This document shows positions 1 through 24,000 of a DNA stretch of 24,000 nt, in pieces (within the stretch, counting starts at the first letter, position 1; each line of letters begins with the position of its first letter). The DNA is from Candidatus Electronema aureum. GTDB lineage: Bacteria > Desulfobacterota > Desulfobulbia > Desulfobulbales > Desulfobulbaceae. Both the position numbers and the translations under genes were made by a program. The stretch covers positions 24,701 to 48,700 of the forward strand of contig NQJD01000013.1 of NCBI GenBank assembly GCA_004284765.1, in the 5' to 3' direction. The notes under the pieces were generated by a model that was given only the letters and a program-made list of their open reading frames with translations, searched no databases and was not told where the DNA came from.

Positions 1-1
1 T

Positions 2-202
2 GATTATGGTGTGTACAAGAACATCAAACAGCAAAATCTCGGTCAAGAGGGAACAGCGATGGGTGTGCAGTTTGTTCAGCAGCTTGCTGACTGGAACTCC
101 GAGCTATATGCGGCTTATCGCAATTTTGAGTTGGAAGATACTACCGAAGCAAACTACGAAAATATCAACATTGTAATGGGTGGCGCACGGTTTAAGTTCT
201 AA
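2..202 (+). CDS. 3' end of an outer-membrane beta-barrel/porin-like protein (5' part lies outside the window)
   Basis: The frame is open from the window edge (..DYGVYKNIK..) to TAA at 200-202. The C-terminus ..NINIVMGGARFKF ends in Phe after alternating hydrophobic residues, the usual terminal beta-strand signature of OM barrels. Only ~66 aa are visible, so the family call is weak. Confidence 0.45.
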   Translation, partial: DYGVYKNIKQQNLGQEGTAMGVQFVQQLADWNSELYAAYRNFELEDTTEANYENINIVMGGARFKF

Positions 203-303
203 GCAGGTCGTTCCCTATTTTCCCACCTGTGCTGGAGATGCCGCTTGGTATCTTCAGCCGTTTTTCCTCGTTCGCCGCCCCCTTTTCTTTCCACACATCT
301 CTA

Positions 304-1005
304 ATGGCAAAAGAAAAAATCCTGATAATTGAGGACGCGGAGGATATCCTTGAATTAGTCCGCTACAATTTAGCCAAAGAAGGCTATCAGGTGAGTTGCG
401 CCATGTCCGGCGAAGAGGCCTTGAATGCGGTACGTCAGGCCACTTTTGATTTGATTTTGCTGGATATTATGCTACCAGGTTTAGACGGCTTGGAGGTCTG
501 CCGACGGCTGCGGCGGAACATCGCCACAGCTCATGTCCCCATCATTATGCTCACTGCCAAAAGCGAAGAAACCGACATGGTGGTCGGCTTGGAGCTGGGC
601 GCGGATGATTACATGACCAAGCCTTTTAGCCCGCGTGTGCTCACTGCCCGCATTCGGGCCGCGCTGCGCCGCTCGCAACAGGAAGGTCAGTTGGAAGAAA
701 AAGCTGATATCTTCAGCTTCGGCGATTTGCAAATTGACTGCTCACGTCACGAAGTTTCGGTCAAAGGCGAGTTAGTGCGCCTAACCGCCACTGAGTTTGG
801 CATTTTGCTTTGCCTAACCAAGCGACCTGGCTGGGTCTTTAGTCGTTATCAGATTGTTGAGGCGGTACGCGGCGAGGATTACAGCGTCACCGACCGAGCT
901 GTGGATGTGCAAATTGTTGGCCTACGAAAAAAGCTCGGCGAGCTGGGTTGCTGCATTGAAACTGTGCGCGGGGTTGGCTATCGTTTTAATGCTCAAACCG
1001 GGTGA
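304..1005 (+). CDS. OmpR/PhoB-family two-component response regulator (receiver + winged-helix DNA-binding domain)
   Basis: Receiver motifs are present: ILIIEDAEDI, LILLDIMLPGLDG (phospho-acceptor Asp) and MLTAKSEE..GADDYMTKPFSP. The C-terminal winged helix has LTATEFGILL, DRAVDVQIVGLRKKL and TVRGVGYRF, close to E. coli PhoB as I recall it. I chose ATG 304 (MAKEKILIIED); the GTG-229 extension has no receiver-like sequence. Confidence 0.9.
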   Translation: MAKEKILIIEDAEDILELVRYNLAKEGYQVSCAMSGEEALNAVRQATFDLILLDIMLPGLDGLEVCRRLRRNIATAHVPIIMLTAKSEETDMVVGLELGADDYMTKPFSPRVLTARIRAALRRSQQEGQLEEKADIFSFGDLQIDCSRHEVSVKGELVRLTATEFGILLCLTKRPGWVFSRYQIVEAVRGEDYSVTDRAVDVQIVGLRKKLGELGCCIETVRGVGYRFNAQTG

Positions 1006-1904
1006 TCCAAGATTGCCAAGCCAAAGCCAGTTTTTCCATAACCATTACCGTTGTAAAGCATATATCTTTGCCCATCATGATCAAACACAAAGGGATATTC
1101 AATCATTTCAGAATCCCATCCGGTCAGAGATACATCTATACCAGATAAATGATCAAGTCTGTCCCAATGCTTACCATCAGTTGATTCTGCATAGCCAATT
1201 CGATAGGAATGCCCACGGAAAGAATACCACATTCGCCAGCGGTCTGTATCATGAATAACTGATGGACGAGATATTGCATATTCATGTTCAGTCGAATAAT
1301 CAATTGCAACAAGACCATCCCGCTGCCAGCTTATTCCATCATGAGATTCAGCATATTTTATATGATATTTATGTTCTGGCTTTCCATTGCGTATCTGCCA
1401 GCCTGTACAGGACAAATACCACATTTTCCAAATATTTTCTTCATGGATAACACAGCAGCTGGCGCAAAAATGAGGCTCTCGTACAGAGCGGTCAAGAATT
1501 GGGCCGTTGGAATATCTCTTAAATATTTTTCCATCTGTACTAATTGATAATCCTATTGAGTTCCGAAATGGGACGGTTACACCAAGATTCCACCCTATAT
1601 AATAAAAATATTTTTCATCACCTTGCTGTGTAAGCCAAGTTGCCATTGCGCCGCTATCATCAAATTCTCCCATTTCTCCTGGTGATAAAACTGGTTCAGA
1701 AGACAAATCAACGATTTGATCAGGACGAGTGATGTCAATCACTACATAACCGGTAAAGCTTCTGTTTAAATTGTCTCTGGTGCTGAAATAAATTTTGAAT
1801 AATCTATCTTCCACATTTTCAGCAACAGGAACGGCAGCATGTGACCTCATCCACTCAATATTACCTGACGGACAAAAAACATGGCCAAGTTTTTTCCATT
1901 TCAT
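993..1904 (-). CDS. Beta-propeller protein of the GH32/43/130-like fold (predicted glycosidase/glycosylase), last gene of the AT-rich glycan operon
   Basis: 303-aa ORF with an ATG start. It begins MKWKKLGHVF.P......W..SHAAVP....D.LFKIYFSTRD. Recurring W/Y-rich blades (WKMWYLS, WRMWYSF, YRIGYAES.DG.HW) resemble propeller proteins seen in polysaccharide clusters. The function is not established. The 3' end overlaps the convergent regulator gene by 13 nt. Confidence 0.7.
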   Translation of the reverse strand: MKWKKLGHVFCPSGNIEWMRSHAAVPVAENVEDRLFKIYFSTRDNLNRSFTGYVVIDITRPDQIVDLSSEPVLSPGEMGEFDDSGAMATWLTQQGDEKYFYYIGWNLGVTVPFRNSIGLSISTDGKIFKRYSNGPILDRSVREPHFCASCCVIHEENIWKMWYLSCTGWQIRNGKPEHKYHIKYAESHDGISWQRDGLVAIDYSTEHEYAISRPSVIHDTDRWRMWYSFRGHSYRIGYAESTDGKHWDRLDHLSGIDVSLTGWDSEMIEYPFVFDHDGQRYMLYNGNGYGKTGFGLAILDHPV

Positions 1905-1911
1905 GGTATGT

Positions 1912-2577
1912 TTATATTTTTCTCAATCTCGTACTCGGTACTTTTGAACGTTCAGTTGCTGTACTAATATATACACCTTCTGGTTCTGTATCAGCCAAGA
2001 GGAGCGCGTTAGCCCCAATGACGCATCTATCTCCTACTTTGATGTGATCACGTAATGTTGCATTTACACCAATAAAACATTGTTCGCCAATTTCAACACC
2101 TCCAGAAATAACCACATGAGATGATATAAAATTATGATCCTTTATTACCGAGTGATGACCAATATGATTTCCGCTCCAGATAGTCACGTTGTTGCCGATA
2201 GTGACAAAAGGCTGAATAGTATTGTCTTCTAATATAAAACAATTTTCTCCGATCATCCCCTGATTAAGAACTGTGGCTTTAGGGCTAATAAAATTAGCAA
2301 ATTGATATCCTAACAATTTTGCTTTGATATATTTTTCTTTCCTTACAGCATTAAGTTTTGAATAACTTAATGCCACAAAAAAAGCGTGATCTGTCGGAGG
2401 ATAGAACCTCAATACATCTTCAAACGCAACAACAGGAAGATCGCAAAATTTGTGTTCTTTTATATATTCTGCATCAACTACAAAAGCTACAGTTTGGCAT
2501 TCTGAATCAGTGCTGAAATAAAAATGAGCAATCTGGGCAATGTCTCCTGTGCCAAAAATAACAAGTTTTTTTTTCAT
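1912..2577 (-). CDS. NeuD/PglD-type sugar N/O-acyltransferase (left-handed beta-helix, hexapeptide repeats)
   Basis: The N-terminus has a Rossmann-like MKKKLVIFGTGDIAQIA. The C-terminal part carries hexapeptide repeats (IGENCFI..NTIQPFVTIGNNVTIWSGNHIGHHSVI..HVVISGGVEIGEQCFIGVNATL..VGDRCVIGANALL). The ATG at 2575-2577 overlaps the upstream stop (ATGA). The ORF-track start at 2661 was rejected as an extension. Confidence 0.85.
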   Translation of the reverse strand: MKKKLVIFGTGDIAQIAHFYFSTDSECQTVAFVVDAEYIKEHKFCDLPVVAFEDVLRFYPPTDHAFFVALSYSKLNAVRKEKYIKAKLLGYQFANFISPKATVLNQGMIGENCFILEDNTIQPFVTIGNNVTIWSGNHIGHHSVIKDHNFISSHVVISGGVEIGEQCFIGVNATLRDHIKVGDRCVIGANALLLADTEPEGVYISTATERSKVPSTRLRKI

Positions 2578-3209
2578 AGTATTTTTTTCACAATAATTGT
2601 AAATTCGTAAAGACCGTAATCGTGTAACAAGGATACATTTTTTGAGTATAATCTCTTGCAACGATCAAACAGTACACAAGGATCAGCGTAATAAAGATAA
2701 TCACGTTTTTTATCAGTATCAGAATATGATGTTAAGCAATTAAAGGCGAATCCAACGCGACTCGTTCGATGCAGGTCGTCTAAAACAGAATGAATGTAGT
2801 CGCTCCATTCAGCATTCGTCTTTTCAAGACGGACATTAAAAATACCACTTGCCATTCCATAATCGGCATTTTGGTCAGGATGAGACGAGATAACAAACCT
2901 TACTTGCGATCCGCGCTGACAATGCCGCGTTGCGGCTTGAATCATCTCACGAGATACATCAATTCCAATATATAAAAATTCCTGATATCTACTTAGGAGG
3001 AAATGGTAAAATGCCCCATAGCCGCAACCAAGGTCATTCAAAGAAAAATTTGAATCTGTAACAATAAGTTTACAAAGTTGTTCAAAGCGGATCGTTTGAC
3101 TTTCGTGTCCATTCCAATCGACACCTTGAGGCGTCTGTCCATGCTGCGCAAGTTTTTCTGCGTAATAAGCAGCAACATCATTAAGAAGATCAACTTTCTT
3201 TTCTTGCAT
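2574..3209 (-). CDS. Class I SAM-dependent methyltransferase
   Basis: Motif I LNDLGCGYGAF is followed by YIGIDVS and an acidic loop. Start chosen at ATG 3207-3209 (MQEKKVDLL..), which overlaps the upstream GT2 gene by 20 nt. Confidence 0.85.
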   Translation of the reverse strand: MQEKKVDLLNDVAAYYAEKLAQHGQTPQGVDWNGHESQTIRFEQLCKLIVTDSNFSLNDLGCGYGAFYHFLLSRYQEFLYIGIDVSREMIQAATRHCQRGSQVRFVISSHPDQNADYGMASGIFNVRLEKTNAEWSDYIHSVLDDLHRTSRVGFAFNCLTSYSDTDKKRDYLYYADPCVLFDRCKRLYSKNVSLLHDYGLYEFTIIVKKIL

Positions 3210-4119
3210 AAATTTCTCGCACGATGGTATAAGGCCGCTGCTTCGTTTCCGAAAAAATTTTTGAAAGGTAAATACCAATCACGCCAACAAAGGAAATTAT
3301 CATGCCACCAAGCAACCATATTGAAGCCATGATCGATGTCCATCCGCTCAACGGTTTAGCAAGAAATGCCAAATGCACAAGCAACCAAGTAATATAGCTT
3401 ACAGCAAGAAAAGAAATAATAATTCCAATGTAAAAAATGATAATCAATGGAGCATTACTGAATGAAGTTACTGAGTTGACCAATAAAGCCATTTTTCTAC
3501 GTAAAGTATATGTTGTTGCACTCTCACTGTACTTTTTTATAAAATGAGGTTGTTGATTAAAACCAGTGATTTGCCAGAGGCCTGCTATTAAAATTTCTCT
3601 TTCTTTATGGAGTAATAAAGAATCAACGTAACGTCGTGTCATTAATCGTGCTGTAACGGCATTTTCAGGCAAAGAGAGTCCTGTTAGGATGTTAAATAAA
3701 CTATAGAATAAACTTCCGCTCCAACGCTCAAACCATCCCCCTTTGCGCTGTTCTTGAACCCCATAAATCACATCGCAGCAATCTCTTTGCATCTGCATGG
3801 AAAAGCTGATTAGATATTCTGGCTCTTCTTCAAGATCACTGTCGATTAAAAAAATTTGTTCCCCTTTAGCATAGGAAAGTCCTGTCATCATCGCTTTGTG
3901 ATGGCCAAAATTACGAGAAAGATCAACGAGAATAACGTGATGATCACGCACGGTAAGTTCTATGGCCAGCTCAAGACTCTTATCAGGCGAGCCGTCATTG
4001 ACGAAAATAATTTCATATTCTTCGTCAACGATCTGGCGGGCCACTGCACTTGCCCGTTCATGGAATTCTTGAATATACGGGGCAGATTGATAGAGAGTTG
4101 TGACAATAGAAAGCTTCAT
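3190..4119 (-). CDS. GT2 polyprenyl-phosphate glycosyltransferase (GtrB/ArnC-like) with C-terminal transmembrane pair
   Basis: The start [15 protein letters not shown], then [10 protein letters not shown] and LIDSDLEE (DxD), are GT-A signatures. Two hydrophobic helices lie near the C-terminus ([21 protein letters not shown]; [23 protein letters not shown]), as in bactoprenol glycosyltransferases. The ATG at 4117-4119 overlaps the upstream stop (ATGA). Confidence 0.88.
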
Positions 4120-4811
4120 GGAAGAATATGTTTCATATAATGACATGCTTCTTTGCCACAATTAAACAAAAGATCAAGAATCGTTACGCCATGCTTGAAA
4201 TTTCCCCAAAGTTGTGTATATTCAGGGTAGCCTGCATAATCAAACCATGTCAATTTGATGTTCATATCACGGAACACCTGTTCTTCGATATAATTTTTAG
4301 CAGCTGGGCCTGAAATATATTCAGTGCCGCCTGCCTGCACACAAAGATCAGCTAACCGTTCAGTTTTACTGTTGATCAAATTGTAATCACTTGAATGAGT
4401 GATAGCAGTTTTGATCCCCAAGTAATGACAAATAGCTTTAATAAATTTTCGATTAAGTTCGGATAGACCACTATATGACTCGCCAAGATACAGCGGCTCA
4501 AGCCATTCAGCAATTTCGCTAAAATGTTCTGCCCGACGATAGTTCATCATTAATTTTTTCCAATGATCTACAGCCCAGTCAGTTCCATCAATTTCAGTTT
4601 CATTTATTTTCTGATAAAATTTACCTTTTACTATAACTGGAACTGTCATCCATTGGACACCTTGTGGTGTTTTAATTTGATTTCTATTTCGCCAGTCTCT
4701 TCGGGTAAACTGCATGTCGTCATAAAGAATAAATTCATCAACAGCGGCAATTATATCAAAGTAGCCCTTCCAAGGAATATAATTTGATTGAATAATAGCT
4801 ATTTTTTTCAT
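4116..4811 (-). CDS. WbqC-family protein (polysaccharide-cluster protein of unknown biochemistry)
   Basis: [21 protein letters not shown]...[21 protein letters not shown] matches the WbqC-like N-terminal signature as I remember it. It is the first gene of the minus-strand operon. Start chosen at ATG 4809-4811; ATG 4830-4832 is an alternative. Confidence 0.75.
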
Positions 4812-4966
4812 ATATTTTTTGTTGCAACGCATCGTATATGATACCGATACTGTTTGTGATAAAGTAGCTCACGTCGCGAATATTCCTCTTCAGTCCTTCT
4901 TGCGCTGTCAGCGACAGAATTGAGGGGTAAAATTACCATGTTTCCTTCTTTGCTCCCAGTAAATAA

Positions 4967-5779
4967 ATGAACCTTGCTATAAAAAACGCCTTAGTGCTGG
5001 GTGCGAGCCGAGGCATTGGCCGGGCAATTGCCCGCAGATTGACCGCTGAAGGAGCGCAACTGATCTTGCCTTGGTTTGATTGGCCTGAATCCGTGCAGGA
5101 AATGGAAGAGGAATTCAGCGGACACCTTACCTTGCAGGCTGATCTGCGTGATGCGGAGAGCGTGCAGGCAATGAGTCGGCGTATCGCGAACGAATACGGT
5201 ACGCTCCATGTCCTGATCAACAACATTGAGCGTGGCGGTATGCCGGTGGTTCATGGCAGCTATCGCCGCCCAGTCAATCGCGAGCAGTGGCAGCTGGAAC
5301 TCGACACTACGCTACACGCCAAGTGGTTGGTTTTTGATGCCTGCCTGCCCTTGCTGCGGCAGGCCAAGCAGGCGGCAGTGGTCAATATCTCCTCAGTGGC
5401 AGCGATCACCGGACGTTCTGGCCCAGCTGGTCTACTCTTCAGCGACGGCTATACTGCCGCAAATCGAGGTATCAGTTCGTTCACCGAAACGTGGGCGCGG
5501 ATAGCTGCGCCAAGCATTCGGGTCAACGAGCTGATGCTCGGCTTGATCGACAGCCGCCACGGGCCAAGCACTAAGGGATGGTCTTTATTAAAGGAAGCGG
5601 AACGAGAGGCACTGCTGCGGCACACTCTGCTGGGGCGCACTGGTAGCCCAGAAGAGGTAGCGGAAGCCGCGCTTTTTCTGCTGAGGGCAGATTATATGAC
5701 CGGCGCGACGCTTCGGTTAGATGGCGGCTTTGTCTTGGGTGGGGAAAAGGTGCCAGAGATGCCGGACGGGGTAATCTGA
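4967..5779 (+). CDS. Short-chain dehydrogenase/reductase (SDR) family protein with atypical active-site motif
   Basis: NAD(P)-binding LVLGASRGIGRAIARRL and NNIE (NNAG-like) are present, plus NISSVAA (catalytic Ser region). The usual YxxxK reads YTAAN (no Lys). ATG start; convergent with the next gene across a 3-nt gap. Confidence 0.85.
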   Translation: MNLAIKNALVLGASRGIGRAIARRLTAEGAQLILPWFDWPESVQEMEEEFSGHLTLQADLRDAESVQAMSRRIANEYGTLHVLINNIERGGMPVVHGSYRRPVNREQWQLELDTTLHAKWLVFDACLPLLRQAKQAAVVNISSVAAITGRSGPAGLLFSDGYTAANRGISSFTETWARIAAPSIRVNELMLGLIDSRHGPSTKGWSLLKEAEREALLRHTLLGRTGSPEEVAEAALFLLRADYMTGATLRLDGGFVLGGEKVPEMPDGVI

Positions 5780-5782
5780 GGC

Positions 5783-7225
5783 TCAGACAAAGTCGATGCT
5801 CACTGGGCAGTGGTCGGAGCCGTGGATATCATCGTGAATTTCGGCGGCCCGGACTCGGTTTCGGCTGCGTTCGTCCACGACGAAATAATCGATCCGCCAG
5901 CCCACATTGCGCTGCCGAGCAGCGGTGCGGTAGCTCCACCAGCTGTAGCGTTCCGGCTCGGCATGAAAGAGGCGGAAGGTATCGAGATAGCCTGCTTGGA
6001 CTAACTCATCCATCCAAGCTCGCTCCTCAGGAGAGAAGCCGGGACTCTGCACATTTGCTTTGGGATTGGCAAGATCGATTTCCTTGTGCGCTACATTCAA
6101 ATCGCCGCACAGCAGCACTGACTTTTCCACTGCCAACTGGTTCAAATGATCCAGCATCGCTCGGTTGAATGCCTGCTTAAAGGCCAAGCGTTTCAGGCCG
6201 TCTTGGGTATTAGGAAAATAGGCGGCGACTAAGTAAAAATCAGCAAATTCAAGGGTCAGCACCCGGCCTTCGCAGTCGAATTCTTCATGTCCCAAGCCGT
6301 AACGCACCCGCAACGGTTCTTTGCGGCTGAATACCGCCACTCCAGAGTAACCCTTTTTCTTAGCCGGATGCCACCAGACCTGATAGCCGGGGATGCTCCG
6401 GGCGGCTTCGGGCAATTGCTCTGGCAGGGCTTTGATCTCCTGCAAAGCAATGATGTCGGCGTTCAGCTTACTCATGCTATCAAGAAAGCCTTTGTCCATC
6501 ACCGCCCGCAACCCGTTGACATTCCAAGATACCAAGCGCAGGACTGGGCATGGAAACTGCTCCTTGCCTGCCGTCTTGCGCGGCTGTACACCGAGCTGCG
6601 GACAATAGGCAGCAATCACGCAGCGGTTGCAGTGCGGAGCGCGAGGTTTACAAGTGCCTTGGCCGAACGCCACCAGCAAAGAGTTAATGCGGAGCCAGTG
6701 CTGCTGCGGCAGTTTGGCCCGCAGAGCGGTCTCGGTCTCTGCGGGACTGCGGGTCTGCACATAGCCCCAGATGTTCATGATCCGATGTACGTGGGTGTCA
6801 ACGCAGATAGCAGGCTTGCTGAACGCCACCGCCATGACTAAGTTGGCGGTTTTACGACCTACGCCCGGTAGCCGGAGCAGTTCCTCGATGGTCTCTGGCA
6901 CCTGCCCAGCAAAGTCACGGCGGAGAACTTCAGGCAATGCGGCAAGGTAGCGGGCTTTACTGCGAAAGAAGCCCACGGGATAGATCAGCTTTTCCAATTC
7001 CGCAACTGAAAGTCGGGCAAGAGCCTCAGCGTTTTCTGCCTGAGCAAAGAGCCGCCGAGCTGCCCCCGCCGTGACTTCGTCTTTAGTGCGAGCGGAAAGA
7101 ATGGTTGCGGTCAAGACTTTGAAGGGGTCGTTCGTCTGGGCGGCAATCAAGTCAACCACCGGCACTTGGTATCCAGCAATCTCCTTGTTTAGCAGGGCAA
7201 CAACAGTATCGATGGGAAAAGTCAT
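5783..7225 (-). CDS. Fusion protein: endonuclease III (Nth, HhH-GPD glycosylase/AP lyase with 4Fe-4S loop) + exodeoxyribonuclease III (Xth-type AP endonuclease)
   Basis: Residues 1-~215 carry HhH LPGVGRKTANLVM (Lys125), VDTHVHR (Asp143) and CKPRAPHCNRCVIAAYC (C-x6-C-x2-C-x5-C). Residues ~229-480 carry LRLVSWNVNGLRA, ALQEIK, GDLNVAH and SDHCPVSIDF, the EEP-fold ExoIII motifs. It is one uninterrupted 480-aa frame with an ATG start. Confidence 0.85.
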   Translation of the reverse strand: MTFPIDTVVALLNKEIAGYQVPVVDLIAAQTNDPFKVLTATILSARTKDEVTAGAARRLFAQAENAEALARLSVAELEKLIYPVGFFRSKARYLAALPEVLRRDFAGQVPETIEELLRLPGVGRKTANLVMAVAFSKPAICVDTHVHRIMNIWGYVQTRSPAETETALRAKLPQQHWLRINSLLVAFGQGTCKPRAPHCNRCVIAAYCPQLGVQPRKTAGKEQFPCPVLRLVSWNVNGLRAVMDKGFLDSMSKLNADIIALQEIKALPEQLPEAARSIPGYQVWWHPAKKKGYSGVAVFSRKEPLRVRYGLGHEEFDCEGRVLTLEFADFYLVAAYFPNTQDGLKRLAFKQAFNRAMLDHLNQLAVEKSVLLCGDLNVAHKEIDLANPKANVQSPGFSPEERAWMDELVQAGYLDTFRLFHAEPERYSWWSYRTAARQRNVGWRIDYFVVDERSRNRVRAAEIHDDIHGSDHCPVSIDFV

Positions 7226-7245
7226 GGTTCGCGCTTATCAAACAC

Positions 7246-9729
7246 TCAAATGGAAACCGCTTTAGATCGTCTCCGCAAGAGTCGTAATGCGTACTGACTG
7301 CAAAGAATCAGTCCGAAACCAGCAATCACCAAGAAAAACAACTCAGATAAACCGATATGAAGTGCTATCCAGGCGACACCGATCACCGGTAAAAGTAGCA
7401 TTCTCACGGCAAAGCGCAAGGTATTATGCTGACTGATGACATCAGCAATCGATGGAGAATGCTGATAATAAAAATTGATTAAAGAACGGCTGACTGCGTT
7501 ACCGGACATGAATTGATCTCGGAAATCGCGAAGTATCTGTACCGCAGGATCGAAGACCGAACCAAAAGCGGCGGTTGCGATAAAGCAAGAATCAGCTGTT
7601 CTGAAGCTCACTTGGTTGCCATAATAGGTTGTGCCGCCGCTGACTGCATAGGCGCGTGCATAAAAGAAGGTGCCGGGCTTCAGATTTTTCAGCTTACTGC
7701 TGAATGCGCCACTGCCGCTGCCTGCGCTCGTGTTTCCTTCTTCGAGAAATTTGGTTTCGCTGGTAGTAGCTGTTGCATCAGCTGTGGTACTATCTGCGGC
7801 GATGGCTGTACCTACGAAGAAATTGCCGACATTCTTCAGTGCATTGTTTACCATTTTCTCATAATCTACAAATAGCTGATAAGAATACGTAGGATCGGTT
7901 GCGGTGATAGTTACGGCAAAAGAAATAATACCATCTGTTGTGTTCACCGCTCCGCTGGCCGTATTCTTGCAGCGAACGTAGTATTTTTTTTCTCCATCTT
8001 GCAAGTTGGTGACAAGCTGTGAATGTTCCTTTGCTCCCGTCGTGGCGAATGTGCTTGCCATTTGATCGTAATCCTTGTTCGGCGTGATATTATCATACTT
8101 ACAGGTCGCGTTCACATCCGTTGACAGGCTCAAGGTCGCATAGGCCGTGCTGATATCGCCGTTGCTGGGGGACAGATTTGACATCACCGGAGCATTATTG
8201 CTTGTGTTACTGTTTGATGAAGATGATGACGAGCTGCTTGCTGAAGATGTCAGCACGGGATTAGGCATCGTACCAAAGACAAGGCCCCGTTGGGTGACAT
8301 TGCTCAGGCCGTTAAGCACCTCAGCCGGAATAATAACCGTGGTTCTGGTCAATTCATACGGCGTACCAGTTAGGATATACTGATTGCCTGTATTCACATC
8401 ACTCAACGTATTGATACCTAATACATTATTGGCAGTCGTGCTGCTGTTTGCTGCTATTGCCGTCGTGTATTTGCTCACTGCTGCTGCACTGGAACCCGCA
8501 GCTGCCTTGCTCTCGCCCACTGCCACTACGCTATTCTCAGAAACTGCGGCCAGCGCGGTTGAAGTGTCTTTGCCGCCGCTGAAACCAGTGGTCACGACAG
8601 CGGAAGTAGTAAATTGCGCGGAGTTTTCCTGCGCCGCACCCGTATCTTTGCTGTAGGTGATGAGAAGAAACTCGCGCTGCTGATCAACGGTTTTGAACCC
8701 AGCAGCTACAATTGTTTCATCGATAACAACAACATCATACAGCACATCATCTTGAGTTCCGACAGCAGTGGCTAATACGCCTAAGTCGCTGTCCGGGCGG
8801 CCTTCAGCAGTGAAGCGGAACAGAGCCGCGTCGCGTTTGTTTTCCTTGCCGACTGAACCAGCCACCAAGATACCGCCATCCTTGTTGACAAACATGCCAT
8901 AGCCTTCGCTGAACACGCTACTGTCCGGGGGGATGGCAATGCCGTTGTCGCCGAATTCTTTATCTAATTGCCCAGCGGCATCAAAGCCCAGCACCATCAG
9001 GCCGCGCCGCTGTCCGTCGCTGTAGGAGCCGGACACAAGAATGCGCCCGCTCTCGGTCAGGGCCACGCTTTCCGCTTGGGCATCCACACCCACCACGCTG
9101 AGAGAGAAGCCTTCTTTGGCAAAAGATAGGTCGGGTGTGCCGTTAGCCAAATACCGCCCCAGCACCACCACCCTGCCGTTTACCCCTTGGGCGACACCGG
9201 CGATGACAATGCTGCCGTCTTCTTGCACAATCATGTCGGTGATTTCGTCATGACTGCTACCCACTGCTGTGACCGCTATGCCTTCCGCGCCGAAACTGTG
9301 GTCTAAGGTGCCGTCGCTGTTGTAGCGCACTAAAGCGAAATCGCGGTTTTTGTTGCTGCTGTAGCCTCCAGCAAGGATTTTGCCGTCCGGTTGAAGGGCA
9401 AGAGTCAAGGCTTCATCATCAAAGGAGCCAACAGCAGTGGTGACAGTGCCGTCAGAGTTGAACGCAGGATCAATGGAGCCGTCCGGCAAAAGGCGAAAAA
9501 GCATGAAATCCTTGTCCGCTGTTGTGCTGGATGATGAACCCGCAGCAACAATCTTGCCGTCTGGCTGGACAATGACCGCGTTGGCACGGCTTCCGTACAC
9601 GCCCAGTTCCACTGCTACCCGGCCATTAAGGCCGAAATTGACATCAAGAGCGGCGGCGGATGCCTCGGAATAAAAGGCGGCGAGCAGGGCAGTACCAAGG
9701 GCAAGCAAACGGATGGGATGGATATTCAT
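7246..9729 (-). CDS. Large secreted/anchored protein: signal peptide, delta-60-type beta-propeller repeats, Ser/Thr/Ala-rich linker, two Ig/Fn3-like modules, C-terminal CFIATAAFGS motif plus two TM helices
   Basis: The ATG at 9727-9729 gives MNIHPIRLLALGTALLAAFYSEASAAA (signal peptide); the track start at 9738 is TTG. There are at least six ~55-aa repeats with D.xF(G/N)..G..........QPDGKI..AG (LDVNFGLNGRV, IDPAFNSDGTV, LDHSFGAEGIA, PDLSFAKEGFS, LDKEFGDNGIA ..). A poly-Ser run reads SSASSSSSSSSNSNTSNN. The C-terminus is ADSCFIATAAFGS..LRDFRDQF.. followed by two hydrophobic segments. Confidence 0.8.
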   Translation of the reverse strand: MNIHPIRLLALGTALLAAFYSEASAAALDVNFGLNGRVAVELGVYGSRANAVIVQPDGKIVAAGSSSSTTADKDFMLFRLLPDGSIDPAFNSDGTVTTAVGSFDDEALTLALQPDGKILAGGYSSNKNRDFALVRYNSDGTLDHSFGAEGIAVTAVGSSHDEITDMIVQEDGSIVIAGVAQGVNGRVVVLGRYLANGTPDLSFAKEGFSLSVVGVDAQAESVALTESGRILVSGSYSDGQRRGLMVLGFDAAGQLDKEFGDNGIAIPPDSSVFSEGYGMFVNKDGGILVAGSVGKENKRDAALFRFTAEGRPDSDLGVLATAVGTQDDVLYDVVVIDETIVAAGFKTVDQQREFLLITYSKDTGAAQENSAQFTTSAVVTTGFSGGKDTSTALAAVSENSVVAVGESKAAAGSSAAAVSKYTTAIAANSSTTANNVLGINTLSDVNTGNQYILTGTPYELTRTTVIIPAEVLNGLSNVTQRGLVFGTMPNPVLTSSASSSSSSSSNSNTSNNAPVMSNLSPSNGDISTAYATLSLSTDVNATCKYDNITPNKDYDQMASTFATTGAKEHSQLVTNLQDGEKKYYVRCKNTASGAVNTTDGIISFAVTITATDPTYSYQLFVDYEKMVNNALKNVGNFFVGTAIAADSTTADATATTSETKFLEEGNTSAGSGSGAFSSKLKNLKPGTFFYARAYAVSGGTTYYGNQVSFRTADSCFIATAAFGSVFDPAVQILRDFRDQFMSGNAVSRSLINFYYQHSPSIADVISQHNTLRFAVRMLLLPVIGVAWIALHIGLSELFFLVIAGFGLILCSQYALRLLRRRSKAVSI

Positions 9730-9823
9730 AATCAGCAAATCCTGAAGGTGAAGAACGGAGGAAATTTTGTCATCTTACCATAGCTGATTCAGCAGAAAAT
9801 GACAAGTCCTTGTTGCGGCAGCT

Positions 9824-10849
9824 TTATTTGCCAAAACTACAAACTGGGTACTGGCAGAATTTACAATTTCGGCAAAGGCCACCGTGGCCCATTGCAGCGA
9901 AGTCTTCCCGACTGAGGCGTTCTCCTGCCAGAATGCGTGGCAGTACCAAATCAAAGACGGTAATTTTATGAAACATGCCGCAGGCAGGCAAACCGACCAC
10001 CGACACCGTGCCGATTCTGCCGACCAAAAACATAGCACCAGGCAGCACGGGGGTGCCGTAAACGATGTCCTTAGCCCCAGCCTCGCGAATACCGGCGCGG
10101 GTGACATCATCAGGATCGACCGACATGCCGCCGGAGGTGATGACTAACTCCGCACCGACAGCGATACATTGGCTGATTTGCTCGGCAATTAAACCAGCAT
10201 CATCTGGCGCGAAACCCACCCGCACCACCTCTGAGCCGAGGACCGTGAGTTTGCCGCGCAGCACGGCCTCGAATTTATCTTCAATTCTGCCGTGAAAAAC
10301 CTCGCTGCCAGTGATGACTATCCCGGCCTTGACCATAGGCAAGGACAGCACTCGGACGATCTTTTCACCTGCGTTAGCAATTTCGACTGCCTGCGCAATT
10401 AAGCTTCGGTCGCCAACCAAGGGAATCAAGCGAACAGCTGCTACTTGCTCGCCTTTTTTCACCGGCGTATTGTCATGCAAGGTGGAACACATCACTTCGC
10501 CGAGCAAATTGAAGCGGAACGAAGCTTCTTTATCAATTTTTAGCAGGCCATCATGGGCAGCAAGAATGCTCACCTTGCCTTCATGTACGTCATCAGAGTA
10601 TTCCACGCCGCTGCCCGCCAAAGCCGCAGCCATCAATAGTGCTGCTTCGTTTTCATGAATTTCCTCAGCTGCAAGCTCAAGGACGTAAATATGCTCCTTT
10701 CCTAAGCTGCGCAGGCGGTCAATATCTTCCTGGCGGACAATATGTCCTTTTTTAAAAGCTCGTCCTTTGAATTTGTCTTGAACAATTTCAGTGATGTCAT
10801 GAGGCAGAACCATGCCCACGGCTTGATCAACAGGGATACACTTTTTCAT
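9824..10849 (-). CDS. Molybdopterin-binding (MoeA/MogA-like MoCF domain) protein with C-terminal Cys cluster
   Basis: MoCF-biosynthesis-like core: KAGIVITGSEV...AELVITSGGMSVDPDDVT...PVLPGAMFLVG. The C-terminus is CRNCKFCQYPVC (C-x2-C-x2-C-x4-C). ATG start at 10847-10849. Confidence 0.7.
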   Translation of the reverse strand: MKKCIPVDQAVGMVLPHDITEIVQDKFKGRAFKKGHIVRQEDIDRLRSLGKEHIYVLELAAEEIHENEAALLMAAALAGSGVEYSDDVHEGKVSILAAHDGLLKIDKEASFRFNLLGEVMCSTLHDNTPVKKGEQVAAVRLIPLVGDRSLIAQAVEIANAGEKIVRVLSLPMVKAGIVITGSEVFHGRIEDKFEAVLRGKLTVLGSEVVRVGFAPDDAGLIAEQISQCIAVGAELVITSGGMSVDPDDVTRAGIREAGAKDIVYGTPVLPGAMFLVGRIGTVSVVGLPACGMFHKITVFDLVLPRILAGERLSREDFAAMGHGGLCRNCKFCQYPVCSFGK

Positions 10850-10991
10850 TTTTTCCGGTTCCGGTGGTTGTTTTGCTGGCAGCGGGCCGCGTTTCTGGTA
10901 CTATAGCCGGTTGCGGCCCGGCTTGCAGGACAATTTTTCCGCAGGCAGTTTTTCATTTTTTCCTTTGGCAAAATTTAACTCAGAAAAGACC

Positions 10992-11168
10992 ATGATCAGC
11001 CAGAAACTCCTCGAAATTATTGCCTGTCCCAAGTGCAAGGGACAGGTACAGCTCTCTGAAACCCAAGACGGCCTCATCTGCACCGTCTGTCAGCTTGTTT
11101 ATGAAATTCGAGATGATATCCCGATTATGCTGATTGATGAGGCCAAGCCACTGATACAAGCAGCATGA
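10992..11168 (+). CDS. Trm112-family small zinc-ribbon protein
   Basis: MISQKLLEIIACPKCKGQV....GLICTVCQLVYEIRDDIPIMLIDEA is the Trm112/YcaR pattern (CPxC...C..C, then PIML..EA). The internal ATG at 10992 is preferred over the ORF-track start at 10911. Confidence 0.8.
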   Translation: MISQKLLEIIACPKCKGQVQLSETQDGLICTVCQLVYEIRDDIPIMLIDEAKPLIQAA

Positions 11169-11322
11169 AAAAATCAGAAGTTACGTAGGCTTAAAATATA
11201 ACGAATTGATTTTATTCATGAGTTTCTTTTTATGAAAAAGATAACCTGCTTGAATTATTCATTTTGTAATATTGAACTGCGTAACTCCTATTAATTTTTC
11301 GCAAGTCCCATGTTTGAAAATT

Positions 11323-11331
11323 TGATATAAT
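11323..11331 (+). promoter_or_regulatory. Candidate extended -10 promoter element (TGATATAAT) in the long AT-rich leader of the Cys-rich protein gene
   Basis: TGnTATAAT match at 11323-11331. There is no convincing -35. It would give a ~165-nt 5' UTR. This is a pattern match only. Confidence 0.25.
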
Positions 11332-11498
11332 CAATCGGGGTTTGTTATGAATCGGTTTTCTTTTTTGCCTTGCCAGACTGCTGAAGAAATTATATTCTAA
11401 TGAAGAAAAGCTGTTCTCTTATTGTGCTTGTTTTTTCGTAAATACTCGAAATAGATGAGGCATGAGAGAAAAAATTAACAGAAAAGGAGAGTTGGAAC

Positions 11499-12623
11499 AT
11501 GAAAGTGAAGATGCTGCTGCAAACTGCTGCGCTACTGCTTCTATCAGCAGGGCTTGCCCAAGCCGGAGGTACTAAGTTCGGCAAAAAACATTTGACTTGC
11601 GATGATTGTTCAGCAGAGTGCCTGAAAAATCCCTATGCTAAAGGCTGCCCGGATATCTGCAAGTCACCTGATTGTCAGGCATCTTGCAATGACTGCCCGG
11701 CAGAATGTAAGCAGCATCCGGGCGCGAAGGGTTGTCCTGAGATATGTACAGATATCAAATGTCAGTCCTGTGAAGATTGCACCCCTGAATGCAAAAAGAA
11801 TCCTACAGACACAAGCTGCCCAGATATCTGCAAGGACATGAAATGCTACACGTGCGATGACTGCTCGGTAGAATGTGTCATTGATCCTACTGGTAAAGAT
11901 TGTTCTCCAGTCTGCGCTGATCTCGGTTGCAATGTCTGTGATAAATTTCCCAAAGATTGTCCGGCCTCATGCAAGGACAACCCGAACGACCCTGATAAAT
12001 GTCGCGCTGAATGCAAGGATGTTCCTGAAAAATGCTTGCTACCAAAGGGAACCTGCGATGATTGTTCTCCGGCATGTAAAGATGGCACTGAAAAAGATCC
12101 AGAGGCCTGTAAATCTTGTCCGCAGGAATGTCTGCCGGAGTTACCACCGGTTGTTGAGACTGAACGGCCTTTCAAGTTTGTTGGTGATCTCGGCTACTTC
12201 AAGCAGACTGATCCGGCAGATTACATCTTTGGACGGTTCGGCGTAGAATATAGTCCCTTTGCTACAGGCAGCGAATTTGAAAACATCTCTTTCTTGGGCA
12301 TGATTGGTGCTGCCGCACAAGTGAACGGTACAGATGGTGACGATGCGCTATTGCTGGATGTTTTTGCCAACTACAACTGGAAGGCAGGCGATGTTGACGG
12401 CTGGGTCGGTCTCGGTGTGGGTGGCTGGATCACCTCCGGCGATGTGGAAGATGATTCAGGAGACACTGACATAGATGTTATGGCCAACATCGGTGCCCGC
12501 GTCTATGGCGATCCAAAAGATTTCAATGTATCTTTCTTCTTAGAGGTACGCAGTGCGGTTGATGAGTTTGACGGTTTGGCCGAATATGGTCGTTTCGGTG
12601 CAGGTGTTCGCTGCAAGTTCTAA
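11499..12623 (+). CDS. Secreted cysteine-rich tandem-module protein fused to a C-terminal predicted outer-membrane beta-barrel
   Basis: RBS AAGGAGA (11484-11490) precedes the ATG. Signal peptide MKVKMLLQTAALLLLSAGLAQA. Residues 34-211 hold 36 Cys (hand count) in six modules. Residues ~215-374 are Gly/Asp/aromatic-rich with alternating hydrophobic strands and end ..GRFGAGVRCKF (terminal Phe). A strong terminator follows. Confidence 0.8.
   Translation: MKVKMLLQTAALLLLSAGLAQAGGTKFGKKHLTCDDCSAECLKNPYAKGCPDICKSPDCQASCNDCPAECKQHPGAKGCPEICTDIKCQSCEDCTPECKKNPTDTSCPDICKDMKCYTCDDCSVECVIDPTGKDCSPVCADLGCNVCDKFPKDCPASCKDNPNDPDKCRAECKDVPEKCLLPKGTCDDCSPACKDGTEKDPEACKSCPQECLPELPPVVETERPFKFVGDLGYFKQTDPADYIFGRFGVEYSPFATGSEFENISFLGMIGAAAQVNGTDGDDALLLDVFANYNWKAGDVDGWVGLGVGGWITSGDVEDDSGDTDIDVMANIGARVYGDPKDFNVSFFLEVRSAVDEFDGLAEYGRFGAGVRCKF
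11598..12131 (+). repeat. In-frame tandem Cys modules: four ~28-aa (~84-nt) copies of C-x2-C-x3-C-x8-C-x3-C-x4-C, plus two degenerate copies
   Basis: CDDCSAECLKNPYAKGCPDICKSPDC / CNDCPAECKQHPGAKGCPEICTDIKC / CEDCTPECKKNPTDTSCPDICKDMKC / CDDCSVECVIDPTGKDCSPVCADLGC, then two looser 6-Cys units. The copies are diverged at the DNA level, so this is not a recent expansion. Confidence 0.75.
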
Positions 12624-12633
12624 GGTATAAACA

Positions 12634-12668
12634 GGGTCTGCCGGTCGGCAGACCCTTCTGATTTTTTT
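12634..12668 (+). terminator. Rho-independent terminator after the Cys-rich protein gene
   Basis: GGGTCTGCCG-GT-CGGCAGACCC perfect inverted repeat (12634-12655), then a T7 run at 12662-12668, 10 nt past the stop codon. Confidence 0.65.
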
Positions 12669-12825
12669 CCCATTTTTTTCTATATCATCATATTGTGTGT
12701 TGCCTTTTTCTTGCAAAAAGAAAAAGTAAGCTATAAATTATGCAATTAAAGTTGTAATGAGATGACTTTTAAAAAATAAGCAGGCAGGAATCAACCTGTT
12801 TTCACGCTGAATAGAGACGTTTGAT

Positions 12826-13542
12826 ATGGATTTATTAGGAAAAAAGTATATTAAAGTTTCAATCATCATCCCCGCCTATAACGAGGAAAAAACCTTAAAA
12901 ACGGTAATTGATGCCGTGCAGTCAGTTAACCTGCCGTTGATCAAGGAGATTGTTGTCGTGGATGATTGTTCTACTGACAGCACCCGGCAGGTTATGGAAC
13001 AACTGCGCGACGACAACATAGTCAAGATTTTTCATGAAAAAAATCAAGGCAAAGGAGCCGCATTGCGTTCCGGTATTGCCAAAGCGACAGGTGATATTGT
13101 TCTGATTCAAGATGCAGATTTGGAATACGATCCGGCAGAATATCCCAAACTGCTCCAGCCGATTCTGGACGGCAAGGCTGACGTGGTTTATGGTTCGCGT
13201 TTTGTCGGCTCTGAAGCACACAGGGTATTGTATTTCTGGCACATGATGGGAAATCGGCTTTTGACTTTGCTCTCCAACATGTGTACTAATCTGAACTTGA
13301 CCGACATGGAAACCTGCTACAAGGTCTTTCGCAAGGAGATTATTCAGAACATTAAGATTAGAGAAGATCGCTTCGGTTTTGAGCCAGAAATTACGGCAAA
13401 AGTTGCCAGAACTGGATGCCGAATTTACGAAATTGGCATTTCTTATAGCGGACGTACCTATGCCGAAGGTAAAAAGATCGGCATAAAAGACGGCTTCCGC
13501 GCTCTGTACTGTATTATCAAATATCGTTTCCTTGCGGAATAA
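12826..13542 (+). CDS. Soluble GT2 glycosyltransferase of the polyprenyl-phosphate sugar synthase type (Dpm1/Ppm1/YkcC-like)
   Basis: [33 protein letters not shown] (DxD) and [19 protein letters not shown] are typical of short dolichyl/polyprenyl-phosphate glycosyltransferases. 238 aa, ATG start. Confidence 0.85.
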
Positions 13543-13562
13543 ACACCAGTTGCAGTTATTTC

Positions 13563-14417
13563 ATGAACATTCCTGAATTTCCCATCCCCTTTGTCAAAAT
13601 GAGTGGCACCGGCAATGATTTTATCCTCATTGACCACCGCCAGCCGCTGATCGAGCCTGAATCCATGTCCGCCTTTGCCGCTGCTGTCTGCCGCCGCAAG
13701 TTTTCGGTCGGCGCGGACGGGTTGATTCTGATTGAAAATTCTGAGCAGGCTGATTTCCGCTGGCGTTTTTTCAACGCCGATGGCTCGGTTGCGGAAATGT
13801 GCGGCAACGGAGCGCGCTGCGCGGCCCGCTTCGCCTTCATGCAGGGCATTGCTCCGGCGAAAATGCGCTTTGAAACTTTAGCTGGGATCATCGAGGCGGA
13901 GGTTTCTGGTGACGAAGTAGCAGTGAAGATGACCGAGCCTCGTGATCTGCGCCTGCATCAGACCATCAGTGTTAACAACGCGCCGCTCATCATGCACAGC
14001 CTCAACACCGGTGTGCCTCATGCGGTGGTCTTTGTTGACAATATCGAAGAAACCGACGTGTGTGGCCTTGGCAGGGCGATCCGTTATCACGAAGCCTTTC
14101 AACCTGCTGGCACCAATGTCAATTTTGTCCAGAAGCGCGGCGAGGCCTTCAAGGTACGCACCTACGAACGCGGCGTGGAGGATGAAACCCTCGCCTGCGG
14201 CACCGGCTCCGCTGCCAGCGCGATCATCGCCGCCTTGTTGGGCCAAGCTGCCTCGCCCGTCGAAATTATCACCTCTGGCAACGACCGGTTGATGATTTTG
14301 TTCGACCTGAGCAAGGTTAAGGCTGGCGGAACAGGGCCGATTGTTTATAATGTTTTCCTCAAAGGCCCGGCCCGGATTATTTACGAGGGAGAACTGCGCA
14401 ACGAGGCATTGCTTTAA
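13563..14417 (+). CDS. dapF: Diaminopimelate epimerase
   Basis: FVKMSGTGNDFILID, NADGSVAEMCGNGARC (first catalytic Cys), SLNTGVPHAVVFV and ETLACGTGSAA (second catalytic Cys). Full length at 284 aa. Confidence 0.95.
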   Translation: MNIPEFPIPFVKMSGTGNDFILIDHRQPLIEPESMSAFAAAVCRRKFSVGADGLILIENSEQADFRWRFFNADGSVAEMCGNGARCAARFAFMQGIAPAKMRFETLAGIIEAEVSGDEVAVKMTEPRDLRLHQTISVNNAPLIMHSLNTGVPHAVVFVDNIEETDVCGLGRAIRYHEAFQPAGTNVNFVQKRGEAFKVRTYERGVEDETLACGTGSAASAIIAALLGQAASPVEIITSGNDRLMILFDLSKVKAGGTGPIVYNVFLKGPARIIYEGELRNEALL

Positions 14418-14466
14418 TTCAGCAAAAATGAACAGATATTTTTTTCTGTAGTAAAATAGACATATG

Positions 14467-14483
14467 ATCAATATAATATTGAT
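14467..14483 (+). promoter_or_regulatory. Perfect 17-bp palindrome ATCAATAT-A-ATATTGAT containing a consensus TATAAT, 19 nt upstream of the cassette's first gene
   Basis: 8-bp arms are exact reverse complements. TATAAT lies at 14472-14477. No clear -35. It could be a -10 element, an operator, or both. Confidence 0.35.
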
Positions 14484-14501
14484 GCTCAGTCAAATGATAT
14501 T

Positions 14502-15800
14502 ATGAATATAACAAAAAGAGATTTTTTCGTCTCAATTATTCTGTTAATTATTTCCGCTTTTTTTTTCTGTTATGTAAACTTGAGCATTAAGTCATTCGAT
14601 GAATGGCATTCTTTGAAATATGCAACACCAGACAGTAAAACATATCTTGATGTTGGCAGATGGATTTTAGGTGAAAATACATTTGATAATGCAGAAAGCA
14701 GCGTTGCGATAAGACCTTTTTTTTATCCTCTCGTTATTGTAATTTTAGATTCAATACATCCTTTAGCTGTAGCAATATTTCAATTTACTTTATGGCAGAT
14801 TCAAATTTTGATGATTTATTTTTTTTGTATTAAAGTAAGCAGATTATTTATTTTGTCAATTTTAGTCTCGGTGTTAAGTATTGGCATCCTTTCTCCTATA
14901 GGGATATCTTTACATGCTCTCACGGAAACGTTATCATCATTTTTCATTACTTTTTCCATATTCATATTTATCTTTTTTTTGGAAAAAAATTCATACAGAT
15001 ATATTTATGCATATTTATTATCGTTATCTTTTTGTTCCGCAACCAGACCATCTTATATATATGTATATATTTTTTCAATAATGATACTTTTCTTTTTTTT
15101 AATAAAAAAAAGGAAGTTTTTTTATATATGCATACTTGCAACAACATTTCTTCCGATATCATTACAATATTATGTAATGAAGAAACATTTTGATAGCTAC
15201 AAATTATCTTTTATTGATTCCTTTGCTATAAATGATTATTTTTTATCAGGACTTGAGCTGTATAAAAGAAAAGTTGAATTTGATGCTAATAGAAATTTAT
15301 ACATACGAATGGTTCGCGATGCGAGACGTGAATATATGGCAGAAATGATTAAGGAAAAAGGGTATGGAGAAACATCAAAAAAAGTAAAAAGTGATCTTCT
15401 TGCCAGTTTAGTTAATTACCCTAATGAAAGTCTTCGTCAATTTAAAGACTTAATTATTGAAAATTCAATGCAGCCATCATCATTTATTACGGCTAATAAA
15501 AATTTATACATTGCTACTTTTGCTCAAAGCAAACTTCTTTTGACAATAAATATAATTTCTGCTTTATTTTTTTCTGTGATTATTTTTAATAAAAAATATT
15601 TTGCTGAAGAAATTTATGAAAAAAATATCGTATTCAGCTTGTTGATATTTTTCTGCATATATTTTACATATATTTCTACAGGGCTTACCTTCTGGCAAGG
15701 AGACAGATTTATTATTCCTATATACTATGCAAGTATCATGTTGTTTGTGCATCAAACAAGAATGTTTTTTGCATTTATCAGAAATACAAATAAGAAATAA
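14502..15800 (+). CDS. Polytopic inner-membrane protein, candidate GT-C-type (ArnT/PMT-like) glycosyltransferase or related glycan polymerase/ligase
   Basis: 432 aa with roughly 10-12 hydrophobic helices. An acidic motif (SFDEWH) sits in the first extracytoplasmic loop after TM1, as in GT-C enzymes. A ~100-aa soluble helical insert spans residues ~230-335. The gene is extremely AT-rich. The functional call is tentative. Confidence 0.5.
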   Translation: MNITKRDFFVSIILLIISAFFFCYVNLSIKSFDEWHSLKYATPDSKTYLDVGRWILGENTFDNAESSVAIRPFFYPLVIVILDSIHPLAVAIFQFTLWQIQILMIYFFCIKVSRLFILSILVSVLSIGILSPIGISLHALTETLSSFFITFSIFIFIFFLEKNSYRYIYAYLLSLSFCSATRPSYIYVYIFSIMILFFFLIKKRKFFYICILATTFLPISLQYYVMKKHFDSYKLSFIDSFAINDYFLSGLELYKRKVEFDANRNLYIRMVRDARREYMAEMIKEKGYGETSKKVKSDLLASLVNYPNESLRQFKDLIIENSMQPSSFITANKNLYIATFAQSKLLLTINIISALFFSVIIFNKKYFAEEIYEKNIVFSLLIFFCIYFTYISTGLTFWQGDRFIIPIYYASIMLFVHQTRMFFAFIRNTNKK

Positions 15801-15807
15801 TATTAAA

Positions 15808-16383
15808 ATGAAAGAGCCGATCTTTGAACCTGTTTTAAGGAAAATACGTATAGGAAAAGTTATTGATGAAATCAAAAATATTCCAAGATGCAATCTTCTC
15901 GATATTGGATGCGGTTTTAACTATAGTTTTTTGTCTGCGGTGGAACAATATATCGAGCATGGGACAGGTATTGATTTTAAAGTCAATGAAATTTATTCTG
16001 AAAAAATATCAACCATCAAGATGGTGTTAGATGAAACCTTAAACTTCAATGACTGTTCATTTGATGCTGTAACAATGCTTGCTGTTCTTGAGCATATAGA
16101 CAAGCCGATACATATATTTTCTGAAATATATCGAGTTTTAAAGCCAGGTGGAAAATTAATACTTACGGTTCCTGGAAAAAAAGCAAAGCCGTTGTTGGAA
16201 TTTCTTGCTTTCAAGATAGGAATTGTTAGTAGAGCTGAAATAGAAGACCATAAAAAATATTATGATTTAGAAGAGATCAGCCAGCTCGTATTAAATATCA
16301 ATGAATTTGAAATAATAAAGCATGAGCATTTCCAGTTTGGAATGAATAATTTTTGTGTTATAAAAAAATCTATGATTAGCTGA
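15808..16383 (+). CDS. Class I SAM-dependent methyltransferase (cassette gene 2)
   Basis: Motif I LLDIGCGFN, then FDAVTMLAVLEHI and LKPGGKLILTVP. The ATG at 15808 starts 8 nt after the preceding stop. The ORF-track start at 15727 would overlap the membrane protein gene. Confidence 0.85.
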   Translation: MKEPIFEPVLRKIRIGKVIDEIKNIPRCNLLDIGCGFNYSFLSAVEQYIEHGTGIDFKVNEIYSEKISTIKMVLDETLNFNDCSFDAVTMLAVLEHIDKPIHIFSEIYRVLKPGGKLILTVPGKKAKPLLEFLAFKIGIVSRAEIEDHKKYYDLEEISQLVLNINEFEIIKHEHFQFGMNNFCVIKKSMIS

Positions 16384-16390
16384 TTTTTCT

Positions 16391-16668
16391 ATCAAAGAAA
16401 CTGACGTGCTCGGCTTTGGCCGAGTGATCCGCTGTCGCGAAGCCTTTCAGCCTGCAAACACTAACGTCAACTTTGTGCGGACGTGCAGCTTGGCCAAGCT
16501 ACTTCGCCCGTTGAAATTATCACCTCCGGCAACGACCGCCTGACGATTTTATTCAACCTGCCGGAGCATAAGGCTGGCGGAACTGCGCCAATTGTTTATA
16601 ATGTTTTCCTCAAAGGGCCTGCTCATGCGGTCTATCAGGGCGAGCTGACCGCCGAGGCATTGCTTTAA
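16391..16668 (+). pseudogene. dapF: Displaced, diverged and frameshifted 3' remnant of dapF (codons ~161-284 equivalent, with a net 97-nt internal deletion)
   Basis: Hand alignment: 16391-16480 vs 14043-14132 gives 69/90 identical, and 16492-16668 vs 14241-14417 gives 141/177 identical. Both copies end GAGGCATTGCTTTAA. The two halves are in different frames, and the ACGTGS catalytic-Cys region is missing. The 61-aa ORF at 16483-16668 (..SPVEIITSGNDRL..IVYNVFLKGP..) is the tail of this remnant. Confidence 0.85.
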
Positions 16669-16684
16669 ATCCAAGGAGAATGAG

Positions 16685-17575
16685 ATGACAGCAGCACAAC
16701 GAATTCAGGGCGCGATCACCGCGATTGTCACCCCGATGCGCGACGGCAGAGTTGACGAGGAAAGCCTCGTCAATCTGATCAATTTTCAGATCGACAACGG
16801 CATTCATGGCCTCGTGCCCTGCGGCACCACCGGCGAATCAGCCACCCTCAGCTTTGCCGAGCACAAGCGGGTGATCGAGCTGACCGTGAAGACCGTGGCA
16901 GGCCGGGTGCCGGTCATTGCCGGAACCGGGGCCAACAACACTCTTGAGGCCATCGAGTTGACCGAGTCGGCCAAGGACAGCGGCGCGGACGCAGTACTCT
17001 CTGTGGTGCCCTATTACAATAAGCCGAGCCAGGAAGGGCTGTACCGGCATTTCAAGGCCATCACCGAAACGGTGGATATTCCGGTGGTGCTCTACAACGT
17101 GCCAGGCCGCACCGTCACCAATATGGCTCCGGCCACGGTCGCACGGCTGGCCGAGCTGCCCAATGTCATCGGCATTAAGGAGGCCTGCGGCTGCCTGAAC
17201 CAGATTTCCGAGATCATCCGCATCTGCCCGAAGGACTTCATTGTGCTTTCTGGCGATGACTTCACTTCCATGCCCACCGTGCTGATTGGCGGCAATGGCG
17301 TGATCTCAGTGACCTCGAACGTAGCTCCTAAAGCGATGGCCGAGCTGATGGAAGCGGCCCTGCGCGGCGATTTGGCCAAGGCCAAGGAGATTCATTACAA
17401 ATTCTTCCCGCTCATGGGCACGATGTTCTGCTATCCCAGCCCAGCTCCGGCGAAAAAGGCCGTGCATCTGATTGGCAAGATTGCCTCGCCGGAAGTGCGC
17501 CTGCCGATGACCGAGATGGACGAGCCGTCGCTGAACAAGCTGACTGCTGAGATGAAGAAGGTGGGATTGATTTGA
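16685..17575 (+). CDS. dapA: 4-hydroxy-tetrahydrodipicolinate synthase
   Basis: AIVTPM, VPCGTTGES, YYNKP, IGIKEA (Schiff-base Lys) and the overall 296-aa length. RBS AAGGAGA at 16673-16679. Confidence 0.95.
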   Translation: MTAAQRIQGAITAIVTPMRDGRVDEESLVNLINFQIDNGIHGLVPCGTTGESATLSFAEHKRVIELTVKTVAGRVPVIAGTGANNTLEAIELTESAKDSGADAVLSVVPYYNKPSQEGLYRHFKAITETVDIPVVLYNVPGRTVTNMAPATVARLAELPNVIGIKEACGCLNQISEIIRICPKDFIVLSGDDFTSMPTVLIGGNGVISVTSNVAPKAMAELMEAALRGDLAKAKEIHYKFFPLMGTMFCYPSPAPAKKAVHLIGKIASPEVRLPMTEMDEPSLNKLTAEMKKVGLI

Positions 17576-17631
17576 TTTAAGCAGGGGCGGTTGATGAACA
17601 ACTGCCTCTGTTGCTAATATATTGCTGAAAT

Positions 17632-18570
17632 ATGAAGAAAAGACCGAGAATTATTCAGAAAACAAAAAGCCTTTTGCAGAAAGAAATATCATCGATATGT
17701 CCTTTCTGTGATAATGAGGATGTCGATCATTTTCATTTTCATCATATTGATGAAAATCCAGAAAACAACGACATGCTTAACCTCTTGATGCTATGCCCTA
17801 TTTGTCACTCAAAAATTACAAAGGGCGATATAACGAGAGAAGATGTTGAACGGAAAAAGCGAGACATATCAACTAATCAAAAGGACGTTCTTTTGTTTTT
17901 TCAAGAAATAGCTCCGCTTGTATTTGACTTGATTATTTTTGGAGAACAGGAGAAGGATCGTAGCATAAATCCTTGGGTCAGCAGGCTGGAATCAAGATAC
18001 AGCGAGATATCTAACGAATTAAGAAGATTAGCTATTAAAGATGTTTCTATTCAGAAAGGATGGACTGTCTTGTTAGATGAATTGGCAAAGTCTATTGATA
18101 ATTTTGTTAATAGGGAAGTTTGTCTGTATCGCGGCTTAACAGAAGACATTAAAGATGCCGTGGAAAAAGCTAAACACCTCAAGGTATCGATAATTGATCC
18201 TTTTTTCGCTTCACAAAGGGCACCTTTAACACTTAAAAAAGATTTTGCGATGCAACTCAGGATGTTAAAAAGCCTGAATGATAGAGCGGAAATGATGCTC
18301 AACGAAGGAAAAATTGAGGAGTTACAGGGGAAAGTCTCAGAAATAGGTCACGATTTATTGATATTGAGCATGTACAATACAGAGGATTTCCCGAAAGCTA
18401 TAAAAGGAAAATTATATAGCATTTCAAGAGAAATCCATTTAATGGAAACAAAGAGAAATAATCATTCTTTCGATAGACAGGAGTCATTCAGAAATCGACT
18501 CAATGAACTTAGCGGACAATTAAACGCGCTGGCAGTAGAACTGCCGAATGTAACGTATGCAGCAAACTGA
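17632..18570 (+). CDS. HNH (beta-beta-alpha-Me) nuclease domain protein with an unrecognised ~230-aa alpha-helical C-terminal domain
   Basis: The N-terminal ~75 aa read CPFC..DVDHFHFHHID.NPENNDMLNLLMLCPICHSKI. That is a CxxC/CxxC zinc knuckle flanking the His-Asn-His catalytic pattern. I do not recognise the rest (residues ~80-312). The gene is AT-rich relative to flanking dapA/dapB. ATG start. Confidence 0.8.
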   Translation: MKKRPRIIQKTKSLLQKEISSICPFCDNEDVDHFHFHHIDENPENNDMLNLLMLCPICHSKITKGDITREDVERKKRDISTNQKDVLLFFQEIAPLVFDLIIFGEQEKDRSINPWVSRLESRYSEISNELRRLAIKDVSIQKGWTVLLDELAKSIDNFVNREVCLYRGLTEDIKDAVEKAKHLKVSIIDPFFASQRAPLTLKKDFAMQLRMLKSLNDRAEMMLNEGKIEELQGKVSEIGHDLLILSMYNTEDFPKAIKGKLYSISREIHLMETKRNNHSFDRQESFRNRLNELSGQLNALAVELPNVTYAAN

Positions 18571-18585
18571 TTGATCAAAACTGAC

Positions 18586-18617
18586 ATCATAAGCATCTTT
18601 GATCATAAGCATCTTTG
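18586..18617 (+). repeat. Perfect tandem duplication of a 16-nt unit (ATCATAAGCATCTTTG x2) just downstream of the HNH gene
   Basis: Read directly: 18586-18601 and 18602-18617 are identical. Confidence 0.7.
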
Positions 18618-18684
18618 CAGACGTGACCATTGACCTCAAGAATGTCTTTGAGAAAGACTCATTAACAACCCAAGAGAGCCAATT

Positions 18685-19497
18685 ATGACCAAAGTAATTG
18701 TAGCCGGAGCAGCCGGTCGGATGGGCCGCCGCATCTGCGACATGGTGCGGCAGCATCGCGACCTAACCTTGAGCGCGGCCTTTGAACACGCGGACAGCCC
18801 TTTTATCGGCAAGGATGTCGGTGAAGTGGCGGGCTTCGGCGCGACCGGCGTGAAAATATCTGCGGGCTTGGAATCAGTGATTGATCAAGGCGAGGTGATT
18901 ATTGATTTCACCTTCCACAAGGCCACGATGGAATTCATCAAAGTTGCGGCCAAGCATGGCCGGGCAATGGTGATTGGCACCACCGGCCTGACTGCGGAGA
19001 ATATCGCAGTGCTGCGCGAGACCGCCGCAGGCCATTTCCCCTGCGTTCAGTCGCCCAACATGGCCGTGGGCGTGAACGTGCTGTTCAAGCTGGTGGAGAA
19101 AACCGCTGCCGTGCTGGGCAATGCTTATGATGTGGAGATTGTCGAGGCGCACCACCGAATGAAGAAGGATGCGCCGTCCGGCACCGCGCTCCGGCTGGGC
19201 GAAATGGCCGCTGCTGGCTTGGGCCGCAATCTGGCGGAAGTGGGCGTGTATGAGCGGCACGGCATGATCGGCGAGCGCACGGACAAGGAGATCGGCATCC
19301 AGACCATCCGGGCCGGGGATATTGTCGGCGAGCATACCGTCTATTTCGCTGGTGCGGGCGAGCGGATCGAGATCACTCATCGCGCCCACAGCCGCGACAA
19401 CTTCGCACGCGGCGCGGCCTTGGCTGCGGCGTGGGTTGCGGACAAGCCCAAGGGATTGTACACCATGTTTGACGTGCTTGATCTGGGCAATTTCTAA
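18685..19497 (+). CDS. dapB: 4-hydroxy-tetrahydrodipicolinate reductase
   Basis: KVIVAGAAGRMGR (NAD(P) binding), IGTTGL, SPNMAVGVN and EAHHRMKKDAPSGTA (signature motif). Confidence 0.95.
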   Translation: MTKVIVAGAAGRMGRRICDMVRQHRDLTLSAAFEHADSPFIGKDVGEVAGFGATGVKISAGLESVIDQGEVIIDFTFHKATMEFIKVAAKHGRAMVIGTTGLTAENIAVLRETAAGHFPCVQSPNMAVGVNVLFKLVEKTAAVLGNAYDVEIVEAHHRMKKDAPSGTALRLGEMAAAGLGRNLAEVGVYERHGMIGERTDKEIGIQTIRAGDIVGEHTVYFAGAGERIEITHRAHSRDNFARGAALAAAWVADKPKGLYTMFDVLDLGNF

Positions 19498-19527
19498 AAA
19501 ATAGCCTTCCTGCCTCATTGTTCTCCG

Positions 19528-19551
19528 CCGTGGCAAATTTGTTTGCCACGG
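19528..19551 (+). terminator. Stem-loop after dapB (possible weak terminator)
   Basis: CCGTGGCAAA-TTTG-TTTGCCACGG: a 10-bp perfect stem with a 4-nt loop, 31 nt after the dapB stop. The downstream tract is only weakly T-rich. Confidence 0.4.
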
Positions 19552-19612
19552 CATCGTGTTTACCCATCAAATACTTTTCAAAACCCGCTGATTCATAATT
19601 CGCAATAAGCCC

Positions 19613-21145
19613 ATGCTTTCTAAAACACTCAGCGGCGCGGTGATCGGCGTGGACGGCTTACTCGTCCGAGTGGAGGTGGATTTGGCCCTCGGCTTGCCGC
19701 TCTTCTCCACGGTTGGGTTGGCGGAAGGCGCGGTACGCGAGGCCAAAGACCGGGTGCGGGCAGCTGTTAAGAATTCCGGTTACGAGTTTCCGCCGCGCCG
19801 GATCACGGTCAATCTCGCTCCAGCAGCAGTGAAAAAAGAAGGCTCCGGCTACGACCTGCCTATCGCCCTTGGCATCCTCGCGGCCTCCGGTGCGCTCCCC
19901 TGCCCAGATTTAGCCGAAACCGCCATTGTCGGTGAGCTGTCCTTGGACGGCGTGGTGCGTCCGGTGCGTGGAGTTTTACCGATGGTGCTGGAGGCAAAGA
20001 CTAACGGCATCCGTCGCTTTCTCGTTCCGGCGGAGAATGCCCGCGAAGCAGCAGTAGTGCAAGGCATCGAGATCATCGCGGTGCAAACACTGCGGCAGGC
20101 GGCGCAGTATCTGCTCAACGAGATAGAAATCCAACCCTCTTTCACCGATGTTGATGCCCTTTTTAGCAGGCACAGCGAATATTCGGTCGATTTTGCCGAG
20201 GTGCGCGGGCAAGAGCATGTCAAGCGGGCCTTTGAGGTAGCGGCGGCAGGTGGCCACAACTTGCTGCTCTGCGGGGTGCCGGGCACAGGCAAAACCATGA
20301 TGGCCCGGCGGCTACCAACTATCCTACCTGACCTCTGTCTTGCCGAGGCCCTTGAAACTACCAAGATTTATTCTACTGGCGGCCTGCTCTCTGATACCCA
20401 GCCGCTGATGGTCACGCGACCTTTTCGCTCGCCGCATCACACCATTTCTGATGCCGGATTGATCGGTGGCGGTCAAATTCCTCGCCCCGGCGAGGTCTCG
20501 CTGGCGCACAACGGGGTGTTGTTTCTTGACGAGTTGCCTGAATTTCGCAAGCATGTTCTCGAAGTCATGCGCCAGCCGCTGGAAGATGGGGTTGTGACCA
20601 TCGCCCGCGCCGCAGCCAGCCTCCGTTTTCCGGCGGATTTCATGTTGGTCGCAGCCATGAACCCCTGTCCCTGCGGTTTTCTCGGCGACAAGGTGAAGCA
20701 GTGCCGCTGTGCGCCCATCCAAGTGCAGCGATACCGCAGCCAGCTCTCTGGTCCTTTGCTCGACCGCATCGACATGCACGTGGAAGTACCGCCGGTGCCA
20801 GTACGGGAGATCAGCTCTCGCTCGGTGGGTGAATCATCGCAGACGATACGCGAGCGGGTCAACCGGGCGCGACGTACCCAGCAAGCTCGCTTTGCCGCTG
20901 AACGTGGGGTGAACTGCAACGCTCGTATGTCGCCTCGTCAGCTTGAAGCCTTCTGCCCGTTGGACGAGGCGGGCCGCAAGTTGCTCAACAATGCCATCGA
21001 GCGGCTGGGGCTGTCAGCCCGTGCTTATCACCGAATTATAAAAATCGCCCGCACTATTGCTGATTTGTCGGAATCAGAACAGATTATTTCTGCACACGTT
21101 GCCGAAGCAGTGCAGTACCGGCGGCAGCAGTATGAGGTGCGATGA
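19613..21145 (+). CDS. comM: YifB/ComM-family Mg-chelatase-like AAA+ ATPase
   Basis: N-terminal Lon-protease-like domain (GLPLFSTVGLAEGAVREAKDRV..GSGYDLPIALGILAA). Walker A GVPGTGKTM, Walker B VLFLDELPEF, and a C-terminal Mg-chelatase subunit ChlI-like tail. 510 aa. Confidence 0.9.
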   Translation: MLSKTLSGAVIGVDGLLVRVEVDLALGLPLFSTVGLAEGAVREAKDRVRAAVKNSGYEFPPRRITVNLAPAAVKKEGSGYDLPIALGILAASGALPCPDLAETAIVGELSLDGVVRPVRGVLPMVLEAKTNGIRRFLVPAENAREAAVVQGIEIIAVQTLRQAAQYLLNEIEIQPSFTDVDALFSRHSEYSVDFAEVRGQEHVKRAFEVAAAGGHNLLLCGVPGTGKTMMARRLPTILPDLCLAEALETTKIYSTGGLLSDTQPLMVTRPFRSPHHTISDAGLIGGGQIPRPGEVSLAHNGVLFLDELPEFRKHVLEVMRQPLEDGVVTIARAAASLRFPADFMLVAAMNPCPCGFLGDKVKQCRCAPIQVQRYRSQLSGPLLDRIDMHVEVPPVPVREISSRSVGESSQTIRERVNRARRTQQARFAAERGVNCNARMSPRQLEAFCPLDEAGRKLLNNAIERLGLSARAYHRIIKIARTIADLSESEQIISAHVAEAVQYRRQQYEVR

Positions 21146-21172
21146 GAAAGTTGTTTAGAATATTCAAAAAAT

Positions 21173-22240
21173 ATGTCTATCTTTCAGCAGGCTTTCGCCT
21201 TTTTTTTGCCCGACGATGAAATAGCCGAGTTTGCTCCGCTGGGCAGCGGTAGAGTCAACGACACGTGGCTTGTTGCCACCAAAGCAGGCAAAAAATACGT
21301 CCTTCAGCGGCTCAATCCAGCGGTTTTTCTTAAACCTGCCGTGGTGCAGAGCAATCTCTGCCGGGTTACCGAACATTTGCAGGCAAACCTATCCGTTGAG
21401 AGCGGTTTTTCTGTCTTCGAGGTACGTCATAGTCCGACAGGGGCAAGCGCGTGGACGGATAGCAGCGGAGCGTGGTGGCGGTTGATTTCCTATCTTGACG
21501 GCGCGGCTATTGATGCCCTTGCTGATGCTAATCAGGCCCAAGAAATCGGGGCCGCGCTTGGCCTCTTCCATCAGTTGCTTGCCAGTTTACCTTTGCCTCC
21601 GCTGGCTGATACTCTGCCCGGCTTCCACAATACTCCGCTGTATTTGGCTAACTACGAGGCCATTTTACCGACCGATTGCCTGCCAGAAGCCGCCGATTGT
21701 CGCGATTTCATCAATGAGCGCAGGGCAGACATGCGTTTACTCGAAGATGCCCGGCAGATAGGGAAAATCACCGAACAGACCATTCACGGCGATCCCAAGG
21801 TGGGTAATTTTCTCTTTTCGTGGGACAAAAAACGGGTGATCAGCTTGGTCGATTTGGACACAGTCAAACCCGGCCTACTGCTCCACGATCTCGGTGACTG
21901 CCTCCGCTCCTGTTGCAATCCCTTGGGCGAGGAAGTGCAGAATTTGGACGAAGTGATCTTTGATCAAGAATTGTTCGCCGCTGTGCTGGCAGGTTATCTA
22001 TTCCACGCTGCTGATTTGCTCCAACCCGGCGACTGGCAGCTGCTCGTGGATAGTGTTCGTCTGATGAGCTTGGAGCTGGGTCTGCGCTTTTACAGCGATT
22101 ATCTGGCGGGCAGTCGCTATTTTAAAGCCGATCACCCGCACCAGAACCTTTTTCGTGCGAGAGTACAGTTTGCGCTGGTGCGCTCAATTGAAAATCAATA
22201 TAGTGAGCTGACGGTAATTGTGAAAAACTTCAGGGCGTAA
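21173..22240 (+). CDS. APH-fold phosphotransferase resembling N-acetylhexosamine 1-kinase (NahK/LnpB-like anomeric sugar kinase)
   Basis: GSGRVNDTWLV...KYVLQRLNPAVF, GAWWRLISYLDG, GFHNTPLYL, IHGDPKVGNFLF (Brenner motif), LVDLDTVKPG, and C-terminal LRFYSDYLAG.RYF....PHQNLFRARVQFALV. These line up with the Bifidobacterium NahK sequence as I recall it. Substrate is unverified. Confidence 0.65.
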   Translation: MSIFQQAFAFFLPDDEIAEFAPLGSGRVNDTWLVATKAGKKYVLQRLNPAVFLKPAVVQSNLCRVTEHLQANLSVESGFSVFEVRHSPTGASAWTDSSGAWWRLISYLDGAAIDALADANQAQEIGAALGLFHQLLASLPLPPLADTLPGFHNTPLYLANYEAILPTDCLPEAADCRDFINERRADMRLLEDARQIGKITEQTIHGDPKVGNFLFSWDKKRVISLVDLDTVKPGLLLHDLGDCLRSCCNPLGEEVQNLDEVIFDQELFAAVLAGYLFHAADLLQPGDWQLLVDSVRLMSLELGLRFYSDYLAGSRYFKADHPHQNLFRARVQFALVRSIENQYSELTVIVKNFRA

Positions 22241-22282
22241 TAGCGAGTGAAGCAAATCTCGAAAAAAGAACAGGAGAACACC

Positions 22283-22678
22283 ATGAAAAAGATGCTGCTG
22301 CTCTGCGGTTGTTTGGCTGTATTGACGATTTCCTGTGCCAAAGACAAGCCTGCGGAGCCAACTCCGCCGAAACTGATTGAATTAAAGTACAATGCCGCCG
22401 TTGAAGAGGGGGGAATTCGCATCCAGTTTGCCGCTGTCACCAGCGACTCGCGCTGTCCGACCGGGACGCAGTGTTCATGGGCAGGCAATGCGGAAATTGT
22501 GCTGGAACTGACCGGCGACGGCAACCAAGCGGCGATACTGAATACCAACTCGCAGTATCAGCAAAGCTACCGGTACAACGAGTACAATATCACGCTGAAG
22601 GAGCTAAAGCCGCACCCTGAAGCAGGACAACAGATTGATGTGAATTCGTATGTCGCGGTGCTGACGATAGAGAAGTGA
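22283..22678 (+). CDS. Small lipoprotein of unknown function (DSRCP....C.WAG motif)
   Basis: RBS AGGAGA (22273-22278) precedes the ATG at 22283. MKKMLLLCGCLAVLTISC looks like a signal peptide plus lipobox Cys. The mature part has two further Cys (SDSRCPTGTQCSWAGN). A strong terminator follows. Confidence 0.7.
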   Translation: MKKMLLLCGCLAVLTISCAKDKPAEPTPPKLIELKYNAAVEEGGIRIQFAAVTSDSRCPTGTQCSWAGNAEIVLELTGDGNQAAILNTNSQYQQSYRYNEYNITLKELKPHPEAGQQIDVNSYVAVLTIEK

Positions 22679-22682
22679 ATTG

Positions 22683-22724
22683 AAAAGAGAGCAAAAGCAT
22701 GATGGCTTTTGCTCTCTTTTTTTA
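22683..22724 (+). terminator. Rho-independent terminator after the lipoprotein gene
   Basis: A 16-bp perfect stem AAAAGAGAGCAAAAGC / GCTTTTGCTCTCTTTT with the 6-nt loop ATGATG; its T-rich 3' arm (22717-22720) continues directly into TTT at 22721-23. Confidence 0.8.
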
Positions 22725-22788
22725 TAAAAATGGCTCTCTACTATTCTTACAACTCCTGAAATTCGTATAGAATTTGCTGGACGACACC

Positions 22789-22935
22789 TATATATAGCTG
22801 AAGCAGCATAAAGTGAACTTGAATGTCATTCCGAGCGGAGCGAGGAATCTCCTCTTCGTCCTTGGCGTGAGATTTCTCGCTCCGCTCGAAATGACAGATA
22901 CGACGGTTAAAATTATGTTGCTCTGGCTATAAATA
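22789..22935. repeat. Nested imperfect palindrome (MITE/REP-like element or structured RNA): inner 27-bp arms, outer 23-bp arms
   Basis: Inner arms: GTCATTCCGAGCGGAGCGAGGAATCTC (22825-22851) vs the reverse complement of 22869-22895, with 25/27 matching and a 17-nt spacer. Outer arms: 22789-22811 vs the reverse complement of 22913-22935, with 18/23 matching by hand. Non-coding. Confidence 0.7.
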
Positions 22936-22955
22936 GAGAGATAGAGTTGATTAGT

Positions 22956-24000
22956 ATGGATAATATCAAAAATCTCAAGTCAACATCTGACGGATGGCGT
23001 GGGGTTACAGCAGATACATTTACCTATAACGAGGTAGGATTAATAGCTTCGGCTATTGCGAAGTATATCCAAGAAAAAGGGTATGCCAAAAAAATCATTA
23101 TCTCCTATGACACGAGATTTCTTGGTGAAAAATTTGCACAAAAAGCGGCTCAAGTATTTAAAGTAAATGGGATTATACCATTAGTCATAAGTTACCCTAT
23201 ACCAACTCCATTGTTATCATTCAGAGTAAATCAACTGGGGTATCCATGCGGCATTTCCATCACAGCATCGCATAATCCATATAATCATAATGGAATTAAA
23301 TTGCGCATGAATTATGGCGGTGCTCCAACGCCTCAAATTATCAAAGAAGTTGAGTCGTTTCTGCCTTTTTCAAGTCCTGAAATCCGCACTGCCGGTGCTA
23401 TCAATTTCGACAATCCTCTAAAAGATTATGTTGAGTACATGAGATCATTAGTAGATATGGAATCTATTCATTCCAGTCAAGCTAAGATTCTTATTGATCC
23501 GATGTATGGCACTACAGCAGGATTGCTAAAAAAAATTCTTGGAACAACATCGGTTGTTGTTGATGAAATTCATACGCATCATGATCCGTATTTCGGAGGT
23601 GTAAATCCTGAACCCCAACGTAAAACGACGTTAGAGTTGCAACAATCAGTATCTATTGGACTTTACGATTTAGGCATAGCTCATGATGGCGATGGCGACA
23701 GATTAACAGCCTGCCTGCCTGATATTGGTTATTTATCTCCGCATGATATTTCTGCGGTTCTTTTGTGGTATCTGGTCAGAAAAAGAAAATTGACTGGAAA
23801 GGTAATTGGCAGCCTTACTCTCAGCAGGAGACTGTCCAGATTGGCAGAATATTTTGGACTGGAATATGTGGAGATTCCCATAGGGTTCCACTATGCAACA
23901 GCTTTAATGCTGCAAGGAGGTGTCTTAATCGCTGCTGAGGAAAATGGCGGCATCGGGTTTGGATTTTATCTGCCGGAAAGGGATGCGACATTGGCGGCAT
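22956..24000 (+). CDS. Phosphoglucomutase/phosphomannomutase-family phosphohexomutase (3' end outside the window)
   Basis: Absent from the ORF track because there is no stop before the window edge. I translated it by hand: MDNIKNLKSTSDGWRG.., ITASHNPYNHNGIKL (phosphoserine loop), AHDGDGDRL (Mg site), AAEENGGIG (sugar loop). The frame is open from ATG 22956 to position 24000. Confidence 0.85.
   Translation, partial: MDNIKNLKSTSDGWRGVTADTFTYNEVGLIASAIAKYIQEKGYAKKIIISYDTRFLGEKFAQKAAQVFKVNGIIPLVISYPIPTPLLSFRVNQLGYPCGISITASHNPYNHNGIKLRMNYGGAPTPQIIKEVESFLPFSSPEIRTAGAINFDNPLKDYVEYMRSLVDMESIHSSQAKILIDPMYGTTAGLLKKILGTTSVVVDEIHTHHDPYFGGVNPEPQRKTTLELQQSVSIGLYDLGIAHDGDGDRLTACLPDIGYLSPHDISAVLLWYLVRKRKLTGKVIGSLTLSRRLSRLAEYFGLEYVEIPIGFHYATALMLQGGVLIAAEENGGIGFGFYLPERDATLAA

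Follow-up and report, generated by a model that had tools for sequence, protein, structure and literature searches.

The window analysed here is a stretch of 24,000 nucleotides from Candidatus Electronema aureum, and its DNA is about 97% identical to that of Ca. Electronema nielsenii. Its forward strand carries a gene for a protein of 374 residues, and the reading frame is present exactly as an earlier reading of the letters (hereafter the sequence-only reading) had given it. The gene, its flanking signals and the parts of its product are as follows.

11370..11395, forward strand: predicted promoter core, private to the gene (promoter scan and alignment of 15 upstream regions)
11484..11491, forward strand: ribosome-binding site AAGGAGAG, 7 nt 5′ of the ATG (sequence and ortholog leader alignment)
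11499..12623, forward strand: complete coding sequence, 374 amino acids plus stop (list of open reading frames)
11499..11564, forward strand: Sec-type signal peptide, residues 1-22, cleavage after AQA (read from the sequence)
11598..11936, forward strand: four canonical 6-Cys modules of 28-29 residues, residues 34-146 (pattern match)
11937..12131, forward strand: two degenerate 6-Cys modules, residues 147-185 and 186-211 (cysteine spacing and orthologs)
12132..12164, forward strand: Pro/Glu-rich linker LPELPPVVETE, residues 212-222 (orthologs and model)
12165..12620, forward strand: predicted 8-stranded outer-membrane beta-barrel, residues 223-374 (AF2 and Foldseek)
12633..12666, forward strand: intrinsic terminator with a 10-bp stem, 7 GC pairs, a 4-nt loop and a T-run (terminator prediction)

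The promoter core consists, in this order, of a T-tract, a −35 element TTGCCA(GA), a 12-nt gap and a TA-rich −10 region TTATAT. It is invariant or nearly so in 15 aligned upstream regions from Electronema and Electrothrix, the remaining intergenic DNA being unalignable, and a promoter scan also picked this site. Eighteen copies of the core were found in 397.5 kb of cable-bacteria DNA, every one about 130 nt 5′ of this gene and none elsewhere; within the barrel family described below, only the type to which the window protein belongs has this private promoter in that DNA. The GAG core of the ribosome-binding site (11489-11491) is invariant and its flanking bases are kept in most of the aligned ortholog leaders, and the terminator begins 10 nt 3′ of the stop codon. 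Judged from these elements, the gene is predicted to form a self-contained transcription unit, with a sigma70-like promoter, a near-consensus Shine-Dalgarno sequence and a strong terminator; the combination of these three, with the promoter both conserved and private, points to high expression. Three overlapping reading frames (11875..12246 on the forward strand, 11846..12175 and 11887..12147 on the reverse strand) were rejected as shadows of the conserved 374-residue frame. No Rfam element was found in the 24,000-nt window.

Signal peptide, cysteine array and predicted barrel

The protein begins with MKVKMLLQTAALLLLSAGLAQA followed by GG, in which a basic n-region, a hydrophobic core and an AxA site can be read. 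The clear signal peptide noted earlier is therefore of the Sec type; it is kept in 25 orthologs, where A22 and G23 are invariant. Neither a lipobox nor a twin-arginine motif is present in it, and 0 of the 25 ortholog signal peptides has the twin-arginine motif. Its pLDDT in the AF2 model is low, as is normal for signal peptides.

Residues 34-211 contain 36 of the 37 cysteines of the protein, or 20% of that stretch, a count that the sequence-only reading had given correctly and that lies far above chance; the one outside the array, C372, is not conserved among orthologs. Thirty cysteines are invariant or nearly so in the 25 full-length orthologs. Across orthologs the array spans the N-terminal 150-260 residues with five to eight 6-Cys modules, and the number of cysteines per array in the family ranges from 30 to 48. 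The canonical modules follow the pattern C-[DEN]-D-C-x3-C-x2-N-P-x4-C-P-x-[IV]-C-x4-C, with a cysteine spacing of 3, 4, 9, 4, 5, (3-4) along the modules, and their cysteines are invariant across orthologs. The pattern proposed from the sequence has exactly four matches (residues 34-59, 63-88, 91-116 and 119-144). Pairwise identity among these modules is 42-58% for the protein and 51-62% for the DNA; the duplications that produced them are therefore old. The two degenerate modules reported with them were also recovered; module 5 is conserved, and module 6 is present, absent or duplicated depending on the ortholog. In modules 5 and 6, as in the modules of the type-B relatives described below, the number of cysteines is kept and their spacing altered. 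Moreover, cysteines are gained and lost among orthologs in even steps: 23 of the 25 have 30, 34, 36 or 44, and both odd counts are accounted for. Over 34 family members the spacings comprise 266 CxxC, 381 CxxxC and 168 CxxxxC, that is 815 longer spacings against a single CC and a single CxC. Histidine is nearly absent from the orthologs, and the non-Cys positions of the array are conserved at 48-65%, compared with 50-81% for the barrel. The linker behind the array varies in length from 8 to 31 residues across species, with a pLDDT below 50 at residues 216-221.

The canonical modules were modelled as helix-loop-helix in two AF2 models (pLDDT 78-90), and the array model is confident as a defined fold (pLDDT 86.9, pTM 0.61); over residues 181-220 the pLDDT is 51-64. 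Each module has a twin-Cx3C core, C37-x3-C41 ... C50-x3-C54 in the first and its equivalents in modules 2-4, and DSSP places short helices of 4-5 residues over both Cx3C segments in both models. The core C2-x3-C3 ... C4-x3-C5 would thus be framed by the outer pair C1 and C6, and in the most likely arrangement, deduced solely from cysteine spacing and modelled secondary structure, three disulfides would staple each module as a ladder C1-C6, C2-C5, C3-C4. We lean slightly towards a disulfide state of the array cysteines. The even steps in cysteine number, the twin-Cx3C helix-loop-helix and the tolerance of modules 5 and 6 to altered spacing all favour staples, as do the near absence of CC and CxC, the scarcity of histidine, the conserved non-Cys residues and the confident fold. 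The array might then be a rigid, acidic rod resisting protease and detergent. Against this, cells in the sulfidic zone may keep their periplasmic thiols reduced. A literature search returned no paper linking cable bacteria with Dsb machinery.

In the C-terminal domain AF2 gives eight long strands at pLDDT 82-97 (residues 225-236, 240-251, 263-277, 283-296, 299-312, 324-337, 343-353 and 365-373). Every strand is amphipathic, with hydropathy differing between the two faces (mean over 25 orthologs); charged residues of the lumen are invariant among orthologs, and the odd-numbered connectors are acidic and conserved. Using the predicted model as query, a Foldseek search of the PDB matched the solved barrels of OprF-N, OmpA, OmpW, NspA, OmpX, PagL and PagP with probability 1.00 (entries 4rlc, 1bxw, 2f1t, 1p4t, 2m06, 2erv and 3gp6, where 4rlc is OprF-N and 1bxw is OmpA; E 7.5e-5 to 1.6e-2, TM on the target 0.44-0.66). 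The earlier proposal of a C-terminal barrel is thus borne out by the amphipathic strands of the model and by these matches. The terminal phenylalanine, which had been taken as a hallmark of BAM-dependent assembly, is a different matter: it holds for the window protein, which ends in GAGVRCKF, and does not extend to the orthologs, which end in F, Y, M, L, R, Q or H. The last strand keeps its hydrophobic alternation, and the terminal aromatic is not conserved in Electrothrix. No outer-membrane protein family (OMP_b-brl, OmpA_membrane, OmpW and others) was matched in Pfam or NCBIfam at E<=10, and there was no sequence match for the barrel protein in the PDB; the protein thus belongs to no named sequence family and must be either an analogue in structure or a very remote relative.

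As established for OmpA, OmpX and OmpW, the lumen of an 8-stranded barrel is filled and its two chain ends lie on the periplasmic side. Since an even-stranded barrel keeps both termini in the periplasm, the array would be periplasmic, and its placement on the inner face of the outer membrane, suggested before, agrees with the 8-stranded model. We regard this architecture and topology, a Sec-exported protein in which a cysteine array in the periplasm is joined to an 8-stranded barrel, as highly probable.

Relatives and genomic context in cable bacteria

We found 47 homologs, of which 25 are full-length orthologs at 41-98% identity. Every named homolog comes from a cable bacterium, and all full-length orthologs that could be traced to a genome belong to Electronema, Electrothrix or a Desulfobulbaceae metagenome-assembled genome (MAG). 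The same holds for the 19 loci found in 185,579 GTDB species representatives, all of which lie in Electronema, Electrothrix or Desulfobulbaceae MAGs. Relatives occur in both cable-bacteria genera, and the protein was found in every cable-bacteria genome having a relative. An HMMER profile scan of 1.84 billion representative proteins gave no homolog outside the family; its sole match beyond it, P0064 (DSL/EGF-like, E 6.9e-4), was rejected as a compositional false match. The cysteine array matched nothing among Pfam, NCBIfam and PDB sequences, and nothing in the PDB by Foldseek. Together with the exhaustive HMMER scan, these results uphold the earlier remark that the module belongs to no named family. 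A word-index search returned only short fragments for the barrel alone; for the cysteine domain alone it gave 8 candidates and 0 matches despite a 98%-identical ortholog, which shows that this tool is blind to the domain. In the literature searched, no paper joining cable bacteria with the term cysteine-rich was found, and none of its papers cites any of six ortholog locus tags. The protein is undescribed, and its 6-Cys module represents a new fold family without a structural counterpart in the PDB.

The barrel family comprises three types, A (the window protein), B and C. Some relatives are devoid of the cysteines (for example P0036, P0043 and P0044); their barrel is homologous, with 42-56% identity over its length. 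Types B and C share an N-domain of about 150 residues that carries no annotation. In type B the cysteine modules sit between this N-domain and the barrel, and in type C the place of the type-A cysteine array is taken by a Pro-rich or Ig-like spacer. Type A has lost the N-domain.

In Electrothrix, the gene lies directly 5′ of fd(-) and nikM-nikL-nikK-nikQ in all nine loci with a downstream flank, and its adjacency to nikLK persists in E. gigas although nikM and nikQ have been relocated there. In Fig. 2C of PMC11247825 it appears as 'hyp.', which goes undiscussed there. No such linkage was seen in any of seven Electronema loci, nor in the window. An opposite-strand gene separates our gene from nik, the gene has its own promoter and terminator, and a search for NikR-type operators gave degenerate matches only and no motif common with nik. 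Conserved linkage and co-regulation, the marks of an accessory gene of the nik system, were thus not found across the two genera; the nickel link is genus-level synteny with nikMLKQ in Electrothrix and nothing wider. One Cys-less relative adjoins hypE-hycI-hypA-hypB; a family-wide association with nickel was rejected, the three other type-C contexts being free of nickel genes (they hold fumarase, a Psr-like oxidoreductase and RACo/corrinoid genes).

Electronema and Electrothrix share no conserved neighbour of the gene, and it therefore has no tie to a fibre-assembly operon. The upstream divergent gene encodes an SdhC-like cytochrome b in Electronema and a 204-residue protein without annotation in Electrothrix, and the two are unrelated (BLASTP E 1.4). 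A MoCF_biosynth-domain gene lying upstream in the window was considered as a hint of molybdopterin and dithiolene chemistry and treated as coincidence: it adjoins no checkable ortholog (the other nielsenii locus, L004, which begins within the gene and lacks an upstream flank, was left out of this check) and scores far below every MoeA/MogA cutoff.

Possible functions of the array

Cable bacteria conduct electrons over centimetres via periplasmic fibres with a nickel-bis(dithiolene) cofactor. The fibres lie directly beneath the outer membrane, with no discernible periplasm between the ridges (PMC11976967). The high sulfur content of the fibre sheath and its resistance to SDS/EDTA have been attributed to abundant protein disulfide bridges (PMC8238962), and the excess of sulfur over the nickel cofactor has been ascribed to cysteine and methionine of the surrounding protein (bioRxiv 10.1101/2025.10.10.681601). 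Because the conductive fibres in the ridges fill the space beneath the outer membrane, we tentatively propose that the product is an abundant, clade-specific envelope protein tying the outer membrane to the periplasmic conductive-fibre layer. The array would hang below the outer membrane on its inner side, and the rod would serve as a structural tether or docking element between that membrane and the fibre or sheath layer. It may also exchange thiols and disulfides with sulfur-rich fibre components, and the acidic, conserved loops on the outer side of the barrel may be a binding site for divalent cations or a surface layer. The Pro-rich or Ig-like spacers found at the position of the array in Cys-less relatives are consistent with a stalk. 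However, type A has a stalk but carries no head, an unusual arrangement for a pure spacer, and, as far as the sequences tell, the terminal aromatic of the putative BAM signal is not conserved in Electrothrix. A tether function is accordingly put forward here as a possibility that we hold with caution.

The array could instead be a reduced periplasmic thiolate buffer or chaperone for nickel (or Cu/Zn), keeping nickel beneath the outer membrane and passing it to the builders of the Ni-bis(dithiolene) fibres or guarding against excess metal, which we consider unlikely but serious. The synteny with nik in Electrothrix and the relative adjoining hypA/hypB speak for it, as do the location of more than 95% of cellular nickel in the periplasm of cable bacteria (PMC13534509) and the colocalisation of copper and sulfur at cell junctions (bioRxiv 10.1101/2025.10.10.681601). 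Moreover, published genome searches gave no periplasmic nickel- or sulfur-binding candidate (PMC13534509, PMC11976967, PMC11931547); our protein was invisible to those searches because they used annotated domains, and it has no Pfam match. The synteny is nevertheless confined to one genus and absent from the window, the oppositely oriented gene, the terminator and the lack of a NikR-type box or common motif separate the gene from nik, and the hypAB adjacency was not seen in the three other type-C contexts. The array itself also fits poorly, as histidine is scarce, CC and CxC, typical of thiolate clusters, occur once each, the spacing of modules 5 and 6 is not kept and the cysteine parity is even. 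On similar grounds (Sec signal, scarce histidine, near absence of CC and CxC, even cysteine steps), the reduced, high-capacity metal-thiolate or Fe-S scaffold favoured by the sequence-only reading now looks doubtful. A metallothionein-like cluster in particular is unlikely, since the array is 20% cysteine and yet has only those two close spacings in 34 family members and almost no histidine; no metallothionein family was matched in Pfam or NCBIfam. Nor does the premise of an anaerobe's periplasm suit the host, a cable bacterium whose filaments cross sulfidic and oxic sediment (PMC13047784).

A bolder proposal, improbable in our estimate, is that the protein is the missing partner of the nickel-sulfur wire, its thiol array nucleating, capping or covalently holding the Ni-bis(dithiolene) nanoribbons or delivering nickel and sulfur to them, and so fixing each fibre under its ridge. 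If this were true, knocking the gene out or reconstituting the protein would for the first time make biological conduction over centimetres accessible to genetics and biochemistry. In a related and quite improbable version, the array is an integral part of the fibre, whose thiols cap or crosslink the end sulfurs of Ni(ethene-tetrathiolate) oligomers or ligate nickel, anchoring the nanoribbons to the outer membrane. DFT models matching the EPR data need oligomer ends S-S-capped by cysteine (PMC13534509; bioRxiv 10.1101/2025.10.10.681601), the protein host of the cofactor is stated as unknown (PMC11931547), and ours is clade-specific, uniquely cysteine-rich and predicted in the right compartment. 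This case is purely circumstantial. The fibres are continuous over centimetres, whereas the protein is monomeric and membrane-anchored, it shows no linkage to biosynthetic genes, and internal disulfides explain the even cysteine parity and the defined fold equally well.

It is very improbable that the array carries sulfane sulfur or polysulfide on persulfide or polysulfide bridges, or acts as a sacrificial thiol buffer scavenging oxidants in oxygen-reducing cells. The thiols are many and close together, the filaments bridge oxic and sulfidic zones, and the host is a sulfide oxidiser that deals with polysulfide in both compartments (PMC13047784); but the type-A contexts have no linked sulfur-metabolism genes, no rhodanese, SoxY or TusA-like feature was found in Pfam or NCBIfam, and a buffer needs no rigid conserved fold. 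It is scarcely probable that the array is displayed outside the cell, acting as an adhesin or anchoring a surface layer. A putative surface layer exists in cable bacteria (PMC11976967), acidic repeats rich in disulfides are characteristic of extracellular proteins, and one Cys-less relative has an Ig-like domain. The AF2 model, however, has no autotransporter-like linker helix and no barrel of 12-16 strands. In addition, the filled lumen and periplasmic termini of 8-stranded barrels speak against display.

A polyferredoxin-like Fe-S chain acting as a periplasmic electron conduit is barely credible. The 28-residue period resembles a ferredoxin half-repeat, and the sequence-only reading, which had denied any ferredoxin pattern, was right in that the proline is missing and wrong about the spacing: C-x2-C-x2-C-x3-C does span two module boundaries (C88..C98 and C116..C126), with a Cys-Pro 8 residues later. 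That motif is absent from some module boundaries, and no Fer4-type Pfam match appeared even at E<=10. Fe-S proteins are exported folded by Tat. The Sec signal, which is free of the twin-arginine motif, and the lack of a Fer4 match therefore make Fe-S clusters unlikely here, and Raman spectroscopy excludes them in the fibres (10.1101/2025.10.10.681601).

Whether it serves as a tether, a nickel or copper thiolate store or a cofactor anchor, an array of 30-48 cysteines predicted on the periplasmic face of the outer membrane, right above the fibres, is a concrete and directly testable candidate. The gene could also serve as a marker for cable bacteria.

Comparison with known systems

Metallothioneins and the Csp copper storage proteins resemble the array in their content of about 20% cysteine, in having few aromatics within the modules and in a possible capacity for soft metals. 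Csp proteins differ in being Tat-exported, long four-helix bundles. Unlike metallothioneins, the array essentially has no CC or CxC, its non-Cys residues are well conserved and it matches no metallothionein family. The LDL-receptor class A, thrombospondin type 3 and EGF/DSL repeats are likewise tandem, Asp/Glu-rich 6-Cys modules forming rigid stalks; here, however, there is no Pfam match to them, and the modules are modelled as helical, not as beta structures or knots.

A similar design is that of the small Tims, the Cox17-type CHCH proteins and the plant alpha-hairpinins, which place the same C-x3-C ... C-x3-C on two short helices and a turn. In these twin-Cx3C families two disulfides staple the hairpin, and reduced Cox17 and small Tims bind Cu or Zn. 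The likeness is in design only, as no homology to small Tim, CHCH or alpha-hairpinin proteins was detected by Pfam, PDB sequences, Foldseek or HMMER. The present unit has six cysteines instead of four and very short helices, and occurs in five to eight tandem copies; moreover, it is bacterial, periplasmic and fused to a membrane barrel.

As to the barrel, the OmpA and OprF N-domains, OmpX, OmpW, NspA, PagL and PagP share with it the Sec signal, a barrel of about 150 residues built of eight amphipathic antiparallel strands and a charged lumen. It differs from these small barrels in having short, acidic outer loops that are strongly conserved rather than variable, and in the terminal aromatic, which is not conserved. 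In OmpA and OprF the barrel is likewise fused to a periplasmic domain able to tether the outer membrane to an underlying layer. That domain is C-terminal there and N-terminal here, and where OmpA has its peptidoglycan-binding OmpA_C domain, the protein of cable bacteria has the cysteine array.

Sequence, distribution and promoter of the type-A gene

The ORF at 11499..12623 (+) encodes 374 aa with 37 Cys, 36 of them within residues 34-211. The module pattern put forward in the sequence-only reading indeed has exactly four matches (residues 34-59, 63-88, 91-116 and 119-144), and its two degenerate 6-Cys modules were recovered at residues 147-185 and 186-211. The Cys spacing of the array is 3,4,9,4,5,(3-4). 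The clear signal peptide also proved correct when read from the sequence: the N-terminus, MKVKMLLQTAALLLLSAGLAQA/GG, carries an AxA site of the Sec class, and lipobox and twin-arginine are both absent. The module duplications are old, pairwise identity being 42-58% for protein and 51-62% for DNA.

A full-length search gave 47 homologs, and the named ones all belong to Ca. Electronema, Ca. Electrothrix or their earlier 'Desulfobulbus sp.' labels. A scan of 185,579 species (one genome per species) gave 19 loci, all from cable bacteria or Desulfobulbaceae MAGs and headed by Ca. Electronema nielsenii F5 (97%). Thirty Cys (C34-C179) show complete or almost complete conservation across 25 orthologs; C372 is not conserved among them, and module 6 has been gained, lost or duplicated. 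Inter-genus identity is comparable at non-Cys positions of the array (48-65%) and in the barrel (50-81%). The gene, called type A for its Cys array and barrel, is real, strongly conserved and clade-specific. In the 30-Cys orthologs, an acidic linker of 26-27 aa replaces module 6; in the giant cable bacterium lineage (Ca. Electrothrix gigas type: proteins P0024 and P0025, locus L020; total length 404-417 aa), far longer Pro/Glu- and Thr/Gln-rich linkers surround a truncated last module. How far the array extends may be matched to envelope geometry.

Aligning 250 nt upstream of 15 orthologs left only three conserved elements, common to Electronema and Electrothrix: a T-tract preceding TTGCCAGA, TTATAT 12 nt downstream, and the Shine-Dalgarno sequence (AAGGAGAG, 7 nt ahead of the ATG). 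The promoter core occurs 18 times in 397.5 kb of cable-bacteria DNA, always about 130 nt 5' of a type-A gene and at no other place in that DNA. Past the stop codon, a GC-rich hairpin of 10 bp carries a T-run. Private promoter, Shine-Dalgarno sequence and hairpin together mark the gene as an autonomous unit bearing strong expression signals.

No Rfam element was found within the window. Electrothrix leaders contain an inverted repeat, TTTTAC-N13/14-GTAAAAT, between promoter and Shine-Dalgarno sequence (columns ~240-290 of the leader alignment A3; L013:~4790 and L016:~9910, some 92 nt ahead of the ATG). Its left arm is kept and its right arm varies, with GTAAAAT in L013 and L016 only and GTAGAAT or other sequences in the remaining Electrothrix leaders. 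The repeat was not found in Electronema leaders, and its homolog in the window had no Rfam match. Either an operator function or an RNA hairpin is conceivable.

Genomic context and the nickel genes

In Electrothrix, the order HAD, sigma54 activator, 204-aa gene (-), type-A gene, fd (-), nikM-nikL-nikK-nikQ, pgp, nifJ is kept in all nine loci having enough downstream flank; the type-A gene corresponds to the undiscussed 'hyp.' of Fig. 2C in Hiralal et al. (PMC11247825). This constant proximity to nik genes would suit an array that buffers Ni or Cu through its thiolates. However, the Electronema nik genes are located elsewhere, not adjoining the type-A gene, and no NikR-type box common to type-A loci was found, so that the nickel link is genus-level synteny only, suggestive but weak. 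We consider a Ni/Cu thiolate buffer unlikely.

Upstream neighbours are unrelated between the two genera, and an upstream SdhC-like cytochrome b gene is the only neighbour common to the seven Electronema loci. Downstream, GT2 and dapF are present in both the window and E. nielsenii F5. Upstream, a MoCF-domain gene and a Trm112-like gene were seen in the window only, the F5 contig beginning inside the type-A gene.

Window 9824-10849, minus strand: divergent neighbour, 341 aa, molybdopterin-binding MoCF_biosynth domain, N-terminal 170 aa without assignment

This neighbour scores far under every MoeA/MogA/CinA equivalog cutoff and bears a C-terminal Cys motif, CRNCKFCQYPVC. No MoCF_biosynth gene was found beside the other orthologs with upstream flank.

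Elsewhere in the window, the minus strand encodes an 830-aa protein (7246-9738) that combines a CFI-box-CTERM domain with five delta-60 repeats (DUF5122 beta-propeller) and is possibly sorted to the cell surface. GC content, elsewhere about 0.5, drops in two stretches (1000-5000, 0.37-0.39; 14502-16383, 0.27-0.40). One of them, 1000-5000, is a polysaccharide-modification cluster (GT2, WbqC, hexapeptide transferase, methyltransferases); the other holds a methyltransferase and a 432-aa ORF without family match. Both may consist of glycan genes gained by horizontal transfer. Between dapA (16685-17575) and dapB (18685-19497) lies an ORF that matches HNH endonucleases weakly (17632-18570, plus strand) and breaks an otherwise contiguous dapF...dapA-dapB lysine/DAP gene set.

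The barrel, its relatives and its topology

In an AlphaFold2 run with the ortholog alignment (mean pLDDT 80), residues 225-373 fold into eight long strands (pLDDT 82-97), and the last connector includes a short helix. In a Foldseek search of the PDB, small outer-membrane barrels take all the top ranks (OprF-N, OmpA, OmpW, NspA, OmpX, PagL, PagP; probability 1.00, TM (target) 0.44-0.66). Averaged over orthologs, each strand is hydrophobic on one side and polar or Gly-lined on the other; charged residues facing the lumen are invariant. Model, fold matches and amphipathicity support the outer-membrane barrel predicted earlier, which we assign as a small 8-stranded one, OmpA/OmpX-like. The assignment is structural, because no OMP sequence family matches the 374-aa protein. 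The terminal Phe taken as a barrel hallmark is not conserved across the 25 orthologs. The array fused to this barrel is a novel domain without known relative.

Both termini of the OmpA, OmpX and OmpW barrels are periplasmic, so by analogy the N-terminal Cys array would be periplasmic, and the odd-numbered connectors would be surface loops (in window 12165-12620, plus strand):

Residues 237-239: predicted surface loop, TDP
Residues 278-282: predicted surface loop, TDGDD
Residues 313-323: predicted surface loop, SGDVEDDSGDT
Residues 354-364: predicted surface loop, VDEFDGLAEYG

OMP surface loops are usually hypervariable; these are the opposite, being short, acidic, Asp-rich and near-invariant. 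This suggests a conserved outside partner, e.g. divalent cations, LPS or a putative surface layer.

In two further architectures, the barrel is combined with an N-domain of ~150 aa that has no annotation. In type B, from cable bacteria, this domain precedes Cys modules and barrel (P0026, P0028, P0030 and P0034-P0037, each with a signal peptide); its modules have 8 Cys versus 6 in type A. Three of the seven Electronema loci add a tandem type-B paralog directly upstream of type A, and the private promoter was not found at these genes:

L009:8947-9774: tandem type-B paralog
L010:8991-9764: tandem type-B paralog
L011:2715-3512: tandem type-B paralog

Type C has a Pro-rich or Ig-like spacer between N-domain and barrel, where type B has Cys modules; the Cys array thus occupies the spacer position. 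One Cys-less type-C protein, P0043 (N-domain, Pro-rich linker, barrel), is encoded in two loci:

L023:3735-4694: type-C gene
L024:3513-4472: type-C gene

This gene lies directly 3' of hypE-hycI-hypA-hypB, which serve nickel insertion into NiFe hydrogenase. We rejected a family-wide nickel association. The adjacency is probably coincidence, because the neighbours of three further Cys-less relatives are unrelated and include no Ni genes.

Chemistry and role of the Cys array

Published work gives the protein that hosts the Ni-bis(dithiolene) cofactor as unknown (PMC13534509, PMC11931547), and a domain-based search gave no periplasmic Ni-binding candidate in cable bacteria (PMC11976967). The fibres' high S content and detergent resistance were ascribed to protein disulfides (PMC8238962), and excess S was assigned to Cys/Met of surrounding protein (bioRxiv 10.1101/2025.10.10.681601). 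We found no mention in the papers searched of a cysteine-rich cable-bacteria protein, nor of six ortholog locus tags. We propose that the array would form a disulfide-stapled rod under the outer membrane, tethering it to the conductive-fibre layer; this is the most likely role, held tentatively and at somewhat less than even confidence. The protein is of high interest because it opens the hunt for protein partners of the fibre to direct testing.

A direct cofactor anchor would agree with DFT models in which oligomer ends are capped via S-S bonds to cysteine (PMC13534509; bioRxiv 10.1101/2025.10.10.681601), and is improbable. A sulfane-sulfur or oxidant buffer is a very poor candidate, and display on the cell surface a slightly poorer one, both termini being periplasmic in 8-stranded barrels. 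The Fe-S scaffold once considered can practically be set aside: the export signal is Sec, not Tat, there is no Fer4 match, and C-x2-C-x2-C-x3-C, lacking Pro, crosses two module boundaries without being general. The earlier statement that no ferredoxin pattern exists holds for the Pro form, but not for this spacing. A metallothionein-type metal-thiolate cluster is disfavoured as well, since 34 family members have one CC and one CxC versus 815 CxxC/CxxxC/CxxxxC, His is almost absent and non-Cys residues are conserved.

The premise of an anaerobe's periplasm is also too simple: PMC13047784 describes filaments bridging sulfidic and oxic sediment, so that one protein is exposed to both redox regimes. 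Our literature search found nothing on Dsb machinery in cable bacteria.

To return to the disulfide-stapled rod, 23 of the 25 orthologs have 30, 34, 36 or 44 Cys, the two odd counts coming from one probably mis-called start and one linker Cys. In modules 5 and 6 and in type-B modules, Cys are kept or added in even numbers while their spacing drifts. Disulfides are favoured because of these even counts, these even-step changes and the module core, C2-x3-C3 ... C4-x3-C5, a twin-Cx3C helix-loop-helix. We infer, with slightly more confidence than doubt, that the array Cys are disulfide-bonded. In small Tims and alpha-hairpinins, a twin-Cx3C helix-loop-helix is stapled by disulfides, and the module of the type-A protein has a like design.

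Follow-up and report, generated by a model that had tools for sequence, protein, structure and literature searches.

The arrangement described earlier in Candidatus Electronema aureum GS, a cable bacterium, in which an AT-rich block of two genes separates an intact dapF from a second copy of the dapF 3′ end, is confirmed as real. The block thus lies between two essential genes of lysine and cell-wall synthesis. We lean toward the view that the dapF scar beside it arose by recombination within the genus Electronema, and was not left behind by a foreign mobile element. The window, which is the whole 24-kb stretch of DNA that was analyzed, holds all the sequence features that the earlier note had reported. 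The features at and around the locus, in window coordinates, are:

12826-13542, forward strand: GT2 glycosyltransferase, 238 aa, polyprenyl-phosphate-sugar synthase type (ArnC/GtrB/AglJ/PpgS-like); Pfam Glycos_transf_2, 3.7e-38
13563-14417, forward strand: intact dapF, diaminopimelate epimerase, 284 aa; TIGR00652, 259 bits (cut-off 114.65)
14283-14417, forward strand: type-B allele segment of the intact dapF, codons 241-284, ...LMILFDLSKVKAGGTGPIVYNVFLKGPARIIYEGELRNEALL; 38/44 residues shared with P0001, P0002 and P0003
14418-14501, forward strand: left junction and intergenic region; remnant homology stops 3 nt past the dapF stop
14502-15800, forward strand: MEM, polytopic membrane protein, 432 aa, 26.8% GC; predicted GT-C-fold glycosyltransferase structure
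15808-16383, forward strand: class I SAM-dependent methyltransferase (MT), 191 aa, 31% GC; Methyltransf_11 1.2e-15, Methyltransf_23 1.4e-13
16390-16489, forward strand: old, decayed part of the dapF remnant, codons 160-193; 76/100 identical to 14042-14141
16490-16671, forward strand: young, type-A part of the remnant, codons 226-284, stop at 16666-16668; aligns to 14239-14420
16672-16684, forward strand: native dapF-dapA junction with AAGGAGA ribosome-binding site; near-identical to the 15-17-nt intergenic region of empty sites
16685-17575, forward strand: dapA, 4-hydroxy-tetrahydrodipicolinate synthase; TIGR00674, 363 bits
17632-18570, forward strand: HNH-like ORF, 312 aa, a second AT-rich insert of the operon, between dapA and dapB; outside the dapF scar and given for context only
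18685-19497: dapB, downstream of the HNH-like ORF

The structure agrees across three independent assemblies, and the contig is not a chimera. The whole arrangement is covered, at 100% protein identity, by L083, an independent Logan assembly of SRR14559659, and identical proteins are found in a 2019 short-read MAG (TAA75007/8/12) and in the closed Ca. Electronema aureum GS genome of 2.94 Mb built from Nanopore and Illumina reads (CAK87226xx), for which a SNP rate below 0.1% and 100% ANI between assemblies are reported (PMC10030654). Two Logan contigs (L081 and L082) do terminate inside the AT-rich membrane gene, but with L083 covering the whole locus, the same proteins in both the short-read and the long-read genome, and homologous architectures in independent genomes, the probability of an assembly artifact, whether chimeric contig or collapsed strain variation, is negligible.

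GC content drops from ~58% to 22-30% over the two-gene block (14421-16389). To its left the intact dapF product has retained the two catalytic Cys motifs, MCGNG and ACGTGS, and shares 87-92% identity with the DapF proteins of Electronema; between dapF and the membrane gene there is a promoter-like site (14429-14457). To its right the junction with dapA had been called native-looking, and comparison with empty-site relatives bears this out, the window reading TAA-ATCCAAGGAGAATGAG-ATG and the relatives TAA-TCC(CC)AAGGAGAAYGAG-ATG. In other Desulfobulbales dapF-dapA-dapB are contiguous. The dapF copies are the only long direct repeats in the 24-kb window that match coding sequence (the one other repeat family is a 42-nt AT-rich repeat within the membrane gene), and the remnant matches DapF by tblastn at E=1e-30, so the repeat is not due to chance. 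Profile searches of the window detected no recombinase within or adjoining the block, in agreement with the earlier note.

The second dapF copy (16390-16671) begins 6 nt past the methyltransferase stop, is truncated at its 5′ end, and has a net 97-nt internal deletion (codons 194-225, ACGTGS included) together with small indels; our re-alignment agrees with the figures first given for it (69/90 and 141/177 identical positions, and 108 nt replaced by 11 nt). The deletion sits at the boundary between an old and a young part. The old part reaches no more than 78.6% identity with any intact dapF of Electronema, and the young part is 95-96% identical to the intact dapF of VV and G0113 and to the V4 remnant, with about 79% ungapped identity to the intact copy in the window itself. 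Of the columns that do not vary among 12 intact genes, 9/52 are changed in codons 160-193 vs 1/110 in codons 226-284 (Fisher p=1.6e-4). This 3′ part is not intrinsically protected, since the L097 remnant has 13/90 changes at invariant columns there. The young part runs on into the 5′ end of dapA, forming a ~400-nt tract ~97% identical to V4/VV/G0113, and ~245 nt of dapA belong to this low-divergence tract (16490 to ~16930). Divergence over 16528-16930 is ~3% from V4, VV and G0113, 7% from TJ and 14% from L091; between the window and V4, ~12 positions differ in this interval (~3%) vs ~19% in 16940-17100. The uneven age and the continuation into dapA contradict the description of the remnant as one displaced piece. 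Alternatively, the 3′ part may have diverged little through selection acting on a promoter or coupling element of dapA.

That the window's two copies come from different lineages was correctly argued in the earlier note: the intact gene has a type-B C-terminus and the 3′ part of the remnant is type A. In its last 44 residues the window's DapF matches the type-B variants P0008 and P0012 at 34-35 positions and type-A proteins at 27-32, while residues 1-240 do not tell the types apart. Nucleotide identity of the segment is 88-90.5% with L091, L096 and L097, against 73-80% with type-A genes. Both types are present in empty-site genomes (type B in L091, L092 and L095), so that the type-B end, an ordinary allele, need not have come with the cargo, contrary to the incoming origin first proposed for it. 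From these sequence comparisons, the ~20% divergence of the two copies probably comes from the circulation of two C-terminal allele types, A and B. We regard it as improbable that a tandem duplication confined to the E. aureum lineage was followed by divergence in place, with no exchange between lineages. The two PJ copies, 93.9% identical and with PJ-specific substitutions in common, do have the pattern that local duplication or gene conversion would give, but in the window the remnant 3′ part is far closer to the genes of other lineages than to its own intact copy and the intact end goes with a separate allele class found in other genomes; divergence in place cannot make a pseudogene converge on functional alleles of other lineages.

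MEM matches no family in Pfam or NCBIfam. Its AF2 model (pLDDT 80.6, pTM 0.85) is all-helical, and the top Foldseek PDB matches are all GT-C enzymes (PglB, OST STT3, Pmt1/2/4, Emb, AftB; probability ~1.0, E ~0.02, TM 0.33-0.47); remote MEM relatives give PMT_2 matches below threshold. A word-index search yielded 14 homologs with 38-58% identity, from cable bacteria wherever the source was named, and at ≥38% identity the family is confined to cable bacteria. The search for viral homologs of the module gave no matches. The methyltransferase, whose ORF was listed from 15727, is taken to start at 15808, where its homologs begin (MKEPI), and stops at 16381-16383; it is 72-79% identical to the methyltransferases that follow MEM in PJ, L096 and L097, and 67% to that of L093. 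The GT2 gene, directly upstream of dapF in most Electronema loci, has its best NCBIfam matches to AglJ, ArnC, dolichyl-P hexose transferase and PpgS, all below cut-offs, and we infer that its product is the functional partner of MEM. Protein identity among lineages rises along a gradient: MEM 55-60%, MT 72-79%, GT2 80-89%, DapF 87-92% and DapA 92-98%. Judged by fold and gene neighborhood, the 2-kb block is probably a lineage-variable envelope-glycosylation module of cable bacteria. By analogy with the ArnC/ArnT and GtrB/GtrC pairs, MEM would take the polyprenyl-phosphate-sugar made by GT2 and transfer the sugar to a periplasmic-side acceptor. The cassette is not foreign, as it had been called: the module is essentially restricted to cable bacteria, its GT2 partner adjoins dapF, and the module lies upstream of GT2 in L093 and L091.

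In Electronema the locus is polymorphic in position and presence, the module being upstream of GT2, between dapF and dapA, or absent. In L093, MEM-MT-GT2-dapF form a single contiguous block, and in L091 the methyltransferase 3′ end is directly upstream of GT2. The empty dapF-dapA site without a remnant that the earlier note expected among relatives was found in seven lineages (L085, L086, L087, L089, L091, L092 and L095), with a gap of ~15-22 nt. Occupied sites number five, each with a remnant: the window, PJ (L090), V4 (L084), L096 and L097; dapA was seen past the remnant in three of the four other occupied lineages. Since these four carry a homologous module and their own dapF remnant at the same site, the event is not private to this genome. 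The apparent left boundary of the remnant is at codon 160 in the window, ~188 in L096 and L097, ~194 in PJ and ~239 in V4, and comparison did not demonstrate an MT|dapF junction shared among lineages, so that independent events in different lineages are possible.

Both empty and occupied sites would also be seen with a degenerate site-specific integrative island at the dapF 3′ end, whose attP carried a replacement dapF 3′ end and whose integrase has been lost; its topology would be as at icd/e14. Integration of phage 21 and e14 into icd is established (PMC12803456), and to hold that protein-coding housekeeping genes are not known as insertion anchors would be too strong. Such an island is nonetheless very improbable here: the five occupied loci (5/5) have no integrase, excisionase or other mobility gene and no att-like identical core specific to them, a 26-nt identical block being in every dapF, empty sites included. 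Remnant lengths moreover vary among lineages, there is no tRNA or viral homolog, and the cargo is two metabolic genes only, elsewhere also placed next to GT2.

PJ and V4 have, in addition, a relic of the dapA 3′ end to the left of the module, directly after the intact dapF stop. These relics are colinear with dapA codons ~254-293 (Smith-Waterman scores 64 and 53 vs 17.5±2.7 shuffled, 0/300), and relic and junction are common to the two genomes (score 82; 0/500 shuffles). Upstream of GT2, PJ also has a relic of an L093-type methyltransferase (score 90 vs 24±3.6), and it has the same architecture at a second place, with a ~80-nt repeat of the dapA 3′ end on either side of a toxin-antitoxin cassette. 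In the window no dapA relic was detectable by nhmmer in 14418-14501, similarity of this left junction to the V4 relic being marginal by Smith-Waterman (6/500 shuffles reach the score), and no methyltransferase relic was found upstream of GT2; it is therefore by homology of the arrangement that the window is linked to the history of PJ and V4. No genome was found with the two-dapA intermediate or with dapA adjacent to MEM.

The earlier note proposed a single homology-facilitated illegitimate recombination in this genome, in which DNA carrying a type-B dapF 3′ end and cargo entered by a homologous crossover inside dapF and an illegitimate joint at resident codon ~160, pushing the resident type-A 3′ end downstream to decay. 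We consider this unlikely, though it has several points in its favor: the topology (intact gene, cargo, then 5′-truncated copy with native dapA junction), a remnant 3′ part of type A as in many empty-site genomes beside an intact end of type B, a window methyltransferase closest to those of the B-type cassette-bearing L096 and L097 (79% vs 72% for PJ), and the lack of a recombinase. However, a single displaced piece should be uniform in age, which the remnant is not, and its 3′ part decays when left alone, as in L097; module and remnant occur in four other lineages; the cargo is a native cable-bacterial module; and the dapA relic of PJ and V4, which needs an intermediate with two dapA copies, is beyond what the model can generate. 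Of one-step displacement by incoming DNA, the empty sites and the allele difference thus hold, and the foreign cargo, the single event and the uniform-age remnant do not. An event of this type may be how the arrangement spread between lineages.

Under the recombination within Electronema that we prefer, a RecA-type duplicative event would have brought the module in between dapF and dapA, or exchanged it there. The dapA 3′ relic on the left and dapF 3′ relic on the right in PJ and V4 point to a duplicated intermediate, dapF-dapA-[MEM-MT]-′dapF-dapA, which could stem from tandem duplication or from a circular ′dapF-dapA-module molecule entering by a Campbell-type single crossover; redundant dapF and dapA copies would have been lost afterwards. 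The composite remnant of E. aureum, old in its 5′ part and young in a 3′ part continuous with the ~97% dapA tract, suggests later homologous overwriting of the young stretch by A-type Electronema DNA, for which remnant and dapA would have served as homology; this would explain the ~20% difference between the copies. Alternatively, the intact 3′ end, rather than the remnant, may have been the part replaced in the A/B exchange. We speculate that the remnant may persist because the native translation-initiation region of dapA, and possibly an internal promoter, lie in it.

Among known systems, Campbell-type insertion-duplication and tandem-duplication/random-loss share with this locus a block set between two genes, direct repeats of gene fragments at its flanks, one intact and one decaying copy of each duplicated gene, and the capacity of repeat recombination to restore the empty site precisely; a dapA relic to the left of the module and a dapF relic to its right, as in PJ and V4, form the classic pattern of such relics. 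Unlike in those systems, the window's repeats are from different allele classes, and no two-copy intermediate was observed. They are described mainly for engineered suicide-vector integrations and mitochondrial gene-order change, and are not known to have been described for an essential bacterial biosynthetic operon. Homology-facilitated illegitimate recombination in natural transformation (de Vries and Wackernagel) uses one homologous anchor and one illegitimate joint. It likewise needs no recombinase gene and sets non-homologous DNA beside a conserved gene, but the cargo here is clade-native, and several lineages have it at the same site. There the DNA is usually truly foreign, and relics of both neighboring genes are not left. 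Phage 21 and e14 likewise have a housekeeping protein-coding gene as anchor; an element-borne substitute 3′ end keeps icd intact and the original 3′ end becomes a far-side pseudogene. They are integrase-driven prophages with att cores, whereas here there is a 2-kb metabolic cargo with no integrase or att core. In rhs/cdiA C-terminal displacement a new 3′ end and linked gene recombine in the conserved part and the old end is orphaned downstream; the variable 3′ end is there the selected payload, a toxin tip, whereas here the dapF ends are equivalent in function and it is the cassette between them that forms the payload. Compared with gtrABC, no GtrA-type flippase gene was found near the locus, a methyltransferase is added, and the genes are chromosomal and split by dapF, not phage-borne. 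With ArnC/ArnT and gtrABC the locus shares an ArnC/GtrB-like GT2 beside a highly divergent, low-GC, polytopic type-specific transferase that is far more strain-variable than its neighbors, as MEM is relative to DapA.

The proteins of the window match exactly those of Candidatus Electronema aureum GS, both in its 2019 short-read MAG and in its closed 2.94-Mb genome. Nanopore and Illumina reads together went into the closed genome, which has a SNP rate <0.1% and an ANI of 100% against the earlier MAG (PMC10030654). An independent Logan assembly of SRR14559659 (L083) spans the whole structure. The three agree, and the chimeric assembly that the earlier note had named as a possible artefact is therefore excluded. 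The central features are the following.

12826-13542, + strand: glycosyltransferase gene GT2, upstream of dapF
13563-14417, + strand: intact dapF, 284 aa; TIGR00652 at 259 bits against a cut-off of 114.65; MCGNG and ACGTGS motifs both kept
14502-15800, + strand: MEM, a 432-aa polytopic membrane ORF within the low-GC block
15808 (start set by homologues) to a stop at 16381-16383, + strand: SAM methyltransferase, in the low-GC block
16390-16489, + strand: 5′ segment of the dapF remnant, matching 14042-14141 at 76/100 positions
16490-16671, + strand: 3′ segment of the remnant, ~79% match to 14239-14420

GC content falls from ~58% to 22-30% directly past the dapF stop and stays low up to ~16390. 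The second copy of the dapF 3′ end starts 6 nt past the methyltransferase stop; it is recovered by tblastn at E=1e-30, and has, besides small indels, lost a net 97 nt, so that codons 194-225 and with them the ACGTGS region are gone. Its junction to dapA, TAA-ATCCAAGGAGAATGAG-ATG, is essentially as in relatives with adjacent dapF and dapA. The dapF pair are the sole long direct repeats matching coding sequence within the 24-kb window, where no further gene-3′ duplications were found.

Other Desulfobulbales have an unbroken dapF-dapA-dapB order, which is ancestral. GTDB species representatives are distant Desulfobulbales only (DapF 47-60% identical), good for judging contiguity and not for placing the two copies. 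We recovered 14 Electronema loci with DapF 87-92% identical, and sorted the loci into three arrangements.

Arrangements of the dapF-dapA locus
Empty (VV L085, TJ L086, L087, L089, L091, L092, L095): dapF-dapA gap of 15-22 nt, without remnant
Occupied (window): homologous module of MEM and methyltransferase between dapF and dapA, then dapF remnant
Occupied (PJ L090): MEM and methyltransferase, remnant from ~codon 194
Occupied (V4 L084): MEM without methyltransferase, remnant from ~codon 239
Occupied (L097): MEM and methyltransferase, decayed type-B remnant with in-frame stop
Occupied (L096): MEM and methyltransferase, remnant interrupted by IS-like DNA
Module upstream of GT2 (L093, Desulfobulbus sp. 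F3): order MEM-methyltransferase-GT2-dapF
Module upstream of GT2 (L091): judged from the methyltransferase 3′ end

The earlier note had proposed that incoming foreign DNA displaced the resident dapF 3′ end in one step, in the manner of homology-facilitated illegitimate recombination. The empty sites that it expected in relatives exist at seven loci, in unrearranged order and without relics, and none of these cassette-less relatives also carries the remnant. The insertion event is clearly not private to the E. aureum genome, however: other lineages have a homologous module at this very site. Nor is the cargo foreign to the clade, since all close MEM homologues with a named source are from cable bacteria, and since the module adjoins GT2-dapF in L093 and L091; it is a native, GT2-partnered module. 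The slot 3′ of dapF is open to different kinds of GT-C gene: in L093, where MEM and the methyltransferase lie upstream of GT2, another GT-C gene (Pfam PMT_2, 3836-5066) fills the slot 10 nt past dapF.

In topology only, the window fits an integrase-type island at the dapF 3′ end, whose replacement 3′ end would keep dapF intact and leave the old 3′ end on the far side of the cargo. Housekeeping protein genes have been recognised as insertion anchors before, as icd is for phage 21 and e14 (PMC12803456). An integrase-type island is nevertheless not supported at dapF. As the earlier note had stated, no recombinase accompanies the cassette: every ORF of 12826-18570 was scanned against Pfam and NCBIfam, with matches only to GT2, DapF, a methyltransferase, DapA and, weakly, HNH, and recombinases are also absent from the occupied loci L084, L090, L096 and L097. 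Rfam and tRNA scans (12500-19000 and the whole window) gave nothing relevant. There is no att core, the repeats being 75-79% identical, and their longest identical run, 26 nt, is found in every Electronema dapF, empty sites included.

14340-14365 and 16591-16616: conserved block ATTGTTTATAATGTTTTCCTCAAAGG, dapF nt 778-803, kept at synonymous sites in dapF genes of Electronema

The first 20 nt of this block form the longest invariant run in 12 intact dapF genes, the next longest being 9; three of four remnants have the entire 26-mer unchanged. The block holds a perfect TATAAT (16597-16602 in the remnant), ~82 nt before the start of dapA, and may serve as a promoter for dapA inside dapF or as some other DNA- or RNA-level element. 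Such a role might be the cause of at least the last ~140 nt of dapF always staying upstream of dapA; the TATAAT block as the basis of retention is speculation. A sigma-70 promoter or terminator as cause of remnant retention was dropped, since no two-hexamer promoter was called in 16390-16684 and the only hairpin, at 16575-16590, is weak.

The last 44 codons of Electronema DapF fall into two allele classes, type A ending in ...LTILFSLPEHKAGGTAPIVYNVFLKGPAHAVYQGELTAEALL and type B in ...L(M/L)ILF(D/E)L..VK.GGT..IVYNVFLKGPARIIYAGEL..EALL, with no split between the types in residues 1-240. Empty-site genomes hold both (type A in VV, TJ, L087 and L089; type B in L091, L092 and L095). The intact dapF of the window is type B (88-90.5% nucleotide identity to L091, L096 and L097) and the 3′ part of the remnant is type A (95-96% to VV, to G0113 and to the V4 remnant), bearing out the proposal of separate lineages for the two copies. 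The cargo has a type-B end on its left and, on its right, type-A sequence from 16490 to ~16930, which runs on into dapA. From 16528 to ~16930 the window is ~3% from V4, VV and G0113, 7% from TJ and 14% from L091; past 16940 it is ~19% from V4.

The remnant is composite in age, which again does not agree with a one-step displacement. At columns invariant in 12 intact genes it has changed at 9/52 in codons 160-193 and at 1/110 in codons 226-284 (Fisher p=1.6e-4). The same 3′ part of the L097 remnant has 13/90 changes, so this region is not intrinsically protected. The simplest reading of these sequences is a later import by homologous recombination from an A-type lineage, which would have overwritten the 3′ part of the remnant and the 5′ end of dapA, with its left end at the 97-nt deletion; the direction of the A/B exchange is itself inferred. 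How far a gene has diverged from a remnant beside it is not enough to tell which copy is foreign. The remnant and the intact copy of PJ have PJ-specific substitutions in common, a sign of gene conversion or of a more recent duplication there.

Relatives keep further scars. In both PJ and V4 the ~100 nt past the intact dapF stop are a decayed, colinear dapA 3′ relic (codons ~254-293), with Smith-Waterman scores of 64 and 53, respectively, against 17.5±2.7 for shuffles, of which 0/300 reached them. The relic and its junction are common to the two, and their module is bracketed by the dapA relic on the left and the dapF relic on the right. Synthesis of lysine and diaminopimelate needs dapA, so that loss of most of one copy is viable only with a second, and the relic implies a two-dapA intermediate. 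We infer that this would have had the form dapF-dapA-[MEM-MT]-′dapF-dapA (MT, methyltransferase), arising from a tandem duplication or a Campbell-type crossover of a circular molecule, and that its redundant parts were then lost. No intermediate with two full copies is present in the small sample of 14 Electronema loci.

One-step displacement is in sum partly supported: the different lineages of the two copies, the empty sites and the missing recombinase stand, while the native module, its recurrence, the dapA relic of PJ and V4 and the mixed age of the remnant go against it. Homology-facilitated illegitimate recombination may have had a part in the spread of the arrangement between lineages. 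The polymorphism of the locus is genuine, well documented and explained by known recombination processes, and the dapF scar with its module is no new class of mobile element.

A dapA relic in the dapF-MEM spacer of the window itself was considered and dropped: in Smith-Waterman comparison 60/300 shuffles reach the score against dapA, the score against the V4 relic is marginal (reached by 6/500), and nhmmer with a dapA-3′/relic profile found nothing in this spacer. Also rejected was a shared junction of methyltransferase stop and dapF codon 160 in PJ, L096 and L097, plausible on inspection, as in local alignment 285-771 of 1000 shuffles reach the score of the 32 nt past each methyltransferase stop against dapF. 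L096 and L097 have instead fragmentary dapF homology from ~nt 562-583, and the left ends and lengths of remnants vary between lineages. In PJ a ~100-nt insert (L090 9895-9990) separates methyltransferase stop and remnant. It includes a hairpin rich in GC, CCCTGCCCCTTGGGGCGGGG, as well as another palindrome, GTCGCAAGCGAAGG...CCAAGGCTTCGCAAT, and could be either a terminator or some small repeat element.

Upstream of GT2, PJ still has the remains of a methyltransferase of the L093 type (score 90 against 24±3.6), and hence its upstream module was replaced by a downstream one of another allele. PJ is the sole case; the relic is absent in the window, V4, VV, G0113, L092 and L096. PJ also has a PhdYeFM-ParE toxin-antitoxin cassette flanked by a ~80-nt dapA 3′ repeat that includes the stop and a downstream hairpin (L090 11127-11210 and 11778-11855). 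The architecture is that of the dapF locus again: a cassette, and past it a duplicate of the 3′ end of the gene before it.

We think it improbable that the repeat-flanked module is a recombinase-free cassette that moves by hitchhiking on homology. RecA-type recombination of the dapF 3′ repeats would loop out a circle with one dapF 3′ copy; taken up by another Electronema filament, the circle would re-insert by a single crossover at the essential dapF 3′ end, giving an intact gene and a remnant. If this were true, the PJ toxin-antitoxin cassette would be a second instance, and the two together would suggest that envelope and defence cassettes have a general route into slots past essential genes in cable bacteria.

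Two further features of the window lie beside this locus.

17632-18570, + strand: HNH-like 312-aa ORF, AT-rich, between dapA and dapB; weak PADLOC matches to ZorE/PtuB-type HNH
11499-12623, + strand: secreted 374-aa protein with signal peptide, ~190 aa of dense Cys-rich repeats and a C-terminal domain of ~150 aa

The HNH-like ORF is also found in L085 (8820-9737), and the insert has a 16-nt tandem repeat, ATCATAAGCATCTTTG x2, on its right edge (~18590-18625). Nearly every lineage has another gene in the slot past dapA: HNH (window, VV, Desulfobulbus sp. F5), DUF4145 (L087, PJ), PhdYeFM-ParE (PJ), AIPR abortive infection (V4) and Uma2 (L091); from this content it looks like a defence-gene hotspot. 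The secreted protein has no Pfam match, more than 40 Cys in motifs such as DCxxEC...CPxxC, and ends ...RCKF. Its C-terminal domain looks like an outer-membrane beta-barrel, and the protein might bind metal, which would bear on the Ni-dependent conductive fibres of cable bacteria.

Neither Pfam nor NCBIfam recognises MEM, which is hence not assigned to any curated GT-C family (such as PMT_2, PF13231). An AF2 model from a 15-sequence alignment (pLDDT 80.6, pTM 0.85) predicts a polytopic helical membrane fold like that of solved GT-C enzymes. Its best PDB folds are all GT-C (PglB, STT3, Pmt1/2/4, Emb, AftB), at a probability of ~1.0 though with E only ~0.02 and TM 0.33-0.47. An exhaustive profile search gave 777 remote representative clusters, and three of ten remote relatives have sub-threshold PMT_2 matches (17-19 bits against a cut-off of 26.1). 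Residues D44, Y40, S45 and Y48 are invariant in the 15 sequences, D44, a candidate for the acidic residue that GT-C enzymes conserve in their first extracytoplasmic loop, being placed just past the first predicted TM helix. Close homologues (at least 38% identity) number only 14, from cable bacteria wherever the source is named. A phage origin of the cassette was rejected, MEM having no relative among 2.9 million viral contigs and no PADLOC match.

GT2 is nearest to polyprenyl-phosphate-sugar synthases (AglJ, ArnC, dolichyl-P hexose transferase, PpgS), and scores under every NCBIfam equivalog cut-off. The unbroken MEM-methyltransferase-GT2 order of L093 argues that the three belong together. 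By analogy, the module is a predicted lipid-carrier-dependent periplasmic glycosylation system with an extra methyltransferase. Protein identity between lineages is 55-60% for MEM, 72-79% for the methyltransferase, 80-89% for GT2, 87-92% for DapF and 92-98% for DapA, a gradient of the kind that diversifying genes for surface modification show. Such genes typically have a low GC content, which also sets off a second glycan block (36-40% GC; 993-4832, − strand). This block holds a hexapeptide acyltransferase, a methyltransferase, a GT2 and a WbqC-like protein, between response-regulator and short-chain dehydrogenase genes of ~58% GC each.

The locus is thus a candidate strain-variable surface-glycosylation locus, in which GT2, a fast-evolving putative GT-C enzyme and a methyltransferase lie within the dapF-dapA-dapB operon. 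To our knowledge nothing is known of the envelope glycans of cable bacteria, though the envelope is central to their biology; such surface variation usually reflects phage or predator pressure. The locus is also a clean natural example of homologous and duplicative recombination putting genes into an essential operon without a mobile-element enzyme, and of pseudogene scars that recombination with other lineages afterwards "refreshes" in part.

Among known systems, the GT2 and GT-C pair of GtrB/GtrC is present here with a methyltransferase added; gtrABC has in addition the GtrA flippase, whereas no GtrA-like small membrane ORF lies in 10800-16400 of the window. The module is likewise similar to ArnC/ArnT in its pairing of a polyprenyl-P-sugar GT2 with a GT-C protein, and differs from it in the added methyltransferase.

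Follow-up and report, generated by a model that had tools for sequence, protein, structure and literature searches.

A predicted HNH nuclease in the dapA-dapB spacer of an Electronema-like cable bacterium carries a helical C-terminal domain that also occurs behind other effector-type modules

The DNA analyzed here (the window, 24,000 nucleotides in all) comes from a Candidatus Electronema-like cable bacterium, and the spacer between its dapA and dapB genes corresponds exactly to positions 17576 to 18684. To the left lies dapA (16685 to 17575, forward strand), encoding 4-hydroxy-tetrahydrodipicolinate synthase (Pfam DHDPS, E value of 8e-101), and to the right lies dapB (18685 to 19497, forward strand), encoding dihydrodipicolinate reductase with matches to Pfam DapB_N and DapB_C. 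The only open reading frame of the spacer (17632 to 18570, forward strand), identified from the list of reading frames and from its homologs, encodes a 312-amino-acid protein made up of an HNH module and a helical C-terminal domain, and is referred to here as the HNH gene. Its GC content is 36.1%, compared with 58.8% for dapA and 60.6% for dapB, and this low value is kept in every ortholog. An earlier note on this DNA had described a single AT-rich gene on the same strand as the operon, with no methyltransferase, immunity or partner gene beside it and with a second insertion nearby, in dapF, and this description was borne out in full. The neighbors of the HNH gene are dapA and dapB, and no cognate DNA methyltransferase gene was found beside it. 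Within 2 kb, the sole methyltransferase gene (15727 to 16383) encodes a Methyltransf_11 enzyme of the small-molecule type and is located inside the separate dapF insertion (14421 to 16390), after which the 3' end of dapF is duplicated. Similarly, the dapF-dapA-HNH-pgpA stretch of the related locus L001 contains no methyltransferase gene.

Comparison with four orthologs gave dN/dS ratios of 0.21 to 0.32 for the HNH gene, that is, 5 to 8 times the value of 0.04 obtained for the flanking genes, and in the range of purifying selection. Given these ratios and the existence of 11 near-full-length homologs (58 to 93% identical to the 312-amino-acid protein), we consider the HNH gene a real gene. Its protein has changed about 4 to 7 times faster than the products of dapA and dapB. 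Synonymous divergence was similar to or below that of the flanking genes, indicating that the HNH gene has been stable in the clade and has co-diverged with its host. Such stable residence would suit a domesticated function as well (see below).

Immediately 3' of the dapA stop codon lies a 14-bp hairpin that lacks a U-tract (17580 to 17613, forward strand; RNA fold of -23.3 kcal/mol, z = -5.0). A promoter-like site overlaps it (17595 to 17623), such matches occurring at chance frequency, and the leader sequence upstream of the HNH gene is kept in loci L001 and L006. No terminator was found between the HNH gene and either dapA or dapB. The only strong intrinsic-terminator-like site of the region lies 3' of dapB (19527 to 19552, forward strand) and has an 11-bp stem with 7 G-C pairs. 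We infer that the HNH gene sits within the dapA-dapB transcription unit, and its expression would probably depend on read-through inside the dap operon. The gene has no obvious Shine-Dalgarno sequence.

The N-terminal HNH module spans amino acids 1 to 80 (17632 to 17871, forward strand) and was matched by HNH families of Pfam, PHROG and PADLOC. The intact zinc-knuckled motif quoted previously is present as written (SICPFCDNEDVDHFHFHHIDENPENNDMLNLLMLCPICHSKITKGDI). Against Pfam HNH (PF01844) the protein scored 21.1 bits, the cut-off being 21.4, and many of its homologs carry a precomputed PF01844 match. PHROG HNH families matched the module with an E value of 2e-7, and the PADLOC models ZorE (1.3e-5) and PtuB (9.5e-4) matched the HNH core only (amino acids 9 to 70). 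The zinc ligands form two CxxC pairs, C23-x2-C26 and C55-x2-C58, as in the McrA/Cas9-like subtype, and catalysis may involve H37-H38, N46/N50 and H59. When 22 diverse relatives from several phyla were aligned, C23, C26, H33, H37, H38, D40, N50, C55, C58 and H59 were invariant, and the His and Asn residues presumed to be catalytic (H37, H38, N50 and H59) were thus kept in all of them. On these sequence features the module belongs to the HNH endonuclease superfamily (PF01844), and nuclease activity is predicted.

The rest of the protein (amino acids 85 to 312; 17884 to 18567, forward strand) constitutes an all-helical domain, which phmmer searches, alignment A4 and AF2 modelling define as the constant module of a family. 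This family is rare and known from metagenomes alone, comprising 98 clusters among 1.84 billion representatives in the phmmer search. Conserved positions in A4 include R110, N113-P114-W115, R131, R218, G239 and H269-x-x-E272-T273, and the invariant Arg, His and Glu residues could form a catalytic or ligand-binding site. The AF2 model of the domain, computed on 77 sequences, was all-helical and reached a pLDDT of 91.2 and a pTM of 0.89. It replaced an earlier full-length model based on 12 close homologs, with a pLDDT of 68.7 and values below 50 in the HNH part. Proteins consisting of the domain on its own also occur (e.g., P0122, 245 amino acids), indicating that fusion to an effector is not required for it to function.

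No Pfam, NCBIfam or PADLOC family matched the C-terminal domain, and no match recurred among the 77 or the 36 members scanned. The SAVED, CARF, STING, SLOG and cNMP-binding families gave no match in sequence or fold, and DNA-binding families gave none either. A profile search of the PDB retrieved only de novo designed helical bundles, and Foldseek searches with the model returned nothing significant (best E value of 0.09 with a TM score of 0.3 in the PDB; best E value of 0.6 in BFVD). Profile searches with A4 and P0126 added few members and no named proteins. The helical character that the earlier note had predicted for this part stands, whereas the view of it as an orphan matching nothing holds for curated libraries only and not overall, given its 98 remote relatives. 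Several other candidate identities were discarded. The PADLOC PDC-M01B match (amino acids 105 to 293, E value of 0.067) was dropped because no member of the C-domain alignment matches that model when scanned alone, Pfam DNA_pol3_delta (E value of 0.002, below the cut-off) because it was isolated, and the NCBIfam IscB, sll1863 and PatD matches because they were both isolated and below the cut-off. A HEPN identity was set aside since the R-x-x-H of 'IGRxLHLxET' does not fit Rx4-6H and its Arg is not invariant. The Schlafen, TIR and HNH modules described below also prompted the idea of a short-Argonaute APAZ partner, which was rejected since none of the loci has a pAgo gene next to the family member and since the fold is all-alpha.

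Across the family, this domain of approximately 225 amino acids follows at least seven types of N-terminal module (here, heads). Schlafen/AlbA_2 is found in 34 of the 77 members. TIR-like heads comprise CAP12-PCTIR_TIR (four members), TIR_2 (two) and TIR (one), and one member has a SEFIR head; HNH, cytidine deaminase, Ser/Thr kinase, pentapeptide repeats and a segment of two transmembrane helices (2-TM) were also observed. A 2-TM version sits at a locus unrelated to dapA-dapB. The C-terminal domain of the 2-TM protein P0011 is 76 to 80% identical to those of the HNH proteins P0007 and P0008, the latter a recombinant, but only 56% identical to that of another 2-TM protein, P0010. The tree of the domain thus conflicts with head type, indicating that HNH and 2-TM heads have been exchanged on near-identical C-terminal domains among cable-bacterial relatives. 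The arrangement is not that of polymorphic toxins, as the enzymatic module that varies comes first, the constant one forms the C-terminus, and there is no conserved downstream gene.

The dapA-dapB site itself proved variable. In related cable-bacterial loci, where dapA is 92 to 97% identical, the HNH gene was found on the same strand and in the same position in at least six contigs, and its left junction (the leader) is identical in several strains. The downstream gene switches from dapB to pgpA in L001 to L003; a zeta toxin gene precedes the HNH gene in L003, and ParE/Phd precedes it in L004. Locus L096, whose dapA and dapB are 93% and 90% identical to those of the window, has no HNH gene. 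In its place there is a gene matching PADLOC HEC-04 (E value of 2e-213), together with an intact Uma2 gene (PDC-S03, E value of 4.5e-50) that overlaps the dapB start codon. HEC-04 is a single-gene ABC ATPase-TOPRIM defence that protects experimentally against phages (bioRxiv 10.1101/2024.01.29.577857). Of this Uma2-family endonuclease gene, the window retains a remnant covering the final 28 codons (18605 to 18688, forward strand; tblastn identity of 68%, E value of 4.5e-6), and DNA identity from 18605 to 18757 is 84%; the remnant is also present in L004. A perfect 16-bp tandem duplication (18586 to 18617, forward strand; two copies of ATCATAAGCATCTTTG) lies where the HNH cassette meets the remnant.

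Four cargo states were therefore recognized between dapA and dapB or pgpA, namely, those of the window, L003, L004 and L096. In the other Desulfobulbales examined, dapA and dapB are adjacent with nothing between them, and the HNH gene is absent. Such empty junctions were found only in distant members, with dapA no more than 74% identical, whereas the close relative lacking the HNH gene has other cargo. Vertical conservation at the site thus holds within the close Electronema-like set but not beyond it, nor in the one close relative in which the gene is replaced. The junction scars vary from case to case, with duplicated 3' ends of approximately 50, 77 and 290 nt in addition to the truncated Uma2 gene. 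The duplicated 3' ends prompted the idea of a fixed att site for site-specific integration at the end of dapA or dapF, but this was rejected, since the end-points of the duplications differ and there is no integrase. We found no evidence for the suggestion that nuclease-induced breaks and gene conversion had shaped the locus; from the sequences compared, the differing scars appear to fit recombinational turnover of cassettes better. In accordance with these observations, the dapA-dapB spacer appears to be a small hotspot for defence and toxin-antitoxin cassettes in Electronema-like cable bacteria, with dapA as its left and dapB as its right core gene.

Genomic context was also examined for distant members of the family located on contigs of at least 12 kb, of which there were four (the contigs of P0174 and P0123 were too short for context). 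All four adjoin defence or mobile genes, a result that is a tally and not a statistical test of enrichment. The neighbors were IS3 and Abi_alpha at the first locus; BrnT, an MmeI/Eco57I-like restriction-modification gene, PemK and Macro at the second; AbiJ/Abi_C, nSTAND3 and TerB_N at the third; and MmeI restriction-modification and HsdM at the fourth. These distant members thus lie in defence or toxin-antitoxin surroundings. No neighbor gene is common to these loci, indicating that the unit is a single gene, and genes that make a signal (cyclase, SMODS, Cas10 or other) were adjacent in none of the loci examined.

On this comparative evidence, the HNH gene probably encodes a single-polypeptide anti-phage defence protein of the abortive-infection type, lodged in a hotspot. 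The earlier note had offered a compact nuclease-plus-sensor defence gene as one of two readings, and the swapped heads, the defence neighborhoods and the HEC-04 homolog as alternative cargo all support it. The zinc-knuckled HNH module would be the effector nuclease, and the helical domain would act as a regulatory or sensor module of a family not described before. The latter may keep the nuclease inactive until it recognizes an infection cue, for example a phage protein or nucleic acid, upon which the nuclease would be released or assembled. DNA degradation would then halt the replication of the phage, and the cell itself might be sacrificed in the process. The cassettes of the spacer, for their part, would be added and replaced by recombination. 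Since the domain resembles no known sensor fold, the label "sensor" is argued from architecture alone. A potentially toxic nuclease embedded in an essential biosynthetic operon is, moreover, an uncommon arrangement, which counts against the defence reading. More tentatively, and with somewhat less confidence than doubt, we propose that the domain defines a new family of immune sensors or regulators, a plug-and-play chassis for at least seven effector types whose exchange is ongoing in cable bacteria, and that the gene is an autonomous single-gene system not catalogued in PADLOC, Pfam or NCBIfam.

The same architecture could be read in another way, with the gene as the effector arm of a multicomponent signalling system (CBASS, Pycsar, Thoeris or type III CRISPR-like) in which the C-terminal domain binds a second messenger or a partner encoded elsewhere, so that the gene is not autonomous. 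A variable effector joined to a constant C-terminal ligand-binding domain is typical of signalling immunity, and the TIR, HNH, transmembrane and Schlafen heads overlap with its effectors. Some family members match the CAP12/Pycsar-type TIR model, and the invariant polar residues of the domain could line a binding pocket. However, the loci examined share no neighbor and show no adjacent signal-producing gene, and the domain matches none of the SAVED, CARF, STING, SLOG or cNMP-binding families, so we regard this explanation as unlikely. An addiction module, in which a nuclease toxin is fused to a C-terminal antitoxin acting in cis and is retained for stabilizing a variable island, seems improbable as well. 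It would agree with the toxin-antitoxin cargo found nearby and in distant loci (ParE/Phd, zeta, BrnT and PemK) and with the stable inheritance of the gene with its locus, but a chromosomal site between two essential genes requires no stabilization, and TIR, Schlafen and deaminase heads are typical of immunity and not of addiction modules. The distinction from defence is weak, since some fused toxin-antitoxin proteins, CapRel among them, sense phages.

The other reading in the earlier note, a free-standing HNH homing endonuclease or selfish nuclease gene that invades the dapA-dapB junction and spreads by cutting empty sites, was not supported and now appears very improbable. The AT-rich single gene on the same strand between conserved genes, its intact motif, the left junction shared by several strains and the polymorphic occupancy of the site speak for such an element. 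Nevertheless, searches of 50,697 phage records, 72,556 plasmids and 2.9 million viral contigs (IMG/VR) yielded no relatives, no DNA-targeting domain is recognizable, and the C-terminal domain recurs in proteins with TIR, Schlafen, deaminase, kinase and membrane-helix heads. Rounds of gain and decay are the rule for homing genes, whereas the HNH gene is under purifying selection with a synonymous divergence like that of its flanks or lower, as expected under co-divergence with the host. Furthermore, where the HNH gene is missing from a close relative, other defence genes fill the site, and the window keeps the scar of that cargo. Co-divergence, the fixed strand and position in at least six contigs and the lack of a terminator parting the gene from dapA or dapB could instead point to a domesticated housekeeping nuclease, active in DNA repair, recombination or filament-specific DNA turnover and co-regulated with the synthesis of lysine and cell-wall precursors. 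We nonetheless hold this to be highly doubtful. The gene is absent from the non-cable Desulfobulbales examined and gives way to other cargo in the close relative L096, its dN/dS exceeds that of its flanks severalfold, its AT-richness persists in every ortholog, pgpA takes the place of dapB downstream of it in L001 to L003, and relatives of its C-terminal domain bear immune-type effectors.

If the defence reading is correct, an uncatalogued sensor domain would be added to the bacterial immune repertoire, and the range of effectors fused to it (Schlafen, TIR, deaminase, HNH, kinase and membrane helices) would parallel eukaryotic innate immunity. Because its structure is confidently predicted and has no known fold relative, the domain is a tractable target for finding the sensed cue. 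The locus would also offer a rare view of how cable bacteria defend themselves against phages. In these uncultured, multicellular filaments, abortive infection has unusual consequences. Finally, an essential biosynthetic operon may house a small defence hotspot whose cassettes are exchanged through recombination and with no recognizable mobile element.

Among known systems, DSR2 joins SIR2 to a helical domain that senses the phage tail tube, and CapRel-SJ46 joins a toxin to a C-terminal antitoxin that senses the capsid. Like these, the protein studied here is a single polypeptide in which a presumably toxic enzyme is followed by a non-enzymatic C-terminal domain presumed both to autoinhibit and to sense infection. 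It likewise needs no partner gene beside it and is encoded close to other defence genes. It differs in having an HNH effector, in the far wider swapping of heads (at least seven types) and in a C-terminal domain without sequence or fold similarity to the sensor domains of either. With PtuB of Septu and ZorE of Zorya type II it shares the zinc-knuckled HNH module, hence the weak PADLOC matches, but these do not extend past the HNH core to the C-terminal domain, which is unrelated, and neither a PtuA ATPase nor ZorABCD is adjacent in the window or in the orthologous loci. HEC-04, the alternative allele at the dapA-dapB site in L096, is likewise a single-gene nuclease-based defence, although an unrelated protein, the HNH and helical-domain protein having no ATPase. 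Free-standing phage HNH homing endonucleases, such as those of the I-HmuI or F-TflI type, are AT-rich single genes between conserved genes. The HNH gene resembles them in its catalytic core and in being a single AT-rich gene inserted between conserved genes, but it has no phage relatives and no NUMOD, IENR1, HTH or other DNA-binding module, and its C-terminal domain is common to non-nuclease immune effectors.

Core defence hotspots flanked by conserved genes have been described in Pseudomonas aeruginosa (cDHS; PMC10250203) and in Escherichia coli defence islands (PMC10121019). As in those cases, the dapA-dapB flanks are conserved and the defence or toxin-antitoxin cargo varies between close strains. 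In contrast, the dapA-dapB site measures only 1 to 2.2 kb, lies within a biosynthetic operon and on its strand, and has no integrase or mobile-element backbone, and its junctions bear partial duplications, of varying length, of the 3' end of the upstream gene.

The dapA-dapB spacer, delimited by two unambiguous genes, dapA (16685-17575, plus strand; Pfam E value, 8e-101) and dapB (18685-19497, plus strand; Pfam DapB_N and DapB_C), was exactly the interval of 17576-18684 in which the earlier note had placed an orphan HNH nuclease. It contained a single open reading frame, located at 17632-18570 on the strand of the operon and encoding 312 amino acids. The gene was indeed AT rich within a GC-rich operon (36.1% GC, versus 58.8% for dapA and 60.6% for dapB), and all its orthologs, with 34 to 37% GC, were AT rich throughout. 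The closest protein matches were an "HNH endonuclease [Desulfobulbus sp. F5]" (93% identity) and a protein of Candidatus Electronema sp. VV (89%), so that the window probably belongs to a cable bacterium close to Electronema; only about 11 full-length homologs were found.

The HNH motif previously read from the sequence (CPFC...HFHFHHID...NNDMLNL...CPICH) was present at residues ∼4 to 67. The Pfam HNH model scored just below its cut-off (21.1 versus 21.4 bits), and matches to PHROG HNH families (E value, 2e-7) and to the PADLOC ZorE model (1.3e-5) were obtained. An alignment of the protein with relatives found in Bacteroidota, Geobacter, Gammaproteobacteria, and metagenomes (21 sequences) showed residues C23, C26, H33, H37, H38, D40, N50, C55, C58, and H59 to be invariant. 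This module of ∼70 amino acids recurred with 60 to 75% identity in over 100 proteins, which belonged to several phyla (P0012 to P0118; alignment A2), at the N terminus, internally, or at the C terminus of otherwise unrelated proteins. It is a promiscuous nuclease cassette, and the HNH part of the protein is ordinary. A common form of these relatives had ∼228 amino acids, with an uncharacterized C-terminal half.

An exhaustive phmmer search of 1.84 billion representatives with the C-terminal domain (C-domain; residues 85 to 312) as the query yielded 98 proteins at an E value of ≤1e-3 and 35 at ≤1e-10. In almost every case, the match ran from end to end and the C-domain formed the C terminus of the protein; the family was rare, and its members were found only in metagenomes. 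The N-terminal partners (heads), assigned by a Pfam scan of 77 members, were Schlafen AlbA_2 in 34, CAP12-PCTIR_TIR and HNH in four each, TIR_2 and pentapeptide repeats in two each, and TIR, SEFIR, protein kinase, and cytidine deaminase in one each, while headless members consisted of the C-domain alone (about 220 to 250 amino acids). No Pfam, NCBIfam, or PADLOC model recurred on the C-domain among the members scanned. The trimmed alignment (A4) revealed the conserved motifs E-x-E-x-R-x-x-NPW(L)D, LR-x-LA, RA, IG, LHL-x-ET, and DGG-x-S, with R110 invariant and R131, R218, G239, and H269 nearly so. The AlphaFold2 model derived from the C-domain alignment was confident (pLDDT, 91.2; pTM, 0.89) and all alpha, with nine to ten helices. 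Foldseek searches with this model returned nothing significant from the PDB (best hit, a designed repeat protein; E value, 0.09; TM score, 0.3) or from BFVD (best E value, 0.6), and a sequence profile search of the PDB returned only de novo designed bundles. The C-domain forms a family of its own, which, like its effector repertoire, appears uncatalogued.

Head type was not tracked by C-domain identity. In two homologs, P0010 and P0011, the C-terminal ∼225 amino acids were kept and the HNH head was replaced by two hydrophobic helices; the C-domain of P0011 was 76 to 80% identical to its counterparts in two HNH proteins, P0007 and P0008, yet shared just 56% identity with that of P0010, which was nearest to the window type (66 to 67%). 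For its part, P0008 (locus L006) was a mosaic in comparison with the window protein, with 94% identity and a dS of 0.22 in the HNH part versus 65% and 0.81 in the C-domain. Such sequence relationships indicate a recent exchange of heads on the C-domain.

In nearly all other Desulfobulbales loci from which both genes were recovered (dapA 54 to 74% identical), dapA and dapB were adjacent without an insert, tens to a few hundred bases apart. Among the cable-bacterial relatives, the arrangement was dapF-dapA-HNH-pgpA in Electronema VV (L001/L002), dapA-zeta toxin-HNH-pgpA in L003, dapA-Phd-ParE-HNH-dapB in L004, and dapA-HNH in L006, while the version with two transmembrane helices in L005 adjoined hypC/hypD at an unrelated locus. 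When JGI metagenomes were scanned with a DNA pattern, a sister strain emerged, L096, with dapA 93% and dapB 90% identical to those of the window, in whose spacer (2677-4757, minus strand) the HNH gene was replaced by a HEC-04 homolog (498-amino-acid ABC ATPase-TOPRIM protein; full-length PADLOC match; E value, 2e-213) and a 195-amino-acid Uma2 endonuclease (PDC-S03; E value, 4.5e-50), the stop codon of the latter overlapping the dapB start codon. Phage protection by HEC-04 has been demonstrated experimentally (bioRxiv 10.1101/2024.01.29.577857). The last 28 codons of Uma2 persist as a remnant in the window (18605-18688, reaching into the dapB start codon) and in L004, and a 16-bp perfect tandem duplication (18586-18617) marks its junction with the HNH cassette. 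Because of this scar, the HNH and HEC-04/Uma2 cassettes can be regarded as alternative cargoes successively replaced at one site, and dapA-dapB is a micro-hotspot. Upstream of the HNH gene, the zeta-toxin cassette of L003 and the Phd/ParE cassette of L004 were accompanied by duplicated dapA 3' ends of about 77 and 50 nt, respectively (L003, 2256-2341; L004, 978-1026), with different endpoints and no integrase; the pattern resembles one-sided homologous recombination combined with illegitimate recombination more than it does site-specific integration. Since pgpA, and not dapB, follows the HNH gene in L001 (8956-9405) and L003 (3350-3799), the operon was broken there exactly at the hotspot. IS1 fragments were observed upstream of dapF in L001.

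Distant family members were judged only on sufficiently long contigs. Their neighborhoods included an IS3 transposase and Abi_alpha (L087); BrnT, an MmeI/Eco57I-like restriction-modification gene, RHH-PemK, and Macro (L089); AbiJ_NTD4/Abi_C, nSTAND3, and TerB_N (L090); and MmeI restriction-modification and HsdM (L097/L098). No homology was found among the immediate neighbors at these loci, and a conserved partner gene was absent. In L089 (10001-11030), a headless protein of 245 amino acids was followed 14 bp downstream by a 92-amino-acid open reading frame without a family match; in this pair, the system may be split into two genes.

Compared with four orthologs, the gene showed dN/dS values of 0.21 to 0.32 (0.04 for dapA and dapB), its protein evolving about four to seven times faster than those of the flanks. 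Its dS (0.21 to 0.61) was similar to or below that of the flanks (0.38 to 0.65), and therefore the gene has codiverged with the locus in this clade.

The combination of an architecture in which toxic heads are exchanged on an unvarying C-terminal module, defense and toxin-antitoxin neighborhoods, allelism with a validated defense gene, fast but constrained evolution, and the lack of a partner gene points to an autonomous effector-plus-sensor defense protein. Thus, of the two alternatives in the earlier note, the compact nuclease-plus-sensor defense gene gained support from the head/C-domain architecture, the neighborhoods, and HEC-04 as alternative cargo. The other, a free-standing homing endonuclease, is poorly supported, given that no match was obtained by tblastn among 50,697 phage records and 72,556 plasmids, no relative was detected when 2.9 million viral contigs were scanned with patterns from the HNH and full-length alignments, and the C-domain, also joined to non-nuclease heads, is no DNA-targeting module. 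A housekeeping nuclease is likewise poorly supported. An effector signaled in trans is possible, although a signal-producing enzyme was absent nearby, and so is an addiction module, which is hard to tell apart from defense. The single-gene effector-sensor defense would be of a known kind, and the C-domain family and its effector repertoire appear to be the uncatalogued part. DSR2 and CapRel are single-protein defense systems; by analogy with them, the nuclease would be autoinhibited, would respond to a phage-derived trigger, and would degrade DNA.

Just after the dapA stop codon lies a 14-bp hairpin without a U-tract (17580-17613; −23.3 kcal/mol; z = −5), which is overlapped by a promoter-like site, such matches occurring at chance frequency. 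As the sole strong terminator-like site lies 3' of dapB (19527-19552), the gene is probably expressed by read-through within the operon. At the corresponding position in L003, L095, and L096, a hairpin was followed by a T-run, resembling an intrinsic terminator; termination after dapA may have been lost in HNH-bearing alleles.

Elsewhere in the window, an AT-rich insertion of ∼2 kb (14421-16390; 24 to 32% GC) after an intact dapF encodes a 432-amino-acid multipass membrane protein without a family match and a 218-amino-acid Methyltransf_11 enzyme. It is followed by a degraded second dapF 3' end (repeats at 14042-14420 and 16390-16671), which is 93% identical to Electronema VV, whereas the intact gene has only 84% identity at its 3' end. 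The remnant is the native 3' end, and the cassette therefore arrived with its own dapF 3' portion. No Pfam match was obtained for open reading frames of 303 (993-1904) and 374 (11499-12623) amino acids, and an 830-amino-acid DUF5122 beta-propeller protein was encoded at 7246-9738. Further AT-rich islands were located at 1000-4900, 11000-11500, 12500-13500, and 22750-24000, the one at 1000-4900 carrying minus-strand surface-polysaccharide genes (GT2, WbqC, and a hexapeptide transferase).
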